Shown here: piece after piece, positions 1 to 64,000 of the stretch
Layout of the letters: each line of letters opens with the position of its first letter
Numbering within the stretch: the first letter of the stretch is position 1
NCBI GenBank assembly: GCA_973895155.1
Contig: OZ316899.1
Coordinates: 10,381,135 to 10,445,134 of the forward strand
DNA from: Marsupella aquatica
Lineage: Eukaryota > Plantae > Marchantiophyta
Direction of reading: 5' to 3'
Length of the DNA: 64,000 nt
Translations under genes and position numbers: made by a program
The notes under the pieces: model-generated
What the model was told of the DNA's origin: nothing
Database searches by the model: none
The model's input: only the letters and a program-made list of their open reading frames with translations

Positions 1-928
1 CAAAGCTGGTCCGGGGGTGGCAGGTCTCCAGAAGCATATATGAGGGGAGTGGTGTCTCCCTGGGGGCTAAAGCCGAGCCGAAGTCGTGAGCCGCGGAGGT
101 CGCGACACTAAGGGAAACTGCCAAACGGAAATGACGATATCTTCCCAACGGGAAGTCCGTTGGAGGACTTCTTGGGTGCGTTGGAAATCTCTTGAAGAGG
201 GCTACGTCCTCTTGAGATCATCTGGGTCTGGGGGTGCCGTGGGTTCTTGTGGTTTGCGGGTGTTAGCTCGCCCGCTTGCCAAATCCTGCCTAACAGCAGC
301 CAAGCCGCGTTCAGTCTTCCAAGGGAGCTTGCATTGGGGAGGCAAGGCCAAGTAGGTGCGGAGGCTGAGTTCCAAAGGTTCTCGGCCCCTAGACCACCAG
401 TGGGGCAAACCGGGAGCGATGGCTAGAGTTGGGACCGTTCTGGTCCCGGCGTCTTGGGACAAGCTTTAGGATAAGCTACGCTATTTGGGCCATGAGCATG
501 TCCCGAGGTCAGGGCGGTCAGTTGGTGATGGATAGGTACAAGGGGGAACCCGGGCCGCGCCCAAGGAAGAAGTTGTTCTGGACCAATAGTGGGCGTGGGT
601 TCTGGTTCCAACTTATGGCATCGGGAGGACCTATCGCTGACCTATTTACCAACATCTGTTGAGCTTGAGTTAGGATGCTAGACTTGGCGAGTTCTAGATC
701 GTGAAGGGTTACTTACCGAGGTGTTTGGTTGCTAGTGCAGATAGGGAGGACCGTTGAGTAGCGGTTGTGTTAAAGAGCAAGTGCGGCTTCGTATGGGAGG
801 GGCCGCTGGCGGTGCAAGGGGCACTAGGTTACTTGCTTGAGGTATTCCGTGGAGGCGTTCGGGCACCAAGGGCACTCAGGCGTGAGTGCTGGGATTGGTG
901 AGGGCGCTGGGTGGCAAGGTCCACCATT
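1..928 (+). repeat. 5' LTR of element A (partial)
   Basis: Direct repeat of 22744-23620 with many transitions and one ~50-bp indel; followed by TG and the PBS. Confidence 0.92.
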
Positions 929-930
929 TG

Positions 931-942
931 TGGTATCAGAGC
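931..942 (+). promoter_or_regulatory. Primer binding site (tRNA-iMet) of element A
   Basis: TGGTATCAGAGC immediately after the LTR. Confidence 0.93.
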
Positions 943-1301
943 GATTGCTAGCATAGACACTGGGCCAAGGTTGTGCTAAGTCGGAATCCAAAAATCTTAG
1001 CGGATTTTTGCGGGGACTTAGTGCTTCAACGTGCCCGGCGGGTCGATTGCGGGCAGATTTGGTCGTTGGGAACATGGCTAAAAACACTTGATCAAAGAGT
1101 GGCAAACAGGCTCCTCCCACCAAGGGGAGAGCCCAAGTTCAAGATGAACAAAAGGAGGACGGGTCGACTTCCCTAGACGAACGTTATAAGCAGGACAAAG
1201 AAGACGCAATGGCCAAACCGTCGACCGTTGCGGCGAACACGTCAAGTGTAGAGCGCCGTCAACTTAAAGGGAAGGAGGTGGCTGATCCTTAAGAGGATGG
1301 G

Positions 1302-2284
1302 TTGGATGACGACGACTCCGACGCAGAAGGAAGCGACAACGAGACTGAAGCCAAAACAGAGGAAGAGGGTCAGGACCCAGAGGAGGAATTGATCCTTGCC
1401 TTGAGAGGGTTGAATGCGGAACCAGAGGATGATGTCAAGCCGGACGTCATCGTGGATAATTTGACCAAGCAGAACCAGGATGACGCGGGTGATACTTCAG
1501 TCCCGGGAGGTCATGGTGCTCGCAAGACGCGGGGGGTATCACCAAAATCCACAAGAGAACCTAAGGACAGGCGGCCCGCAAAGGAAAGACGGTTGGAGGA
1601 CCGTCCTCATACAACCCGCAAGGGCCCGGCCACTGACGACGGTCTGGGTCCGTTGACTCAAGACCAACGACTCATCTACGAGCAGTTGGAACACAACAAG
1701 GGGGTCCAGATTAAGTACTTACTTAGTCTGGGTAGTCAGAGTGCGTCGCGTCCCAAGGGGGGAATGGTAGTTGGACGGAGTATGTTCCAAGTGAACCAGC
1801 TACCGACTCCTCCAACTTACGATGGGGCCTACGAACAAAGTGGACAAAAGTTCCTGAGTTGGCTCTCCACGATGGAGATTCATCTCCAAGCGTGCGTTGA
1901 GCGTTCCACTTGGGCTACCGCAGTCGCTCCTTACCTAAAGGACTATGCCTTGACTTGGTACAAGTCATGGAAGAAGTCGCGAGAGGACTCCTCCTTGCCG
2001 TTAACTTGGGAAAACCTGGTTGAGGGTCTCCATGCTCATGTCACCACTAAGTACCCAGAGCGGCACGCTCAGAAATGTGTAACGAAGATGAGCTTCAAGG
2101 GTGATATCCAAAAGTTCATCACTTATTACCAGAATCAGTTGGCGTGTATCCCGGCGGGACAAGAGACCCTACATACACAGCTTCACAACTTTATCGTGAA
2201 GCTCTCGCCGTTGCTCAGGTAAAAGTTACAGGAAAAGCGTCATGAGTTCAAAATGCTTTCTGACGCCTTCGACAAGGCCACTAC
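1302..2284 (+). pseudogene. gag: gag, 5' part, of element A
   Basis: Retrotransposon gag-like text (PPTYDG...WL..ME...YLKDYALTWY...TWE). Premature stop at 2220; cut by element B at 2285. Confidence 0.8.
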
Positions 2285-5200
2285 TGTGGTGCGTCCCATG
2301 GCTCCCTAAACCCAAGAAACCCCCCAGCTCAAGCCGATTCCCGCAGGTTTCGCGCTTGGCGAGGCCGTTTCCGCGGCTTAGCGGCATGGGACGCTGCTAA
2401 CCTTCTACTACTACTATTAACATTTTACACACATATACTGGACAGATCCTTCATCGGGTCATGAGATACGTAGCCGGCCTAATATAGGCCTTCCCCTGTC
2501 TTCCCCTGTCTTCCCCTCCGTCTTGTTAGGTATGTTTGGATTCCGCCGCCGGAATGATCCCCAATAGGCTTGGTTAAGCCGCTAAGACCTCTCTCAGCTC
2601 GACACATCCAACTCTCACTCCCCTGCTTACTTTCCTTCTTTCTGTTGATGTGGGCACTCTTCACACAAGTTAATGCGACACACAAATAGCAAAATGACTC
2701 ATTCTGACTGAGTCATACCATGCACTTGCCATACAAACAGTACATCTCATACACAAGTTCTGCGAACTAAGCCGTGAGGCCAACTCTATTCAGCTCTTAG
2801 GCATGAGGAAACATGAATATACACAAGGATCACTGTATGACTAACCGAGAGCTTCTCGTACTACTTGATCCCAGCCCGGCTGGTGCAAACTAAAAACTTG
2901 CTAAAGAAGAGGCCCTGAGCTCCCCGCTGCCCAGGTACTTATCCTGGTAGTGGATCCGCCATTCTTTGCATCGTAAGCCTAATCTACTTAACAGTAATCT
3001 ACTTGCCCGAATCTACCTATGTACAGCAAGGCAGGAGCACAAGTGTTGCTCCTACCAGTGGGACCGCAATCCCACTAAGCTAAGTGTCAGGGCCGCTCCT
3101 GGTTCTGATCCTAATCCTAAACGTGGAGATCCGTGCCCGCCCTGCCCACTCACGCCTCCTCCCTCCACGTCCGCCCTCCCTAAAAGGAACGGCGCCCTTG
3201 CACCGTCACGACACCGGTGGTGGATCCTCAATGGACGCCCCCAACACTTCCTCCGCAGCCACTGCCGTTGGCCCGCCTACTGACAGATTACCTGCCCTTG
3301 ACCGAGTCAACTCTCCCTCGGCCTGACTGGGTCCACCTTCGGCTTTAGCCTCGACACCGGCCTCGGCAATACCCACGGCTTCGGCCTCAGCCACTCTCAC
3401 GGCTTCGGCTTCAGCCACTCCCTCAGCTTCGGCCTCCCCTTCCCCTAGGGTAGTTGGATCCTTAGCTGTGACCCTGTCTGGGGTCGGTGCCGGGTCTACC
3501 TCCTTGATCACCACGGCCTGTGAAGTCGTATTACTCCTTGACCCTGAAGGTTTCCGCTTCTTCTTCGTTGGTGGCTCGGCAGCTGGTCCCTTCCCCTTCC
3601 CACTTACCTCCGGCACTGGTGCAGGTGGCGCGGCTTGTCCTTCGGCAATTACCACCCCTGGTAACTGGTTTGTCCCAACAGGAGATGGACCTGCTGCAGC
3701 TAAGCATTTAAATACTGCGGCTTGTTTCTTCAGCCGCTCTGTTTGGTTGTCGGCCCGCCGCTGTAGGTTCTCCATCTTCCTCGTGATTTCCTCCAACTCC
3801 TCTTGGGTTTCATCCAGGTCCTTACGTGCCCCCTCCAGCTCGTTTTTGGCCTCCTCCTGCTCCCTGTGGGCTTCCTCCAATTCCTTCTTCAAGGTAGCCT
3901 TCTCCTCCTGGGTTGCTCTTAGCTCCTTGTCGAGCTCTGCAATGATGACAGACTCCATCTGGTTCATCTTGGCGTAAGTCTGTTCGAGCATCTCGTCCTT
4001 CTCCCTTAGGTCGGCCTTGAAGCTGGCCGTCAGGGACGCAAGCTCCTGCTGCAGCGCCATAATCCCTTGATAGGATTTCCCTAACTCGACCTCCTTCTGC
4101 TCAAGGGCTCCGCGGATTTTCTCGAGCTCCCCTTTCAACGCCCATTCCTTTCTTTGGGTCTCCGCCATGGCCCGGCTGTTGGCTGTTATGTGGGCCTCCT
4201 CTGTATTTTTCAGCTCTTGCTTCCACTTTTCCCTTTCTTTGATCGTGTCGGCCAACTCTTCCTGCGTCTGAGTCAGTTTATCCTTGATATTCTGATTATC
4301 AGCCTGCGCGGCGTCCAACTGCCCCTGCATGATGTTCAGCTCATGTCGTTTAATCCGCAGTTCATCTTGGGCTTTCTTGGCCGCCCTTAGATCTTCAATC
4401 TCGGCTTCCATCCTCCTAAGCCGCCGAATGACCTCGTCCTTCTTGCTTCTCTCTAAAGCCACCGCTTCTTCTAATTGGTGCTTCTCCAACTGCTCCCTAT
4501 GGAAAAAGGGTCCTACCTCCAACTCCTCTCCAAAGATGCCGAGCGCAAGTTCCCCACACATCTCACCATACTCCATGGCTCTATTCTTAGCGTAGGTGGA
4601 GTAAGTAGAAGTGATCGGCATCGCCCATCGTGGCCTCTGCTCCCAAGCCGTCCTGCGGATCTCTTCAATCGTGGCTAGAGGCTTGCTTCCTTTTTCGGCT
4701 AGCCGCCTGATGTCCTCCGGCCAATCTCCTCCTGGTAAATCCTTTTCCTTAGCCAGGGCGGCCTCTTCCTCCTGCTTGATTCACTCCTGAAATTCCTGCA
4801 CCGTCTGTTTTATGCCGTCGAAGCTCGGGGGAGCAACATCTGGTGGGGGAGACTCAGGGCTACTCTGCTGGTTGGGGTCCCCTCGCACTACCCTTGGAAG
4901 TGTGGGGACAAACCGGCCACAGGTCCTTACTCCTGGAACGTGATGGTCCGACCCATAGCCGGAATTATCATGGCTGCAGTCCTCCACTGCCTCCTCTACC
5001 TCTTGGATTTCCGGCTTCTCCCTCTCCTCTTCCTCGGTAGGAGCTTCAGGCAATTCTGCCTCAGATTCGGAGCTTGAGGTTCCCACGTACATTCGAACAC
5101 CTGGCTTGGATTCCGGCCTGATTCTCTCGTCTCCAGCAAAGGGGTTTTCTCTTGTGAGCCGGTGTAGGCCTACCTCTGTAGTAGTGTCCGGCATTGTTGC

Positions 5201-6947
5201 CGTTGCCGTTGTTGTTGTTGTTGCCGATGCCGATTTCTTTTCTTTCTCCAGTAGTTTCAGCAGACTCTGCATGCCTGGTTGCTGCATCGGCAAGTCTTCC
5301 TTCCTGGGCCTAAACACCTGCTCGATCGTAGGACTAACAGGTGGTTGAGGCTTCTCAGCCAACGGCCTCGGCGTTGGAGCTTCCTCGGGTGCCCTTACCT
5401 GCAGGGGAAGTACCGGGGCAAAAGTCTGACCTCTGGCATACCGGCACAACAGCGGCATGTGATAGCCAAGCCGCGACACGCTCCCCATGCCGATTACCTG
5501 CTGCTCCTCCTTTAAGATCTTCTTCAATTGGTTGAGGAGGTACCCGTTGTAGTCCCGGCTTGGGTCTGGCCTTTCTGCCAGATAGACCTGTGCCTTGCCG
5601 ATCTCTGCCCTCGGCAAGTTACAATGCATGGTCACCCGCAAGAAGTCGATCATCTCTCCTATGTGCGGGTTGGTGCAGGTGTTCCGGAAGAAGCCATTCT
5701 TCGTTGATGGCCCGGGGAACGACCGGAACTCCTTGTCAGGCAAGGTCTTCCTGGTATCAACTTTGGTCTTATTGCCCATCGGCAAGCCAAACACTTCGGC
5801 AATCACCTTGGGAGTAAGATAGAAATCCTTCCCATATATCCTCGTGCAATTGGTCTCGGGTTCCCATGACCCCACGAATTCTAATAGGTCTGACTCCGGT
5901 ACCTCCGGCTTCAGCCATGGTAATCTTACAAAGGCCTCCAAGCCGGATCCGGCCATGAAGCCTTGGTACTTCTTGGTCTGCATGGCCGTAAAGCATGCAT
6001 CCTCCTCCCGTGCAAAATGTAGTTGCACCTCCACCGGTAGGGTTGCCGCCCAGCCCTTCCAGGTGTCATCCCTGGTTGGAATGGCCTTGATGGGATCGAC
6101 CTCCTCCTCTTCGGCTTCTCCCTCTCTCCTGCTCTGCTGCTCGGCTGGCTTCTTTGGTGCCGTCGACCTCGTTCTTTTTGCCGGGGTGGCTTCATCGTTG
6201 ACGGCTCCCTTCCTCTTCATCTCTGCTGCCGTGGAGGTTTCTCCTAGCACCGTTGCCTGGGTCCACCTTTCCGTGCTACCCTTTAATTCCCAGTGTATGT
6301 CGTTGCAGTTCTTGATGGCCTCTCGGATGCCGACGACGCTGTCCTTGCAAAACAGAAGATCGTCGAGTTGATTGGAAGTAGGCGTCCACAGGAACTCGTC
6401 CTTGATGAGTTCGCCTCCTAAGAAAGCCGTCTTCTGCAGCTCCCACAATCGAGCGAGCTCCTGCCGTTCTCGAGCTGCCCTTTCTGACTCCTCGTCCTCG
6501 TAAGTCTTGATGTACTCAGTCGCCCGTTCGAACAGGCATCCCCAGAAATGTGCCGCTTGATTGACGTTGCTCATACCCTCCTTAGGTTGATCGTCGGTAT
6601 CTACTCTCTCCCCGAGTGCTTGCCTAAGCAGCTGACAGTAGTTGGCCTCCCGTAGTCGTCTGCCTAGTTCGTGCTCGCAAATGAGCCACTATTTCCTGCA
6701 AGCGCTCCTTACCCCTCTCCTTTGCCGGTCCTTCTTCCCGTTGATCCTTCCTAGCCGCCGACTCTTAACGCGCCCTAACCCTAATCGGGTTTTCACCCTC
6801 AGCCTTACCTCCGGCCTCTGCCCGGGTTCCATGGTTGCCCCTAATTGTTTATATTTTCCTTGTTTTGTCACTATACTAAGGTGTTCCTAGGGTGCCTTCC
6901 TGCTTTACCCACTTAACTGGCCGAGTGATTCCTGTCTAGGCATCACA
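2285..6947 (-). repeat. 3' LTR of element B (4663 bp)
   Basis: Colinear with 13172-17834 at a constant offset of 10887; about nine substitutions spotted by eye; bounded by the PPT. Confidence 0.96.
3206..6574 (-). pseudogene. LTR-encoded accessory ORF, 3'-LTR copy, split by one CGA>TGA change at 4783
   Basis: ORFs 4781..6574 and 3206..4621 are the two halves of the 1122-aa ORF at 14093..17461. Confidence 0.93.
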
Positions 6948-9900
6948 TAGCTCCCCACTTAATTGTGAAGCGTCCTCGCGAACAACTTCATCTTCGTCCA
7001 TATAGTATTTCTTGAGGCGGTCATAATGGATGCGAACTGGATATACCTCTCCCGTAATGTTGGCCAATTGCACGGAGCCATTGGGGAACATCATGGTTAC
7101 TCGAAAGGGTCCTAACCAGCGAGTGTAAAGCTTTCCTGGAAACCTACTATACCTACTGTCATAAAGTAGCACAAGATCACCGGTATGAATACTAACTACT
7201 TTTAACCTTTTATCATACTGCTGCTTCATGATATTCTGTCTATATTCTACTCTCTCGGCTGAAATCATTCTCGCTTCCTCTAAAGCTTCTAACCTATATT
7301 CTCGCTCCTTTAGGCTCTCCTCCGCTGAGGCTCTTTCCTCAATTGTAACTTGAAATGTCGGTATCTCAAGTTGCATGGGTACCAGGGCTTCTTGTCCAAA
7401 GGTTAAGAAGAAGGGTGTATGACCGGTAGTGGATTTATAGGCAAGATTGTAAGCAAAAACAGCAGCAAACAATTTATCATCCCAATCGAGTTTGTTCTGA
7501 GCTACTGTTTTGTTCAATATCTTTCCTATGATTCCGTTTGCTCGTTCTGTCAACCCGTTTGCCTTTGGATGGTAGGGAGTAGTAGGCCTATGTTTAACTA
7601 AATACTGCTCATTTAAACGACTAATTATATCATTCAAAAAATGGGTTCCTCTATCACTAACTAATTCTAGGGGTGCTCCATACCTGGTGAAGATCTGCTC
7701 ATACATGAATCTAGCCGTAGTAATTGCATCATCCTTCGTTGTTGGTCTGGCCTCTACCCATTTAGTTGCATAATCCGTAGCCAGGATTATGTACTTGTTC
7801 CGTCGAGGGTGGGTCAGTGGTTTCAGAGGTCCAATGTAATCAATACCCCACTTCTCGAATGGTGCCAGAGGTAGAATAGGGTGCAGTGGATGCCTGGTGG
7901 ACGCCCTTGGTCCGCCCGCTCGTTGACAAGGATCGCATTGTTTGATAAACTGATAGACATCTTTGTGCAAGGTGGGCCACCAGTAACCGGCATTTAATAT
8001 CTTCTTAGACGTGGTTACTGGGGCAAAATGTCCTCCGGCCTCCTCTCCATGCATGGCCCGTAGGACTCGTTTTACCTCTCTCTTCTCCAAACACCTTTGA
8101 ATCGTGCCGTTGATTCCATGCTTGTGCAGTATGCCTTTAATGCACTGATACTGTCTGACCTTCCGCACAAAGACTGCGGCTTGCTCTCGGCTTAATCCTG
8201 GCTGTAATCTGGAAGTGCTGAGAAATTGTAAAATCTCAGGGTACCATGTACCAGCTATTTCCACAACGAATAGCTCCTCGTCGGGGAATCGATCATCGAT
8301 GCAATCCGTGGCAGGTTTACCTGTGATCCTTGAAAAGAAGTCGGCATTGGCATGTAACTTTCCTGGCTTGATCCTCAGCTCATAGTCAAACTCCTGTAAT
8401 AGCAAAATCCATCTTGCTACTCTGCCTGTAAGGTCCGGCTTATTGACTAGGTACTTCAAACTTTCATGATCAGTATGAAAGATTACCTTGTACCCTAGTA
8501 AATAATGCCTAAACTTTTTACAAGAATAAATGACTCCTAATGCTTCTCTTTCCGTGGTAGAGTAGTTCCGTTCGGCATCGGCAAGCTGACGGCTTGCGAA
8601 GTATATGGGATGGTCCCTTCCTTTCTCATCCAACTGACTTAGTACTGAGCCAATACAGAAGCCCGAGACATCTACAAAAACATGAAAATCTTTGTTCCAG
8701 TCCGGTGCTATCATGACTGGGGCCTCTACTAACATCTGCTTCAATTCTACCACCGCTGTGACTCGTTCGGGTGTGGGTTCGAAGTCTGCTCCTGCCTTGA
8801 GCATATTGGTTAATGGTAAAGCTAGCTTGGCAAAATCCTTGATGAACCGGCGATAGTAACCAATGCATCCCAAGAAGGATCTTACATCCTTTATGTTCTT
8901 AGGTTGCATGATATCTAGCCATACTGCTAGCTTACCTTTGTCAATCTCAATGCCCTTCCTTGATACCTTGTGACCTAGTAGCACCCCCTCGGTTACTGCA
9001 AAAAAACATTTATCTGGGTGTAACTTGAGACCCACCTCCCTACATCTCATGAAGGTTTTCCTGAGGTATTTAGCATGTTTCGATGCCTTCCCGAATACTG
9101 CAAAGTCATCAATGAAGATTTCCATGAACTTTCTCAAGTAATCATGAAAAATGTTCACCATTAATCGTTGGAACATAGCTGGTGCGTTGCAGAGTCCAAA
9201 CGGCATACGATTGAAGACATAGATCCCCCATTCCGTGATGAAGGCCGTCTTGATTTGGTCTTCCTGCCGAATCCTGATTTGGTTATAACCAGAGTATCCA
9301 TCCATGAATGAATATAGTTCATGACTGGCTACCATGTCTAGTACCATATCAGTAAACGGTAAAGGAAAATGGTCTTTTAATGTTGCTTCATTCAGCTTCC
9401 TGTAATCCTGACAAACCCGGATCTTGGGTTTACCATCGGGTCCAGCTTTCTTGGGAACTATCACAATTGGAGACACCCAGTCTGAATGCAGGACTGGAGT
9501 GATGAATCCAGCTTCCACTAGTTTGTCGATTTCTGTTTTGACCAGCAGGGAATACCTCGGGTTCATCCTTCGAATTGGTTGTCGAAATGATTTGGCTCCT
9601 AACATGAGATCAATTCGATGTTCCCCTAGTGTTGGATCTACGCCCTTTAGATCTTGGTGACTCCATGCAAACACATCCTGAAATTCAATCAATAAGTCAC
9701 TGATCTCTTTCTCGAGCTCAGGTGCTAGGTTTCTCCCTAAGTTCAGTTCTCTTCCCTCTCCTAAGTCGAGCTTCCGATATTGCCGTGCTTGGATCATATT
9801 AATCTGCTTCTTCAAATTCGGGTCCAGTTCGGCTTCCAGTCTCTCTAATCTCATACCTCCATAAACTGGGATCTCGGCTGGACTAGCCGAGTCGGTCCCT

Positions 9901-10202
9901 TCCTTGGTGTCCATAGATTGTCTCCTTACCGGTCTATTCGGTTTTGAATTAGTGGTCGGCTCCCCTTCCTGCCTTGGCTCTGGATCGTGTCTGTCCATCT
10001 CATCCACCTCTTGCTCCTGAGAGTTAGGCCGCTGTGCTCTCTCCGCTTCTAATAGGGCCTCAATTTGTTCTGCCCTCGTAATCGGCTTGTATGCCGATCC
10101 CTTGGTATTTAATTCCTTGCCAATGATCGATGGCGTTGTGGACCCCGTCGGCTCTGCCACAACGCCTGCAGAAAATCCACTGTCCCTGCTACTGCTCCCC
10201 AC
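6936..10202 (-). CDS. pol: pol (RT-RNase H-integrase) of element B, probably expressed by -1 frameshift
   Basis: RT motifs (CQDYRKLN, MPFGLCNAP, FIDDF); RNase H (VDVS, ERNYSTTERE, NADFFSR); integrase HHCC and DDE (GIDYIGP, SDRGTHF, TERAN). No chromodomain and no second RNase H seen. Confidence 0.96.
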   Translation of the reverse strand: MGSSSRDSGFSAGVVAEPTGSTTPSIIGKELNTKGSAYKPITRAEQIEALLEAERAQRPNSQEQEVDEMDRHDPEPRQEGEPTTNSKPNRPVRRQSMDTKEGTDSASPAEIPVYGGMRLERLEAELDPNLKKQINMIQARQYRKLDLGEGRELNLGRNLAPELEKEISDLLIEFQDVFAWSHQDLKGVDPTLGEHRIDLMLGAKSFRQPIRRMNPRYSLLVKTEIDKLVEAGFITPVLHSDWVSPIVIVPKKAGPDGKPKIRVCQDYRKLNEATLKDHFPLPFTDMVLDMVASHELYSFMDGYSGYNQIRIRQEDQIKTAFITEWGIYVFNRMPFGLCNAPAMFQRLMVNIFHDYLRKFMEIFIDDFAVFGKASKHAKYLRKTFMRCREVGLKLHPDKCFFAVTEGVLLGHKVSRKGIEIDKGKLAVWLDIMQPKNIKDVRSFLGCIGYYRRFIKDFAKLALPLTNMLKAGADFEPTPERVTAVVELKQMLVEAPVMIAPDWNKDFHVFVDVSGFCIGSVLSQLDEKGRDHPIYFASRQLADAERNYSTTEREALGVIYSCKKFRHYLLGYKVIFHTDHESLKYLVNKPDLTGRVARWILLLQEFDYELRIKPGKLHANADFFSRITGKPATDCIDDRFPDEELFVVEIAGTWYPEILQFLSTSRLQPGLSREQAAVFVRKVRQYQCIKGILHKHGINGTIQRCLEKREVKRVLRAMHGEEAGGHFAPVTTSKKILNAGYWWPTLHKDVYQFIKQCDPCQRAGGPRASTRHPLHPILPLAPFEKWGIDYIGPLKPLTHPRRNKYIILATDYATKWVEARPTTKDDAITTARFMYEQIFTRYGAPLELVSDRGTHFLNDIISRLNEQYLVKHRPTTPYHPKANGLTERANGIIGKILNKTVAQNKLDWDDKLFAAVFAYNLAYKSTTGHTPFFLTFGQEALVPMQLEIPTFQVTIEERASAEESLKEREYRLEALEEARMISAERVEYRQNIMKQQYDKRLKVVSIHTGDLVLLYDSRYSRFPGKLYTRWLGPFRVTMMFPNGSVQLANITGEVYPVRIHYDRLKKYYMDEDEVVREDASQLSGELCDA
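6948..6962 (-). promoter_or_regulatory. Polypurine tract of element B
   Basis: Minus strand TTAAGTGGGGAGCTA directly before the 3' LTR TG. Confidence 0.8.
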
Positions 10203-13102
10203 TTAGCCGTTTCATCCAATTGGTCTACATCCTTAACTTCCTCCGGAATTGCAGCTAAAAAGGTGGATTCTATTGTAAAGCAGTCCTCGACCTCTTCGTC
10301 TTCTTCTTCCAAGTCACCTTCCATTGGTTCTTGCCATAATCCGCTGGGGGGTACCTCTGGTCCAAAGACACCTTCTTCGGTTAGGTTAGTGAAGCATTCT
10401 AACCAACGTACTTCATCGGCTGACTCCAGTCCACTATCGTACCCATCTACTTCCCTTATGCTTTTCCTACGGTCATCCTTAGTGTCCCAGGATACCGTGA
10501 TAGAGGGGGTCCCGAAAGTGAACTGCTTTTTACCCCAATCTTCTATTACCTCGGCTAGGTACAGCCATGGCCTACCAATCAATAGCCGGAATGACGTGGG
10601 ATTTACCGGCTTCATTACTACATAGTTAATGCTAAAGAAGATACCTCCTATCTCTGTCTTGATGCCGGTTAACACTCCCGTAGGAATGACCTGATATCCA
10701 TTGGCCATGTTCAACACTCTTCCAGTCATCTCCGGTGTTAGACCCCACCCTTTTGCTGTTGAATCAATCATAATACATACCCCTGATCCTCCATCGATGG
10801 GTACCCGTAGTAATAATTCTCCTTGAATCATTAATGGTAATGCTGGGGCTCCTTGATCTTCTTCTATCATTAGTACGTCGGATCTGGTTGCTACCTTGGG
10901 TAATCTCGGCTTGCCGAGAATAGCCTTCCTTAATTGCTTCCGGAAGTACGGGCTATTTTTCAATAGTTGACCTACTGTTGCCGAGACTCTAGATTCTAGT
11001 ACATCTTTAGCCAGGTCATAGGGAACAATCGGCTTCTCTTCTGGTGGTGTTTCCGTCTTGGATTCGGCCAGTTTTGCCACGCTAGTCTCCACAGCTGTTG
11101 GGTCTTCCGAAGCAAACAATGCTTTTGCTCGTTTTACATCCTTGGCAATGGCTTCGGTATTCTCCAGGGTTTCTAATTCTCTTAGTTGTTCCTTAACACT
11201 AGCCGTAACAGAGGGGTAGAACAACTTAGGATGATCTCGATTGAAGTCGCTATCTTGTGAAGGATTGGTTTCACTGGTGGGCTCATGGCTTACCTGTATT
11301 GCCGGAGCCCTCCCTTCTCCTTCTGTTGATGTTGACGAAGAGTCGATCCTTTCCTCCGTAACCTTCCCTTTATTTTTGGCCAGCCCATCCCACCTTTCCT
11401 TCCTTCTGGTAGATCGAGTAGAGACCCGGTAGCAATCATGATCTAAATCCTCCTCTGAGAAGGTTGATAGGGCTTCGGCCTCATCATCAGATGGTACGAA
11501 CTCTGCCTCGGCATCCTCTTGCCATCCTAGTTCGATGTGGTTGATTTGAACTCCTCCGGGGGTAGTACCTGGCGGTAAGATCTTGATCGGCAAAAGCTTA
11601 TGATTTGCGGCCAGGCCTGCCAACCAAGTAGGACATTGCCCTAGCATATGACCTTCCTGTCGGCATCCCATACATAGCTGAGCTGGTTGTCCATCACCCT
11701 GTTTGCGTGCATTCGGGCATTCTCTAGCAAAATGGCCAGGTTGACCACAATTATAGCACGCCGCAAATCTTTGCACATTCGGCCTAGGAGGTACTGACGG
11801 GTTCTGAATAATCCGAGGATACATCTCTCCTGGATTGTTCCTTAACCCTGACCACAGAGATGCAGGTCTGTTGGATAGGTCTCGTGCTCCAGTCTCACTG
11901 ATGCCGAAAACACTATCAGCGGCATCTCCCAAAAAGTACTCTACTTCTCCCTGACATGGTCTGATCTCGGCCACATGCCGAACATGATTAGTATTAAGCT
12001 TAGGACAAGCATCTTTATGGTGTCCGGTTTTATAACATAAGGCACACCATACAGAGCTATCCTCCTGTACTACCTTCTTCTTTGGTTTTACCTCTGCAAT
12101 GATAGCCTTAAGTTGCTCGGTAAGGGCTACGATGTTATCTGGTGGCTTAGCCTCCATCTTGACTTTCGTCTTCCCTCTCCTTCTGCCCTTCCTTTTCCTA
12201 GTTTTTTCTTCTTCAGAACTAGAAGATGACTCACTCTTGCTACTCCCACTATTCGAGCTTGACTTATCACTTCTAGACTTCTTGGAATGTTTCTTCTTCT
12301 TATCTTTTTTCTTGTGGGGTGATCCCTCCTCTGATGAGGAACTCTCAGACTTAAGCTGTTTCTTCCGGCTTGTGATATCTGCATTAATGTATAATTGAAT
12401 ATCCTTAATTGCTTCGGCTAAGGTCTTCGGGTTCTCCTTCCTAATTGCAAAACTCATCTTCTGTGGCAAAGCATTCACCAACCATTGAAGTTGCATACCT
12501 TCAGATGCATTGGTCTTTGTACGTCTTACCAGTTTCTGAAAGCGTTGCAAGAACTTCCTGAAGGATTTGTTCTCCTTGAACCGAAGTTGTCCCAACTTCA
12601 GCACTGCTAGTTCTGAAGTTCCAATGGGTCGAAACTCCTTAACAAAGAGTGTTTTGAAGATATCCCAGATGGCTTGATCTTCCACATCTAATGCTCTGTA
12701 CCAAGGCCTAGCCTCACCCTTGAACAGGCCGGGAAGAATCTGCATCTTGATGGCCGATTCTCCATTTGCTGCAGCGGTTCCCTCGAAATCATCCAACCAT
12801 TCGTCCGGATCCTCATCTCCTCTCCCATGAAATGCCTTGTAATGTATGCGCGACCGCTGGCTCAATCTGGTCCCTGGCCTCTCGTCTGGCCGTGCCTCTG
12901 GTTCCCCCATGTCGGTTGGAGACTCACTTCTCCTTACCGACTCTTCTTCTGGTATGTCTTCTTCGACGCCACTTCCAGTTTCGGAGCTACCAGCTCTTTC
13001 TGCCCCTCTCAGTCGCTGTGTATCATGCCACCCGGCGAGCTGCTGCAGTCGAGCTCTCTCCCGTTGAATCACTCTTTCTTCCCTCGGCGTAAGGTCAGTC
13101 AT
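10109..13102 (-). CDS. gag: gag-protease of element B
   Basis: Gag core (FHGRGDEDPDEWL), three CX2CX4HX4C knuckles, aspartic protease motif PIDGGSGVCIM. Confidence 0.93.
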   Translation of the reverse strand: MTDLTPREERVIQRERARLQQLAGWHDTQRLRGAERAGSSETGSGVEEDIPEEESVRRSESPTDMGEPEARPDERPGTRLSQRSRIHYKAFHGRGDEDPDEWLDDFEGTAAANGESAIKMQILPGLFKGEARPWYRALDVEDQAIWDIFKTLFVKEFRPIGTSELAVLKLGQLRFKENKSFRKFLQRFQKLVRRTKTNASEGMQLQWLVNALPQKMSFAIRKENPKTLAEAIKDIQLYINADITSRKKQLKSESSSSEEGSPHKKKDKKKKHSKKSRSDKSSSNSGSSKSESSSSSEEEKTRKRKGRRRGKTKVKMEAKPPDNIVALTEQLKAIIAEVKPKKKVVQEDSSVWCALCYKTGHHKDACPKLNTNHVRHVAEIRPCQGEVEYFLGDAADSVFGISETGARDLSNRPASLWSGLRNNPGEMYPRIIQNPSVPPRPNVQRFAACYNCGQPGHFARECPNARKQGDGQPAQLCMGCRQEGHMLGQCPTWLAGLAANHKLLPIKILPPGTTPGGVQINHIELGWQEDAEAEFVPSDDEAEALSTFSEEDLDHDCYRVSTRSTRRKERWDGLAKNKGKVTEERIDSSSTSTEGEGRAPAIQVSHEPTSETNPSQDSDFNRDHPKLFYPSVTASVKEQLRELETLENTEAIAKDVKRAKALFASEDPTAVETSVAKLAESKTETPPEEKPIVPYDLAKDVLESRVSATVGQLLKNSPYFRKQLRKAILGKPRLPKVATRSDVLMIEEDQGAPALPLMIQGELLLRVPIDGGSGVCIMIDSTAKGWGLTPEMTGRVLNMANGYQVIPTGVLTGIKTEIGGIFFSINYVVMKPVNPTSFRLLIGRPWLYLAEVIEDWGKKQFTFGTPSITVSWDTKDDRRKSIREVDGYDSGLESADEVRWLECFTNLTEEGVFGPEVPPSGLWQEPMEGDLEEEDEEVEDCFTIESTFLAAIPEEVKDVDQLDETAKWGAVAGTVDFLQALWQSRRGPQRHRSLARN
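10132..10178 (-). promoter_or_regulatory. -1 programmed ribosomal frameshift signal
   Basis: G GAT TTT in the gag frame, a 5-nt spacer, then a 10-bp stem GGCGTTGTGG/CCACAACGCC, all inside the gag/pol overlap; pol is in the -1 frame. Confidence 0.8.
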
Positions 13103-13150
13103 TACCTACGCTTCCGTTCTAACTTCATATCTCACGGCTTAAGAAATGCC

Positions 13151-13167
13151 CCCTCCATCTAGCGCCA
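13151..13167 (-). promoter_or_regulatory. Primer binding site of element B
   Basis: Minus strand TGGCGCTAGATGGAGGG, 4 nt after the 5' LTR; TGGCG-type PBS as in plant non-chromovirus gypsy elements. Confidence 0.8.
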
Positions 13168-13171
13168 AAAA

Positions 13172-16100
13172 TGTGGTGCGTCCCATGGCTCCCTAAACCC
13201 AAGAAACCCCCCAGCTCAAGCCGATTCCCGCAGGTTTCGCGCTTGGCGAGGCCGTTTCCGCGGCTTAGCGGCATGGGACGCTGCTAACCTTCTACTACTA
13301 CTATTAACATTTTACACACATATACTGGACAGATCCTTCATCGGGTCATGAGATACGTAGCCGGCCTAATATAGGCCTTCCCCTGTCTTCCCCTGTCTTC
13401 CCCTCCGTCTTGTTAGGTATGTTTGGATTCCGCCGCCGGAATGATCCCCAATAGGCTTGGTTAAGCCGCTAAGACCTCTCTCAGCTCGACACATCCAACT
13501 CTCACTCCCCTGCTTACTTTCCTTCTTTCTGTTGATGTGGGCACTCTTCACACAAGTTAATGCGACACACAAATAGCAAAATGACTCATTCTGACTGAGT
13601 CATACCATGCACTTGCCATACAAACAGTACATCTCATACACAAGTTCTGCGAACTAAGCCGTGAGGCCAACTCTATTCAGCTCTTAGGCATGAGGAAACA
13701 TGAATATACACAAGGGTCACTGTATGACTAACCGAGAGCTTCTCGTACTACTTGATCCCAGCCCGGCTGGTGCAAACTAAAAACTTGCTAAAGAAGAGGC
13801 CCTGAGCTCCCCGCTGCCCAGGTACTTATCCTGGTAGTGGATCCGCCATTCTTTGCATCGTAAGCCTAATCTACTTAACAGTAATCTACTTGCCCGAATC
13901 TACCTATGTACAGCAAGGCAGGAGCACAAGTGTTGCTCCTACCAGTGGGACCGCAATCCCACTAAGCTAAGTGTCAGGGCCGCTCCTGGTTCTGATCCTA
14001 ATCCTAAACGTGGAGATCCGTGCCCGCCCTGCCCACTCACGCCTCCTCCCTCCACGTCCGCCCTCCCTAAAAGGAACGGCGCCCTTGCACCGTCACGACA
14101 CCGGTGGTGGATCCTCAATGGACGCCCCCAACACTTCCTCCGCAGCCACTGCCGTTGGCCCGCCTACTGACAGATTACCTGCCCTTGACCGAGTCAACTC
14201 TCCCTCGGCCTGACTGGGTCCACCTTCGGCTTCAGCCTCGACACCGGCCTCGGCAATACCCACGGCTTCGGCCTCAGCCACTCTCACGGCTTCGGCTTCA
14301 GCCACTCCCTCGGCTTCGGCCTCCCCTTCCCCTAGGGTAGTTGGATCCTTAGCTGTGACCCTGTCTGGGGTCGGTGCCGGGTCTACCTCCTTGATCACCA
14401 CGGCCTGTGAAGTCGTATTACTCCTTGACCCTGAAGGTTTCCGCTTCTTCTTCGTTGGTGGCTCGGCAGCTGGTCCCTTCCCCTTCCCACTTACCTCCGG
14501 CACTGGTGCAGGTGGCGCGGCTTGTCCTTCAGCAATTACCACCCCTGGTAACTGGTTTGTCCCAACAGGAGATGGACCTGCTGCAGCTAAGCATTTAAAT
14601 ACTGCGGCTTGTTTCTTCAGCCGCTCTGTTTGGTTGTCGGCCCGCCGCTGTAGGTTCTCCATCTTCCTCGTGATTTCCTCCAACTCCTCTTGGGTTTCAT
14701 CCAGGTCCTTACGTGCCCCCTCCAGCTCGTTTTTGGCCTCCTCCTGCTCCCTGTGGGCTTCCTCCAATTCCTTCTTCAAGGTAGCCTTCTCCTCCTGGGT
14801 TGCTCTTAGCTCCTTGTCGAGCTCTGCAATGATGACAGACTCCATCTGGTTCATCTTGGCGTAAGTCTGTTCGAGCATCTCGTCCTTCTCCCTTAGGTCG
14901 GCCTTGAAGCTGGCCGTCAGGGACGCAAGCTCCTGCTGCAGCGCCATAATCCCTTGATAGGATTTCCCTAACTCGACCTCCTTCTGCTCAAGGGCTCTGC
15001 GGATTTTCTCGAGCTCCCCTTTCAACGCCCATTCCTTTCTTTGGGTCTCCGCCATGGCCCGGCTGTTGGCTGTTATGTGGGCCTCCTCTGTATTTTTCAG
15101 CTCTTGCTTCCACTTTTCCCTTTCTTTGATCGTGTCGGCCAACTCTTCCTGCGTCTGAGTCAGTTTATCCTTGATATTCTGATTATCAGCCTGCGCGGCG
15201 TCCAACTGCCCCTGCATGATGTTCAGCTCATGTCGTTTAATCCGCAGTTCATCTTGGGCTTTCTTGGCCGCCCTTAGATCTTCAATCTCGGCTTCCATCC
15301 TCCTAAGCCGCCGAATGACCTCGTCCTTCTTGCTTCTCTCTAAAGCCACCGCTTCTTCTAATTGGTGCTTCTCCAACTGCTCCCTATGGAAAAAGGGTCC
15401 TACCTCCAACTCCTCTCCAAAGATGCCGAGCGCAAGTTCCCCACACATCTCACCATACTCCATGGCTCTATTCTTAGCGTAGGTGGAGTAAGTAGAAGTG
15501 ATCGGCATCGCCCATCGTGGCCTCTGCTCCCAAGCCGTCCTGCGGATCTCTTCAATCGTGGCTAGAGGCTTGCTTCCTTTTTCGGCTAGCCGCCTGATGT
15601 CCTCCGGCCAATCTCCTCCTGGTAAATCCTTTTCCTTAGCCAGGGCGGCCTCTTCCTCCTGCTTGATTCGCTCCTGAAATTCCTGCACCGTCTGTTTTAT
15701 GCCGTCGAAGCTCGGGGGAGCAACATCTGGTGGGGGAGACTCAGGGCTACTCTGCTGGTTGGGGTCCCCTCGCACTACCCTTGGAAGTGTGGGGACAAAC
15801 CGGCCACAGGTCCTTACTCCTGGAACGTGATGGTCCGACCCATAGCCGGAATTATCATGGCTGCAGTCCTCCACTGCCTCCTCTACCTCTTGGATTTCCG
15901 GCTTCTCCCTCTCCTCTTCCTCGGTAGGAGCTTCAGGCAATTCTGCCTCAGATTCGGAGCTTGAGGTTCCCACGTACATTCGAACACCTGGCTTGGATTC
16001 CGGCCTGATTCTCTCGTCTCCAGCAAAGGGGTTTTCTCTTGTGAGCCGGTGTAGGCCTACCTCTGTAGTAGTGTCCGGCATTGTTGCCGTTGCCGTTGTT

Positions 16101-17834
16101 GTTGTTGTTGCCGATGCCGATTTCTTTTCTTTCTCCAGTAGTTTCAGCAGACTCTGCATGCCTGGTTGCTGCATCGGCAAGTCTTCCTTCCTGGGCCTAA
16201 ACACCTGCTCGATCGTAGGACTAACAGGTGGTTGAGGCTTCTCAGCCAACGGCCTCGGCGTTGGAGCTTCCTCGGGTGCCCTTACCTGCAGGGGAAGTAC
16301 CGGGGCAAAAGTCTGACCTCTGGCATACCGGCACAACAGCGGCATGTGATAGCCAAGCCGCGACACGCTCCCCATGCCGATTACCTGCTGCTCCTCCTTT
16401 AAGATCTTCTTCAATTGGTTGAGGAGGTACCCGTTGTAGTCCCGGCTTGGGTCTGGCCTTTCTGCCAGATAGACCTGTGCCTTGCCGATCTCTGCCCTCG
16501 GCAAGTTACAATGCATGGTCACCCGCAAGAAGTCGATCATCTCTCCTATGTGCGGGTTGGTGCAGGTGTTCCGGAAGAAGCCATTCTTCGTTGATGGCCC
16601 GGGGAACGACCGGAACTCCTTGTCAGGCAAGGTCTTCCTGGTATCAACTTTGGTCTTATTGCCCATCGGCAAGCCAAACACTTCGGCAATCACCTTGGGA
16701 GTAAGATAGAAATCCTTCCCATATATCCTCGTGCAATTGGTCTCGGGTTCCCATGACCCCACGAATTCTAATAGGTCTGACTCCGGTACCTCCGGCTTCA
16801 GCCATGGTAATCTTACAAAGGCCTCCAAGCCGGATCCGGCCATGAAGCCTTGGTACTTCTTGGTCTGCATGGCCGTAAAGCATGCATCCTCCTCCCGTGC
16901 AAAATGTAGTTGCACCTCCACCGGTAGGGTTGCCGCCCAGCCCTTCCAGGTGTCATCCCTGGTTGGAATGGCCTTGATGGGATCGACCTCCTCCTCTTCG
17001 GCTTCTCCCTCTCTCCTGCTCTGTTGCTCGGCTGGCTTCTTTGGTGCCGTCGACCTCGTTCTTTTTGCCGGGGTGGCTTCATCGTTGACGGCTCCCTTCC
17101 TCTTCATCTCTGCTGCCGTGGAGGTTTCTCCTAGCACCGTTGCCTGGGTCCACCTTTCCGTGCTACCCTTTAATTCCCAGTGTATGTCGTTGCAGTTCTT
17201 GATGGCCTCTCGGATGCCGACGACGCTGTCCTTGCAAAACAGAAGATCGTCGAGTTGATTGGAAGTAGGTGTCCACAGGAACTCGTCCTTGATGAGTTCG
17301 CCTCCTAAGAAAGCCGTCTTCTGCAGCTCCCACAATCGAGCGAGCTCCTGCCGTTCTCGAGCTGCCCTTTCTGACTCCTCGTCCTCGTAAGTCTTGATGT
17401 ACTCAGTCGCCCGTTCGAACAGGCATCCCCAGAAATGTGCCGCTTGATTGACGTTGCTCATACCCTCCTTAGGTTGATCGTCGGTATCTACTCTCTCCCC
17501 GAGTGCTTGCCTAAGCAGCTGACAGTAGTTGGCCTCCCGTAGTCGTCTGCCTAGTTCGTGCTCGCAAATGAGCCACTATTTCCTGCAAGCGCTCCTTACC
17601 CCTCTCCTTTGCCGGTCCTTCTTCCCGTTGATCCTTCCTAGCCGCCGACGCTTAACGCGCCCTAACCCTAATCGGGTTTTCACCCTCAGCCTTACCTCCG
17701 GCCTCTGCCCGGGTTCCATGGTTGCCCCTAATTGTTTATATTTTCCTTGTTTTGTCACTATACTAAGGTGTTCCTAGGGTGCCTTCCTGCTTTACCCACT
17801 TAACTGGCCGAGTGATTCCTGTCTAGGCATCACA
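13172..17834 (-). repeat. 5' LTR of element B (4663 bp)
   Basis: Copy of 2285-6947; bounded by the TSD and PBS. Confidence 0.96.
14093..17461 (-). CDS. Intact 1122-aa accessory protein encoded inside the LTR (plant-mobile-domain/Transposase_32-like segment plus long coiled coil)
   Basis: Uninterrupted 3.4-kb ORF. Segment LLEFV...IYGKDFYLTPKVIAEVFGLP resembles plant gypsy extra-ORF domains; E/K/L-rich heptads in the C-terminal half. A homolog is present in element C. Confidence 0.85.
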   Translation of the reverse strand: MSNVNQAAHFWGCLFERATEYIKTYEDEESERAARERQELARLWELQKTAFLGGELIKDEFLWTPTSNQLDDLLFCKDSVVGIREAIKNCNDIHWELKGSTERWTQATVLGETSTAAEMKRKGAVNDEATPAKRTRSTAPKKPAEQQSRREGEAEEEEVDPIKAIPTRDDTWKGWAATLPVEVQLHFAREEDACFTAMQTKKYQGFMAGSGLEAFVRLPWLKPEVPESDLLEFVGSWEPETNCTRIYGKDFYLTPKVIAEVFGLPMGNKTKVDTRKTLPDKEFRSFPGPSTKNGFFRNTCTNPHIGEMIDFLRVTMHCNLPRAEIGKAQVYLAERPDPSRDYNGYLLNQLKKILKEEQQVIGMGSVSRLGYHMPLLCRYARGQTFAPVLPLQVRAPEEAPTPRPLAEKPQPPVSPTIEQVFRPRKEDLPMQQPGMQSLLKLLEKEKKSASATTTTTATATMPDTTTEVGLHRLTRENPFAGDERIRPESKPGVRMYVGTSSSESEAELPEAPTEEEEREKPEIQEVEEAVEDCSHDNSGYGSDHHVPGVRTCGRFVPTLPRVVRGDPNQQSSPESPPPDVAPPSFDGIKQTVQEFQERIKQEEEAALAKEKDLPGGDWPEDIRRLAEKGSKPLATIEEIRRTAWEQRPRWAMPITSTYSTYAKNRAMEYGEMCGELALGIFGEELEVGPFFHREQLEKHQLEEAVALERSKKDEVIRRLRRMEAEIEDLRAAKKAQDELRIKRHELNIMQGQLDAAQADNQNIKDKLTQTQEELADTIKEREKWKQELKNTEEAHITANSRAMAETQRKEWALKGELEKIRRALEQKEVELGKSYQGIMALQQELASLTASFKADLREKDEMLEQTYAKMNQMESVIIAELDKELRATQEEKATLKKELEEAHREQEEAKNELEGARKDLDETQEELEEITRKMENLQRRADNQTERLKKQAAVFKCLAAAGPSPVGTNQLPGVVIAEGQAAPPAPVPEVSGKGKGPAAEPPTKKKRKPSGSRSNTTSQAVVIKEVDPAPTPDRVTAKDPTTLGEGEAEAEGVAEAEAVRVAEAEAVGIAEAGVEAEAEGGPSQAEGELTRSRAGNLSVGGPTAVAAEEVLGASIEDPPPVS

Positions 17835-17839
17835 ACTAC

Positions 17840-20800
17840 GTTGGTGAATAACCGACCGGACTTGGCAAAGGTGGGTGGCAAGGGATCCGAGGGGGAAGCT
17901 GGGAAAGCAAAAGGTCCCGGGAATAAGCGTAAGCAACCTGAGGGGGCGGGGGCCGGTGGTTCGGATCCCCAACCCCAGAATGGAGAAGCTAAGCAAAACC
18001 GAAAGGCCGGCAACTTCAAGAAAGGAGCCTCATCGGCACAAAAAGCAAAGAAGCAGGCAACCATGGAGCAGAGGCGGGATGAAGGTTTGTGCTTCACATG
18101 TGGTGCCATGGGCCATCAAAGTAAGGATTGTTCCACGAAAGGTGGCAAGCCAAATGGAGATGGTGGAGGGCAGAAGAGCATTAAGGTAAGTATCGCTCTA
18201 ACCGAACCCTTAGTAGCTGACAAGGTCCCTATAGGGGATGTCCCTGATGGAGAGAGGGTGTTGTTGCGAGAGAAGATACCTACAGTTAAGACAATGGATC
18301 CTGAAAAACTGATTTTTGTGAATGTCACTTCTAACTGTAATCTGGGTGTTGCTTTGGTGGATACAGGCGCGACCGCCTGCTTCATAAGTGGGGAGGCGGC
18401 AGCTCGTCTTGGGGTGGACGTGCAAGAGTTGCTACAACCGTTAGTGTGCAAGTTCGCCAACAACACAAAGGGGATAGTGTCAAGAGTAGTGCATAGGCTT
18501 TGGGTAGAGGTCATAGGCGAACAACAAAATTTTGTTAGTCAGGAGATGTTCTATGTTCTAGACGGTCTAGCCATAGACTTCATTTTGTCGGTAGGTTATC
18601 TCAAAAAGCACAATGTTACCTTGAAACCGGGAGGTGAGGTGCTCCATTTTCCCAATAAGGGCGGTGAGCCCATCGTTGTACATGAAATTACCAAAAATAA
18701 AGAAAGATTTCTTAAAGTAAGTAAAGTGTCGTGGAGGTCTCTGTGTGTATCGGCGAAGCAATGGTTGAAAGACTTCAAGGGTGGACATGAATGTTTATTC
18801 TTTCATCTCCACCCAACTAAGGAGGCTGCGTCGCAGCCAAAGGTCAAGTCAGCTAAGGTCAGGCCCGATTACGGTCAAATTCCTGAAATTTTAGAGGAAT
18901 TTCAACGACGTGCTCTCGCAAAAGCTACCTAAAGGTTTACCCCCGCGGAGAGAAGTGGATCACCAAGTTGAGTTGGAGCTGGGATCGGCTCCTCAAGCTA
19001 AAGCTCCTTATCGTCTAAACCTGAACAAGCGAATGATGTTGAATAACACCTTGGAAGAGTTGATCAACCAAGGGTTCATTTGCCCTAGTAAGAGTCCTTA
19101 CGGGGCGCCCGCGCTGTTTGTGTCCAAAAAGGATGGTACTTTGAGATTGTGCGCAGATTACCGGGCCCTCAATAAGCAGACGGTAAAGAACAAGTACCCC
19201 TTACCTGATATGGATGACCTCTTCGATTGCCTCTCCGGGGCTAAGAAGTTTTCAAAGGTGGACTTGCGATCTGGGTATTACCAGATCCGCATGGCTAAGG
19301 GAGACGAGTATAAGACCGCGATGTGCACAAGGTTTGGATCCTATGAGTTTTTGGTTATGCCGTTCGGGTTGTGTAATGCAACCGCAACATTCATGAAGAT
19401 GATGAATACCATCTTTCATGACTTGTTGGACCAAGGAGTAGTCGTCTTTATTGACGACATCCTAATCTACTCAAAAACGTTGGAGGAACATGAGCAGTTG
19501 CTCAAAGAAGTGTTCTCTTGCCTTTGTAAGGCTCATCTCTTTGCTAAACCTAGCAAGTGCGAGTTTGCGATGAATGAGATTCAGTTCCTTGGCCATACCT
19601 TTACCCCGGAAGGGATTACGCCTAGTCAGGACAAACTTAAGGAGATCAAAGAATGGGAGCGCCCGTCCAATGTAAGGCAAGTTAAAGCCTTCTTAGGATT
19701 TACGGGGTTCTATCGAAGATACATGAAAGACTATGTGAGGATTGCGACGCCCCTAAACGCGCTAACGTTGAAAAACAAAGTGTTTGTGTGGACATAGGAT
19801 TGCAAGTTAGCATTCCTAGAACTTAAGAGGTTAATGATAACGCCGCCGGTTCTAAAGTTACCTGAGATGGGGAAGTCGTTCAAGATTTGGACAGGCGCAA
19901 GTGATTATGCCATTGGCGCTTGTCTTCACCAAGATGGGCGTCCTGTGGCCTTTGAGTCATGTAAGTTGGAAAATCACTGGATCACGCCATAAAGGGAAAT
20001 GTATGTTGTGATCTATGTGTTGAAGAAGTGGGAGATTTACCTTAAGAACGGTCCCAAAGTGGTAATCCACAGAGATAGCTCGCCGGCCGGGTACTTTAGT
20101 TCTAAGCCAAGGCTGAACCCTAAGGAAATGCGCTGGCAGATGTTCTTGGCGGATTTGATTTTGAAGTCCGCCACGTTCCAGGGAAGACAAATACGGCAGC
20201 GGACGCGTTATCGCATAAGGACCAACATCGTGTCAATGGGATCACGATCCATGAATCCGAGTGGCCAAAGGTTCTGGCCGCGCTGTATGGGGATGACAGG
20301 TTAGCTAAGGAATGGCAAAGCAATGGGGGTAGCCAAGGCAAGGTAAGGCACGTATCGTTGGGGTTGGATAAGACACATAATGTCCAGTTATGGCAATACA
20401 AGCAGAGGCGTGTGTACATACCGGAGTCTCTAAGGTTAGAGGTTTTGCAAAAGTACCACGACTCGCCCTGGGGAGGGCATGGAGGGCAAGCTGCTACGTA
20501 TTGCAGCATGTCGCAAGATGTGTATTGGTCGGACATGAAGCAATCAGTCCTTCAACACGTGCAAAGTTGTTACTCGTGCCAAAAGAAGCGAACGGTCTAT
20601 AGGGAAAAAGGAGGACTATTGCAACCCTTACCAGTAGCTGCGGCTCCATGGGAGTCTATCTCCATGGACTTCATTGTTGGGTTACCTGAGTCCCACGGCA
20701 GTAACTCCATCTTAACAATTGTGGATCATTTTTCCAAGATGGCATATTTCTTGCCTACTACGAAGATGGTTTTGGCCCGAGAGGTTGCTGGTCTAGTATT

Positions 20801-21730
20801 TGACAATATCTTCCGACAATGGGGATTGCCGTTGCATATCCTGTCCGATCGCGATACCAAGTTCACGGGCCATTTTTGGAAGGCGTTGTTATGGTTATCC
20901 GGAACAGACCTGACCAGGGGATCAGCGTATCATTATGAGACAGATGGCCAAACGGAACGGGTAAATGGTATCGTGGAGGACTACTTGCGTCACTTTGTGA
21001 CGGCCAATCAAAAGGATTGGGCGAAGCATTTAACAATGGCCAAGTTTAGGTATAACTCGACCAAGCATTTGGCGACGGGGTTTGCGCCATTTGTGTTGCC
21101 ACAGGGAGGACGCCAAGGGCGCCCTCCTGGTTTATAAATCTGGAAGCTTGGCGAACGGAAAGCAAGGTTCCTTCTACGGACAATTTTATTCGAGAGCGGC
21201 GCCTAGTTGTGGAAGCGGCTACCAAGGGTATGACCCTTGCCCAAAGTTGGTACAAGGAGCAAGGGGATAAACATGGACGTCAGGTAAGCTTTGAAATTGG
21301 GGAGAGCGTCTGGTTGCAGTTGAGACCTGAGAAATACCATGGGAACATAAGTAGGAAGCTGGCTCCCATATATGCGGGGCCCTATCGCATTATACGATGG
21401 GCCCACAAGGATAATCCGGTTTTAATGGTGTTGGAGACACCCAAGGAAATGGGCGTGGGCAAAAGCTACCATGTTAGCCGGCTCAAGAAATTTGTCAAGG
21501 ACGATGATCCCAACCGGGATCAAGTCTTGCGTCCGAATGCCATGCTGGTAGAGGATGCTGAGGAGTTTGAGGTGGAGGCAATTCTGGACCACCGTTACAA
21601 ACGCAAATTGGAAGGCAAATCTTGGAGTATTTGGTGAAGTGGGCTCTCTATGACCAGGCCGAAAGTACTTGGGAGCCGGAAGAAAATTTGGGTAATGCCT
21701 CAGAGATCCTTGGAAGCTATTGTAAGCAAA
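17840..21730 (+). pseudogene. pol: Remainder of element A gag-pol: CCHC, protease, RT, RNase H, integrase, chromodomain
   Basis: CFTCGAMGHQSKDC, LVDTGAT, FIDDIL, SMDFIVGLP/SDRD/GQTERVN, and EEFEVEAILDHR followed by frameshifted EYLVKW; several frameshifts and stops. Confidence 0.93.
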
Positions 21731-22188
21731 GCGGCCTACCGCTGTTGTGAACTGGTACAAGCAACTGTAGCTACCTTTGTGAGTTGTATCCTAGTTTCAC
21801 TCCTCTCGGCCTCTTAAGGATAAAGTCAGATTGCATTGGTGCTAGAGGTTGTTGGGCGGCCGATTTGCTTTTTGGGAGTGGAAGTTGATGGTGCCCGCCC
21901 TACATCTGTGGGCGGGTTAGTTCAAACCAAAGGGGAGCGCCCCAAGGGGAGGACAATGGGTCCGACGAGTTTGGAGTTAGCTTACCCGTTTGGACTGGCA
22001 TCCTACTTGGATAAGAGGGATAGGTTGGAATTTCCTAAGTTTGGAATGCGCATACCAACCTGGTTTGCATCAGCCTTATGGGCAAACCATTTGTTACCTC
22101 ATAAACATTTTAAGGCCCAAACTGGTCTAGGCATGTTGGAACATTTACCGAGGTCATGCGGATGTGACCATTTTTAAGGGGGGGTGCA

Positions 22189-23620
22189 AGTTGCGGAACT
22201 TGACTACCTTAACACTTAGCTCCAGCGTCGCTGACTCCGACGCCAAGCTCCCTTATGGTCCAGGCCCGGATAGGCCATCCGGGGAGGACTTAGCATGGGG
22301 AGACTTGTGAGCAATGAGACGTGGCACTAGCGAGGCAAGGGGCCAAGCTGGGGACACACATTAAGGACTTGGACTAGCCTGTGGCTGGTTGGGTCAAGGG
22401 GAAATGGTCCGGGCTCAAGGATGACGGTCCAGACCTTCGGATGGACTTTGAGTTATGAGGGCTTGGGAGTGAGCTCCTCTTGGGCCCAAGGCCAATGGAG
22501 TTGACGCCATTGGCAACGGACGCTTGGGGCGCAAGTTGTGGCCCAATCCGGGTTGGGCCGGTCGGGGGCCCCAGGCGGCGATCAGACCTGAGGGCCTAGG
22601 CATGAGCACTGGGTCATCCCGGTCACAACGGGCTAAGCCACTCTGCTTGCGGATGCCTATCAAGAAAGTTATGGGCGTTGCCAGTTGGTGGCGCACCCAT
22701 TATGAGCGATGGGATCCGGGTTGGGGGCCAAATGTTTAGGGACAAAAGCTGGTCCGGGGGTGGCAGGTCTCCAGAAGCATATATGAGGGGAGTGGTGTCT
22801 CCCTGGGGGCTAAGGCCGAGCCAAATTTGTGAGTCGGGGCGGTCGCGACACTAAGAGAAACTGCCAAACGGAAATGGCGATATCTTCCCAACGGGAAGTC
22901 CTCCTGAACTCAAGTGGGTCTGGGGGTGCCGTGGGTTCTCGTGGTTTGCGGGTGTTAGCTCGCCCGCTTGCCAAATCCTGCCGAACAATAGCCAAACCGC
23001 GTTCAGTCTGCCAAGGGAGCTTGCGTTGGGGAGGCAAGGCCAAGTAGGTGCGGAGGCTGAGTTCCAAGGGTGCTCGGCCCCTAGACCACCAGTGGGGCAA
23101 ACCGGGAGCGGTTGCTAGAGTCGGGGCCGTTCTGGTCCCGGCGTCTTGGGACAAGCTTTAGGACAAGCTACGCTATTTGGGCCATGAGCATGTCCTGAGG
23201 TCAGGGCGGTCAATTGGTGATGGATAGGTACGAGGGGGAACCCGGACCGCGCCCAAGGAAGAAGTTGTTCTGGACGAACAGTGGGCGTGGGTTCTGGTTC
23301 CGGCTTATGGCATCGGGAGGACCTATTGCTGACCTATTTACCAACGTCTGTTGAGCTTGAGTTAGCAAGCTAGACTTGGCGAGTTCTAGATCCTGAAGGG
23401 TTACTTACCGAGGTGCTTGGTTGCTTGTGCAGATAGGGAGGACCGTTGAGTAGCGGTCGTGTTAGAGAGCAAGTGTGGCTTCGTATGGGCGAGGCCGCTG
23501 GTGGTGCAAAGGGGCACTAAGTTGCTTGCTCGAGGTATTCCATGGAGGCGTCGGGCACCAAGGGCACTTAGGCGTGAGTGTTGGGATTGGTGAGGGCGTT
23601 GGGTGGCGAAGTCCACCACT
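22189..23620 (+). repeat. 3' LTR of element A
   Basis: Follows the PPT; matches 1-928 and the fragments at 25744-25983 and 48994-49875. Confidence 0.9.
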
Positions 23621-24332
23621 TACATCCTGTTAGCTATAGATTACTCCACGAAGTGGGTTGAAGCAGGGCTACGGTGAGGGACGATGCCGCCACAAGCGCC
23701 CGGTTCTTATACGAGCAGATCTTCACCTGGTTCAGGCCTCCTTTGGAATTAGTAAGCGACCGTGGAACACACTTCCTCAATTGCACCGTAGCATGGCTTA
23801 CGGAGCGTTACCTAGTCAAGCACCGCAGGACTACCCCGTATCACCCTAAAGCCAATGGGCTGACGGAGAGAGCCAATGGTATCATAGGGAAGATCCTCAA
23901 CAAGACAGTGGCCGCGCACAAAACGGATTGGGATGATAAGTTGTACGCAGCGGTGTACTCGTATAATCTAGCTTACAAAACTACAATGAGTCATAGCCCA
24001 TACTTTCTCATGTTTGGCCAACATTCGTTGGTGCCCGTTGAGTTTGAAGTACACATTCCATGAGTCAGCATTTGGGATCGCTTACCCGAACTTGAAAATT
24101 TTTCCGACCGAGCTTATCAAATTGAAGCCTTAGAAGAAGCACGGCTACTAGCAGCTCAGCACGCCGTAAAGCAATAGGCAATTTCCAAGAAGCAGCACGA
24201 CAAAGGACTACGGAAGGTCGATGTTGTGACATGCGATCTAGTCCTGCTGTACGATAGCAGGTACATGCAGTTCCCCGGGAAGCTTCATACTCGTTGGTTA
24301 GGGCCTTTCCTAGTCAATCAAATCTACCCTAA
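23621..24332 (+). pseudogene. Integrase core/C-terminal fragment of element C
   Basis: YILLAIDYSTKWVEA...ELVSDRGTHFLN...KANGLTERANG...GKLHTRWLGPF; stops present, deleted at the 3' end. Confidence 0.92.
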
Positions 24333-24594
24333 ACCCTCCCCTTTCCCCCTCGGGTTCGTACAACAAACTTTGGGAGGCGGCCACTGACACGCGCTGACCC
24401 GAACTAGCGGAGTGGCCGGTACACTGCAAGCGTGAAAGGCTTGGCCTATAAGTGATGAGGAGGCGACGGGCGATTGACGAGCTCTCAGGGTATAAAAGGG
24501 GCCGATCCTTTGCAGTGCACCAGTTCTTTAGTCCACGCGCCAGCTTCGACCCTAGTTCTCTTGCTTATCTTTAGTCACCTTCCATCTCCTTTGA

Positions 24595-25743
24595 ATGTCG
24601 CACACGATCCTTTCCAGTTCGGCCATACGATTTTGGATGCAGTTCCTGTGTATTGGAGGGCACTTGGCCGACTTGTTGAAACATGCCAACCCACGACGAT
24701 ACGAGATCGAACGTGAATATGAGAGAGCCATCCGCCTAGCAGGCCGCCATCACTATCTCCTTAACTTTGATTACCCATCCGAGAGCGAGCTTTACCAACC
24801 CAAAGAAATATTAGGGTACTTCTTCAACGGAGACAAATATATCAGCTTCTGGGAGGCATTGCTTCGGCTCCCGGACGAGGTCTTCAATATCTCGGGCATG
24901 ATCGACTTATAGCGGCACCACTTTGACCACATCCCTGCTCGGGTCCGGGACATCATCAACAGCGAGTCCAGTGCTACCCGATCTACGAGGGCGTCTAGAC
25001 TTGCATCAGAAAACCTCTACCGGCACCTATAGAATTTCATGGAAACTACACCATCAACCACCGGTGCCAGCCCAGCCATGCCCGTACCCGCACCAGCCCA
25101 AGCTCAGGCTCAGTCTCAGTCTCAGCCTCAACCTAGCCGATCCCCATCGCCGGTCGCCCGCCAGTACAAGTACGCTCCATCGTCAACGCCGTGGACCTCA
25201 GCAACGATGAAGACGATACCTTACCCCTGCTCAGGCGGCCTAGAGGAGCAAGCACCCTGGGAGCCGGCACTACATCGCCCCTTCCCTAGGCCCGGACCGA
25301 GTAGCGGCTCCAGCGGATAACACGGTGACCGTAGCCTCCTCAGCCCCAATACTAACAGCGGTGGCACTACCCATACCCGATCGAGATGATGGGGAGGTAT
25401 CACCCTCCCCGAGCCATCACCGGAGCCAGTCTTGGGGAAAGAGGAGGAAGGAACCCGCAGCTGTATCCGGGCTACCCATGGCCACGGTAGCCGCGGCCAA
25501 GGTACCAATGCATCGCATGGGGGAAAACGTGCATAAGAACATCCTCCACCCCAAACATGCGGTGTACTTGAAGACTTAGGGGTTCGAGCACCTCGCCTCT
25601 CTCCCCTGGAACACCTACAGATACTACGGGGAGGACATAATGGAGTTCGTCAAGAATTATGATGACGTCCGTCAGCATACTCGGCTGCGGGGGAGGAATA
25701 TGTCCCTCACAGAGGAGCGGCTCAGGATGATCTTTGGGCTACC
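24595..25743 (+). pseudogene. Accessory ORF of element C, 5' part
   Basis: GFEHLASLPW...DIMEFVKNY...TRLRGRNMSLTEERLRMIFGL aligns with B GLEAFVRLPW...DLLEFVGSW...TRIYGKDFYLTPKVIAEVFGL; TATAAAA at 24491. Confidence 0.78.
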
Positions 25744-25983
25744 AGTCGCGGAACTTGACTACCTTAACACTTAGCTCCGGCGTTGCTGACTCCGACGCCA
25801 AGCTCCCTTATGGTCCAACCTCGAATAGGCCATCCGGGGAGAACTTAGCATGGGGAGACTTGTGGGCAATGAGACGTGGCACTGGCGAGGCAAGGGACCA
25901 AGATGGGGACACACACTAAGGACTTGGACTAGCCTATGGCTGGTCGGGTCAAGGGGAAATGGGCCGGGCTCAAGGATGGCCGT
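25744..25983 (+). repeat. 5' fragment of an A-family LTR
   Basis: Matches 22189-~22428; cut by element F. Confidence 0.9.
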
Positions 25984-28900
25984 TGTCATGCCGAAAGATT
26001 TCGGCTTAGGAATGGCTTTTATAGGGGATGATGGGCGAGGCCTCCCGGTTGGGTTGCGTGCATGCTGACTCGGAGGGGCTACTTGGTTGGATGGATTGAG
26101 GTTTGGTGATTGGGTGACTCGTCGTCACCAGGTTTGGTGTTTGGGTGAGTCATCAGGCTTGGAGTTTGGATGAGCCTCGCTGATGGTAGCTGGCTCAGGG
26201 TGGATGGTTGGGTTTCCGATGCTACTTAAGACTTGAGCCTCGGCTCATTGAGGTTGGCGGTTGTCTATTGAGATCTGTTGAGTTGCATTCTGTGAGTTCT
26301 GCTCCATTCTGTGGAACTCGACTGTTGTGGCGGCGGTTTTGGAATTCTGGGCAAGTGTTGGATCCAGGTGTGGATTTTTTTATCCAGGCGGGGATTTCTC
26401 AAGTTTGGAGTCTCGTCAATCTAGGCGATGATTTCTCGAGTTTGGAGCCTCGTTGGTCTAGGCCCGAGTTCCGTGTGAGCTATTTTAGACTAGTGGAGTA
26501 GCTAGTCAAGTTTTGGTTTTGTGAGCTAAGGAGGTTCCGTCAGATTTTGAATAGTTAGTCACTCGAGGAGTTCTACTCGACAAGTTAGAGGTAGCGGCCC
26601 GCCGTAGGGCCAGCTACCAGACTCTTGCGGGCAAGCTTACTCGAGGGCACCTATTGTAACCTTTGTGAGAAAAGTAAAAAATATAAAGGAGTGAGAGTTC
26701 ACTCCAAAAAGTGCTTGTTGCCTGTCCCAATTGCAGCCAAAAACGCGCAGTTTGCCCGAGGAGCCCCTAACTTTAAGTCCTTGCGACATTGGCAACCATA
26801 GTGGGGAATCCTTGGGGCGATTGGATGAGATGGGTGACTATGATGAAGTCAATCGGATCTCAAGCATCGTCATGTCGATGATGAGAACCATAAGGAAGGA
26901 GGCGGGATACTCGAGACAAGGAAAGAAGGGTTAGGTTTGAAGAAGAGGAAATGAGCGAGAAAAGAGCCAGAGAAAGGGAAACCGATCAGGAAAGACCCGG
27001 GCTGGGTGCTTGGCAGGGATGTGGACTAGGCCATGTCCCCGGAGGTTGTAGCTGAGAAGTTATGGAGTCAACAAGCTCAAGGGTTTACCAATGCCGAGTT
27101 CTTTGGCAGTATGAGGCAGGAGATCCAGGAAGTGATCTTGGAGAGATCCAAGAGGAAACGGTTTTACAAAGAGGGCCCTCACATCTTGATGGGAGAGGCT
27201 GGCGAGACGGAAATTGGGAGTTTTCGAACTTACACTGTTGGGGCGTCCATGGGTTCAGGTAGTACGCTTGCTGGCCCCAAAGAGTCAGACTTGGGGAAAA
27301 CAAAGAGGGTCAAGTCCCTTGAAGAGGAGCTCATGAACTTGGACAATGAGTTCTTCGATGCGGAAGAGGAGCTCATGGGAACCGGAAGCAAAGCTGGATC
27401 TGTGGCAAACAGGGACCCAACTGAAGGGGGAGAATGAGAAAGCATTACCGCGCAGTTGAGGGCCATTCATGTCATGGCCTCAATGAAAGGAAACGGTTAT
27501 GCTTACCGAGATGGATATTGGGCTCGAGCAAGTCCGGAGAGCGAGTGCCAGTTGGAAGGAATGGAAGGCAAGGTGCGGGCGCTCATTGATACTGGCTCGG
27601 AGATCAACTTGATGGATCCAAAGGTGTTTCAAAAGGGGAATTGGCCGGTGGATAATGAGTTTCTTTGGAGTGTGAACTCGGTGAGTTCAATGAAGGACTA
27701 TCTTTGGGGCGGATGTCCAAATGTGATGGTCAAGTTCGGGAATGTCAAGCAGGCTTGTAACATTTTTGTTCATGAGCACTTGTTGTTTCCGGTGATACTA
27801 GGCATGCCGTTCATCACTGAATGGAGGATGGAGACGAAGGTTCTGGACGATACTACCTTCACGGTGAAGGTTCGAGGCAAAGATGATAAGGAGGTGGTTC
27901 AGTTTCCGGTGGTTCTACCTGGAAATAAGAGGAACCAAAAGCAGCTGCGAGATCCAACAGCGGCAAAAGTTGGCATTGCTATGGGGGAGAACCGAGATGC
28001 TAAGATGGATCTAAGTGCAAAGTTCAAAGGGGAGCCAATTGCGGACCAAAAGATGGGAAATCTAGTGTTTAAGGAAGAGTGTTACTCAGGAGAGCTACTG
28101 GACATTGGGAAGAATCTGAGTGACCATGGGAAGCGGCTGAAACAGGATGGTGAAGAGTTCAAAGACATTCGAGTGAATTCTGATAAGTTCATTCTTAGAG
28201 AGGGCTACCTTTGGCGGAAACCTAAGGGCCCCATGCTAGTATCGAGGAGAGTTATCGATTCTAAGGATGAGCAAAAGCGGATTTTTGAGGAAGTCTATGA
28301 TGCTGAGGTCAAAGGCGATTTGAAAGGAATAAGGGCGAAGGTCTGTGAGCATATCCGAAGGGAGTATTGGTGGCCAGATTTGTATTGGGATGTTCAAGAG
28401 TCGGTATGCTGACAATCGAGGGATCCGTCACAACTTGAAGAGGCAGATTCAAGAGCTTGATCGGATTGACTATCGAGTCGTTGACATATGGGAGAGAGTG
28501 AAGGTTTGCAAGGTGCGAACTAGAGATGAAATGGACTCAAGTTCCGACTTGAGTGAATTTGAAGATGAGGCATTGGTCTAGGCGCATCCGTTGGACTTGA
28601 GTTTCGAAAGTGGCTTGACTGGTTCTGATTTGGATGAGTTGGACTTTGAGTTTTTGGAAAGTGGAGTGCCTAAGGCCGAGTCTGAAGGCTTTGGGTTTGA
28701 GTTTCTTGAGGAGGAAGTGGTCCAGGCGCATGGCTCGAGTTCGGACTCAGATTTAGAGGAAATCTGATGGATTGGAGCAGACCGGAGGCTGCTCAGGTTT
28801 ACTGGGGGAGGATGTCATGCCAAAAGATTTTGGCTCAGGAATGGCTTTTATAGGGGATGATGGGCGAGGCCTCCCAGTTGGGTTGCGTGCATGCTGACTC

Positions 28901-29114
28901 GGAGGGGCTGCCTGGTTGGATGGATTGAGGTTTGGTGATTGGGTGACTTGTCGTCACCAGGTTTGGTGTTTGGGTGAGTCACCAGGCTTGGAGTTTGGAT
29001 GAGCCTCGCTGATGGCAGCTGGCTCAGGCTGGATGGTTGGGTTTCCAATGCTACTTAAGACTTGAGCCTCGGCTCATTGAGGTTGGCGGTTGTCTATTGA
29101 GATATGTTGAGTTG
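25984..29114 (+). mobile_element. Element F: non-autonomous gypsy-type LTR element (5' LTR 25984-26788; truncated 3' LTR 28813-29114)
   Basis: TGTCATGCC start repeated at 28813 after the PPT ACTGGGGGAGGA; LTR end ...GCGACA then PBS-like TGGCAACCATAGTGGGGA; ~2-kb internal region without RT. Confidence 0.85.
27456..28412 (+). pseudogene. Aspartic protease fused to an integrase N-terminal remnant (element F)
   Basis: ALIDTGSEINLM...VILGMPF protease motifs; C-terminal IRREYWWPDLYWDV integrase zinc-domain-like text. Confidence 0.75.
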
Positions 29115-29115
29115 A

Positions 29116-30463
29116 GTTCCAGAGGTACGCCCTGCACATGATGGAACCCTGGGGCGAGATCTCCGCTGCCCAAGTTATCCAGGTCGAGAACTATCAACCT
29201 AGGAAGTGGGCTTCGTACTTTGCTAAGAAGTTCCATGAAGAGATGGAGCGGCGAAGGAAGTCGCTATACATCGGCGGGAAGGCATATTTTGCGAGCCACA
29301 TTGAGATCATTCTCGAGTGGTACGCTCGGTTTGATCGACAAACCCTTCCCCGGGTCAACGTAACTAAGTTGGTCCCGACTAAGTGGATCTTCCCGGCCTT
29401 GGAGAGACGGCCTCAACCCGAGCCCCAAAGTCTGGCGGCAACGCAGGCCTCACCCATCCAACCTCCACAGGTAGCGGTAGCCGTGGCCGAAGAAGTACCG
29501 GAAGAGGCAGTGATCGCAACCTTAGACGCGATCAACCAGGCCGGGCCTGGTGCAGAGGTCAGGGTGGTGGAGGCCTTGCCCGAGCCCGGGTGTCCAGAAG
29601 ACCCACCAGTGGCTATTCCAGAGGACAGCCCGATGGTGGAAGAGGACACTCCAGCCCCTTCCAACACTACATCCCCAGGGCTAGATGTCACTACCCCGGC
29701 TCCCACGCGAGTTAACGTTTTCTCGTGCCCAACTCCAGACGGGCATAACCTGGACCACCCGAAACTCTTCGTACCGGGTACATTTCTAAATGGCCTTTTT
29801 GGGGATTTCTCCCAACAGATAGCCCGAGATATCGGGGAGTTCATGGCTCGGAAGGTAGCCTACTTCTTCAATCAGGAGTTGGTTACCGCAGTAAAGGCAG
29901 GTCGGGCTCAGTTGGAGGCCCTTCAGCGGATAGAGCGGTACCGGGTTGAGTCCGTGTACCTAAAGGATGAAGTTGCGGCTCAAGAGGCTGAGCTTCTGCA
30001 ACTACGACCCAAGGTTGCAGCCGTTGATGAGTTGTTAGCAAATGCGCATGCCCTTACCGCCTTAGCCGAACAGGCCAAAGCCGGGAAGGAGGCCGAGATT
30101 GCACGGCTCCGGACCCAGGTTGACAGTTTGAAGAACCAAACTGTCATCTGGCAGAAAGACCTAGAGGAGGCCAAAGAGCGGGCCCAGAGTGACACTACGG
30201 AGATTGCCACCCTGTAGGCCAAAGTGGCACGGCTTCAAGCCAAAGCCAAGAAATAGACCCAGGTGGTGGACAAGCTGACGAGCAATGCCCAACAACTAGA
30301 AGAGGCATGCCAGGAGGCAGTTGAGGAGACGGACGCGGCGAAGCAAGAAAACAAATCTTTGCTGGACCAAGTCCAGCTCCTCAAGGTGGACAACGATAGA
30401 CTCCATAGGCAACGGGATGGCCGCTCCCACTCGGACGGCTCTGGCAAGCGCACCAGACATTAG
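29116..30463 (+). pseudogene. Accessory ORF of element C, 3' part (Pro/Glu-rich linker plus coiled coil)
   Basis: KWASYFAKKFHEEM...IGGKAYFASHIEIILEWYAR parallels B DYNGYLLNQLKKIL...GSVSRLGYHMPLLCRYAR; same architecture; in-frame TAG stops. Confidence 0.72.
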
Positions 30464-31394
30464 CGGAGGGTTAGGCTTAGAATAGACTTGGGAATAGCTA
30501 AAACAGGCTGGTAGGACAAGTGTCGGCCAGAAGATAGCGGCGCTGACACATTAGCCAACCTGTGTAGAATAGGTTAGACTAATAGGACAAGCAGGCACCA
30601 ACTTAGCAAGGATATAAGTTAGCGTAGATTTGGGCAAGAGGCCAGGCCGGTCCTCAGCCCTTAATATTTAGCAGCCCCCTAGTAGAGGTTAGGGGAGGGG
30701 GATTTTAGACTCAGAGGTTGGCCATTCGCAATACGCGCGGGGAGTCCTGAACTTGGTGAAGTGTCGGAGTGCCAAGGGGAGGGTATACAACTAAGCTTGT
30801 TGGGCGAGTGCGGAGCCGGGCTCCGTTGTAGTGTATACTCCTTGGCCTTGGGCCCGTTCATTCACGAGGTGTCGGGTCAACCAATCGTAAAGTGTATGAT
30901 CATAAATGAATGAAATCCTTTCTCCTTAATTCCTTCATGTAAATCGAGATTTCTGTTATGTATGTATGCATGTATGAGTCTCGTGTGCAAGTATCAATGT
31001 CGGGCCAAACACGTTATGCCAACCGTGCACGGGGTGCCGGATATGGGTACGGGGTTGCGAGCCCGGGTTGAGCCCTTGTACTAATGGATCCGGATCGAAG
31101 GCGGTAACACGAAGGCTTAGAAGTCCGTGAGCCGGGGTCGACCCCGTGTCGGCTAAGGTACGTTCCGGCGGCGGAACACAAACTATACCTAGGAGGTGTC
31201 TGTACATAATAGTAAGCGCACTTAGCGCTAGTTTACGTGAGTTAGGAGCATTTTGTGCGTCCCTCCCTGCCCAAACCCTCATATTTACGAAGGATGTGCC
31301 CGTCTAAGTCAAAGCCCGGGTTAAGGCCTAGGCTGACAACGTGACAGTTTTGGTCATAACATGCCCATTTTAATTATATCTTGTTACAGGGGAT

Positions 31395-34300
31395 ATGTCT
31401 TCATCTTTTGAAATCTCCACCACAGACTCGTCCTCCTCTGATGAAGATACACCACCTCCACCTCAACATCACGCGACCGCACCTCCTCCTCGCGGTCGGC
31501 CCCGTCAACTTTGTGAATGTTCCAGATGTGTGGGTCAGGTTTCCCAAAAATCTTATATATGTGCCCAACATATTGAGAGATATGGGCGTTGTGGACGTCA
31601 TACGGCAGGGGCTTCTTCATCTCATATGGTAAGTGTTATGCCTTAGTTTTCCTACCCTATTCCCGTTACTCAATGGTTGAAGGTTTTTAATTTCACACCT
31701 ACTTTTGTTTGTTTTGGTTTCGGTGGAATAGGTATCCAATAGGCCTAGACCTGCGGCACAAGCACCCTATGTCCCATCACAAGGTGTTCTAGATGCTATA
31801 GGCAATGCATTCTCACAAGCCTTGGGTCTAGTGGCAAGGCCCACCAGTCCTAGGGAAGTTGGGGTTGAGGCTATTGTCCCCAGAGGGAGAAAGCGTTCCA
31901 AGAGGCGGGCCTGAGGGGATACTGATTTGTACAAGGCAGTGGTTACGGGTAGGTGGGGTGATTGTGAGTTCACTGGCAGATGTGTCCCTATCATCAAGGA
32001 CTGGGATCCTGAGACTCTTGGTTTGCCACAACAGCTTTCCTACGGTGAGGAGGTAGAGGTTTGGGGTAGACGTTGGGTTATCAAACCTTCCACACTTGGG
32101 GATAGACATGTCTATGGAGGTTTTGCCTATGAGGACATCATTGTGGACGCTGAGAGTGGTAGAGGTGGACGCGGTCGAGAGGGGCCTACTTTGTTTCCTT
32201 ATGGTGGACCCATCTACAAGAGAAGACATTGGAACATGATCCTTGCACAACACCCTGAGTGGAAGACTTATGCATTGGACATGGATACTTTTGATGGAAA
32301 CACTAGAAGGTATAGTGAGCAGCGTGTCATAGATGGGGACCCCATCCGATTGGGAATATTGCTGGTTTTATAAACAGTACTGTGGGGATTCGCCCTAAGC
32401 GTTGTAAGTAGTGGGTAATTCCAAAAGCATGAAGAAACTGAAATTTTTTAATTTTTTTACGGTGTTTAGACTGCAATTATTGCTAACTGTAACTAAAACA
32501 GCATTCAAGGTTACTAAGTTCCTAAGTTACGAGTAAACTCAGTTTACGAGTTTACTAGTTCATTGCTTTACGAGTTACACCTTAAGAGTTGGCGACCCTG
32601 TGATCGTGACATCTTACAACTAGTTCAACGGGACTCCACAACGGATGAAGAGCTCACCTTGAAAGGGAAGGAATGCAAGACATAGGCGCTCATTACTGAC
32701 TTCTCTTCCACCTTACCTCTCAAACTCTGCCCAGCTTCAACCGGTATTTCAGAGATGTCAAATGGAGACTTCACCCTTTCTATTCTAGGATGATGAGTAG
32801 TGATGAGTTCCTGTTTCATTATCCTCAAGTGTATGCTGCTACCTGCAACAACTATGATGTGATCGGGATGTACAGAGAAGCTCTTCGTATAGATTCATGT
32901 TATTTGATGAAGAGAATGCCTCTGATGTATCCTGAGAGACAACTGAGATGCCTACCTTACTCCAGAGGATCCCCACGCCAAGCTGAGCTGATAGAGGTTA
33001 CCCAGAACCGAATTGTTACCCTTGTGGAGTTACTAGAACCAGAGGACATCCGACAGCAAGCTTGAAGAAGTCTCTAAGTGTTCTTAGTTAGTTTTTTTTA
33101 AGAGTAGTGCATCTTATCTGATTTTTAGAAATGTGTTCTAGAGCTTTAAAAGCTGTCATACTTATTTACCATGTAGTCTGTACCTAGGAAAACCTCCTGG
33201 AAAAATCTCAGAGTTTTTTGACTTATAGTTAGGAAGTTAAAAATAGTTGAAATTGCCAAGTCATTACTTCTGTCGCAATTACGAGTTACGACTTAGCTTT
33301 TACTAGTTTAAGAGTTACTAGTTTCCGATTACGAGTTCCGATAGACAGCCGATTACGAGTTAATAGTTACTAGTTACGAGTTCATACTTAGCCATTTTTC
33401 CGGCTTTTCACTTACTGAATCGCCATTTTAAAATTTTGAGGGGTATGAAGAGGCATGTCTCTTCGACCCTGTGACCTCTCACTCAGTAGATTTTTACTGT
33501 AAGACCCCTCTACCACTAGTGTAGATGATGGTAAAGTTTAGCAATTTTTGTCTTTCCTTGGTGTTCTGCCAGTTGATCATGAATGTTAAGAGTTCGAGAT
33601 CAAGCTTGACACCAGGAGAAGACTTTCCTCCTTCTTGTGGTTTAATCCTTTGAATAAATCATGGGAAGTAAAATTCCAATTGTGTAAATCTTATGAGATC
33701 TGATGACAGATTCCTCTTTGGTGACTCATTACAATCTCCTGAGTTCTTAGAGTTAACTCACTGAGTTTAAGCCTTATTTGAAAGTGATGGATTTTCTTTC
33801 ATGTTGCTTAGTACCATCTAAATGTTGAAGTAGCTACCTTTTAGATCTTATCTGAGTACCACTTAGAAAGAAAGGATAAGACATGTTGACGACATTTTAA
33901 AAGAGTACTCTAGTAAGCAATTTAGATCTGAAAAGCAATATGGATTTGAATCCTTAAGTCTTTTCATTTTGACTTATGTCTAAGGAGTAACCTTGGTCTA
34001 CTCCAGACTTCCTTAGCATACTTTGAGATATTTTTCCTTGTGTTTTGTTAATCATTTCCTTTTCATTAATTTATGGTTACATGATGCTGAGTTGTCATTA
34101 AAAAACACTCACCGCTGTGGAGCGATCTTCAAAATACCTTAGTAAAGTAATCAATCCTGATTACTATGTGTTAAAGAGAGTTCTTAAACTCTCATTTGTG
34201 TTTTTATGTATCAAATCAACCCCATCTTGTTCTTTACGGGAACGAATACCGAGTTTGAAGACCTATAAATCTGTTTTTGGTTCTTCATAGCAAACTACAA

Positions 34301-34449
34301 GCGTAGGAAAAATTGCGAGTGGGTTTTCATTGAGGGGTCCTCCGCTAGCACCTTATGGCCAGACATATCATCATGACCATTGCCTAGTTGTAGCAACAAG
34401 GACCATTAACTCAGGGGATGAGTTATTTACTCACTATGAGTGGGATTAG
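31395..34449 (+). pseudogene. CACTA-borne SET-domain gene (exon 31395-31628, intron 31629-31731, SET exon interrupted by a solo LTR)
   Basis: Reconstructed VIKPSTL..YGGFAYEDI...LFPYGG...YAL...IDGD..GNIAGFINST..RRKNCEW...VVATRTINSGDELFTHY gives SET motifs in order; one TGA and two frameshifts. Confidence 0.8.
32403..34299. mobile_element. Solo LTR or non-coding LTR-type insertion (1897 bp)
   Basis: TGTAAG...CTACA ends; 5-bp TSD AGCGT at 32398-32402 and 34300-34304; removing it restores the SET reading frame. Confidence 0.85.
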
Positions 34450-34502
34450 GGTTAAGTTAAGGGGCATAGGTGATATGTTGCATATCAAATGACACTACAT
34501 AT

Positions 34503-34823
34503 GGGTATGGCACCGGTGACAGAAAACAGGAAAAACAGAAAAACAGGAAAAAAGTTACTGTTACGAGGAAAAATGACAATCAAAAAATATTTTCAAAAAA
34601 GTCACATTTTCCAAAAAACATTGAGAAAAAATAAATTTGGCTAGCTTTGGGCGCTAGCATTACCAGCGCCGGGCGCTGGCTAAAAAAATTAAAAATTCAG
34701 AAGAAAAAAACTTTTAATTCAAAAAAAATTACCACTCATTTTCTTGTTAACAGTTTCTATTTCCTGTTACCAGTTTATGTTTGCTGTTACCGTTTGCTGT
34801 TTGCTGTCGTTTGTAAATACCTC
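34503..34823. mobile_element. MITE (GGGTAT...ATACC ends), copy 1
   Basis: Long imperfect inverted arms; flanking direct repeat CTACATAT (34495-34502 and 34824-34831); related copy at 52917-53268. Confidence 0.8.
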
Positions 34824-34953
34824 CTACATATGGCCTTTGGCCACATTTTGTATTTGCACCACAACCAATATTATTTCATTTTTGCACACCCCTAGCCCAT
34901 TTTGTGTGTGTTCTCTTTGCAATATAACTTTCAATTGTTTGCTTTGTTTTTAG

Positions 34954-37900
34954 AATGTGCGACCCTCTCCAAATATGTTACCACAGAGATTGAGAGCAAC
35001 ATATTGAGAAATGGGTATGCCAGAAGAAGGACATGGATCAGAGTCACACTCCTCATCAAGTGCTAGTGGAAGCACTAACCCTGATGAAGAGGTACCTCGA
35101 ACGGATGAACAAGTAACTGATGAACAGGATAGAGCCATGGATGACTTTATGGTTGATTGGTTTGGTGCCGACAACCCTGGTGATGACCTTCCCAATGAAG
35201 GGCAGGTGCCCCCAATGATCCACGCCCAAGACATACCCCTCAGGGACAACGCCAAGGGGAAGAAGCAGAGGAACATACCCAAACACCTATCTATGAGGGT
35301 GCTCGTTTGAGTTGTCTTTAAGCCATCTTGGGGTTGATGAACCTACAGGCCAAACACAAGGCAAGCAATGCCTTGTTATCTGATATGTTTGCCTTATGTT
35401 ACCCACTGAGAATGTGTTGCCAGCAACTTGGAAGGAGGCAAAGAGTGTTCTCTCATCTATTGGCATGGAATATCATATTGTTCATGCATGTTTGAATGAT
35501 TGCATGTTATTTCATGGGGCCAATGCAAACATGACACAATGTACAACATGTGATGAACCTCGCTATGACGCCAACATGCTAACAAAGAAGGTGCCAAGGA
35601 AGGCTGTTCGTTGGTTTCCCATCATTCCTCGGTTGTTGCACATGTATCGGTGTTCTGACTTGGCAGAGTTGATGGTATGGCATAAGACTCATCGATCAGA
35701 GTCTGGTGTCATGCGGTTGCCAGTTGACTCCCCTGCTCACAAACATATTGAGGCAACATGGCCAGACTTTGCACATGATCCTCGTCATGTGAGGCTAGGA
35801 TTGGCATCTGATGGAGTTAGCCCTCATTCACTTGGAGGAAAGGGGCAACCTACATCAGTTTGGCCTGTGGTTGTCATGAATTATATCCTCCCACCATGGC
35901 TATCCATGAAGAAGGGGTTCCTTTTATTGTCTTTGATTATCCCAGGTCCAAAAAAGGTGAAGAACTTTGACACTTGGCACTATTGGTTGGAGAACTTAAA
36001 AAATTATGGGATGGAGTGTGGGCATATGATGGCAGGAAAATTACAAGAGGTTTTCCACGTGTCTTTCAATTGAGAGGGATCATTTGTTGGACAATGCATG
36101 ACTATCCTGGTAAGATGACTTCCATGCCATTTGCAACCCTTCAATAATGTGCAGTTCCTATTGTTGTTTCTCATGTGACAATCCTAACATAAAGTTTGCA
36201 TGGTTTGATTTCTTTTGTGTAAGTAGGGTTTGGTTTTGTCTCTGGATTGCAAACTGAGGGGTACAAAGCTTGCTTTACTTGTGGCCAAGCTTAGAGGACA
36301 TGGCCACATATTGTTTATATTGGGCATACAAAGTTTCTTCCCATGGGGCATGAGATGAGGTTTGACCCACTTCTATTCTCCTCCTTTGACATGCCATTTG
36401 GTGATGAGCGTGAAATTCCTAATGCAACAAGTTTTGCACATTGGAAGTCACTAGCTGATAGGGTAGCAGACCAAATGATTCCTTCACCTTTGATAGGACA
36501 GGTTTGACCAGGTGGGGTATACTAGCCACTTTGCCCTATTGGTCTGAGTTGAAGATCCGCCATCTCTTAGACCCCATGCACATAGAGGGAAATGTGAGGA
36601 AGGCTTTGATAAAGCATTTTTATGGGGAGAATGACACTAATTTTAGGGAGGCATGCGAGGAGATGGAAATGCGTCCAGATGTTTGGGTGACAACTGATCC
36701 TATCACAGGTGTGGAGAATTGTCCTTTTGCTCCTTGGGTGTTGAGTGTTGGCAAAAGACGTGAATTTTGGAACCGTATAGGAAAGATGCGGTTTCCTACA
36801 GGCTATGGTGCAAACCTTCGGAAAGCTTTTGGGATGAAAGACAATCACAAGTGGCCATGATATCTGAAGACACATGACTATCATTGCCTATTGCAGCATA
36901 TATTGCCAGTGGCAATTATAGGTATAGAGAGTGAAGAAGTGCAAGATGCCATCTGGTCATTGGGTTGTTTGTTGAGATGGATATGCTCAAAGGAGATATA
37001 TGTAGAAGAGATCCCTAGGATGGAGGTATTGGCAACTGAGGTGGTATGCAAGTTGGAGAAAGCCCTTCCTCCTTCCTTCTTTGATTGTCAGGTTCATTTA
37101 CTTGTGCATCTTGTGCGGGAGGTTGTCATTGCTGGTCCAGTGCATTGCAGATGGATGTATTGGCTTGAGCATTACATGGCGGTGTTGAAGGCTTATGTAC
37201 GTAACCTGCACGGTGGAGGGAAGCATAGCTACAGGATACTTGACAGCAGAGAGTATGTTTTATTGTAGTAACATCTTGGCCACCATTGATCCTACTTGTC
37301 CACGTACTTGGATGGAGGAAAGAGAAGAGGAGGAGGACCGTTTAACAGGTGCCACAAAAACACGCATGTTGACATCAACAGAGTGGTCACAGTTGACAAC
37401 ATTTATGTTGAGTAATAGTAATATCATGGAGAAATGGAGAGAGTTTTATGAAAATGCCAAGAGAACAAGTCAAAGAGCAAGAATTTTTCCTAAGATGCAT
37501 GAGTATATGAAGCAAAAGTTGCTTGAGTTGGATGACATGGTGACACAAGGAGGAGATGTGTCCCACTTTCCTACCATCATAGATGACGTTTGGACCATTG
37601 TTCATGGCCCTTTGAGAGTGGTGACATCCAAGACGGCTATGTGGACACAAGGGAGACACTTCAGGTCCACTAGTACCTAACCTTTCTTCCTCTATTAATT
37701 CACGTAGACCTTATTTTGATTAGTTATTTCTATTGTTTAAAAACGTTCTATTATCATTAATGACATCCATAACTATAATGTTGGCTTCTATATTTATGCC
37801 ATAGGCCATGTGGGTTTTGGCTATTTAGGGATGGGTTTCATATTTTGATGATTATTACATTAATGGTATCTTTTGTGTAATTAAAATTTGTGGGTTTTGT

Positions 37901-38390
37901 TAATTTCAGGGTTTCTTCCCTTGATGAGAAGAGGGGTTGTACTTTTGATTGTGGAGTTCAAGGGGAATTTTCTCAAGACTCCATAAGTAGTCGCCATGAT
38001 AGGAACATTGTTAGAGATGTTGTACCACACTATGGGAAGATAGAGGAGATCTTGGTGGTATCATATGACAACCATTCAAAGTTTGAAGAATATGTCTTCA
38101 AGTGCAAGTGGTTCAAGTGAACCTTGTTGGTCAAAATTGCACTGTACTTCAAGATGAGAGTGGGTTTACATGGTTGAAGACTAGTGTTCAAGCATCTCAT
38201 TGGCAAAACATCAGAACCATTTGCTTTCCCATCACACTTGGAGCAATGTTTCTACATTCCATACCCCTTAGACACCGAGTGGTCAATTGTCATCACCTAT
38301 GTGCCACGTTCTCGTTCCATTGTTTCTGAGAAGCCAAATGTTATTGTATCAGACCTAGATGACCTTGAGGCCGATGAGGACCAAGTGTGA
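34954..38390 (+). pseudogene. CACTA TnpD-like transposase
   Basis: HACLNDCMLF, RLGLASDG...SVWPVVVMNYILPPWL, RHLLDPMHIEGNV, LPPSFFDCQVHLLVHL, FKCKW; introns, stops and frameshifts. Confidence 0.92.
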
Positions 38391-39255
38391 GGGACATATT
38401 TATATGCACTTGGGTCCAACCTAGACATTTGTTCATGTTATATTTGATTTGTTCATGTTTGGTGATATAAAAAAAAGTATTATCTATATTTATATTTGCC
38501 ATTCACTTTTGAATGAGTCATACTCATAACATATGTATTGTATTGTTTTATTGTGATCACTTGTGAATTTTACATGCAACTTTCTATCTAACCTCTGTTG
38601 CTCAATATAACTTTATTTCCTACTTATTCCATAATTTTCATTGTCACCCTTGTGTTTCCCTCCTCCGTGGTACGTCTATCCCTCCTCCTCCCTTCCTCTT
38701 TCTCCTCCCTCCTTCCTCTTCCATTGTACTCCCTCCCTTTTCCATCCTTCATTGTACCTCCCTCCATCCTCCCTCCTGCCCCATCCATATATTGGACCAT
38801 CCACCCTCTTCATTGTCTCACCTCACAATAATCTTAATTTTTAGTTTGCAAACAATTTGCAAAGCTCACAAAATCTCACAGGACTCGCAATTTCTATGAG
38901 GCTTCTCATTTCTCAATATTTCCATACTATACTATTCGCAAACTTGTGATGCAAAATCAATCACAAATTTCATATTCTCACCGTTTTGCAAATCTTCCAT
39001 CCTCCGACATTCTTAAACTTGTCAAACAACTACTATCGCAAAACATTTCAATCCAACCTTCTTTGCAAATATTTACATCAGTTAGTTTCGGAGTCGGCGA
39101 GCAATTTTGGCATCTTCAGAAGGCGCCTTTCCATTTGGCGCGTCTCGGTAAAACTTGCAAAATCACTTACTTTGCAATGTATTAGCGATATAATGCGCTT
39201 CAAGTACTATCTTTGCGATAGGGATAGAATTGCAAATTGCGATGCGGGTTGATTC

Positions 39256-39583
39256 TGTCACACCATTCTAGGTAGTGTTAGAGTGTATCATACTATCTAG
39301 ATCCGTATGTTTGGTATGTGTGCTATATGAGCCGATAAGGTTCCGTCAGGTTTGTGTGAGAGAGTACTTCTCACTTGTGAGGCACTGAAAGGTCATCTTT
39401 CAATGTTGAGCCTTGGAGAGAGAGGAGCTTGAGTGGCTATGGTGGCTGTGAGCTCCGCTTGTGTAACGTTGATTCCTTGAGTAGTGCAAGGTGCGTTGGC
39501 TTGACATACGTGTGTGATCGGATCGGTGCGGGATTGATGGGGTATTGTTGACCGGGATCGTTGTGCCGATTGTATTGAGATTA
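39256..39583 (+). repeat. Split direct repeat A1 of element D (328 bp)
   Basis: Matches 48441-48768 with about six substitutions by eye. Confidence 0.95.
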
Positions 39584-42500
39584 CATTGAAAGATCGCTCG
39601 AACTCTGCTGCTGTACGGACAGAGCTTCGATTGGAGGTTGTGTATTGGCGACGGTTTGTGGTAGTTCGAATCGATCGTGTTGTGTTGATTCGGATCTTAT
39701 TGTTGATATTGTGTTGGAAGATCTATTCTGCCAGGGAGCTATTGTTTAAGCTTTCGACAGTTCCCGAAGGGCTCTGAGATGTGTTGATCGAAGGGCTGAT
39801 TGACAGTAGAGGGATCTATGCCCGTGTTTGTAGATCTGTTGGACAGGGTCCGGACGGTGTAGTCGACCTTGATGCGATCTGTCCCGAGTTGCAATCTGTG
39901 ACAATAGCGATCGGATTTGATAAGGCCGGCTGTGGCACTACTGTTTTGATGAAGGAAACGGAGATCAAACTTTGAATGCTGCGTTTTGCGTCACTACTGT
40001 TTCCATTCGATCATGTGTATGTTGCCGTCGCCAAGCTGCGATTTTGCGTGAAGGGAACCGGCAGCCACAAAGTCAATGTTTTGTGAGGGAAATTGAGTCT
40101 GGATGTTGTGAGATTGAACTGCTATGTTTCCGTCGGACTGCTACTGCAATCTGATTCCGCGAAGGGAACCGAGAGGCAGAAGCTGGATGTTGCCGAATCC
40201 GAAACTCGATGGGCAGAACCTGAATGTTGCCGAATCCGAAATTAACTCGATCCGGCGTAGCGAAGCGTTGCGGGCATGAAGGGCTCACTCTTTGGCTCAT
40301 CTCGGCATTGCGGGCGTGAAGGGCTCATCTAGGCTTTGAGGCTTTGAGGCAACTCGTGGTTACTCGGGACGAGGGGCGTGAGGGCGGAGCAGGAGCGGGC
40401 CAACAAGCCAGCTTGCTGGTACGTGAGGAGTAGTTGCAAGTGCTGCCATTTTGGAGTGGCAGATTTGGTGCATAATGACAAGTGAGAGGTCACCCATCCC
40501 AAAGCTATTCCTCCTCTCATGCGCTTAACTAGCAAGTTTCTATGTGGTGCATTGTACATGCTTCCTTCCACATTTGATGTCCAAGGAATGAGGCCCTCGG
40601 GGTTTTATGCACTTTTGAATTCATCGAGATACTCTGTTTTAGCTAGTTTGCGATGGATTCTTGAATATTTGACGCGGGATTCTTGAGGCCTATTATGAAG
40701 GCCCTACATTGAACTATATACACATTATTTACATGTATTTCTGATTGATTGGTGTGGAGAGTTGTGGTAAATCCTCTTCTTGTTGTTGGATCCTCTCCAC
40801 ACATGCTTCCTGTTTATGCGCCATGTTAGTTTGGCGTGGGCGCTTGATTCTATAGGAGTGATCCGGGTTTGCAACCGGACATTCTAGTTGTGCTACGTAT
40901 TTCTCTCCTGGTGATGTTGGAGTGATGCCCAACACACCATGGTGAGTGCTTGTGTTGTTGACAGGGACAGATTGCCCTTAGGGTTAGCCTATAGATTAGG
41001 TTAGGTTGGTCACCACGGATTCTTCTGGCGCTGCTGGGTTACCCGATGGACGACGGACCGGTTTCACTCGGAATGGGGTGCAGTTTTGGCCAGCGACAGT
41101 GGTAGCAGTCAGCAGCACAGCTTCAGACAACGATTCTGACGAGGACTCTATGAGCAGTTCTCCTCGTCATCAGGTGATTGCACCTTTGTTGTGGGATATG
41201 GAAGAGATGTACGGGGCTACAAAGGGCCCACGACGATACTCTGGTGCAGTTGGCACGATTGATCTGGATGACTTCATCCAGGAGTTTGATACGTGGTGCA
41301 ATATGCAGACATTGCGTAACGCCACGTTGTTTACCCCTTTCATGGCATGGAAGGGATTATTTCAGCATTTGGAGGGGCCACCCATGGATGACTACCATGA
41401 GTTTTGGAAGGCTCATTTGGTTGAGATTGAGGCATGGAGGCAGCATTGGTCGCCTAATTACGTGTCCATCACCTATGGCACTAGTGCGGCTGCCCAACCC
41501 ATTGCCACAGCTGCTGCTGCTTCTTCTAGCAGCACTAGCCAGAGTGGCACACCATCCACCAGCAGCACTCCACCAGCATCCACCGCTACTCCTGCCGGTG
41601 TGATTGTGACAGGAACTGGAGTTGCGCCAGCATTTAACCCTGTGGTGGAATTCTTTGAGGTACTGAAGCAAAACTATCAGGGTGTGAGAACTGATAAGTT
41701 GAAGGGTCTTCAGGAGTTCCAACGCAAGACTGGAGAGAGCCTACGTGAGGCATACACACGTATGCGCAGATTGATCACTGTCACCAAGGGAGTGACAGAG
41801 GCTCAGGCAGTCTAGTTTTGGTATGCAATTCTGGACAGAGAATTGCGACGCAGAGTGAGAGATGTCACTCTGATTAGGGATGCAGATCCCACATTAGCAG
41901 TTGTTTTCACCCTTTCTGAGCGCATTGAGCTCAATATGGTGAATGAGAAGGTGGTGACTTCTGGATTTGCCAAGGAAGCACCAAAGGCTGCATCTACATC
42001 CACACCATAGCCTACTGCACGGAAGAGCCAGAGGGAGAAGCCTACTGCACGAGAGTCTACCAGCCAAAGACCTGTGCCCTCTTATGCTGGACAGCAGTGA
42101 GGATGTTGGACCTGTGGTGGGGATCATGCACAGAGATATTGTCCAGATCATAGAGGATCAGGGGGAGCATCAGCGCCTGATCAGCGACAGTGTGATCACT
42201 GTGGAGCTCCTGGACACACCAAGGATAGGTTTTTCTCACTCCACCCTGAGTTACGGAGAGGAGGATCCCGTACACATGATTAGGGAAGAGGAGGAGGAGG
42301 TAGAGGTGGTGGACGTGGTCGTGGCATGCCACATGCAGGGAGACAGGGAGGTGACGCTGCCCCTACTGTAACCATAGATCCAAAGGATGCTAAGATTGCT
42401 CAATTGGAGCAACAACTAGCTGCCATGGCTAGTTCCCAGGTGAGACCTAATTCTGGTGATGGGGCATCTACATCCTATGGACCTTCCACATCCCATGATC

Positions 42501-43864
42501 CTTCCACATCTTATGGAGCTGATGGAGACCTTGCCACCATGGGATTCATGTGTGGCACTGCACATATTGATGCATCAGCAGCTTTGACACGTGGGGCAGC
42601 CAAAGCTCTTGAGCCCCGAGGAGCAGTAGTGGAGCTAGATCCACAGAGGGGGGATGCACGTCGGCAGACAAAGCTTCCTCAGTCTTTTACATTGTCAGAG
42701 ACAGTTCAGACTGCCTCTATAAACCCGGTTCGGACAAACCCTGGCGTGGGTAAGTTGGCAGAATCAGGTAGTGATGCAGCAGGGATGACAGGTACCCTGC
42801 TGGGGGCGGCTACTACCATGGTACGCACCCCATTATTTTCAGCGACAGACATTCTGAACTTGGGAGTTGGTCCTGCAGAAGTGTTCAGATTGGCAGCTAC
42901 ACTCTGTGAGGACACTCCACTGGTTGCTTCCCATGCAGAAGCAACTTGCAGTGTTGATGTAGTGAAGACCATGCCACCTACTGCTACTAGTGAGACATGG
43001 CATGCAGCAACAGCGAGGTTGGTGGATTTACCAGCACGCCCTGCATTTGAGAGGACTAGGTTTAAACCTAGTGTTGTGTCATTGGATAATCGGAGTGGTA
43101 TCTTCTGATTAGGTGGGCCTTCTGGAGCAGTATACCAGCCAGAGAGAGTGTTACTGGATACTGGTGCTCAACCCTTGATGTTGGGGAAGTCTGCCATACG
43201 TGGATTGGGATTGCGTCCAGAGGATTTGGAGGATTGTCCCTTTCCCATTTAGACTTCATTGGGGGGACCTACACCTACACAGCATATCACCAGGAGACCA
43301 CTTGATTTGAGGATTCAGGAAGGTCATACCACATATAGCTCACAGATACAGGCGCGAGCTATTCTGACTAAGGCAGAGTCATATGATGTGTTGGTGGGAT
43401 GTACAGTGCTCTACCCCATGGGATTTATTCTTGATTTTTGGGAGGAATCAGTGTCATATAGACCTGATTGGCAGTCAGGAGATGCTCGATTGAGAAAATT
43501 GCCAGTGAGATTTAGTGGACCTGTGGGAGGCCCTAAATCCACACCATTGTCTTTGGCAGCATTCAGTGGTGTAATTGCTGGACCTGATGATTTGATTGAG
43601 GGTAATGCGCATGCAGCCGATGTTCCACCATTGGAGGAGTCTCATGAGGAGCACATCATGCGAGGATTACCTGTTGGCAGTGTTGTGCCACCAATGTGGG
43701 GCACTGCACAGGCCTTGCCACAGGCAGCAGCACGATTGGTACATGATGCACGGCGTCATGCTTTTACACCACAGTCAGGAGCAGAGCAGTCTCTTGCAGA
43801 TGGACCTGTGACTCTTTCACCATTGGATACCACTCCTATTGCTTGGCAATATCCACCGAAGGGT

Positions 43865-44806
43865 ATTTGTTTGTTGGATCTTTTTGGTGGGATTAGCACT
43901 GGATTGGCTGTTGTTCTTCAGGCAGGAATTCCTGTGCGTTGTTATTTGTATGTGGAGACAGATGAGACAACACGGAGGGTCTCATTGCGACATGTGGCTA
44001 TGTTGGTGGATAGATATCCACAGTTGCTGCCAGTGGATGCTGTTCGTGGTTATCAGCATGCACTACCTGCTGATATTTCATTGTTGGGGGCGGATCATCT
44101 ACATCGTGTTGGCCCCATTGATTTGGTGATTGCTGGTTGGCCATGTCAGGGCCAATCTAGAGCTGGCATTGGGCATGGACTTCATGATCCACGCTCTGCA
44201 TTGTTTTGGGAGATGTTACGGGTGCTGCATCATCTCCAGCTACATCAGACACAGTCTCCAGCATACATTTTGGAGAATGTGTCATTGTTAGGTGATGATC
44301 GTAGTCGGATTGTTGCCAGTGTTCACCAGGTGAGGTCTTGGATTGGACCTGCTGTGTTATTGGATGCTGCACGTGTGGGTTCTCGTGCACGTCGTCCACG
44401 CTTGTGGTGGACTAATTTGATCCCATGTGAGGTGCTGAAGCGCGCATTTGACAGCATTCCACGCTCACCAGCCTTAGTGGTGGATGATATTTTGGATCCA
44501 GGGCGTCGTGCACAGGGTGTGACCCAACCTGATAGACCTCCATTGGCAATGGTCAATGCAGTTGGGCGCCCACGTTGTGCATTACCCACTCTTGTAAGCC
44601 ACTCTACTTCATATGCATTCAGAGCAGGTGGCCCTGGACTTGTGTGGGACATAGCTCTCCAGCAGTTAGTGGAGCCTACTGCTGATGAGAGAGAGCGTGC
44701 TATGGGATTTTTGACTGGCACCACTGCAGTTGCCTCTGTGTTAGAGGGTTTGTGGCGCCAGGTTCTTGGTCAAGCAATGGACTTGAATTGTTTGACTTGG
44801 ATTATC
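43865..44806 (+). CDS. C5 DNA cytosine methyltransferase domain (DNMT3-like) within the polyprotein
   Basis: Motif I LLDLFGGISTG, II YVETD, IV DLVIAGWPCQGQSRAG, VI YILENV, VIII RARRPRLWWTN, IX ERERAMGF, X RQVLGQAM; no stop inside the domain. Confidence 0.93.
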
Positions 44807-47800
44807 AGCTTGGGAGTAGCTGAATAGTTGCGGATGCGCTCTGCTGGAATTACTGATTGTCCCTTGGTGAGCTTGCGGTCCACTGAGACAGTATTGACCA
44901 CAACTGGGGGCGAGCAGACAGTCAATGGACCTATGGCAGGATTGGCCAAGGCTGGACAGATTGTTGAGCAGGAAGGGACTGCTCAATCTACTGCTAAATA
45001 GCAATCATCGGCTATCTCTTCTACCCTACAAAGAGATATTAGGGATTTGGTGGAGAGTTGGGAACCACAGCTTGGCCCTAAGTTAACAGGGGAGGAGAGA
45101 CGTCGCATGCATCGATTCCTGAAGAGTTATTGGAATTGTTTTGCATTCAGCATGAAGAATTTGGGGACATTGAAGGGCCCTGGTATTCAGATTGAATTGG
45201 CTAGTGATGCGCCAATCTTTCGTAGACCATACCGCTATAGTGACATGGAGAGAGCTCTGATTCAAAGCATAACTCAAGATTTGTTGGAGGCTGGATTGGT
45301 GGAGATTTCATATGGGGAGTATGCATCTGCCACAGTGATGCCAGCCAAGAAGGATGTGCATGGCAATTACACAGATAGGCGCATGTGTGGTGATTACAGA
45401 CCTATTAATCGCCAGACAAAATCTGATCGATATGCCATGCCCACACCTGAGGAGATCTTTGATGCTGTGGGGCATGCAAAGGTTTTGAGTTCATTGGATC
45501 TGAGGGCAGGATACCATCAGCTTCCAATTAGGCATGCTGACAGGTCCAAGACAGCATTCTGGGGGATTGATTCTTATGGCAAAGATCGTTTGTATCAATG
45601 GTTATTCTTACCATTTGGGTTGAAGAATGCACCAGTTGAGTTCCAGAGAGTCATGGATCGAATCCTTGCAGGTTTGGATTTTGTCAGATCTTATATTGAT
45701 GATATTTTGGTCTATTCTTCTACTGTGGAAGAACATCAGCAGCACTTGCAGATTGTGTTGGAGAGATTGAGAGCACATGGGTTGAAGCTCCATCCTGGCA
45801 AGTGTAAGTTCTTCCAAGACCAGATTGAGTATTTGGGCCACACTATATACCCAGGGGGATTGGGTGTACAGCAGACTAAAGTGGAGGCCATTACACAGAT
45901 TCCTCATCCTACTGATGTGAGCAGAGTTCGTGCATTCTTGGGATTGGCGAGCTACTATAGGAGGTATGTTAAAGGATTTAGCCAGCTTGCTAAACCTTTA
46001 ACAATACTCACTAAGTTGGATCAGAAATGGACTTGGGGTGATGACCAAGAGCATGCCTTTCAGGAGTTGAAGCAAAGGTTGGCATCATCCCCTATTTTGA
46101 GAAGACCCATTTCAGGCAGACCATTTCAGCTACACACTGATTGGAGTGGAGTAGGACTTGGAGCAGTGCTGACTCAGAAGGATGATGAGGGGAATGAGTT
46201 TGTTGTGGCTTATGCCAGTAGATCAAACAATGCAGCAGAGGCTAAGTATAGCTCTTATGAGGGAGAGTGTTTGGCAGCAGTGTGGGCTGTTGCACACTTT
46301 CGTTGCTACTTGTTTGATAACCCCTTTACCTTGATCACTGATCATCAGCCTCTTAAGTGGTTAATGGAGTCTGACAAGCTTACAGGGAAGCTTGCACGAT
46401 GGGCATTGTTGTTACAGGAGTATGATTTCCAGGTGGTGCATAGGCCTGGAAAAGTGAACTTGGATGCAGATGGATTAAGCCGCAATCCATGTACCAGTCA
46501 GCAAGATGAGACTGGATCTAGATGGCATGATGAGTCAGATAAGGAGATGGTGCCAGGATGGCATGCATCTGCCTTTCTTTGTTGGGTGCCAACATACAGT
46601 GGATTTGTGGACTCTACCTCATTGGATGGAGTGGATGATGAGTCTTCAGATGTGGATGTTGGTGAGGTAACTTCTGGACAACAAGATATTCACAATGATG
46701 TGAGAGTGTTGGAATATCTGCGCAGTGGTTCTATTGTTGACAGTGTTGATGCCAAGGAACGTGACAGGGTTCTACAGAGAGCCAAGAGATTTCGATGGGA
46801 GGGAAACCATCTTTTGAGAGTACTGCATGATGGTAGGATGTTGGTGGTACCAAAACCATCACAACGAGTACATTTGGTGTGACATGCGCACGAGGAGTTG
46901 GGTCACTTTGGTGTGAAGCGCACTTACAGCTTGCTGCAGACACAGTATTGGTGGCGTGGTATGCACACTCATGTCCAACAGTTGATAGCTAAGTGTGTGG
47001 TATGTGATAGAGTGAGAGCATCATTTAATGCTCCCACTCCCCAGTTGCACCCGTTGCCGATCATGGGTTTGGGATATCGTTGGAGTTTGGATTTTGCTGG
47101 TCCATTACCTCTTACCCAACGTCATAATCAGTATGTTTTGGTCATGGTGGAGCACTTCTCCAAGTGGATTGAGCTAGTGGTGTTGCCAGATAAAGCCAGT
47201 GGAGGAGTTGCTGCTACATTTTTGGATCGTGTACTCAGTCATTTTGGAGCACCAGCTGAGGTGTTGACTGATCAGGGAACTGAGTTCCGTGGAGAGTTTG
47301 AGAGTTTGTGTGAACAAGCTCTGATTGATCATCGTACTACCTCTCGTGATCATCCTGAGGCAGATGGATTAGCTGAGAGAGTTGTGCAAACTGTGAAGAG
47401 AGGATTGCGTAAGTATGGCTTGCAGGTTGGTCATCTGGGAGATTGGGATCTCCAGCTACCTTGGTTAGCTATGGGCTACCGTTTCAGTCGGCAAGCATCA
47501 CTTGCATCCTTCTCACCTTACTTTTTGCTCTATGGTAGAGAGCCAGATTTGCCAACAGCTATTCGTCGTGATGCTGCATCAGTTGTGAACTTAGATGATC
47601 CTGATGTTTGGGTCAAGGTGTGTTCAGAGAGAGCACGGGTATTTCAGCGAGTGATGCCCATGGCTTTTGACAACCTTGCCATTGCCCAACATCGTGATAC
47701 TTTGAGGTATGCCACTATTCGTGGAGGAGGTTACCGTGCAAGCATTCGACGATTTCATCCTGGTGATTATGTTTATTTGCAGCAGACAGCACCCACCACA

Positions 47801-47986
47801 CTTGATGTGACCGCAGGCCGGACAATCTTATGTGTGCGTGAAGTGTTGCCTTCTGGTGTCCTGATGTTGGAGGGACGCGATGGTATGGTTTGGAAGGATC
47901 ATGTGCGCAACTGTGCACCATGTCACCTTCCCAACATTGATGGTACAGTAGATCCAAGCTTGGCACATGTTCATGCTGGCTTGAAA

Positions 47987-48127
47987 TGTATGTTGTGTGG
48001 ATCTGCTCAGGGAGCAGCTACTATGTTGATTTGTGATCAGTGTTCTAGAGGATGGCACATGTCATGTTTGACACCACCATTGCAGGTGATTCCTAGTGGA
48101 TCATGGTTGTGTCCTCAGTGTCGGTGA
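47987..48127 (+). CDS. PHD finger at the integrase C-terminus
   Basis: C4HC3 pattern CMLC...LICDQCSRGWHMSCLTPPL...WLCPQC. Confidence 0.93.
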   Translation, partial: CMLCGSAQGAATMLICDQCSRGWHMSCLTPPLQVIPSGSWLCPQCR

Positions 48128-48300
48128 AGCCGACTAGTTATCATTTGTGTTCTCTTGGCAGATATGGATTGCAGGTAGGTGATCGATGGGGCTCACTTGC
48201 ACCCGGCCTCCTGATCTTCACACCTAAAAAGGTGTATATCAACCTTGTAGAACTCATGGCTAGCTAGAGTTAAGGGACCTTACTCCCAGCTAGGGGGGCG

Positions 48301-48905
48301 ATTGTGGGTTTTGGACATGTGTGGACATGAGTTCCACTTGTATTCCATTCTCTTGTGTTTGTGATGTGGCAGTGTGACTATGTCTGGATGTATGTGACAA
48401 GCGATGTATGTTGTGTAGCGATGTGTATGCGCACGACAGCTGTCACACCATTCTAGGTAGTGTTAGAGTGTATCGTACTATCTAGATCCGTATGTTTGGT
48501 ATGTGTGCTATATGAGCCGATAAGGTTCCGTCAGGTTTGTGTGAGAGGGTACTTCTCACTTGTGAGGCATTGAAAGGTCATCTTTCAATGTTGAGCCTTG
48601 GAGAGAGAGGAGCTTGAGTGGCTATGGTGGCTGTGAGCTCCGCTTGTGTAACGTGGATTCCTTGAGTAGTGCAAGGTGCGTTGGCTTGACATACGTGTGT
48701 GATCGGATCGGTGCAGGATCGATGGGGTATTGTTGACCGGGATCGTTGTGCCGATTGTATTGAGATTATTGTGGGTTTTGGACATGTGTGGACATGAGTT
48801 CCACTTGTATTCCATTCTCTTGTGTTTGTGATGTGGCAGTGTGACTATGTCTGGATGTATGTGACAAGCGATGTATGTTGTGTAGCGATGTGTATGCGCA
48901 CGACA
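48301..48905 (+). repeat. 3' repeat block B1-GC-A2-B2 of element D
   Basis: B (138 bp) occurs twice, identical by eye, flanking A2; PPT-like TAGGGGGGCG at 48291-48300. Confidence 0.95.
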
Positions 48906-48993
48906 ATTCGCAAATTATGCCAAGCATCGCCCATCGGAAATACAAGAGCGTCAACAAAAATATCTTTGCAAAAGTGTTAAATATGTTGTAGTG

Positions 48994-49875
48994 CTTCCTT
49001 GGGAGACTGAACGCGGCTTGGCTGCTATTCGACGGGATTTGGCAAGCGGGCAAGTTAACACCTGCAAACCTCGAGAATCCATGGTGCCCCCAGACCCATC
49101 TGAGCTCAAGAGGACGTAGCCCTCCTTGAGATCTTTCCAATGCACCCAAGAAGTCCTCCAACGGACTTCCCGTTGGGAAGATATGGTCGTTTTTGTTTGG
49201 CGCTTTTCTTCAGTGTCGCGACCGCCACGGCTCACGACTTCGGCTCGCCCTTGGCCCCCAGGGAGACACCACTCCCCTCATATATGCTTCTGGAGACCTG
49301 CCACCCCCGGACAAACTTTGGTCCCTAAACATTTGGCCTCCAACCCGGATCCTATCGCGCATACTGCGCGCGCCACCAACTGGCAATGTCCATAACTTTC
49401 TCGATAGGCGTCCACAAGCGGAGTGCCTTAGCCCGTTGTGATCAGGCCAACCCAGTGTTTATGCTTAGGCCCTCAGGTCTCATCGCCGCTCAGGGTCCCC
49501 GATTGGTCAAACCCGGATCGAGCCGTAACTCACACCCCAAGCGTTCGTTGCCCATGGCGTCAACTCGATTGGCCTTGGGCCCAAGAGGAGCCCACACTCA
49601 AGCCCTCAGAACTCAAAGTCCGTCCAAATTCCCTGATGGTCGACCTTAAGTTTGGCCCCTTTTCCCTTGACTCGACCAGCTCTCATCTAGCCTAAGTCCT
49701 TAGTGTGTGTCACCAGCTTGACTTCTTGCCTTTGCTAGTGCCACGTGTATTGCCCACAAGTCTCCCCATGCTAAGTCCTCCCCGGATGGCCTATCCGGGC
49801 CTGGACCATAAGGAAGCTCGGCGTCAAAATCAACAACGCCGGAGCTAAGTGTTAAGGTAGTCAAGTTCCGTGACT
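48994..49875 (-). repeat. 5' portion of an A-family LTR, inverted
   Basis: Reverse complement matches 22189-~23018; cut by the CACTA end and inserted in D2 gag. Confidence 0.9.
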
Positions 49876-52800
49876 GTGTAGATGCAACCTTTGGTGCTCC
49901 TTGGCAAATCCAGAAGTCACAACTTTCTCATTCACCATATTGAGCACAATTATGCGCTCAAAAAGTGTAAAAACAATTGCCAATGTGGGATCTGCATCCC
50001 TAAGACAGTAGAGTGACACCTCTTACTCAGCGTCACAATTCTCTGTCCAAAATTTTATACCAAAATTGGATTGCCTGGGCCTTTGTCACTCCCTTGGTGA
50101 CAATGATCAATCTTCACACATGGGTGTATGCCTCACGTAGACTCTCTTCAGTCACGTTGAAAATCTGGGAAACCCTTCAACTGATTAGTCCACACACCTT
50201 GATAGTTTTGCTTCAATACTTCAAAGAACTCCACCACAAGATTAAATGTTGGCGCAACTCTCGGCCCTACCATAATTGCATCGGTAGGAGTAGCGTTGGA
50301 TGCTAGTGGAGTGCTACTAGTGGATGGTGTGCCACTCTAATTAGTGCTGCTAGAAGAAGCAGCAGTTGTGGCAATGGGTTGGGCAACTGCAATAGTGCCA
50401 TAGATGATGGACACATAATTAGGCGACCAATGTTGTCTTCATGCCTCAATCTCAACCAATTAAGATTTTCAAAACTCATGGTAGTCATCCATGAATGGCC
50501 CCTCCAAATGCTGAAACAATCCCTTCCATGCCATGAAAGATGTGAACAATGTGGCATTATGCAATGTCTGCATATTGCACCACGTATCAAACTCCTGGAT
50601 AAAATTATCCAAATCAATTGTGCCAACTGCACCAGAGTATCTTCTTGGGCCTTTTGTAGCCCCATACATCTCTTCCATGTCCTACAACAAAGGTGCAATC
50701 ACTCAGGGGGTTGACTATAAAAAATTTAGAAACCATGTGCAATCCAAAATAGGTATTTTTCATAGAAATTAGCTAAATTTTTAAAAAGCATAGAAAGCAA
50801 AAGAAGGTATTAGAAACCCATATTTGTAGAATATTCTCTAATATATACATTTTAAAAAGTAAAATAGGTCATTAATATCGAAACTAGAGAATATTTTTAG
50901 AATATTCCCGTTATAAAATAGGTGTGTTTATATTAGGCTAGGATCGCACGTGGTACACCAAAATATACACGAAGTTAATCCCCCGAGTGCAATCACTCAA
51001 TGACAAGGAGAACTAGTTACAGAGTCCTCGTCAAAATCACTGTTTGAAGCTATGTTGTTGATTGCTACCAATGTTGTTGGCCAAAATTGCACCCCACTTT
51101 GAGTGAAACCGGTCCGTCATCCATTGGGTAGCCCCGCAGTACCAAAAGAATCTGTGATGACCAATCACAAAATTATAGCCATCAATCTAATCGATGTGCT
51201 AACCCTAATTGGGCAATTTGTCCTTGCTAGCACCACAAGCACTCACCATGGTGTGTTGGGCATCACTCCAACATCACCATGAGAGAAATATATAGCACAT
51301 CTAGAGTGTCTGGTTGCAAACCCAAATCAATCCTATGGAATCAAGCGCCCACACAAAACTAACATGGCCCATAGACAAGAAGCATGTGTGGAGAGAATCC
51401 AACAACAAGAATGGATAAACAACAACTCTCCACACCAAGAGTGATCACAAATCGATCAAACAATGTTCATAATGTTCAATGTAGGACCTTCATAATAGGC
51501 CTCACGGATCCAATGTCAATTATCCAAGAATCCACCGCAAATGAGTTCAAATTGAGTATTTAAATGGATTTAGAAGTGCATAAAACCCCGAGGGCCTCAT
51601 TTCTTGGACACCAAGCGTGGAAGGAAACATGTACAATATATGCACCACATAAGAACTAGCTACTTCAGTGCATGAGCAAAATAATAGCTTTGGGATAGGT
51701 GACCTCTCACTTGTCATTATGTACCAAATCTGACACACAAAACTGTCAACACTTGCAAATTCTCCTCATGTACCTAGCAAGTTGGCTTGTTGGCCCGCTC
51801 GACCCTGCTCCACCCTCACGCCCCTCATCCCAAATTGCCTCAAAGCCTTGAAACGCCTAGATGAGCCAAAGAGCAACGCTTTGCTACGCCAGGTTTGGCA
51901 ACATTGGCCCTCGTTTCCTTCACGGAAATTGCAAATTGGCGTTCGACAACATTCAAACTTTGGGTTTGGCAGTAGTATCACGATTCGGCAACTTTGGCCC
52001 TTGTTTCCTTCACAAAAATTGCAGATCGGCTTTGGCCCCTTCACAAAACTTTGGGTGTGGCAGCAGCAACCAATTAAGCAACTTTGACCCTCATTTCCTT
52101 CATGGAAATGACAGTACGGCAACACGCAGCCAATTCCTTGTCAAAACAACAACATTCCGGTTTTGTTTCCTTCAAAAAATAGTTGCTGCTTCACCTATGC
52201 CTGACCAATGCCTCCCCGCAATCATGGCAGTAGTCGGCCATTGGATCTAAAGTCTCATAGATCAACTTCCATTGTCCGCCATCTATTCAATGATTTGTAA
52301 ACATTTGTGAAGTGCTTTTCTTCCTGAAAAAACAACATTCAAAGTCAGCTACTCATTCAACAACAACATCATGTGCCCATGATCACCGACATCTTCATAG
52401 CACATCAAGTACCAGCAATTCCAACCAATCAACAATGCAAGCTACTATGAACCCCAACAAAACAATCACCCGACACCAACAAGCAATTTGAGCTACCATG
52501 AATCGTTGAAAACTCAATCGATTGAACTTAATTATGTCGGTACAGTCCGCACGACATAATTCTTTCCCCTCACTTCTTTGAGGTAATCTCAATAGAATCA
52601 AACCATGATCAATGCCAATCAAACATCTGATCCCGTCCAAAATGATCACATACAGATATTGAGCCAAGCGCACCTCACACTTCAAGGAATCCTTGTTACG
52701 TACGCACGAAACTGGCCAGCCACACCATAGCCGCCAAAGCTCATGCTCAAAGGCTCAACATCAAAGAAGTGAGGCCTTTGAGCGACAACAAAGGGATAAC

Positions 52801-52908
52801 TATCCCTAAAAATGTGAACTAAACCCTATCGGCTCATATAGCACACATACAAAACATATAAACCTAGAAAACATGATATACTCTAATGCTACCTAGAATG
52901 GTGTGACA
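49876..52908 (-). mobile_element. D2: older, decayed 5' part of a second D-family element
   Basis: Reverse complement starts TGTCACACCATTCTAGGTAG like 39256; contains a diverged 5' UTR and gag (MEEMYGATKGPRRYSGAVGTIDLD). Confidence 0.92.
50702..50987. mobile_element. MITE with 8-bp TSD (hAT-like)
   Basis: TIRs CTCAGGGGGTTGACT...AGTTAATCCCCCGAG; TSD TGCAATCA; absent from the homologous position in D. Confidence 0.85.
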
Positions 52909-52916
52909 TTCCAAAA

Positions 52917-53268
52917 GGGTATGGCACGCGTGACAGTAAACAGGAAACAGGTTTATTGGTACCAGCAAAAAATTTCCTGTTACCAGCAAAAAGTTACTGT
53001 TACCAAGAAAAATAACCATGTCAAAATATTTTCTAAAAAGTCACATTTTCCAAAAAATAATTAAATTACACATTTTTTGGCTAGCTTTGGGCGCTAGCAT
53101 TACCAGCGTCGAGCGCTAGCAACAAAAATTAAATTTTTTGAAAAAAACCACTTTTTTTCTCAAAAAAAAAAGGTAAAAAAAATGTAAAAAAAATTATCAC
53201 CCATTTTCCTGTTACAAGTTTCTGTTTTCTGTTACTGTTTGTTGTTTCCTATCGTTTGTAAATACCCC
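52917..53268. mobile_element. MITE (GGGTAT...ATACCCC), copy 2
   Basis: Homologous to 34503-34823; flanking repeat TTCCAAAA at 52909-52916 and 53269-53276. Confidence 0.82.
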
Positions 53269-54010
53269 TTCCAAAACTTGGATTGTATTTGCCAATAGAG
53301 TTTAGTGGCAGGGATGTTATTAGATCTATGTGTTGCCCTTAGCCTAGGGAAGGTCTCCTCGTAGAAATGACATTCTACAAATCTTGCTTTAAAGACATCT
53401 GCTGTGGTTGGTTCCAAGTATCTGATGATAGAGTTGGAATGAAAGCCAATGTAGATGCCACTCTACCTTGGGGTCCCATCTTGGTTTGCTTGGGGCCCAT
53501 CATTGGCAGCAACACTTGGCAGCCAAACGTCCTCAGGTGGGATATGGTCGGGGGGTTCCCAAATGCGAGGTGGTGAGGTGAGTTGGAGTTAAAGGCTTAT
53601 GGTCAGTAGTTGATCAGTGTGGTTGCATGGAGTATGGCGTGGCCTCATGCAGAGGTGGGAAGGTTTGCCTACATCAATAGGGGCCAGACTATGATTTGTA
53701 GCCCCTTTTGATGAGGGATTCAACAATCCCATTTTGGAAATGAACTTGAGCCACAGGGTATTGTATCTCTATTCCCACCGACGGATAAAAGTCTTTGAAA
53801 GTTTTAGATGTAAACTCTCTGGCATTGTCAACTCAAAGGATTCTAATTGGAAAGTTGGGCTTTCAACTTTAGTATGTGTGCGAGGATGCGGGGAAAATCC
53901 ATGTTGTGTGTGGATAAGAGTGAGACTTGTGACCATTTCAAAGATGCACAAATCATGGCAAGGAATAAACGGAAAGGGCCACTCTCAGGGTTAATTGGGT
54001 TGCATACATC
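53269..54010 (-). pseudogene. Decayed copia integrase fragment related to element E
   Basis: EPTTADVFKARFVECHFYEETFP and the TKMGPQ-type region parallel the E polyprotein. Confidence 0.8.
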
Positions 54011-54412
54011 AACATGAAGCCTTTCTAGGAAATTGGGTATCCTAGTTTCTATTGTGGGTGGTGATGGTCTTTGTCATCGGGGTGGAGCACAAGGAAGCAG
54101 CAAACCCAAGCCACGATTATGTATCCGAACCAGTCTTCTCCCTTGATGAGTGTTGTGTATGGTTTAAGAGGAGCAAACTAGACTTTAGAACTAGTTAACT
54201 ACCCTCTTTCAAGGGAACCCTTCTATAGCCCTAGGTTACAAGGTCTTACACAATTTAACACACTACCAATACTACTACCTACAACCCTTACACTACTACT
54301 ACCGCATGGAATCCCCTCGGAGATTCAAAGGACTTACCCACCACTGATAAAAAAGGGGCACCAAGGTACAGATTAATTTGCGAAAGGCATGGCTATGCAT
54401 AGTTCTTGTTAT

Positions 54413-54812
54413 TGTGACGTCGCCGGTATGGTGGCTAATAAATGATTCGGCCTAACCACGCTTAGCATGCGCAGTAGAGGTATCTTAGGCCGTAATTATT
54501 AGCATAACGACAGTATTTAGGTAGCCATTATGAGTAGGAAATCATTAGTCAATAAGGGGCATTCGTGTTCGGGCTGGCGGCGGGTCGTCATTCGCACGCC
54601 CGGGTTGCGAGTGTGTAATGGGCCCTCCCCTTTCCCCCTCGGGTCCGTATAACAAACTTTGGGAGGCGGCCACTGACACGCGCTGACCCGGACTGGCGGA
54701 GTGGCCGGTACACTGCAAGCGTGAAAGGCTCGGCCTATAAGCGATGAGGAGGCGACGGGCGATTGTCGAGCTCTCAGGGTATAAAAGGGGGCCGATCCTT
54801 TGCAGTGCACCA
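54413..54812 (+). repeat. Probable 5' fragment of a C-family LTR
   Basis: ~54623-54812 matches ~24334-24522, including the TATA box. Starts TGTGACGTCGCC, an imperfect inverted match to the C end at 31346. Confidence 0.6.
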
Positions 54813-54849
54813 ATCAGCCTATTCATTAAAAGTGTATTATTATTTGATT

Positions 54850-55081
54850 TATGTACATTTGGGCAATGAAAAGTACTTTTGGGCTTGAAAAAGTGTACAT
54901 TTAGCCAATGAAAAGTGTACATTTGGGGATAGAAAAGAGTACAATTGGCCTAAAGAGTGTACATTTGGGCAATGAAAAGTGTATATTTGAACATCAAAAT
55001 AGGTACATTTGGCTTTAAAAGTGTACATTTGAGTACATTTGGCCTAGAAAGTGTACATTTGAGTGAAAAAAACATACATTT
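54850..55081. repeat. Degenerate ~20-bp tandem array (AAAAGTGTACATTTGG core), continuing at 60769-60862
   Basis: Repeated core visible on both sides of element E. Confidence 0.85.
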
Positions 55082-55599
55082 TATTCAGAGACAAGAAGAT
55101 GAATAAGAACATACACCAACAACTGGAGGTTCCCTCCAACTTCCATTACCTTATAGTCCCTAAGGACTCGATCTATTACATGCGGTTAGGTTGTTACTAA
55201 CAACCTAAGCTTCGGTTAGTTAGGACTAACTAACTCTACTAACATGACTCGGGTTAGTGTTAACTTCATATTACAACACTCCCCCTTGGTTACTTGAATA
55301 GCATAATAAAGTAACCATATTGAGAGTAATACTAACCCTAGGTGGATTATTTTGGTACCCATAAGGAGAGTGTGGTCTCATCAAAACCCCCCTTCTTTCT
55401 TCTGGGGGAAAGAGTACCACCACTCTGTACATGGCATGGGTCCATATTGAAATGTAGACGTATAGTAGAAATGTGATTCGATGTATGCATTCTTGATAGG
55501 CGAAGGTGAACATGTTAATGCATCGTAAGTGGTAATGGTTGCGGTGTCGTCTATAATCGTGTAGAAAATGGAGTTTAGGGTTTAATCGGATCGTAATGG

Positions 55600-58500
55600 T
55601 CATATCTGCTCTGTGTGCAGTGTGGATAGGCTTCTCATGCCGATGCCGTATGAATGTTCCTTATGCAAAAGCGGTGGTAATGGTTTTGTGAATAAGTCTG
55701 CTCGGTTGTCTCGGCTGGGTATCCATTCGACCTGAATTTGATCACCGTGCTGTTCATGTGTATAGAAGAATTTCGGAGAGATGTGTTTAATTCTGTCACC
55801 TTTTATGAAGCCATGAGCGATTTGGTCAACACAGGGGCGGTTGTCCTCGTAAATAGTAGTAGGCGCTTTAGATTGTTGGCGACCAGTGTGCTTGTGGATG
55901 TGATGGAGCATGCTTCGTAACCATACACATTCTCGGCAGGCTTCATACAAAGCTATGATTTCCGCATGATTAGAAGAGGTTGTGGTGAGTGTTTGCTTGG
56001 AGCTGCGCCACGAAATGGCGGTGCCACCTTGAAGAAAAACGTACCCTGTTTGTGATTTGGCATCTCCAGGGTCAGAGAGGTAGCCCGCATCTGCAAATCC
56101 AATCAATTTGTCTTCAGCATCTTTCGGAAAAAATAGACCAACGTCGACTGTGCCCTTCAGGTATCGAAAAATCCTCTTCAGCCCATTCCAATGGCGGATT
56201 GTTGGCTGAGAACTATGTCTGGCCAAGAGATTTACAGCAAAAGAGATGTCGGGACGAGTCTGATTAGCCAAATACATAAGGGCGCCAATGGCAGAGAGGT
56301 AGGGTTTGTCGGATCCAAGAAGAGGTTCTGTTTCGCCGCGCCTTCTGAACATATCTTTGTTAGTGTCTAAGGAGCGAAGCTCCATTGGTGTGCTGACAGG
56401 GTGGGCTGTTTGCATATTGAACTGTCGTAAAATCTTCTCGGTGTAGGTAGATTGACTAATCAGAATACCATTGTGCAGGTAGTCGAACTGAATGCCGAGG
56501 CAGAAGTTAGGTGGACCAAGGTCCCTCATTTCGAATGTGCCCTTCAGAATACGGAGTGTATGGGCTGTGAGTTGTGGTGTCCCGAATATATTCAGGTCAT
56601 CAACATAGATGGCTATTATGACGAATTCTTCTGCCTCAGATTTCAGGAATAGACAGGGCGCTAGCTCATCATTTATAAATCCCAAAGCTAACATTTCAGC
56701 TTGGAATCGTTTATACCACATCCGGCCACTTTGCTTTAGGCCATACATTGAACGCAAGATTTGTACGGCATATTCCATTTGAGGTCTCTTGCTGCGTGCT
56801 GGAGGCACTTGATGTGTATTATGTGGTGAGTATAGCCCACCAGAGTGGACAGTAGGTCCAGCATTTGTAATTTGCGCAATTAAGGGTTCAGTAGGAACCA
56901 TCTGGATCATGCCAGATCGTAGTGATTGGACTGATATGCCGGATTTCTCCCCCTGAATGTGGAAGGACAATCTATTGAGAAGCTCTGGAGGAGCTTTCAT
57001 GTAAATTTTGGTATCTAGCATGCCATACAGGTAAGCTGTTATTACATCCAGGATGTGCATGACTAGCTTATGTAGTAAAGCAAACGCTATCATGTAGCGG
57101 TATGTAATTGAGTCCATCACTGGAGAATGTGTCAGGTCATAGTCTTGACCTGGGATTTGGGTGTAGCCCTTCGCCACTAGTCTGGCCTTATATCTAACTA
57201 CTTCGCCCTTGGCATTTCTCTTGCGGACGAAGATGAATCTGTAGCCTGTTAGATGGCTGTGAGTAGGAGCTGAAGTGATCGGTCCGAAAACTTGGCGTTT
57301 GATCAGCGAATCAAGTTCAGAGTTAATAGCCGCTTCCCATTGGGGCCAGTCTGGGCGAGATTGACATTCTGTTACTGTTAATGGGTCTGGAGTATCATTA
57401 GTTATCTCTTTTGATATCATATATGCAAATGCATCATCTATGGTAGTGGTTTCTCGTTTCCAGATTTGGCCTGAATGCATATATTGGATGGCTATTTCGT
57501 CATTGTCATTAACTAAAGTTGGTTGAGGTCCAGGGGGTGCAGGTGTGGGACTTGGTATCGTAGGTACAATAGGTGTGGTCCGGCATTGTCTGGGTTGGCT
57601 ATCTTTCGAGCCGAGTGGTCTGCCCCTTTTTGCCCTGGGGAGGGCTTCGGTAGCTAGTCGAGTGGGTTGGATCCGTGCTGGTGCATTGGCAGCGGGTGTT
57701 AAGGATTGAGTGACATTTGCAGCATCATTAAAGGCGTCTGGGAGTTTCTCTAACATTTGTTGAAGGTGGAGGATTTTCTGTACTTCTGCTTCGGTTTGGA
57801 CTGTCCGTGGATCATGCTGGAAGGAGGGTTTTAACTGCCATTGTAAGTCCGGTGTATAGACTGGAGTCTGGTTCTCCATTAATTTGGGGAAATCATCTTC
57901 AATAAAATCACAATCAAGGAACCGAGCCTTGAATAGATCTGCTGTAGATGGTTCTAAATACCGAATAATTGATGGTGAGTCGAATCCTACATAAATCCCC
58001 TGTTGTCTCTGTGGACCCATCTTGGTGCGTTTGGGTCCCAAAATGGGGACCAGGACTTTGCACCCGAAGATGCGAAGGTGAGAGACATTAGGTGGGATTC
58101 CGAACAATAAATGGTGTGGGGTATACTGATTATAGGCAGATGGTCTGTATCGGATGAGGGAGGAGGCGTGAATAATGGCATGACCCCATGCTGATATAGG
58201 TAAATTGGTCTGTAGCAGTAAAGGTCTGGCTATCATCTGTAGTCGCTTGATTAAGGATTCAGCTATTCCATTCTGGAAGTGTACATGGGGTACAGGATAC
58301 TGAACATCAATCCCTGCAGTTTCGCAGTATGTGTCGAATGTCCGGGATGTGAACTCACCGGCATTATCGACTCGAAGGGTGCAGATTGGATGATCTGGAA
58401 ATTGTGATCTGAGTTTCAGTATGTTGGACAGTATCCGAGAAAATACAAGATTTCTGGTTGATAGCAAGGAGACTTGGGACCATTTGGAGGAAGCATCGAT

Positions 58501-60237
58501 GAGTACTAGGAAGTATCTGAAGGGGCCTGATGGGGGGTCTATAGGGCCACACACATCCGCATGTAGGCGTTCAAGGAATCGGGGTATAGCGTGTATGGTT
58601 TTGTCAATGGAGGGGCGTATGATAAGTTTACCCTGGGAACATGCTGTGCAGATCTGTTTACTTTGGGACGGGTGGACGCCAAGTGGGATGCCTACTGTGT
58701 CCTGAATGATTCTGTGGTACATGGTAGTACCTGGATGACCAAGGCGAAGATGCCATCGGTCCGTAAGTGTTCTGGTTGCCTTTTCTGTGTGATATGAATA
58801 TATGTGAGTGATATAGAGGCCAGGGGGATGGTTTAACAGGGTCTCTTTGATTATAAGTCCTGTATTGGTTTCGGCCAAAATGTGCAGTACTTCCTGCCGA
58901 TCTTGTTTGCTGGTATGAATGTGTAGGTTGTTGTCCCGTATATCACGAAAACTTATCAAGTTTCGGGTGGCTGTAGGGGCGTATATGGCTGATCGAATAC
59001 GGATGGTTGTTCCGCCAGGAAATCGGACGATTGCTGGGCCATTGCCCTCTTCAATGTGATTCTGTCCAGTGATGGTTGTGACAGGACGGTTAGATTGAAG
59101 GATCTTAGTGAAGTATTTCTTGTGGCGTAGTATCGAATGAGATGTTCCGCTGTCCACAATACAATGTGTGGGAGCAGGATCGGCAGGGAGGTCGCTTTGT
59201 AAACTAACTGTATGAACCTCAGGTAAAGGTGAAGAGACTACGTAATGGTCAAGGTCATTGGGTGCCTCTAGGAAATTGCCGTGACGTCCGGGGCCTGGTT
59301 GATGCAAATTATCTTGATATAGCTTAACTAAGTGGGCAGGGGCTCGACAAACGTTTTGTGTGTGACCTTTAGTTCCACATCTAAAACAGGTGGGAGTGTC
59401 AGACTTATCTCTGTTATAGGTGAGGTAGTCTCGTCCTCTGCCGCGGACGAAGCTGCGGCCTCCTCCTCTGTTGCCTCTCCGGTTCCAGGTTCGTCCCGGT
59501 GGTGTTTGCCAATCGTTGCTCCTGCCCATGCCCCGGTCGAAACGGCCTCGTCCTCTTCCTGTCGAACGTCCTCTGCTGCGACTGAAACTTCTGCCTCTGC
59601 CTCTGGTGCTGCCTTCTCCTCTGTTGAAGTGGGTCTCGGTCTTGGTTGGTGGTGCAGCACTGCCGGGTGGTCGAGTTTTGGCGTTTTCAAGGAGCAAAAT
59701 CTGGTGCTTTTCTGCTAATAGCATGTAAGCGATTAGTTCAGAATATTTGGTAAAGTTCATATTACGGTATTGTGCTGAGAGTACCAGGTTTGTAGCATGA
59801 AATGTCGATAACGTCTTCTCGATTTGTTCTTCGTCGGATACAGGGTGATCGCACACTGCTAGCTGTGAAGTGATACGAAATAACTCGCTGTTATAATTGG
59901 CAATTGTAGCATGGTCTTGAACTCGTAAGTTGATCCAATCATGGCGTGCTGCAGGGAGTGATATAGTTTTCATGTGATCAAATCGAGATTGTAGGTCCTC
60001 CCAGAGTAAGCGTGGGTTGTATTGATTCAAGTACTGTCGCTTCAATGGGGCTGCTAAGTGGTGACGGATGAGGATGAGGGCCTTTGCCTTCTCTTGAAGA
60101 GTGCATCCAGCGTCTGTGGTGATCGTGTCTTGGAGAGATTTGGAGCTGAGATGTGCTTCAATATCCAGGGACCACGATAAGTAATTGGCCCCATCGATTG
60201 ACAGTGCCTCAAATAAGAGTTTCTCTACGGTAGTCAT
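55600..60237 (-). CDS. copia gag-PR-IN-RT-RNase H polyprotein (1545 aa)
   Basis: LSIDGANYLSW gag start, CFRCGTKGH, IVDSGTSH, WHLRLGHP, RVDNAGEF, YKARLVAKG, IYVDDL, ADAGY, ADLFTK. Confidence 0.97.
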   Translation of the reverse strand: MTTVEKLLFEALSIDGANYLSWSLDIEAHLSSKSLQDTITTDAGCTLQEKAKALILIRHHLAAPLKRQYLNQYNPRLLWEDLQSRFDHMKTISLPAARHDWINLRVQDHATIANYNSELFRITSQLAVCDHPVSDEEQIEKTLSTFHATNLVLSAQYRNMNFTKYSELIAYMLLAEKHQILLLENAKTRPPGSAAPPTKTETHFNRGEGSTRGRGRSFSRSRGRSTGRGRGRFDRGMGRSNDWQTPPGRTWNRRGNRGGGRSFVRGRGRDYLTYNRDKSDTPTCFRCGTKGHTQNVCRAPAHLVKLYQDNLHQPGPGRHGNFLEAPNDLDHYVVSSPLPEVHTVSLQSDLPADPAPTHCIVDSGTSHSILRHKKYFTKILQSNRPVTTITGQNHIEEGNGPAIVRFPGGTTIRIRSAIYAPTATRNLISFRDIRDNNLHIHTSKQDRQEVLHILAETNTGLIIKETLLNHPPGLYITHIYSYHTEKATRTLTDRWHLRLGHPGTTMYHRIIQDTVGIPLGVHPSQSKQICTACSQGKLIIRPSIDKTIHAIPRFLERLHADVCGPIDPPSGPFRYFLVLIDASSKWSQVSLLSTRNLVFSRILSNILKLRSQFPDHPICTLRVDNAGEFTSRTFDTYCETAGIDVQYPVPHVHFQNGIAESLIKRLQMIARPLLLQTNLPISAWGHAIIHASSLIRYRPSAYNQYTPHHLLFGIPPNVSHLRIFGCKVLVPILGPKRTKMGPQRQQGIYVGFDSPSIIRYLEPSTADLFKARFLDCDFIEDDFPKLMENQTPVYTPDLQWQLKPSFQHDPRTVQTEAEVQKILHLQQMLEKLPDAFNDAANVTQSLTPAANAPARIQPTRLATEALPRAKRGRPLGSKDSQPRQCRTTPIVPTIPSPTPAPPGPQPTLVNDNDEIAIQYMHSGQIWKRETTTIDDAFAYMISKEITNDTPDPLTVTECQSRPDWPQWEAAINSELDSLIKRQVFGPITSAPTHSHLTGYRFIFVRKRNAKGEVVRYKARLVAKGYTQIPGQDYDLTHSPVMDSITYRYMIAFALLHKLVMHILDVITAYLYGMLDTKIYMKAPPELLNRLSFHIQGEKSGISVQSLRSGMIQMVPTEPLIAQITNAGPTVHSGGLYSPHNTHQVPPARSKRPQMEYAVQILRSMYGLKQSGRMWYKRFQAEMLALGFINDELAPCLFLKSEAEEFVIIAIYVDDLNIFGTPQLTAHTLRILKGTFEMRDLGPPNFCLGIQFDYLHNGILISQSTYTEKILRQFNMQTAHPVSTPMELRSLDTNKDMFRRRGETEPLLGSDKPYLSAIGALMYLANQTRPDISFAVNLLARHSSQPTIRHWNGLKRIFRYLKGTVDVGLFFPKDAEDKLIGFADAGYLSDPGDAKSQTGYVFLQGGTAISWRSSKQTLTTTSSNHAEIIALYEACRECVWLRSMLHHIHKHTGRQQSKAPTTIYEDNRPCVDQIAHGFIKGDRIKHISPKFFYTHEQHGDQIQVEWIPSRDNRADLFTKPLPPLLHKEHSYGIGMRSLSTLHTEQI

Positions 60238-60557
60238 TGCCTCTATCCAGGGTAGTCTATGAATGTGAACTGTTGGAAAATCAATGTCGAATGTTCAGAA
60301 TGCTATAAATGTCAGATTTAGTGACCTTGAGCATTTTCGTGTGGAGTTCGTGGATGGATGACTGTGGCGCTCTTCCTTCGTAAAAGTGAATGTGGGCGAT
60401 TTGATGGAATGCAAAGTCTCGCTGTAGGAATAATCGTTGATCAATTGGGCGTCGCTTCACAAAGTTCGGAAGAAAAAAAAATTGCGAAGATGAGAGAGGA
60501 TGAGTCGTGGGTAGTGCGTCAGTGAAAAAAAAAAATTCTGTGCTCAGCTTTGGCAGC

Positions 60558-60571
60558 TCGTGCTGATAACG
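60558..60571 (-). promoter_or_regulatory. Half-tRNA-type PBS of element E (tRNA-Ile anticodon arm)
   Basis: Minus strand CGTTATCAGCACGA abuts the 5' LTR; no TGG-type PBS present. Confidence 0.7.
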
Positions 60572-61108
60572 TATTCAGAGACAAGAAGATGAATAAGAAC
60601 ATACACCAACAACTGGAGGTTCCCTCCAACTTCCATTACCTTATAGTCCCTAAGGACTCGATCTATTACATGCGGTTAGGTTGTTACTAACAACCTAAGC
60701 TTCGGTTAGTTAGGACTAACTAACTCTACTAACATGACTCGGGTTAGTGTTAACTTCATATTACAACACATTTGGCTTAAAAAGTGTACATTTAAGTGCA
60801 TTTGGTCTAGAAAGTGTAGCTTTGAGTGCAACAAAGTGTACATTTGGCCTAAAAAGTGTACCAACTCTTATTATAATCATTTAAAAGAAAGGAATGAATA
60901 GAAAAATATTTTTAATTATGCAAAAAAAGCAAACATTCATATTCATAACGATCAAAAGTTTAGAAAATGAGGAGATAGTATAACTAACACTCAATGGCAT
61001 GGTCTCACATTAAAACTATTAAAATAGTAAATAACTAGTAGGTACTTGTTACTATCTAAGTAACTATCTATTTAATAATTATTATAGCTTCGCAAGTAAC
61101 AACTAAGT

Positions 61109-63382
61109 CTACTTGTCCATCCTTTGGAGATAACTTTGGACAGTTTGTAGAACATTTCGGGGAATCTTCAAACCTCTGCCCGCCATGTTTTCTTCTTTCA
61201 TTCCAGATTTAAAACCATACATTGCAAAATTTGCATACTGCCAATGTTGAGCGTTCTCACCAAACCCTGGATCTCGTTCCCATGTCTTAGTGGACATGAA
61301 GCAGGTTAGATACTGTGCACTCTCAGTCACATCAAGTTTAGAGTGTTTAGGCCTCCACCATTCGACTGGAAACATTGGAGCATATTGTTGAGGCAGAGGA
61401 GGGTTTGTTGGAGATGTAGTTGGGACTTCATGCTTAGGGTCAACCGAACCCAAAGCTCTCACCAACCAGAAATGACCTCCACCATTTTTATTCTCCCAGT
61501 CATCCTCGGGTCGAAGAAATACAAAGTTCCCTTCACAAATATCCTGTAGGGGAATCCACCGTCCTTGTTCTCTCTCAGCTCGAGATCCAACAAATGGTGC
61601 CGCTTGATCTTCCATCTCTTCCAAGACCTCATTTTGAAGAGCCGTCATCTCCGCATTCTCCTCATCTTCACTTGGAGGACCACTTTGTTCCGGTTGGTTG
61701 ACCTTGTAACCAGTGCCATGGTTAGTCTTAGACCAAAATCCGTTTTTCAAGGGAAATTGAGTACTCCCCCCCCCCCCTTCTAGTGCAAGCCCATTTGTCA
61801 ACAACTCCACAATTCTCTCCCAATATTTCACAAGAGGAAATCTTTCCTTATATGCTATAGATGTCTCATCAGTGCAACTCCTTCTCAAAAAATAAAGGTA
61901 CTTGGTAAGAAATGGGATAATCTCTTCAGATTTTTTGTGTATCTCTCCAATGGATTTAGCTAAGGGCTCTCCACTAGGTAAAAGAAGAGAATTTGTTGTT
62001 AGATCTGTTGCCCAAATGCACCTTCCACCAACTGGAGCCCAAGCTTGCTTTACATGGGACTTATACTAAAATATTGGTACATTATCTCTCATAGAGAAAA
62101 GAAATGATACAGGTTTTGAGTGACCTTGAATATCTTTAACTTTGAAAGTTTGAAGATATTCTTTGTAAGATGCAACTTCTTGTATCAATCTGGGAACTGG
62201 ATGAATGCTCTCACATTCCCAAACCTCTGCCATAAGAGCAAGGAGAGTTGCAACTTCCTTGTGCTGAACTTGATATGATACCTTCGAAAAGAGTGCATCA
62301 ACATCTTCGTGCGTATGACCAACCATAAGAAAAGACATTTGAACAGTTTCAAATACTCCTCTACTCACAAGCTCACTACAAAATGCCATGACAGTCTGGT
62401 TTTTGTTATCCTTTGCTGAGTTATCCATTTGCAATGTTAGGTGCCAACGCAAGGGCTTGAAAGATGGACTGCCTTGTTCCCCATGCATGTCCCCTCCTTG
62501 ATCCTCACCATGTTGGGTGGAGACCGTCTCCGTCTGACTCTCAACTGCATCTTCAGAACCAATATACCTATTCATTGGAATACTCTTTGGTTCCAAATAT
62601 CCCTTAAAAAATGCATCAAAGTCAAGAAGGGCTTGAAAGAAAGGTCTATGAGGTTCCAAATAAAGGCCATCCAACATGTCACCTGTCTTGTCTCCATTGT
62701 ACTCTTCAAGGTCTCGAAGACACTTAGCCAAGGATGTCACCGTGAAATCGGCATCTCCTGGCCAAAGGCCAGTGACACTAAAGTGTGCATAGACTCCTGG
62801 ATCCCTTCCGTGGGTCAACATCCCTGTGAGAGCAATAGGTAGCGGCATCCCATGACCCGAAAGTGATTTAGGAGTACTGACCATTTTTGGAATCCACGTC
62901 TTTGCTTGATCCTTCTTGTCGTGAATGATGCAAAGATATTCCCCTGGATGTTGCTTAGCCAACACTCGATGAGCATAGTAAACATATCTACGTGACATTT
63001 GCTCACGAAGATGTTGCGCTCGTTTTTCTTCAATTTCAGCATGTTCTTTTTTCCTTCTTTCTCGCATCAAACTATCTTTGTATTCACAACAAAGAGTACA
63101 CTTGGCAAATGCACCATCTTTATGGAAACTGAAGTTTGCGAATGATTTGCTCCAAATCTTGTATAGAGTATTCTCTGTAACTGGAGGAAGCCCCTCTTCC
63201 TTCATCTTTGTTCTCACATCTTCCAAAATCTCCAGCTTCTTGTAACATGCTGGAAGACGATATTCAGTGGAGTCTGTCCCATGAGCCCCAGCATAAGGTA
63301 TATGAGGCATGGGCTCTGCATTTCGAGTCAAAAAATCCTCCAACAGAGCTCGTGCATGCAAGGTATTTGACCTTGTTTTCAT
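61109..63382 (-). pseudogene. Sola-like DD(E/D) transposase with one in-frame TAG at 62066
   Basis: AKCTLC zinc motif, QMDNSAKDNKN, FLMVGHTHEDVDALFS. ORFs 62066..63382 and 61109..61888 are in frame across a stop-free linker. Superfamily call is from motif memory only. Confidence 0.68.
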
Positions 63383-64000
63383 GGAGCCCTGTTTCCATGG
63401 AACCCAATTTTGCAGCCCTCCACATATCTCCCTTTGTAGTCATCATACTCTGCAACTGTGTGTGATATTGCTCAAATCAACCAGAATTCGGTCCCGTAAG
63501 GAATAAGGAAAGCGTTTTACTCCGGTTTTATGGTATTTGAAATCTAAAAGTGATTTCTTTACTGGTTCTTCTCTCAGAATCCTAAAATGATTCTTCCGTA
63601 AACTCCTTAATCAACAAATTCATAAGGTCTTACTTTTTATCAATAGGTAATCGGATTTTCATGTATCCTGGACTTCCATATACTCAAAAGAGATCGGCTT
63701 TACATCCAATGACTTACTACAATTCTCTTTTCCCTAGATATCAAAGTTTCACTCTTAAAAATCCATGAGTTTGAAATAAGTTTGATGTTTTCAATGCACA
63801 ATGTGGTACATTTCCTTTTGATTTAATCTTCCCTCCTAAGCCCAAGATTGGCATGAGAGAAAGACCCAAAATGATCAAAGATTAAGTTTGCAAGGAAAAG
63901 ACATAAACATTTGCTTGGGAGTCCAAATGTAGGGGGCTCCCTCATAACATGGGAGAAACCAAAGGGTTTTCTCCTAAGTTGAGAAATCTATTCCTATCTA

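Follow-up and report, generated by a model that had tools for sequence, protein, structure and literature searches.

Can a plant retrotransposon keep a gene of its own inside its LTRs, and what would the encoded protein do for the element? The question is raised by one locus in the window (the whole 64-kb stretch of Marsupella aquatica DNA analyzed here), where a sequence-only reading had described 4.66-kb LTRs that each contain a complete 1,122-codon gene. The answer that we propose, and that we take for a little better than an even bet, is that this is an Athila-related element (element A) whose 4.66-kb LTR holds a conserved accessory gene, encoding a VANC-like nuclear DNA-binding factor that would probably keep its own family active.

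Element A is a young insertion with well-defined LTRs

Element A lies on the minus strand and measures 15,550 bp in total, with an internal region of 6,224 bp (Table 1). Its LTRs form the single 4.67-kb direct repeat found in the window by self-comparison and, when aligned end to end (17834-13172 vs 6947-2285), differ by 8 transitions and 1 transversion, with no indels. The TSD (ACTAC), the LTR pair, the PBS-like tract and the PPT are those of a Ty3/gypsy LTR retrotransposon, and the LTR termini, TG and CA, form an inverted repeat at 6/7 positions. The LTR limits claimed from the sequence were confirmed: TSD, PBS-like tract and PPT agree, and the termini can be taken as correct because contigs of the public run X1 join the left and right flanks over one TSD copy and show four joints exactly at 13172 or 17834. 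No tRNA gene was found in the 64-kb window. The K2P distance between the LTRs is 0.0019 and element A is a young, recent insertion, with an age of roughly 0.07-0.2 million years if substitution rates of 1.3e-8 to 5e-9 are assumed. It lies nested among other retroelements, and LTR termini joined to the LTRs of other copies are seen in contigs.

One could argue that a one-off duplication or an assembly artefact produced the 4.66-kb repeats and that the ORF is a neutral passenger, and the 3' copy of the ORF is in fact already broken. This explanation is largely refuted and hardly credible in view of the TSD, the PBS, the PPT, termini that recur exactly in independent contigs, the 9 differences between the repeats, the same layout in 5/5 relatives and the synonymous excess described below.

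Table 1. Coordinates of the features discussed, as positions in the window
Feature	Position	Strand	Remarks
5' LTR	13172..17834	-	4,663 bp, TG...CA
3' LTR	2285..6947	-	4,663 bp, 9 substitutions vs 5' LTR
TSD copies	17835..17839 and 2280..2284		ACTAC, 5 bp
PBS-like tract	13150..13167	-	starts with TGG, 4 nt past 5' LTR
Polypurine tract (PPT)	6951..6960	-	inside last pol codons, 3 nt before 3' LTR
gag and protease-like region	10109..13102	-	997 aa; Retrotrans_gag, zinc knuckle
pol (RT, RNase H, integrase)	6936..10202	-	overlaps gag by 94 nt
Accessory ORF, intact copy	14093..17461	-	1,122 aa, in 5' LTR
Accessory ORF, 3' LTR copy	3206..6574	-	broken, premature stop at codon 598
TATAAA	17735..17740	-	LTR position 95; candidate accessory-gene promoter (inferred)
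TATA-like CTATATTA	13367..13374	-	~200 nt before LTR end; candidate gag-pol/genomic RNA promoter (inferred)
28-nt motif	13414..13441	-	about 90% shared with tail of element C
Conserved globular domain, aa 168-393	16283..16960	-	predicted VANC21-like fold; Transposase_32/ATHILA-like features
Long coiled coil (predicted), ~aa 699-961	14579..15367	-	crude heptad scan
Element C accessory-ORF homologue, decayed	25496..30463	+	two pieces around an insertion, after pol remnant and TATAAAA

Element A is probably related to Athila

The internal region is almost entirely coding, in the order GAG-(PR)-RT-RH-INT, as in Ty3/gypsy; the protease was recognized by eye from its motif and gave no Pfam hit. The pol frame, stop included, runs 12 nt into the 3' LTR, which places the PPT within the last pol codons. 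The only RNase H domain that Pfam found in pol is RT_RNaseH, with neither an additional RNase H (aRH) nor a chromodomain. The nearest Pol relatives are one protein at 69% and Calypogeia fissa proteins at 67-68%. In an RT-RH tree of 58 rows, drawn from 20 of 80 loci and 35 of 120 proteins and built without curated Athila, Tat, Phygy or Selgy references, element A grouped with its best Pol relatives, including Calypogeia fissa (100/100). Next to this group is a clade of five metagenome loci, L001-L005 (100/95), both being part of a larger group that includes Riccia (100/98). The non-seed group as a whole (92/90) has as its sister angiosperm rows that we take for Athila-like.

Elements of the Athila clade are described, in the accessible text of Neumann 2019 (PMC6317226), as having no aRH, no chromodomain, a 5-bp TSD and a PBS mostly of the tRNA-Asp type. 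Element A shares the first three of these characters, and its PBS-like tract differs from the PBS of L001 and L002. Phygy and Selgy are given there with a 4-bp TSD, no extra ORF and sizes of 4.4-10 kb (PMC6317226), so the 5-bp TSD and the extra ORF exclude them, as does the size of 15,550 bp; an identity with Tat/Ogre/Retand is excluded by the missing aRH. Judged by these characters and by a tree without curated Athila references, element A is probably an Athila-related Ty3/gypsy retrotransposon.

The accessory gene lies inside the LTR

Given that the PPT is at the pol end, the accessory gene is located inside the LTR. The ORF (17461-14093) starts 373 nt inside the 5' LTR and occupies 72.2% of it, and the stop-free frame runs for 1,160 codons, compared with a maximum of 407 in 300 base shuffles. 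The claim that each LTR holds a complete gene had to be abandoned: seven of the LTR differences fall within the ORF (4 synonymous, 2 residue changes and the stop at codon 598 of the 3' copy), and the 3' copy is split into ORFs of 597 and 471 codons, leaving the gene intact only in the 5' LTR.

Regarding expression, the TATAAA at 17740-17735 and the ATG-free leader that had been described are present, with no ATG from 17719 to the ORF start at 17461. A TATA-like box ahead of the ORF in element A and its relatives fits the proposal that the LTR is a self-contained expression cassette. Element A and L001 each have one TATA-like box at the LTR head and another 150-200 nt ahead of the LTR end (in L001, TATAAAA at 150 nt), suggesting two promoters, with the ORF in U3. 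Under the mechanism that we propose, plus-strand priming at the pol-end PPT would copy what was once the stretch between pol and the LTR into both LTRs, the gene would lie in U3 and be transcribed from the TATA box near the LTR start, and the box near the LTR end would start the gag-pol RNA. If U3 is indeed where the ORF lies, new copies descending from this one would receive the broken 3' version and depend on other copies.

The ORF could instead belong to a long R or U5, with the LTR-head TATA starting the genomic RNA, the ORF as its first cistron (ORF0/Ogre ORF1-like) and inheritance from the 5' copy. The best TATA box of element A, at LTR position 95, would suit this arrangement, and the intact ORF is the 5' one. 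Yet the second TATA-like box 150-200 nt before the LTR end (element A, L001) speaks for U3, and strong-stop DNA would need to be about 4.5 kb long, which is unusual in reverse transcription. We consider this placement unlikely.

Each insertion would add two gene copies to the genome. The idea that solo LTRs also spread the gene does not hold, since solo LTRs cannot transpose; they would keep one copy after the loss of gag-pol. Contig depth over the ORF relative to the internal median was 4.2 in X1, 3.2 in X2 and 1.9 in X5, with a similar LTR tail (X6 was excluded for low cover), which, depth being no copy number, does no more than hint at solo LTRs.

The same layout is found in relatives

A Pol scan of metagenome contigs gave 349 relatives. 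Among the 80 loci listed, five (L001-L005, 53-56% identical) extend beyond the pol end, the others being short or distant. In 5/5, a conserved stretch ends in a purine tract followed by 2-3 nt and then TG, as in element A, and downstream of this junction come a TATA-like box and a sense ORF, the box having a pyrimidine-rich stretch after it in the majority of cases. Short LTRs with an internal ORF, the layout that would contradict the earlier reading, were not seen in these five informative relatives, where the PPT/TG junction is always upstream of the ORF. The order pol - PPT - TG - TATA-like box - ORF is common to element A and its relatives.

In L001 and L002, the contigs further include the LTR end ahead of the PBS, and this end forms an inverted repeat with the post-pol start (7/8 and 9/9). 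The LTR-end and post-pol parts have no sequence in common, so the LTRs must exceed about 2.2 and 1.5 kb, respectively, and the ORF begins 660 nt (L001) and 514 nt (L002) inside them. In none of the relatives does a contig span two whole LTRs. In L003-L005, it is the junction that would place the ORF in the LTR, because the tails of L004 and L005 share no sequence with that of L001, and purine tracts also follow the ORF in L004. By profile, the ORFs of L002, L004 and L005 match the ORF family of element A (prob 93%, E 3e-7, 164 columns), with no match by BLASTP; an N-terminal domain is present in all three, and the two complete ones, L004 and L005, also have a coiled coil and a low-complexity tail. 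Besides, the window contains a second family, element C, with a pol remnant 62% identical and two pieces of an accessory-ORF homologue (E 1e-17 and 1e-16); its PPT region is missing.

The ORF shows an excess of synonymous variants

Selection was assessed on the best-supported read and contig differences, 40 of 1,152 (17 of them in the ORF) and 40 of 183. Among those listed, 53 distinct ORF variants comprise 23 synonymous and 30 nonsynonymous changes and no stops, compared with a synonymous share of 0.27 expected from changes of these types (p=0.007, crude omega 0.48). As the variants have contigs in common, they are not independent observations. The excess is located in aa 1-400 (9/16 synonymous, omega 0.27); the rest of the ORF, with 14/37, gave no significant excess (p=0.11). 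For comparison, 8/10 pol variants are synonymous. These counts are consistent with purifying selection on the ORF, whose absence would have spoken against the earlier reading. From 26 indels, 12 were listed, with 8 in the 921-bp LTR tail and 3 in the ORF (1 in frame and 2 in the last 25 codons). No common ORF deletion appears among 15 of 200 joints listed, nor does the codon-598 stop among the 40 of 1,152 variants listed.

The accessory protein has a predicted VANC-like fold

An exact look-up in the protein collection returned 0/9 window proteins, and word-indexed homologue searches gave no match, the second one covering only 1,303-3,720 aa. By exhaustive search we obtained 23 matches to aa 1-420 of the accessory ORF, the best with 41% over aa 161-385; three of the ten looked up are C. 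fissa proteins. P0128, P0130 and P0132, which match aa 5-160 only, were excluded from the alignments, and P0136, a bacterial repeat protein, was dropped as spurious.

Pfam Transposase_32 (PF20167) and ATHILA ORF-1 (PF03078) gave no hit above the cut-off in element A, the 23 homologues or L002, L004 and L005, and the similarity to these families by hhalign was weak (E 0.023, prob 2%). The same two families are the language-model neighbours of the protein (Atlas 0.88-0.92, 144-165 shared features). Neither DUF1985 nor PF10536 (PMD) was hit in Pfam. Searches of the PDB by sequence found no match for P0001 and only coiled-coil rows for alignment A4 (E>=0.09). A first structure model (pLDDT 65) had no Foldseek match in the viral and PDB libraries, the former being tried with this model only. 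A later, better model matched the VANC21-like fold (PDB 9lnj/9lnk) over 204-210 of 226 residues, at 7-13% identity, and the globular domain is accordingly predicted to have the VANC DNA-binding fold.

The sense ORFs after pol in Athila have been called env-like in the accessible part of PMC7264820, and the long coiled coil would also fit an Env-like membrane or movement protein. We find this very unlikely for element A, given the lack of any membrane segment (best 19-residue Kyte-Doolittle mean 1.04), the basic NLS-like clusters and the fold match to a DNA-binding protein.

A possible anti-silencing function

VANC proteins are reported to recognize short motifs and to demethylate cognate copies (PMC5735166; PMC10398659), and to resemble MAIN/PMD in structure and oligomerize by coiled coils (PMC13547354; 10.1101/2024.09.27.615353); PMD-A is described as Gypsy-encoded, in an extra ORF of Ogre/Tat elements (PMC5418596). 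From these likenesses, there is about an even chance that the accessory protein is a nuclear, family-specific anti-silencing or activating factor. Such a protein would form oligomers, recognize LTR sequence specific to its family and, acting in trans, either counter silencing or activate transcription. Against this, no VANC-style enriched motif array was found in the non-coding LTR of element A, and PMD proteins act in silencing too. In the LTR tail of L001, ATCCGG occurs at 25/kb vs 5.5-6.5/kb in its coding parts, which is not the case in all relatives.

The same gene and layout could also serve integration or the particle, with the protein binding cDNA ends or host chromatin and steering insertion to repeat-rich regions. 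The nested position of element A, an integrase without chromodomain and the missing motif array agree with this. However, nested elements are frequent in plant genomes, an ORF with a TATA-like box of its own suits a diffusible trans factor, and the nearest solved fold is that of a sequence-specific anti-silencing protein, so we deem such a role rather unlikely.

Returning to the anti-silencing reading, a broader version of it is less likely than not: in a whole non-seed-plant lineage of Athila relatives the LTR would be an anti-silencing cassette, in which each full copy and each solo LTR expresses, under a promoter of the gene itself, a VANC-fold protein that binds LTR sequence specific to the family and lifts silencing in trans, and the Athila env-like/Transposase_32, PMD and VANC proteins would be one ancient, pre-angiosperm, retrotransposon-borne superfamily of DNA-binding proteins. 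In element A, an accessory ORF of the Athila type is placed in the LTR, as it is across the lineage, and the VANC-like function proposed for it can be tested. Annotation treats plant LTRs as non-coding and expects extra ORFs in the internal region, and an LTR gene of about a thousand codons would be missed by standard pipelines. In such a lineage, solo LTRs would amount to retained genes rather than inert remnants. What Athila-type extra ORFs do is a long-standing question, for which the fold link supplies a candidate function open to testing; the link also bears on the origin of VANC/PMD, which published work, in its accessible parts, treats within angiosperms.

Comparison with known systems

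Retroviral genes such as MMTV sag, HIV/SIV nef and foamy virus bel/tas are LTR genes expressed apart from gag-pol, of about 200-350 codons and mostly in partial overlap with U3. The analogy with sag and nef drawn earlier stands for the position of the gene, but the protein of element A is closer to plant proteins of the Athila/PMD/VANC type. Its ORF is unrelated in sequence to the retroviral genes and has 1,122 codons wholly inside the LTR. Among plant elements, Retrosat2/RIRE3 and Grande resemble element A in their long LTRs and extra ORF, which in them is internal: Retrosat2/RIRE3 have LTRs >3 kb and an ORF0 upstream of gag-pol (PMC3485330), and Grande gene23, with its own promoter and a nuclear product, is antisense after pol (PMC7264820). 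In the literature searched, with most subscription journals outside it, we found no report of a plant retrotransposon gene wholly inside an LTR.

PMD proteins (PMD-A; host MAIN/MAIL1) are reported structural kin of VANC and Gypsy-encoded extra ORFs (PMC13547354; 10.1101/2024.09.27.615353; PMC5418596). The element A protein differs in having no PF10536 hit; the PMD surveys concern angiosperms and, in their accessible parts, do not describe PMD as LTR-located. VANC21, from the Mutator-like VANDAL21 of Arabidopsis, is likewise a transposon-encoded accessory protein with a globular domain and a coiled coil, whereas element A is a retrotransposon of a non-seed host whose protein has 7-13% identity and no DUF1985, with no motif array in the LTR.

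Finally, in the RT-RH tree the group of element A is sister to angiosperm sequences taken as Athila-like, and element A shares with Athila a 5-bp TSD and the lack of aRH and chromodomain. Both have a sense ORF after pol, and that of element A has Transposase_32 and ATHILA as language-model neighbours, although without a Pfam hit or a membrane segment. In Athila the sense extra ORF is described as internal, between pol and the 3' LTR (PMC7264820). In element A the PPT precedes the ORF, so that the priming site would lie on the opposite side of it, and the ORF is duplicated in both LTRs.

Reading frames and LTR of the probably Athila-related element

In the probably Athila-related Ty3/gypsy element A, the frame for gag and protease shares 94 nt with the RT frame (10109-10202, minus strand), and no canonical slippery heptamer was found within this overlap. 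Given that its close relative P0005 has a single continuous ORF, the overlap in A may be a break particular to this copy, or else a frameshift of a non-standard type. A small arginine-rich ORF in the LTR shares the frame of the long, 1,122-codon accessory ORF, and a stop codon intervenes before the latter is reached. Since it begins directly past the TATA box, it would fall outside an mRNA from that candidate promoter.

A fraction of 0.27-0.80 of the words of A's LTR (13172-17834) was present in the sequencing runs X1-X7, under five organism labels; close species, mixed samples or transfer could each account for this spread. Regarding the metagenome-contig relatives of A, TCCGGA/ATCCGG, a palindromic word, occurs very often all through L001 (1-1393), L002, L004 and L005, is 4-fold denser in the LTR tail of L001, and was not found in A.

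Neighbouring elements

A is inserted into a further Gypsy element (gag at 1764-2222; protease, RT and integrase at 18063-21137), which adjoins the integrase of element C, the second family, at ~23624. Window positions 1-24339 form a nest of three levels. Element C carries TATAAAA near 24491 and shares a 28-nt motif with the tail of A's LTR, its LTR-ORF homologue is interrupted by a 3.4-kb insertion, and its segment 24334-24522 has a second, isolated occurrence at 54623-54812. The Copia element encodes an uninterrupted polyprotein of 1,545 aa.

Further features of the window
Feature	Position	Strand	Remark
47-codon arginine-rich ORF	17719-17576	-	head of A's LTR
Element C	23606-31400	+	second family, pol then decayed LTR-ORF homologue
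CACTA Transposase_21 remnant	35396-36073	+	–
Gypsy element	39255-48768	+	329-bp LTRs (98%)
Copia element	55082-60769	-	identical 198-bp LTRs
DUF7869 ORF	62066-63382	-	E 3e-42

Finally, the coding region of the Gypsy element with 329-bp LTRs contains a C5 DNA methyltransferase ORF (43418-44827; PF00145, E 9e-11), in the order gag, methyltransferase, RT, and its integrase ends in a PHD finger (E 7e-11). Retrotransposons with a methyltransferase are known from algae.

Follow-up and report, generated by a model that had tools for sequence, protein, structure and literature searches.

A DNMT3-carrying Gypsy element with split direct repeats in the liverwort Marsupella aquatica, and a possible route of integration through an internal palindrome

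The stretch of DNA analysed here (the window) comprises 64,000 nucleotides of contig OZ316899.1 from Marsupella aquatica (GCA_973895155.1, positions 10,381,135 to 10,445,134). It holds a retroelement with only repeat A at its 5' end and the order PPT-B-GC-A-B (PPT, polypurine tract) at its 3' end (Table 1). Sequence comparison within the window gave 98.2% identity between A1 (39256-39583) and A2 (48441-48768), each 328 bp when counted to the base shared with B, and 100% identity between the two 138-bp copies of B. Five of the six differences between A1 and A2 are transitions. The outer termini are TGTC...GACA, with the 4-bp duplication ATTC on both sides. The boundaries read ATTC/TGTCACACC from the 5' flank into A1, AGGGGGGCG/ATTGTGGG from the purine tract into B1, GACA/GC/TGTC from B1 into A2, GAGATT-A-TTGTGGG at the A2/B2 join and GACA/ATTC from B2 into the 3' flank. 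The junction of B1 and A2 is the sole occurrence of GACAGCTGTC within the window. An earlier reading made from the sequence only had proposed split repeats A1...B1-A2-B2 with TG...CA ends and an ATTC duplication, and had described the B1/A2 join as a palindrome made of the right end, two nucleotides and the left end; all of this, with every coordinate, was recovered. Other Gypsy and Copia elements of the same window have normal LTRs.

Table 1. Features of the element and of the neighbouring copy D2, in window positions
Feature	Position	Strand	Remarks
Target-site duplication, left copy	39252..39255	+	ATTC; junction reading
A1	39256..39582	+	would be the 3' part of U3 plus R-U5 in reverse-transcription terms; begins with the putative integrase end TGTCA
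Self-primer arm	39395..39406	+	ATCTTTCAATGT; inferred RNA 5' end, complementary to 39583-39594
PBS for self-priming	39583..39594	+	ACATTGAAAGAT; from the base shared by the end of A and the start of B
gag-like open stretch	41000..41812	+	weak Retrotrans_gag match, E 0.059; frameshifts and stops after it
pol piece, DNMT3-like C5 cytosine methyltransferase	43253..44824	+	PC and ENV motifs present
pol piece, reverse transcriptase and RNase H	45002..46879	+	
pol piece, integrase	46883..48124	+	H2C2 zinc finger, DDE integrase core, C-terminal PHD finger
Polypurine tract	48292..48300	+	AGGGGGGCG
B1	48301..48438	+	would be the 5' part of U3; putative integrase end CGACA at its close
Palindrome	48435..48444	n/a	GACA-GC-TGTC; right end, 2-bp spacer, left end
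A2	48441..48767	+	last base shared with the start of B2 if counted to 48768
B2	48768..48905	+	meets A2 at an exact U5-end/U3-start junction
Target-site duplication, right copy	48906..48909	+	ATTC; junction reading
D2	49877..52908	-	inverted, diverged, 3'-truncated copy with an A-only 5' end

The pieces of the broken pol were searched one at a time. Pfam matches are ordered RVT_1, RT_RNaseH, Integrase_H2C2 and rve, which is the Gypsy domain order, and with a PF00145 match also present in pol the full order is DNMT3, RT, RNase H, integrase-PHD. The integrase is most similar to those of Ty3 and PFV, with D, D and E aligned; it is 80-83% identical to proteins of Calypogeia, Marchantia and Riccia and 54-56% identical to those of K. 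nitens. Among solved structures the relatives of the methyltransferase are DNMT3A/B/C, with PC and ENV motifs aligned and DNMT3A the best match. A Phage_integrase match, the sign of a tyrosine recombinase, was absent from all ORFs of 100 aa or more on both strands of the element. Together with the Pfam order and the alignment to Ty3 and PFV, this bears out the sequence-only reading in its description of a DDE-integrase Gypsy element that lacks a tyrosine recombinase. In a profile search the protease model had no match in this degenerate copy. The TG...CA ends and 4-bp duplication are those of Ty3/Gypsy elements, for which 4-5 bp is usual; identical full LTRs at both ends, the other mark of that group, are missing from the window element and from all relatives examined. 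The methyltransferase inside pol and the A-coding-B-A-B repeats with Gypsy domains are the characters of Gypsy-DNMT3 elements, and the split direct repeats A1...B1A2B2 are also those of the DIRS order, whose tyrosine recombinase is absent here. The copy in the window is a dead DNMT3-carrying Ty3/Gypsy element, broken by stops and frameshifts, and it belongs to the streptophyte Gypsy-DNMT3 lineage.

The copy D2 is 73-86% identical to the window element. It too begins at TGTCACACC, with unrelated flank beyond, and thus has no B outside it, as had been claimed. The earlier proposal to tabulate termini and duplications of further copies was followed in a sample of 14 insertions, taken as individual loci rather than whole genomes and including five from one Sphagnum family. 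The PPT-B-GC-A-B block with GACAGCTGTC was found in Klebsormidium (L003, L004, L016), Riccia (L005), Sphagnum (L006, L008, L009, L010) and Calypogeia (L011), so that the permuted layout is present at 10 loci in five taxa. All seven visible 5' ends consist of A only (the window element, D2, L001, L006, L007, L011 and L013); the Klebsormidium contigs end within the element, which places their 5' ends outside the sample. Each of the four copies with both ends visible has a perfect 4-bp duplication (ATTC, ATCT, CCCC, AGGT), flanking A1 and B2 in the window element, L006 and L011 and flanking A and a single B in L001. The latter has the form A...B without an internal repeat, as perhaps does L013, and L011 has the form A...B-A-B-A-B. 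Repeat lengths are 71-138 bp for B and 327-340 bp for A. Within copies, B1/B2 and A1/A2 are 94.5-100% identical; between families, both repeats diverge strongly. Ten loci show the A/B join; it is precise in nine of them and imprecise in L009, in which the end of A and about 80 nt of the start of B are missing. Differences between B1 and B2 common to Sphagnum copies formed no consistent pattern in this small sample. A metagenome scan returned four loci, all of the Sphagnum family. Set aside were L002 and L012 (Marchantia), as fragments, one of them within an annotated gene model, and L014 (Haematococcus) and L015 (another Calypogeia family), as tandem arrays or nests of other repeats. Because independently made assemblies of four further taxa show the layout as well, the A...B-A-B arrangement is more than chance and is no assembly artefact. 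The GACAGCTGTC-type palindrome at the B/GC/A junction has been kept from Klebsormidium to the liverworts, and it marks the integrated ends.

The sites at which reverse transcription is likely to be primed lie at the boundaries of these repeats. A conserved polypurine tract stands directly 5' of B, in a context, AGCTAGGGGGGCG, that is identical in Sphagnum and Riccia. A TGG-type site of the kind expected for a tRNA primer is absent after A1, and self-priming accounts for the site that is there. A self-primer arm lies about 140-165 nt into A, and the last base of A is the first of its partner site. In four families with different sequences, the complements at homologous positions are perfect over 12, 14, 12 and 17 nt, and in shuffle controls 0-1 of 5000 attained the observed length. 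D2 has its own 14-nt pair, unlike that of the window element in sequence. RNAalifold independently predicts the self-priming helix and, next to it, an invariant U5 stem; of the 42 predicted pairs, 11 change on both sides, and most of these 11 lie within the self-priming helix. A TATA-like box stands upstream of the primer arm, at a distance of about 26-31 nt, in Sphagnum and Calypogeia. An inferred RNA 5' end complementary to a PBS that is not tRNA-like, as in the Tf1/sushi-Tcn1 elements, is thus predicted in all four families, and reverse transcription is probably arranged as in Tf1.

In the window element, Sphagnum and Calypogeia, the A/B join consists of the base before the PBS and the base after the polypurine tract. 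Because the PPT abuts B and the self-priming site abuts A, the LTR built by reverse transcription at both cDNA ends would be B-GC-A, and the A2/B2 join is exactly a junction of U5 end and U3 start. The proposal that the true LTR is B plus A gains support in this way. The integrated ends sit inside that repeat, at GACA/GC/TGTC, and insertion drops the GC and duplicates 4 bp. Taken together, primer sites, repeat boundaries and integrated ends imply that in this plant and algal lineage the ends used by integrase are never those made by reverse transcriptase.

We think it somewhat likelier than an even chance that a head-to-tail LTR intermediate is opened by integrase at one internal palindrome. 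Plus-strand synthesis would be primed from the polypurine tract abutting B, and in each cycle the U5 end of the cDNA would be joined to the start of U3, creating the A/B join, either by blunt ligation to a 2-LTR circle or by a template jump of reverse transcriptase. At the palindrome in the upstream LTR, the DDE integrase would introduce a nick after CA in each strand. Given the 2-bp spacer, the two nicks would leave two recessed CA-3'OH ends with 5'-GC overhangs, which would match the structure of 3'-processed retroviral ends. Insertion of these ends would produce A-internal-B-GC-A-B, which alone would retain the 3' R region and so would be the sole form able to spawn copies. We infer both the formation of circles and their internal cleavage by integrase. 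The A and B pairs are probably remade in each cycle, because they are near-identical within copies and very different between families. Derivations of A...B-A-B from strand transfers, from fold-back priming or from RNA reading through into B2 were rejected; none gives the A/B join unless the two cDNA ends are joined.

If a 2-LTR circle, with its two identical palindromes, were opened at random, A-B-GC-A-internal-B, the mirror form, should be as frequent as the form observed, and A-internal-B and solo A-B products should be numerous. The mirror form A-B-A...B was seen in none of 12 informative insertions, and neither it nor solo A-B occurred in the fetched loci (about 0.3 Mb). The model thus lacks some step that gives direction. 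The A...B form of L001 (perhaps also L013) and the A...B-A-B-A-B form of L011 can equally have come from unequal exchange after insertion.

One source of direction would be reverse transcriptase itself. If the plus strand, having reached the U5 end, jumped to the U3 start of the other end and recopied B as far as the palindrome, the A/B join would be made without ligation, and the nicked, directional intermediate would present the upstream palindrome alone as distinguished for integrase. Such a jump would yield only the form observed, in keeping with the missing mirror insertions, and the precision of nearly all visible joins and the consistent shortness of B relative to A also favour it. It is purely inferred, however; no sequence feature that would halt synthesis at the palindrome was identified, and the imprecise join of L009 looks more like resection of an end before ligation. 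We regard it as unlikely. Quite improbable, in our view, is a restoration in the manner of DIRS and Ngaro elements, in which RNA would run from inside A1 into B2 and the A2/B2 join would be inherited through it. The internal B1-GC-A2 would serve, like the DIRS ICR, as the template for rebuilding the missing outer A1/B2, and the resulting B2-GC-A1 junction or GC-extended ends would be processed by integrase. The layout indeed matches the split direct repeats found in tyrosine-recombinase elements, whose internal junction is presumed to rebuild the ends, as was shown for the DIRS-1 ICR (PMC7192593), and A...B-A-B would be accounted for as the only form found. However, the A and B boundaries match PBS and polypurine tract to the base, which ordinary LTR-type reverse transcription predicts and this restoration does not require. 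With the PBS after A1 and the tract before B1, standard strand transfers would never copy B2; B1 and B2 are near-identical over their full length in every family, which argues that B2 is remade from the template of B1.

The odd look of one copy is all that speaks for an LTR or tyrosine-recombinase element that was misassembled, or rearranged after insertion by loss of a 5' B and duplication of the 3' block. The same structure in the other taxa and assemblies, the perfect duplications around A1 and B2 (and around A and the lone B of the repeat-less L001), the lack of a recombinase gene and the normal LTRs of the window's other elements make this vanishingly improbable, and rearrangement or misassembly of a single copy is refuted by the same block, with duplications, in other taxa.

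The sequence-only reading had also held that the layout was undescribed for a gypsy element. This part of its interpretation fails, and the B+GC+A repeat, the exact U5/U3 join and the conserved palindrome stand; de Mendoza et al. 2018 give a DIRS-like repeat structure with Gypsy domains for KnitGypsy-Dnmt3 of Klebsormidium nitens (Fig. 4c legend, PMC5890265). That element shares with ours the DNMT3 domain within a Gypsy pol and the A-coding-B-A-B repeats (PMC5890265), and the K. nitens loci L003 and L004 have the same PPT-B-GACA GC TGTC-A-B block. The copy described here differs in coming from a liverwort and in its integrase, at the 54-56% identity given above. A primer site, junction analysis, duplication length and mechanism are absent from that paper (PMC5890265). 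The window element is thus a further member of a barely characterised kind, whose layout has been known since 2018 and whose origin was not worked out there. New here are the PPT at B and the covarying self-priming site at A, which support B+A as the LTR.

Ngaro, PAT-like and VIPER elements of the DIRS order likewise have A1...B1-A2-B2 and an internal junction equal to the joined outer ends. They encode a tyrosine recombinase and integrate without a staggered-cut duplication. Unlike them, the window element has a DDE integrase, TG...CA ends, 4-bp duplications and the Gypsy-type order RT-RNase H-integrase. The Tf1/sushi group and the plant Tcn1 clade are self-priming Ty3/Gypsy elements (PMC6317226) and resemble ours in lacking a tRNA-type PBS, in an inferred RNA start that pairs with a site beside U5 and in the adjacent conserved U5 stem. 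They have ordinary LTRs and a chromodomain, in contrast to the permuted repeats and PHD finger found here. Retroviral integrases cleave palindromic LTR-LTR junctions (PMC1180852, PMC1905944), and cleavage of PFV and HIV-1 2-LTR circles by a DDE integrase at the internal palindrome of two abutted ends (PMC1180852, PMC1905944, PMC4372172) resembles the step proposed here. In retroviruses, however, the LTR-LTR junction is itself the palindrome, and its use is a side path at most; in the window element each LTR contains the palindrome, with a 2-bp spacer, and integration would have to take this route. Abutted ends with a 2-3 bp spacer are the transposase substrate of IS3/IS30/IS256-type insertion sequences. 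These are DNA transposons without reverse transcription, and the likeness would be one of logic only.

Textbook LTR elements integrate both ends of a linear cDNA. Whether integrase can use circle junctions in vivo has been debated since the 1980s, and the circles are mostly regarded as dead ends. We put at a little short of an even chance the reading that this lineage, conserved across charophyte algae, mosses and liverworts, would be the first among retroelements with a DDE integrase obligatorily using an internal palindrome of head-to-tail (2-LTR-circle-type) cDNA in place of the cDNA ends; every integrated copy would then be a circular permutation of the reverse-transcription product, and split direct repeats would be a sign of circle-type integration generally and not of tyrosine recombinases. 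If the inferred route is right, these elements offer a natural system for integrase cleavage of abutted ends, and A...B-A-B repeats would need no tyrosine recombinase to explain them, a point relevant to the descent of DIRS and Ngaro from Gypsy-like ancestors. Annotation pipelines would in that case mistake A1 and A2 for LTRs and set the 3' boundary of the element wrongly. The presence of a self-encoded DNMT3 together with a PHD finger on the integrase also merits attention.

Repeat finding and self-BLAST bore out the coordinates that the sequence-only reading had given for repeats A and B. The A copies are 98.2% identical, with 6 differing positions (5 transitions, 3 at CpG). Read from the sequence, the left junction passes from flanking ATTC into TGTCACACC, and at the right junction B2 ends in GACA followed by ATTC, in agreement with the outer ends and 4-bp duplication proposed earlier. 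The palindrome proposed for the B1/A2 join is likewise present as GACA (B1 end), GC and TGTC (A2 start), and GACAGCTGTC occurs once in the window, at this join. The purine tract AGGGGGGCG lies directly 5' of B1, and at the A2-B2 junction a single A is common to both repeats. D2, a second, diverged copy, starts as had been claimed at A without B outside it, with the same TGTCACACC and unrelated DNA beyond. Elsewhere in the window, a Gypsy element (4671-bp LTRs) and a Copia element (198-bp LTRs) are built in the usual way, so the unusual layout belongs to this family and is not an effect of the assembly.

Features of the window element and its relatives (window coordinates; L loci are from other genomes or contigs)
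Feature	Position	Size or sequence	Remark
A1	39256-39583	328 bp	repeat finding, self-BLAST
A2	48441-48768	328 bp	repeat finding, self-BLAST
B1	48301-48438	138 bp	repeat finding, self-BLAST
B2	48768-48905	138 bp	identical to B1
D2	52908 down to 49877		inverted, diverged copy; truncated at 49877 by another repeat
U5 stem (predicted)	39405-39413 with 39498-39505		alignment A1 columns 21-29 with 138-146
Perfect arm/PBS complement, window element		12 nt	
Perfect arm/PBS complement, D2		14 nt	
Perfect arm/PBS complement, Calypogeia		12 nt	
Perfect arm/PBS complement, Sphagnum		17 nt	
Duplication, window element		ATTC	
Duplication, L006 (Sphagnum)		ATCT	
Duplication, L001		CCCC	
Duplication, L011 (Calypogeia)		AGGT	

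Open stretches extend over 41000-48125 in one reading frame, with in-frame stops at 43106, 44825 and 46880 and frameshifts near 41813-42284; the window copy is therefore dead. Pfam matches comprise a C5 DNA methyltransferase, RVT_1 and RNase H, and Integrase_H2C2 and rve with a C-terminal PHD finger. The closest solved relatives of the integrase are the Ty3 and PFV integrases, with the D, D and E residues aligned, while the methyltransferase is closest to DNMT3A/B/C and has the PC and ENV motifs. ORFs on both strands gave no match to a tyrosine recombinase. The Gag match is weak, and no protease was found in the ORFs of the window copy. The integrase's C-terminal PHD finger (46883-48124 and relatives) is kept from Haematococcus and Klebsormidium to liverworts, at the position where chromoviruses instead carry a chromodomain, and suggests targeting by a histone mark.

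The primer sites define the LTR in reverse-transcription terms. The purine tract AGCTAGGGGGGCG is identical in the window element, Sphagnum and Riccia, near-identical in Calypogeia and AGGAGGGG in Klebsormidium, and in every case B starts directly 3' of it. No tRNA-type primer-binding site (PBS) follows A; a self-complementary site is there instead. Beginning with the last base of A, 12 nt (39583-39594) form a perfect complement to the self-primer arm, 39395-39406 within A. Complementarity recurs at homologous positions in copies whose arm and PBS sequences differ, and shuffled A gave a complement of the observed length in 0-1 of 5000 trials. RNAalifold, run on seven sequences, predicts the arm/PBS helix unprompted; 11 of 42 predicted pairs are changed on both sides, mostly in this helix. 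Beside the primer/PBS duplex it also predicts a U5 stem, GTTGAGCC with GGCTTGAC, nearly invariant in the seven sequences from three genera and resembling the U5-IR stem of Tf1. The arm/PBS pair is of the same self-priming type as in Tf1; among plant elements, predictions of self-priming have until now concerned the Tcn1 clade, from mosses and club mosses (PMC6317226). In Sphagnum and Calypogeia, a TATA-like box that precedes the arm by about 26-31 nt suggests that the arm is probably the extreme 5' end of the RNA. An imperfect PBS copy lies in A just 5' of the arm (window 39380-39406, and at the corresponding place in D2, L006, L011 and A2 of the Klebsormidium locus L003), so that the arm could also fold into a local hairpin; this competing pairing might regulate priming.

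Because the conserved purine tract abuts B and the self-priming PBS starts at the last base of A, the reverse-transcription LTR is B-GC-A, which supports the earlier proposal that the true LTR is B plus A. By the same positions, the A shared at A2|B2 is the first base of B, and the join unites the last U5 base with the first U3 base. The Calypogeia A|B join is exact too, without a shared base.

For the integrase-PHD piece, identity is 80-83% with liverwort proteins (Calypogeia, Marchantia, Riccia), 62% with Sphagnum, 54-56% with K. nitens and 48% with Haematococcus, which makes a liverwort the probable source of the window. Genomic loci of these related proteins, together with metagenome contigs scanned for the junction motif, were used to tabulate termini and duplications. 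The PPT-B-GC-A-B block, its B|A join marked by GACAGCTGTC, was found in contigs from K. nitens or resembling Klebsormidium (L003, L004, L016), Riccia (L005), Calypogeia (L011) and Sphagnum (L006, L008, L010, and L009 with a deletion); the contig end of L007 falls inside A2. All seven visible 5' ends are A-only (window, D2, L001, L006, L007, L011, L013), and the 4-bp duplications are perfect in 4/4 copies with both ends visible. The mirror form, A-B-GC-A-internal-B, was seen in none of 12 informative insertions, and the ~0.3 Mb of sequence fetched contained no solo forms. Unit number varies: L001 (1701-11423), and perhaps L013, is A...B with no extra unit, the usual A...B-A-B has 1, and L011 (Calypogeia fissa, 15454-16429), with A...B-A-B-A-B, has 2. 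Unequal exchange between the short repeats would give such a series; circles of other LTR number are an alternative. At L002 (10001-12825; Marchantia polymorpha chr 7), the annotated PHD-domain gene Mp_7g09570 derives from this family; it keeps the DNMT and integrase-PHD parts, without the RT part or terminal repeats.

Reverse transcription makes its ends at the start of B and the end of A, but integrated copies have theirs at the start of A and the end of B. Relative to the two-LTR cDNA, an integrated copy is circularly permuted, the opening lying at the upstream LTR's palindrome, with the GC spacer lost and a 4-bp duplication produced on integration. We infer that the two cDNA ends are joined every cycle and that integrase nicks both strands after CA at one palindrome. 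Given the 2-bp spacer, the two nicks would leave each end with a recessed CA-3'OH and a 5'-GC overhang, just as retroviral ends look after processing. Retroviral integrases cut palindromic LTR-LTR junctions (PMC1180852, PMC1905944), and circles can feed integration (PMC4372172). Within each copy, A1 matches A2 and B1 matches B2 at 94.5-100%, whereas A and B are very different between families, and the single aberrant join, in L009, lacks the A end and the B start, as expected of resection before ligation. Both comparisons argue for an A|B join re-made each cycle rather than inherited.

A two-LTR circle would hold two identical palindromes with no distinguishing local sequence, yet only one product is found. 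Lacking a 3' R region, the mirror form could not give further copies, but one would still expect to see these dead-on-arrival insertions in genomes. Integrase may favour whichever palindrome is closer to the short B side (B always measures 71-138 bp, A 327-340 bp); a directional template jump making the A|B join is also possible. The layout could not be derived from strand transfers alone. DIRS-like restoration, with B1-GC-A2 as template (PMC7192593), is possible but leaves the coincidence of repeat boundaries with primer sites unexplained. Circularization and cutting is the best available account, and we lean slightly towards it, with the asymmetry unexplained.

Contrary to what had been supposed, the layout itself is not new for a gypsy element: it was noted in the legend of Fig. 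4c, as DIRS-like repeats with Gypsy domains, for KnitGypsy-Dnmt3 of Klebsormidium nitens (de Mendoza et al. 2018, PMC5890265), a paper whose main text and supplement hold no analysis of primer sites, junctions or duplications. A 2026 preprint mentions "streptophytes (Gypsy-DNMT3)" without discussing structure, and full-text literature searches found no other description. Apparently new are the family's presence in liverworts and mosses, its self-priming site, the exactness of its U5|U3 join, the uniform 4-bp duplication, and a palindrome with 2-bp spacer that is conserved over roughly the whole streptophyte span.

Of the neighbouring elements, the Gypsy element (2277-17834, minus strand) has ordinary but very long LTRs (2277-6947 and 13164-17834; 99.7% identical). 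One LTR contains a sense ORF of 1122 aa (14093-17461), without a Pfam match, and the other has it in pieces of 471 and 597 aa. The Copia element (55082-60769, minus strand) looks recently active from its 100% identical LTRs and intact 1545-aa gag-pol ORF (55600-60237). A short array of 22/64-nt repeats with GTACATTTGG-type units (54851-55072) adjoins its LTR, and a 438-aa ORF at 62066-63382 (minus strand) strongly matches DUF7869 (E 2.8e-42).

Follow-up and report, generated by a model that had tools for sequence, protein, structure and literature searches.

The Ty3/gypsy retrotransposon D of the liverwort Marsupella aquatica raises the question of how reverse transcription begins when no tRNA-type primer-binding site follows the 5' repeat. 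The window, that is, the whole stretch of 64,000 nucleotides that was analysed, contains two copies of this element, and their comparison with related elements points to a primer that is part of the element's own RNA.

Layout of element D and complementarity within its leader

Element D extends from 39256 to 48905, with repeats in the order A1...B1-A2-B2, and is flanked by the 4-bp target-site duplication ATTC (39252-39255, with the identical four bases at 48906-48909). Repeat A1 (39256-39582, forward strand; 327 nt, TGTCAC...GAGATT) matches the family profile in nhmmer, shares 98% identity with A2, and putatively contains the promoter, the primer, and an R-U5-like part. Toward the 3' end on the same strand, the polypurine tract CTAGGGGGGCG (48290-48300), which is kept in the window, Calypogeia, Sphagnum, Marchantia, and Klebsormidium nitens copies, is followed by B1 (48301-48438; 138 nt, ending in ...CGCACGACA), the dinucleotide GC (48439-48440), A2 (48441-48767), and B2 (48768-48905), which is 100% identical to B1 and forms the right end of the element (...ACGACA, then ATTC). 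The pol region carries a DNMT domain (PF00145, 43259-44827) upstream of RT-RNase H-IN, a domain that the relatives also carry, and a PHD finger is located at the C-terminus of the integrase. The family has a DDE integrase and TG...CA ends, with target duplications of 4 bp in about ten insertions (D plus relatives). The second copy, D2, is truncated at its 3' end and lies on the reverse strand, with its repeat A at 52585-52908 according to alignment and nhmmer.

Analysis of the leader of the first copy (D1) bore out the initial annotation, which had noted a self-complementary segment in place of a TGG-type binding site after A1. The site there starts with AC, and the putative self-primer P, ATCTTTCAATGT (39395-39406, forward strand), is the exact reverse complement over 12 nt of the predicted primer-binding site ACATTGAAAGAT (39583-39594, forward strand), which begins at the first base past repeat A. 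The annotated pairing in D2, different in sequence yet still paired, was likewise recovered, with 52568-52581 and 52761-52774 being exact reverse complements of 14 nt. The match extends to 16 of 17 positions, with a mismatch at position 3 of the duplex, between the putative D2 primer CCTCACTTCTTTGATGT (52758-52774, reverse strand) and its predicted binding site ACCTCAAAGAAGTGAGG (52568-52584, reverse strand). D1 and D2 therefore represent two distinct binding-site versions in one genome.

The only point in favour of chance complementarity is that the match in the first copy is short (12 nt). When the first bases past A were compared with all of A, the longest exact complement measured 12 nt in D1 and 14 nt in D2, whereas none of 5000 dinucleotide-preserving shuffles per copy (0/5000 for D1, 0/5000 for D2) contained one as long, the maxima being 9 and 11, respectively. 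With the in-register, compensated pairing in four other sources described below, chance is refuted by the comparative data, and its probability is negligible.

Covariation and RNA structure in related elements

Copies from Calypogeia and Marchantia, together with about 40 metagenome contigs associated with Sphagnum, served as relatives for comparison. Without exception, the bases preceding a conserved (T/C)GAGCC in A pair with the first bases past A. In the same register as in D, the primer and site are AGTTCTCTAAGT and ACTTAGAGAACT in Calypogeia (L001, L087) and TAGTTCTTCGAGT and ACTCGAAGAACTA in Marchantia (L085), and at least 10 of the 12 positions of AGTTCTTTGAGT and ACTCAAAGAACT are retained in 29 distinct copies of the Sphagnum group. 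L087 represents a Calypogeia fissa family with young copies; its two repeats A share 99.4% identity. Three copies, Closterium L086, Marchantia L003, and Marchantia L092 (with runs of N), have no usable 5' repeat and were left out of the pairing set. Sphagnum troendelagicum L002, whose true A1 is 6369-6797, contains an unrelated 700-bp repeat.

Comparison of the five diverged versions, from four bryophyte sources, revealed that 59 of 60 cells are paired in an anchored count, with complements of 12-17 nt, and that compensatory changes, seen as two or more pair types, affect nine of the 12 positions. The covariation analysis over many copies that the initial annotation had suggested thus found the pairing held in the same register and compensated. 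MAFFT places the binding sites of D1 and D2 two columns out of register, so that the tool counts for helix 1 understate the window copies. The Sphagnum copies also covary among themselves: at position 14, 16 of them have an A-T pair and 6 a G-C pair (permutation, 102/5000). The G/A and C/T variants at position 2 show no association and look like post-insertion transitions. Uncompensated transitions occur in many old copies of this group, such as A.C at position 2 in 8 of 29; they are expected of dead copies and give self-priming no support. Part of the covariation is automatic, since the primer serves as the template for the plus-strand binding site; the covariation therefore backs the mechanism, not independent selection.

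These comparisons also bear on the possibility that the primer is a host tRNA, a tRNA half, or another small host RNA, the complementarity to the repeat being secondary. Nine of 12 positions vary among the five binding-site versions, whereas land-plant tRNAs are almost invariant, and two of the versions, D1 and D2, lie side by side in one genome. No version starts with TGG, all beginning with AC or AT, and, judged by these bases, none is able to pair with a tRNA 3' end. ARAGORN scans of the window and of 83 fetched loci detected no tRNA gene; the tRNA question was judged by the absence of TGG together with the lineage-specific covariation. A host RNA primer is thus highly improbable, even though half-tRNA priming is known in plant copia lineages (PMC6317226).

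RNAalifold and pair counts indicated that the duplex of P and the binding site closes a conserved, covarying RNA structure of six helices. In the consensus structure, 93% of cells are paired, compared with 34-49% when the partners are slid, and 16 pairs are changed on both sides, compared with 7.5 +/- 1.9 in shuffles (0/500). Helix 2 (RNAalifold positions 12-20 with 132-140) joins the last 3 nt of P plus TGAGCC (39404-39412, forward strand) to GGCTTGACA (39498-39506, forward strand), which is among the most conserved stretches in repeat A. It is paired in 99% of cells, with one compensatory pair, is also present in the single-sequence fold, and spans the predicted cleavage point, which lies after 39406, directly before the conserved TGAGCC. 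Single-sequence folds bring the 5' end together with the binding site in D1 and D2 alike and place a small hairpin (CTCTG...CAGAG, 39603-39624, forward strand) directly 3' of the D1 site; a different hairpin occupies the matching position in D2.

Transcript start, strand starts, and proposed priming steps

Just upstream of P, a left arm L (39381-39391, forward strand), a near copy of the primer-binding site, is predicted by folding to form a hairpin with P (-7.2 kcal/mol in A1; -11.1 kcal/mol, z -4.1, in A2, where the copies of L and P lie at 48566-48576 and 48580-48591). The local hairpin CATTGAAAG-GTCAT-CTTTCAATG of the initial annotation is present at 48568-48590 in A2 and, with one mismatch, in A1, and the L-P arrangement recurs with other sequences in the Calypogeia, Marchantia, and Sphagnum copies. 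In Sphagnum, Calypogeia, and Marchantia copies, P is preceded by a TATA box at a distance of 29-31 nt, suggesting that transcription may begin at P or a few bases upstream. Such a box is missing at -30 in D1 and D2; the sole TATA-like motif of these window copies, CTATATGAG, precedes P by 71 nt and would place L within the RNA. Among transcript-like contigs considered for locating the transcription start, L089 starts inside A, past the primer and about 75 nt before a binding site ACATAGAAAGG; two others, L090 and L091, are members of more distantly related families and were set aside.

The suggestion that the L-P hairpin acts as a switch is partly supported by these data. The hairpin itself is real and conserved in relatives, but their TATA spacing puts the left arm upstream of the likely start, so that it may act on the 3' repeat copy and not as a 5' switch. 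The most likely job of L would be to sequester P wherever L is transcribed, in the 3' copy of A or in transcripts with an upstream start, leaving only a 5'-terminal P able to prime.

The same features could be taken to mean that priming proceeds from the P of A2, in trans from a second packaged RNA, or by extension of the L-P hairpin as a fold-back primer, since P is present in both copies of A and the strong L-P hairpin ends exactly at the predicted primer 3' end. The TATA spacing, however, would put P at the transcript 5' end in three lineages, a cleaved A2 would lose the 3' R needed in strand transfer, and extension of the L-P hairpin leaves the end of repeat A at the downstream site unexplained, which makes these routes quite unlikely.

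Analysis of the repeat boundaries located the probable starts of both DNA strands. In the window, Calypogeia, Sphagnum, and Marchantia copies, repeat A ends directly before the binding site, and the A2|B2 junction joins the last base before the binding site to the first base after the polypurine tract. Repeat B begins at the base right after the polypurine tract in these copies and in that of K. nitens, which has the same 3'-end layout as D, seen from the 3' end without an A1. Because A ends at the binding site and B starts right past the polypurine tract, both strands appear to start at the expected places.

A duplex of P and the binding site might instead be only a structural or regulatory leader helix, acting in packaging, dimerisation, or translation control, with another RNA annealing nearby as the primer. 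Retroelement leaders often have such helices, and the duplex is one helix within a larger conserved structure. Against this, A abuts the duplexed site exactly in every lineage, and the 3' end of the primer must therefore pair with precisely those bases; the site bases vary between lineages and only the element's own P varies along with them; and neither TGG nor any other conserved host-RNA-like site adjoins A. We consider a purely structural role unlikely.

Self-priming fits every comparative test that was run and is favoured for this reason: the register is kept in five versions with compensation, the duplex closes a conserved structure, and the site abuts the repeat end. On these sequence comparisons, D probably uses Tf1-type self-priming with its own 12-nt RNA piece and not a host tRNA. 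In the proposed scheme, the RNA 5' end would fold back to pair P(1-9) with the binding site, and the second helix would join the final bases of P plus UGAGCC to GGCUUGAC(U/A). The RNase H of the element would cleave after ...GU, and the freed 3' end would complete the 12-bp duplex and be extended through U5 and R. Synthesis would then move to the A copy at the 3' end, and the plus strand would begin with B itself, right past the polypurine tract.

The A2|B2 junction, a minus-strand start joined to a plus-strand start, has the signature of an LTR-LTR junction and therefore raises the possibility, which we regard as tentative, that the LTR is B-GC-A and that integration proceeds from junction-containing DNA, either circular or tandem-LTR. 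The binding site and the polypurine tract would then delimit B-GC-A as the canonical LTR of reverse transcription, and the integrated A...B-A-B form would be a circular permutation with its ends at a perfect palindrome inside the LTR (GACA GC TGTC). The DDE integrase would cut the junction DNA at this internal att site, and the self-primer and L would help give the cycle its polarity. A circle-junction route was once proposed for retroviruses and later rejected; if the permuted cycle is true, the D family would be a gypsy element that genuinely uses it.

Relation to known elements and to the range of self-priming

The self-priming mechanism is established for Tf1/Tf2 of Schizosaccharomyces pombe (summarised in PMC5341516). 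D resembles these elements in having a site right after the 5' repeat that is complementary to about 11-12 nt at the predicted R start, in the absence of a tRNA site, and in the presence of further RNA helices between primer and site. In Tf1, such a helix is the U5-IR stem reported in the work of Lin and Levin. Unlike Tf1/Tf2, D has a PHD finger in place of the chromodomain, a DNMT domain in pol, 4-bp target duplications, A...B-A-B repeats instead of plain LTRs, and a binding-site copy immediately preceding the primer, with which it forms the L-P hairpin; to our knowledge, no such upstream copy has been described in Tf1.

Among the best 120 RT matches to D, the nearest named relatives come from liverworts, Klebsormidium, Closterium, Chara, and Volvox, and no fungal names occur. 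KnitGypsy-Dnmt3 of K. nitens shares with D a gypsy polyprotein with an embedded Dnmt3-like domain and the A-coding-B-A-B layout (PMC5890265), a report that is silent on its priming; D belongs to a DNMT/PHD gypsy family related to this element. The K. nitens copy L084 (41% RT identity) ends as D does, with the polypurine tract, B, GC, A, B, and the GTGACAGCTGTCA palindrome, and its leader, in a copy without a 5' repeat, yielded no complement of its A2. The sequence of Klebsormidium L088 starts within the leader.

Self-priming has been predicted in 83% of the Tcn1 clade of plant chromoviruses (mosses and club-mosses), which have 5-bp target duplications and a chromodomain in 100% of elements, and in 89% of the TAR lineage of plant Ty1/copia, in a survey whose sample lay outside liverworts and Klebsormidium (PMC6317226). 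Tcn1 and D are both Ty3/gypsy elements of non-seed plants with predicted self-priming, but D differs in its 4-bp duplication, PHD finger, DNMT domain, and split repeats. TAR elements share the tRNA-independent, self-complementary binding site, but belong to another superfamily (copia domain order) and have ordinary LTRs. The split direct repeats of D share their arrangement (A1...B1-A2-B2) with DIRS/Ngaro/PAT elements, which rely on a tyrosine recombinase of their own and leave the target unduplicated; D has a DDE integrase, TG...CA ends, and 4-bp duplications, and its B and A are bounded exactly by the polypurine tract and the binding site.

The Tcn1 clade had been the only group of plant Ty3/gypsy elements with predicted self-priming, a trait that the authors of the survey read as a sign of kinship with Tf1/sushi and perhaps of horizontal transfer (PMC6317226). 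The same device, with strong covariation, is predicted here in a structurally very different family, with DNMT and PHD domains, 4-bp duplications, and split repeats, which ranges over liverworts and mosses and has relatives in Klebsormidium. Self-priming is either more ancient and more widespread among green plants than believed, or it has more than one origin. The probable starts of both DNA strands are also located in a family whose DIRS-like repeats had been noted without explanation, and with these positions the replication cycle of the D family becomes a concrete, testable model.

Complementarity of the putative primer in element D and its relatives

Element D (D1; 39256-48905, plus strand) is a Ty3/gypsy retrotransposon with ATTC on both flanks. 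It consists of repeat A1 (39256-39582), a leader, the ORFs, the polypurine tract CTAGGGGGGCG (48290-48300), repeat B1 (48301-48438), the dinucleotide GC, repeat A2 (48441-48767, 98% identity with A1), and repeat B2 (48768-48905, identical to B1), all on the plus strand. The ORFs encode C-5 DNA methylase, RT, RNase H, integrase, and C-terminal PHD finger domains; the DNA_methylase domain (PF00145) lies upstream of RT in the polyprotein, and the PHD finger sits at the integrase C-terminus (43259-44827 and 46898-48127). This copy is probably dead because its ORFs are split into several frames. D2, a second copy in minus-strand orientation (repeat A, 52908-52585), is truncated after ~2.9 kb.

The putative binding site of D1 (39583-39594, ACATTGAAAGAT) follows A1 without a gap, and its exact reverse complement is 39395-39406 (ATCTTTCAATGT), the putative self-primer P in repeat A; the coordinates and sequences of the initial annotation were all correct. 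The homologous D2 pair (CCTCACTTCTTTGATGT and ACCTCAAAGAAGTGAGG) had been described as changed yet still pairing, and indeed matches exactly over 14 nt and at 16/17 overall. Dinucleotide-preserving shuffles of each repeat plus flank (5000 per copy) matched the observed complement length in 0/5000 cases for D1 and D2 each, with shuffle maxima of 9 and 11. In single-sequence folds of both window copies, the 5' end of the segment was closed on the post-A site (D1, -81 kcal/mol, z -1.8; D2, -94.7 kcal/mol, z -5.6). Directly 3' of the binding site, both copies carry a hairpin (39603-39624; 52530-52560, minus strand) with differing stems, CTCTG/CAGAG in D1 versus TTATGTCG/CGACATAA in D2, which hints at another conserved structural element.

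For the DNMT-containing, RT, and gag-like ORFs, the closest relatives came from liverworts and mosses (Calypogeia fissa, Marchantia polymorpha, Riccia, Sphagnum) as well as from numerous contigs of moss-associated metagenomes; farther ones occur in Klebsormidium nitens, Closterium, Chara, and Volvox. Relatives with DNA_methylase and a PHD finger occur widely in both liverworts and Sphagnum-associated metagenomes. We compared genomic copies from Calypogeia (loci L001, L087), Marchantia (L085), and K. nitens (L084, L088), and a gag profile added 80 metagenome loci; with a repeat A profile, 42 copies were followed by a binding site and 12 by repeat B.

In every lineage, the bases ending just before a conserved (T/C)GAGCC in A are complementary to those that directly follow A, always in the same register. 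P and its site are AGTTCTCTAAGT and ACTTAGAGAACT in Calypogeia, TAGTTCTTCGAGT and ACTCGAAGAACTA in Marchantia, and AGTTCTTTGAGT and ACTCAAAGAACT in the Sphagnum group, where the pairing often reaches 17-20 nt. The covariation that the initial annotation saw between the two D copies held up across five sequence versions: standard pairs occupy 59/60 cells (12 core positions per version), and at least two pair types are seen at 9 of the 12 positions. Covariation at position 14 in the Sphagnum group (A-T in 16 copies, G-C in 6) suggests a duplex, and hence a primer, longer than 12 nt. Uncompensated transitions are present in many of the old copies, which is expected once a copy has inserted. Because the primer of a self-primed element templates the plus-strand copy of the site, this covariation is partly a product of the mechanism itself; it supports the mechanism, not independent selection. 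The closest relative of D, an ENA contig (L089, 1-90; gag 72% identical to that of the window), starts inside repeat A, and its binding site ACATAGAAAGG, which differs from that of D1, predicts a further primer version.

Repeat boundaries and the host-primer question

Comparison of the window, Calypogeia, Sphagnum, and Marchantia copies revealed that the last base of repeat A directly adjoins the binding site, repeat B starts exactly after the polypurine tract, and the A2|B2 junction directly joins the site-side and tract-side boundaries, with flanking bases that vary by lineage. Since the three boundaries coincide and the junction flanks are lineage-specific, the predicted primer 3' end must anneal to exactly the lineage-specific bases matching P; nothing else weighs as heavily against a host primer. 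The initial annotation had noted that no TGG-type site follows A1, and no version of the site starts with TGG. Two differing site versions (D1, D2) occur within one genome, and no tRNA genes were found in the window or the fetched loci. With pairing kept across lineages and repeat boundaries at the site, tRNA-independent, Tf1-type self-priming, as first proposed for D, is the best explanation for the D family and a likely one.

The K. nitens copy (L084, DF237340.1, 13520-14356) has the same layout at its 3' end: a polypurine tract, B (133 nt) right after it, GC, A (562 nt), and B; its 5' repeat is missing. The window also contains an intact-looking Ty1/copia element (55082-60769, minus strand; 1545-aa polyprotein, identical 198-bp LTRs), whose site after the 5' LTR (GTTATCAGCACGAGC) bears only a loose likeness to the tRNA-iMet site and may be of the half-tRNA type.

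Predicted RNA structure around the putative primer

The first base of the 12-nt P is preceded by a TATA box (GGGGTATAAAG or GGGGTATAC) in Sphagnum, Calypogeia, and Marchantia copies, at a distance of 29-31 nt, which is the spacing usual in plants. The window copies show no TATA at this distance; they have a CTATATGAG motif 71 nt before P. The duplex starts at a pyrimidine-purine step in D1 and Calypogeia.

Directly upstream of P, every lineage carries a near copy (L) of its own binding site, which is predicted to form a hairpin with P (Marchantia, -16.9 kcal/mol, z -6.1; Calypogeia, -13.7 kcal/mol, z -3.9; the Sphagnum locus L009, -13.0 kcal/mol, z -5.6). The alternative local hairpin reported earlier for A2 was recovered at -11.1 kcal/mol (z -4.1); in A1 and D2 it is weak. 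The three-way match of L, P, and binding site requires selection, because reverse transcription never templates L from P or from the site. A start at P would yield an RNA with a 5' end lacking L and a 3' copy of A containing it, where L could keep that copy of P off the binding site. In a transcript from an upstream start, L would block priming; if such a start is used, the choice of start site would control priming in a manner reminiscent of Tf2 (PMC5341516).

RNAalifold analysis of twelve copies from five versions, aligned from P through the binding site, gave a consensus of six helices, with 93% of cells paired versus 34-49% when partners were slid by 1-3 columns. Changes on both sides affected 16 pairs, compared with 7.5 +/- 1.9 in shuffles (0/500). 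Helix 1 comprises P(1-9) and the binding site. In helix 2, the final three bases of P plus UGAGCC pair with GGCUUGAC(U/A) ~115 nt downstream (99% paired). The third base from the P 3' end covaries with both the binding site and the end of helix 2. The cleavage point predicted after ...GU thus falls within an RNA-RNA helix, and there are two alternative partners for the P 3' end. Plausibly, cleavage within helix 2 would free the P 3' end to re-pair with the first binding-site bases.

Split repeats and comparison with known elements

The binding site and polypurine tract delimit a canonical LTR with the order B-GC-A. The copies found integrated start with TGTCA (start of A) and end with ...ACGACA (end of B), and these ends fall at the palindrome GACAGCTGTC inside this LTR. 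The sequence across the B|A junction, GACA GC TGTC (window 48430-48450; Calypogeia L001, 15545-15565), is perfectly palindromic and reads TGACAGCTGTCA in K. nitens (L084, 13650-13672). The two ends of the integrated element fall at the halves of this palindrome, 4-bp target duplications flank the element, and the palindrome looks like an att site internal to the B-GC-A LTR.

The A...B-A-B form is present in 7 independent Sphagnum-group copies, the window, and Calypogeia L087, and A...B-A-B-A-B in Calypogeia L001 (15454-16429). A-B-A followed by the binding site, with B upstream of the site-preceding A, occurs in 0/38 copies. An LTR-LTR junction intermediate cut at an internal att site would explain the layout. 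Four copies have A...B only with intact target duplication, and one more has a 3/4 match; they could equally be B1/B2 recombinants. Single-B copies without A2-B2 are the Sphagnum-group loci L023, L037, L047, L049, and L050, with intact duplications TGTT, TTCA, TACA, and ACTA. Had a two-LTR circle been cut at random, the strict polarity would be unexplained. In and around a Sphagnum troendelagicum copy (L002), an unrelated ~700 bp repeat is present three times (7934-8710; 13938-14589, inverted; 16910-17661), once directly after B1-GC, in the place of A2.

The mechanism proposed for the D family agrees with that of Tf1/Tf2 (PMC5341516). In plants, self-priming has been predicted only for two groups, the Tcn1 clade of chromoviruses and the TAR lineage of copia elements, and was called unique to Tcn1 among chromoviruses, in a survey without liverwort or Klebsormidium data (PMC6317226). 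Tcn1 has 5-bp duplications and a chromodomain, each at 100% (PMC6317226), whereas the D family has 4-bp duplications (ATTC, AGGT, AATC, CATA, AAGG, TGTT, TTCA, TACA, ACTA), split repeats, and both DNMT and PHD finger domains. Its kinship with KnitGypsy-Dnmt3, for which DIRS-like repeats were recorded and priming was unmentioned (PMC5890265), is clear. Two features of the D family deserve attention, the hairpin between P and the mimic of its binding site and the helix spanning the predicted cleavage site, and the split-repeat layout bears on how the primer is used.

Follow-up and report, generated by a model that had tools for sequence, protein, structure and literature searches.

A DNMT3-like cytosine methyltransferase in Ty3/gypsy retrotransposons of bryophytes and green algae, placed before a likely readthrough stop in the bryophyte elements

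What is a cytosine methyltransferase domain doing between the protease and the reverse transcriptase of a plant retrotransposon? The question is raised by a stretch of 64,000 nucleotides from contig OZ316899.1 of Marsupella aquatica (hereafter the window; positions are counted from its first letter), in which 39256-48905 is a decayed copy of a Ty3/gypsy element (Table 1). The element has the Gag-PR-RT-RH-IN order, the DDE integrase, the TG…CA ends and a target-site duplication (TSD) within the 4-5 bp of gypsy elements, and it carries in addition a DNMT3-like C5 cytosine methyltransferase domain (DNMT).

Table 1. Features of the DNMT-bearing element in the window.
Feature	Position	Strand	Remarks
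Ty3/gypsy element, whole	39256..48905	+	9650 bp, TG…CA termini; empty-site joint 39251->48906 (runs X1, X5)
Left 4-bp TSD, ATTC	39252..39255	+	
Right 4-bp TSD, ATTC	48906..48909	+	the 4 letters fit either side of the empty-site joint in X1
Repeat A1	39256..39583	+	98.2% identity to A2; 6 differences/328 bp
ORF1, Gag-PR-DNMT	41198..45001	+	start Met inferred by comparison with Marchantia homologs; this copy has 7 internal stops
Two Gag zinc-knuckle-like Cys/His motifs, the second degenerate	42104..42232	+	read from translation; no Pfam match
Aspartic protease DTG motif	43157..43165	+	read from translation; homologs have PF13650/PF13975
DNMT3-like C5 cytosine methyltransferase domain, stop-free	43865..44812	+	
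Conserved in-frame stop, TAG CAA TCA (CAR-YYA context)	44999..45007	+	likely programmed readthrough, judged from sequence
Reverse transcriptase (RVT_1) + RNase H	45371..46423	+	Pfam
Integrase, H2C2 zinc finger + DDE core	46883..47356	+	Pfam; stop at 46880 in this copy
PHD finger, integrase C-terminus	47987..48121	+	PF00628, E 7.5e-11
Polypurine-tract-like run immediately 5' of B1	48292..48301	+	kept in related loci
Repeat B1	48301..48438	+	100% identical to B2; CA end
Palindromic internal end-to-end junction GACA-GC-TGTC	48435..48444	+	2-nt spacer
Repeat A2	48441..48768	+	
Repeat B2 = element 3' end	48768..48905	+	

The two whole terminal LTRs expected of an LTR retrotransposon are absent; instead, the direct repeats are split in the pattern A…B-A-B, with A1 at the left end and B1-A2-B2 at the right. 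The empty site is present in contigs of two of the four runs compared. The full A…B-A-B pattern with 4-bp TSDs also occurs in three related loci (L048, L057, L058), and the 2-nt junction spacer is kept in all seven close-subfamily loci examined (these three with L001, L018, L019 and L053). In the distant loci L052 and L055 the B repeat is present and the junction is not readable as the same pattern. Retroviral integrase removes 2 nt from the ends during 3' processing; because the spacer matches this, we infer that a circle or concatemer is cut at the B1/A2 junction. A TGG-type tRNA primer site was found directly 3' of A1 neither in the window nor in related loci, and folding of the B1/A2 junction, the sequence behind A1 and the polypurine tract gave no stable hairpin (z –0.2 to 0.4). 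Split repeats and a CA-NN-TG junction in an integrase element are a mechanistic oddity. Split direct repeats would also fit a DIRS/Ngaro element, but the protease motif and the rve integrase, with no tyrosine recombinase, led us to reject this class. An assembly chimaera was rejected on the basis of 80 loci, kept of 144 confirmed, most of them with identical domain order, and a domesticated host DNMT3 gene on that of the repeats and retroelement domains.

The same window holds a second copy of the DNMT family on the minus strand (49877-52908), which has an A-type start, leader and Gag (73-86% identity), ends before the protease and is also CpG-poor. A young Ty3/gypsy element at 2277-17834 (ORFs on the minus strand) has 4.67-kb direct repeats (99.7%) holding long ORFs of 1160 aa with no Pfam match (3209-6688 and 14096-17575), and its Gag (10112-13105) and Pol (6939-10202) are open. 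The Copia element at 55082-60769 is a very recent insertion, given its identical 198-bp LTRs and open 1564-aa frame (55603-60294, minus strand). A second Gypsy Pol at 17778-21634 is frameshifted. Scattered copies of another LTR-like repeat lie at 2-929, 22181-23621 and 48993-49881, one of them adjoining the right flank of the DNMT element. Remains of a CACTA-type transposase (PF02992, DUF4218) occupy 34549-37677, and 18 kb from them, at 52988-53273, is a related terminal-like repeat. There is also a DUF7869 ORF at 62069-63439 (minus strand).

Gag, PR, DNMT, RT, RNase H, integrase and the C-terminal PHD finger are all read in a single frame (41000-48127); the remaining two frames contain 104 and 180 stops over 40900-48200. 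The frame contains nine internal stops, none of them in 43865-44812, so this copy is dead, and eight of the nine look like decay. The preliminary description had placed the DNMT in one retrotransposon polyprotein, between protease and RT. The common frame with Gag, PR, RT and IN and the order of domains hold up; the unbroken polyprotein does not, given the nine stops and the family-wide presence of the one at 44999, and the domain closes ORF1 rather than being a one-per-RT part of Pol.

This stop deserves a closer look. The CAR-YYA context after a stop directs readthrough in TMV (PMC2194720), and it follows only one of the nine stops of the window, that at 44999. Among close loci with the ~342-nt DNMT-RT linker, counted here with duplicates, a stop followed by CAA stands at the same site in 42 of 45 (32 TAG, 10 TAA); the other three miss this pattern, which does not by itself demonstrate a sense codon there. 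In the distant subfamily (11 loci) the stop, mostly TAA, is present in ten, followed by CAR-YYA in seven, and one locus has a sense codon. Of 1006 other stops, only 24 precede CAA. The stop and CAA, often within CAR-YYA, are thus shared by three subfamilies (about 55-65% alike), and this family-wide conservation excludes decay as the origin of all nine stops. At 44825 the stop is specific to this copy (in host runs, about 97% of the depth differs); no variant at 44999-45001 is found among the host-run variants listed. Both Logan relatives compared, P0001 (DNMT 86% identical) and P0209, terminate at the same residue as the window ORF1, and five of six long Marchantia ORF1s (1278-1281 aa), their ends judged from proteins and not DNA, end at one common point, the sixth ending inside the domain. 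The shared ORF1 end is 79 aa past the DNMT in P0003.

Given the family-wide stop, the DNMT is not simply inside a continuous polyprotein; together with the same-point ORF1 ends, the stop places the DNMT at the close of ORF1 in this clade, so RT and IN likely need readthrough. A readthrough stop that sets the DNMT:RT ratio would be a further mechanistic oddity. In many relatives DNMT and RT are not separated by a stop and lie in continuous PR-MT-RT proteins; Gag-level DNMT expression is therefore not family-wide. A stem 3' of the stop is a weak lead (z –1.4, –1.0 and –2.4 for the three sequences folded; two-sided change in 4 of 31 pairs).

The preliminary description had read C5 methyltransferase motifs in order and without a stop in 43865-44806 and had noted their resemblance to DNMT3; both observations are confirmed. 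The domain matches PF00145 (E 1.1e-10, 41.9 bits, cut-off 22), and its motifs follow the canonical, non-DRM order: I (Phe, 43883), II (Glu, 43955), IV (Pro-Cys, 44141-44146), VI (ENV, 44273), VIII (Arg, 44393 and 44399), IX (44687) and X (44753-44779). In a sequence search of the PDB the top 29 of the best 50 matches are DNMT3A/B/C (best E 2.9e-11), above HaeIII (9e-5) and DRM, and a 21-sequence profile gives the same ranking (DNMT3A 4e-18, HhaI 1e-9, DRM2 1e-5). An AlphaFold model of the domain (pLDDT 92) superimposes on DNMT3A with Z 29.1 (rmsd 2.6 A over 272 residues) and on HhaI with Z 23.7 (VIA; Foldseek agrees). The domain is DNMT3-like: by sequence and by predicted fold its closest solved relatives are DNMT3 enzymes. 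Of 247 relatives that are near full length, 244 keep the catalytic Cys, all keep the Glu of ENV, and 245 keep each of the two motif VIII Arg. The window copy retains all of these and deviates at two positions that are near-invariant in the family, 44390 (motif VIII) and 44753 (motif X). Motif IV reads Glu-Cys rather than Pro-Cys in 130 of the 247, mostly those with the DNMT after RNase H.

Comparison of the window with 46 non-redundant close loci gave dN 0.28 and median dS 1.71 for the DNMT (dN/dS about 0.16, with dS near saturation), alongside about 0.13 for Gag, 0.08 for RT and 0.29 for the PR-DNMT linker; among decayed close copies the ratio is 0.57 for DNMT versus 0.44 for RT. The substitution pattern indicates that the DNMT domain is under purifying selection. 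In run X1 the summed depth over DNMT equals that over PR and RT, and the one DNMT-skipping joint among the 15 of 310 joints listed has depth 296 versus about 250,000; all runs compared consist of contigs, in which depth is not copy number. The preliminary description had considered that the domain might be absent from other copies, evolve neutrally or have lost its catalytic residues; we found it present across the host copies, constrained, and with the residues in place.

The preliminary description had named no precedent in land plants. Named homologs occur in Marchantia, Calypogeia and Sphagnum (47-75% identity), and, among algae, in Closterium, Scenedesmus, Monoraphidium, Haematococcus, Pleodorina and a set labelled Tetstr1, which we take to be Tetraselmis. 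No fern, lycophyte or seed-plant name appears among the matches listed. At E ≤ 1e-30 there are at least 233 clusters (50% identity). In 284 proteins the DNMT lies before RT (36), follows PR in a protein without RT (55), lies after RT (119), precedes the integrase in a protein without RT (24), stands alone (49) or is lacking (1); in chlorophyte relatives it is mostly between RNase H and integrase. When relatives were selected by RT, 81 of 120 had the DNMT; 16 of the 39 without it are unrelated animal or Chara Gypsy elements and most others begin at RT, leaving a few related Pol proteins without DNMT (P0368, P0371). P0371 is a PR-RT-RH-PHD-IN polyprotein with no C5 methyltransferase and a precomputed match to PF05869, presumably the Dam-type adenine methyltransferase family; judged by this match, it is possibly a Gypsy element with a different methylase. 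Some post-RT-type elements have a G-patch between DNMT and integrase (P0124, P0136, P0338). At one locus, two DNMT-bearing subfamilies are nested head to head in opposite orientation (L054, L062, L064, L074, L078-L080).

In a quick-search RT tree of 120 rows, a branch with support 84 has the post-RT architecture on one of its sides; the window is sister to Marchantia and two Sphagnum-like loci (SH-aLRT 94). The DNMT tree (113 rows) splits the two architectures with support 99. RT and DNMT patristic distances are correlated (Mantel rho 0.74, a value reached in 0 of 500 permutations), with 46 of 110 splits shared. Since the rows were picked by DNMT likeness, kin share labels and the trees are unrooted, they support long joint inheritance rather than a dated or rooted origin; with this proviso the agreement of the trees points to one ancient capture. 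The element DNMTs found are at least 33% alike over the full domain, above any DNMT3 in the PDB (20-28%) or any viral match. A scan of viral contigs gave 3 relatives among 52 candidates (27-29% identity), and phage clusters head the Atlas list; these viral-contig and phage enzymes are as close in identity as animal DNMT3.

We also found a pronounced CpG deficit. At silent sites of the element C precedes G 13 times and T precedes G 375 times, versus 198 and 384 in six DNMT-less retroelement ORFs (difference P 3e-35), the DNMT-less elements inside the window being the only control. Silent-site CpG o/e is 0.07-0.12 in the element versus 0.55-0.74 in the DNMT-less Gypsy/Copia ORFs of the window; it is 0.38 in close loci and 0.15 in distant ones. 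The DNMT-less neighbours are not eroded, which speaks for action in cis. Host methylation contributes too, as CH contexts show some depletion as well (odds ratio 0.56). As A1 and A2 have diverged so little, most of the CpG loss is probably older than this insertion. The first kilobase of the element keeps its CpG (o/e about 1.0), contrary to what would be expected if the whole cDNA were methylated uniformly; the contrast is slight in four full Sphagnum-like loci (5' region 0.57-0.72 versus body 0.53-0.59).

Overall, we lean towards the reading that these elements form a Ty3/gypsy family of plants and green algae with a DNMT at the end of the Gag frame, before a likely leaky stop, the enzyme being made in Gag-like amounts and likely methylating CG in the element's own new cDNA. 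Most ribosomes would probably halt after the DNMT, a minority reading through to yield RT-RH-IN-PHD. Gag-PR-DNMT may well enter the particle, where the protease would free the DNMT at high local concentration. On balance, the freed enzyme would then methylate CG in double-stranded cDNA or in the integration complex. The chances are about even that both ends are templated by the B-GC-A junction inside the element, and that integrase then cuts the resulting circle or concatemer at a 2-nt stagger, leaving CA-3' ends; such a cut would account for the TG…CA termini and the 4-bp TSD. The integrase is perhaps guided by the PHD finger when the new copy is inserted. A bolder thought, which we hold with some reserve, is that a new copy with CG methylation in its body and a CG-rich 5' end might mimic an active plant gene or evade host surveillance.

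Several other readings compete with parts of this one. In Ogre and foamy-type elements Pol is reached by splicing or from a separate transcript, and the stop at 44999 could be bypassed likewise, the DNMT still being a product of the Gag ORF or being spliced out of a Pol mRNA. The TAG does end in AG, and Sphagnum-like loci have a T-rich run before it that resembles a 3' splice site; the window lacks such a run, however, and shares no post-stop Met with the loci. The 342-nt DNMT-RT linker is in frame with a single stop, and CAA, often within CAR-YYA, follows that stop in all three subfamilies, the distant one with mostly TAA; both observations speak against splicing. We regard this route as unlikely, while noting, from Tca2, that local signals by themselves may not be what carries ribosomes past a gag-pol stop (PMC2194720). 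It is also conceivable that an active enzyme works mainly in trans, on host chromatin or existing copies, limiting the element or reshaping the host methylome, rather than on cDNA. Output at the level of Gag would, by our reckoning, far exceed the need of one cDNA, and a spared 5' end with an eroded body fits methylation of integrated, transcribed copies; against this, the DNMT-less retroelements next to it have escaped CpG erosion, and we consider action in trans quite unlikely. Very unlikely, in our judgement, is that the domain is retained for some role that is non-catalytic or RNA-directed (binding of nucleic acid inside the particle, RNA m5C), with the CpG loss due to host MET1/DNMT3. Such a role would agree with the Klebsormidium enzyme, for which no DNA activity was seen (PMC5890265), with the Glu that replaces Pro before the catalytic Cys in over half of the relatives and with the different CpG footprints of the subfamilies, but not with near-invariant Cys, ENV Glu and motif VIII Arg across lineages 33-70% alike, or with a fold closest to the DNA-acting DNMT3.

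The history of the family leaves room for another account, in which algae passed the elements horizontally to land plants, or two captures gave rise to the two DNMT positions, instead of one vertical capture. Both trees separate the two positions, the bryophyte elements fall apart from those of Closterium, vascular-plant names (fern, lycophyte, seed plant) do not figure among the matches listed, and related methyltransferases turn up in viral contigs and at the head of the Atlas list in phage clusters. Yet all element DNMTs resemble each other more than any of them resembles a PDB DNMT3 or viral enzyme, the RT and DNMT trees are congruent within and between groups, and the pre-RT position is also found in the chlorophyte-labelled set Tetstr1. 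We hold transfer or double capture to be possible but doubtful. At its widest, the picture of a single vertical capture would be an unrecognised Gypsy lineage as old as green plants, with one DNMT3-type capture and a later shift within the polyprotein; in land plants the DNMT would sit on the abundant side of a leaky stop, particles would be packed with an enzyme writing a gene-body-like CG pattern on new copies, and copies would arise with no tRNA primer and be cut out by integrase at the palindromic junction of a circle. Taken as a whole, this picture is speculative, and we advance it only tentatively.

With a range from chlorophytes to bryophytes, what was seen as an event specific to Klebsormidium would become an ancient lineage. 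The role of retrotransposon DNMTs was left open by de Mendoza et al., who had only non-model algae for testing it (PMC5890265). In Marchantia polymorpha several Gag-PR-DNMT ORFs are annotated that have every motif and look intact (Mp_4g09160, Mp_5g06330, Mp_5g06860, Mp_Vg00370), so the role becomes testable in a genetic model with methylation mutants; transposons are derepressed in its Mpmet mutants. DNMT counts taken from bryophyte or algal gene sets can also be too high because of such ORFs.

The closest known system is KnitGypsy-Dnmt3 of Klebsormidium nitens, which combines Gypsy domains, a Dnmt3 domain and DIRS-type repeats and was described as an event of the K. nitens lineage (de Mendoza et al. 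2018, PMC5890265; here and below, papers are cited from the portions available to us). The precedents in Klebsormidium and dinoflagellates named in the preliminary description are thus real, and full novelty cannot be claimed, as the architectural kind is the same. The range is much wider than published, as far as searched. KnitGypsy-Dnmt3 and the elements described here share the Gypsy set, a non-permuted Dnmt3-type domain, A…B-A-B repeats, catalytic residues and purifying selection (Ka/Ks <0.2 for KnitGypsy-Dnmt3). Its DNMT shares one ORF with RT and RNase H (PMC5890265, peer-review file), an uninterrupted arrangement that we see in many algal-type relatives, whereas the bryophyte clade has the conserved stop between. 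Occurrence in bryophytes, apparently high copy number, a PHD finger on the integrase and chlorophyte relatives with a second DNMT position also set the present elements apart. The PHD finger is absent from the main text of PMC5890265 and Marchantia from the three of its supplements searched; no protein named K. nitens is among our matches listed. In yeast KnitGypsy-Dnmt3 showed no methylation activity, a result its authors call inconclusive.

In the available portions of the literature, the range of retroelement DNMTs is given only as 'streptophytes and dinoflagellates' (PMC12344493), and such elements in bryophytes or chlorophytes are not described in those of PMC6453930, PMC6673714, PMC9940879, bioRxiv 363937, PMC6317226 (whose main text mentions neither PHD nor methyltransferase), PMC12885004 and PMC11982613; PMC8310308 gave no match on these elements. 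The land-plant range, the readthrough stop and the second DNMT position are unreported in the openly accessible literature searched, in which KnitGypsy is named in one paper.

Other systems share single traits. SymbioDIRS-Dnmt3 and SymbioLINE-Dnmt are also retroelement-borne C5 methyltransferases with congruent RT and DNMT trees (PMC5890265), the SymbioDIRS enzymes having de novo CG activity in yeast and the SymbioLINE-Dnmt family being CG-depleted; they belong to recombinase-type DIRS or LINE elements of dinoflagellates, whereas a DDE-integrase Ty3/gypsy element is the carrier here. Motif order, short target-recognition region and fold are those of animal DNMT3A/B/C and, presumably, of the host DNMT3 of non-flowering plants (PpDNMT3a/b, PMC6453930). 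A C-terminal DUF3444 has no Pfam match in the element, and, unlike animal DNMT3 (20-28% identity), the domain is intronless and lies in a retroelement ORF. Gypsy-7a_cRei and REM1 of Chlamydomonas are also green-lineage Ty3/gypsy elements with a PHD finger, listed before INT in the Gypsy-7a legend, and no methyltransferase is named for them in the text available (PMC9940879). Finally, the CAR-YYA stop of the window resembles the in-frame stops of SIRE1, Tca2, MuLV and TMV (PMC2194720). Unlike those, it parts Gag-PR-DNMT from RT and leaves an epigenetic enzyme on the abundant side.
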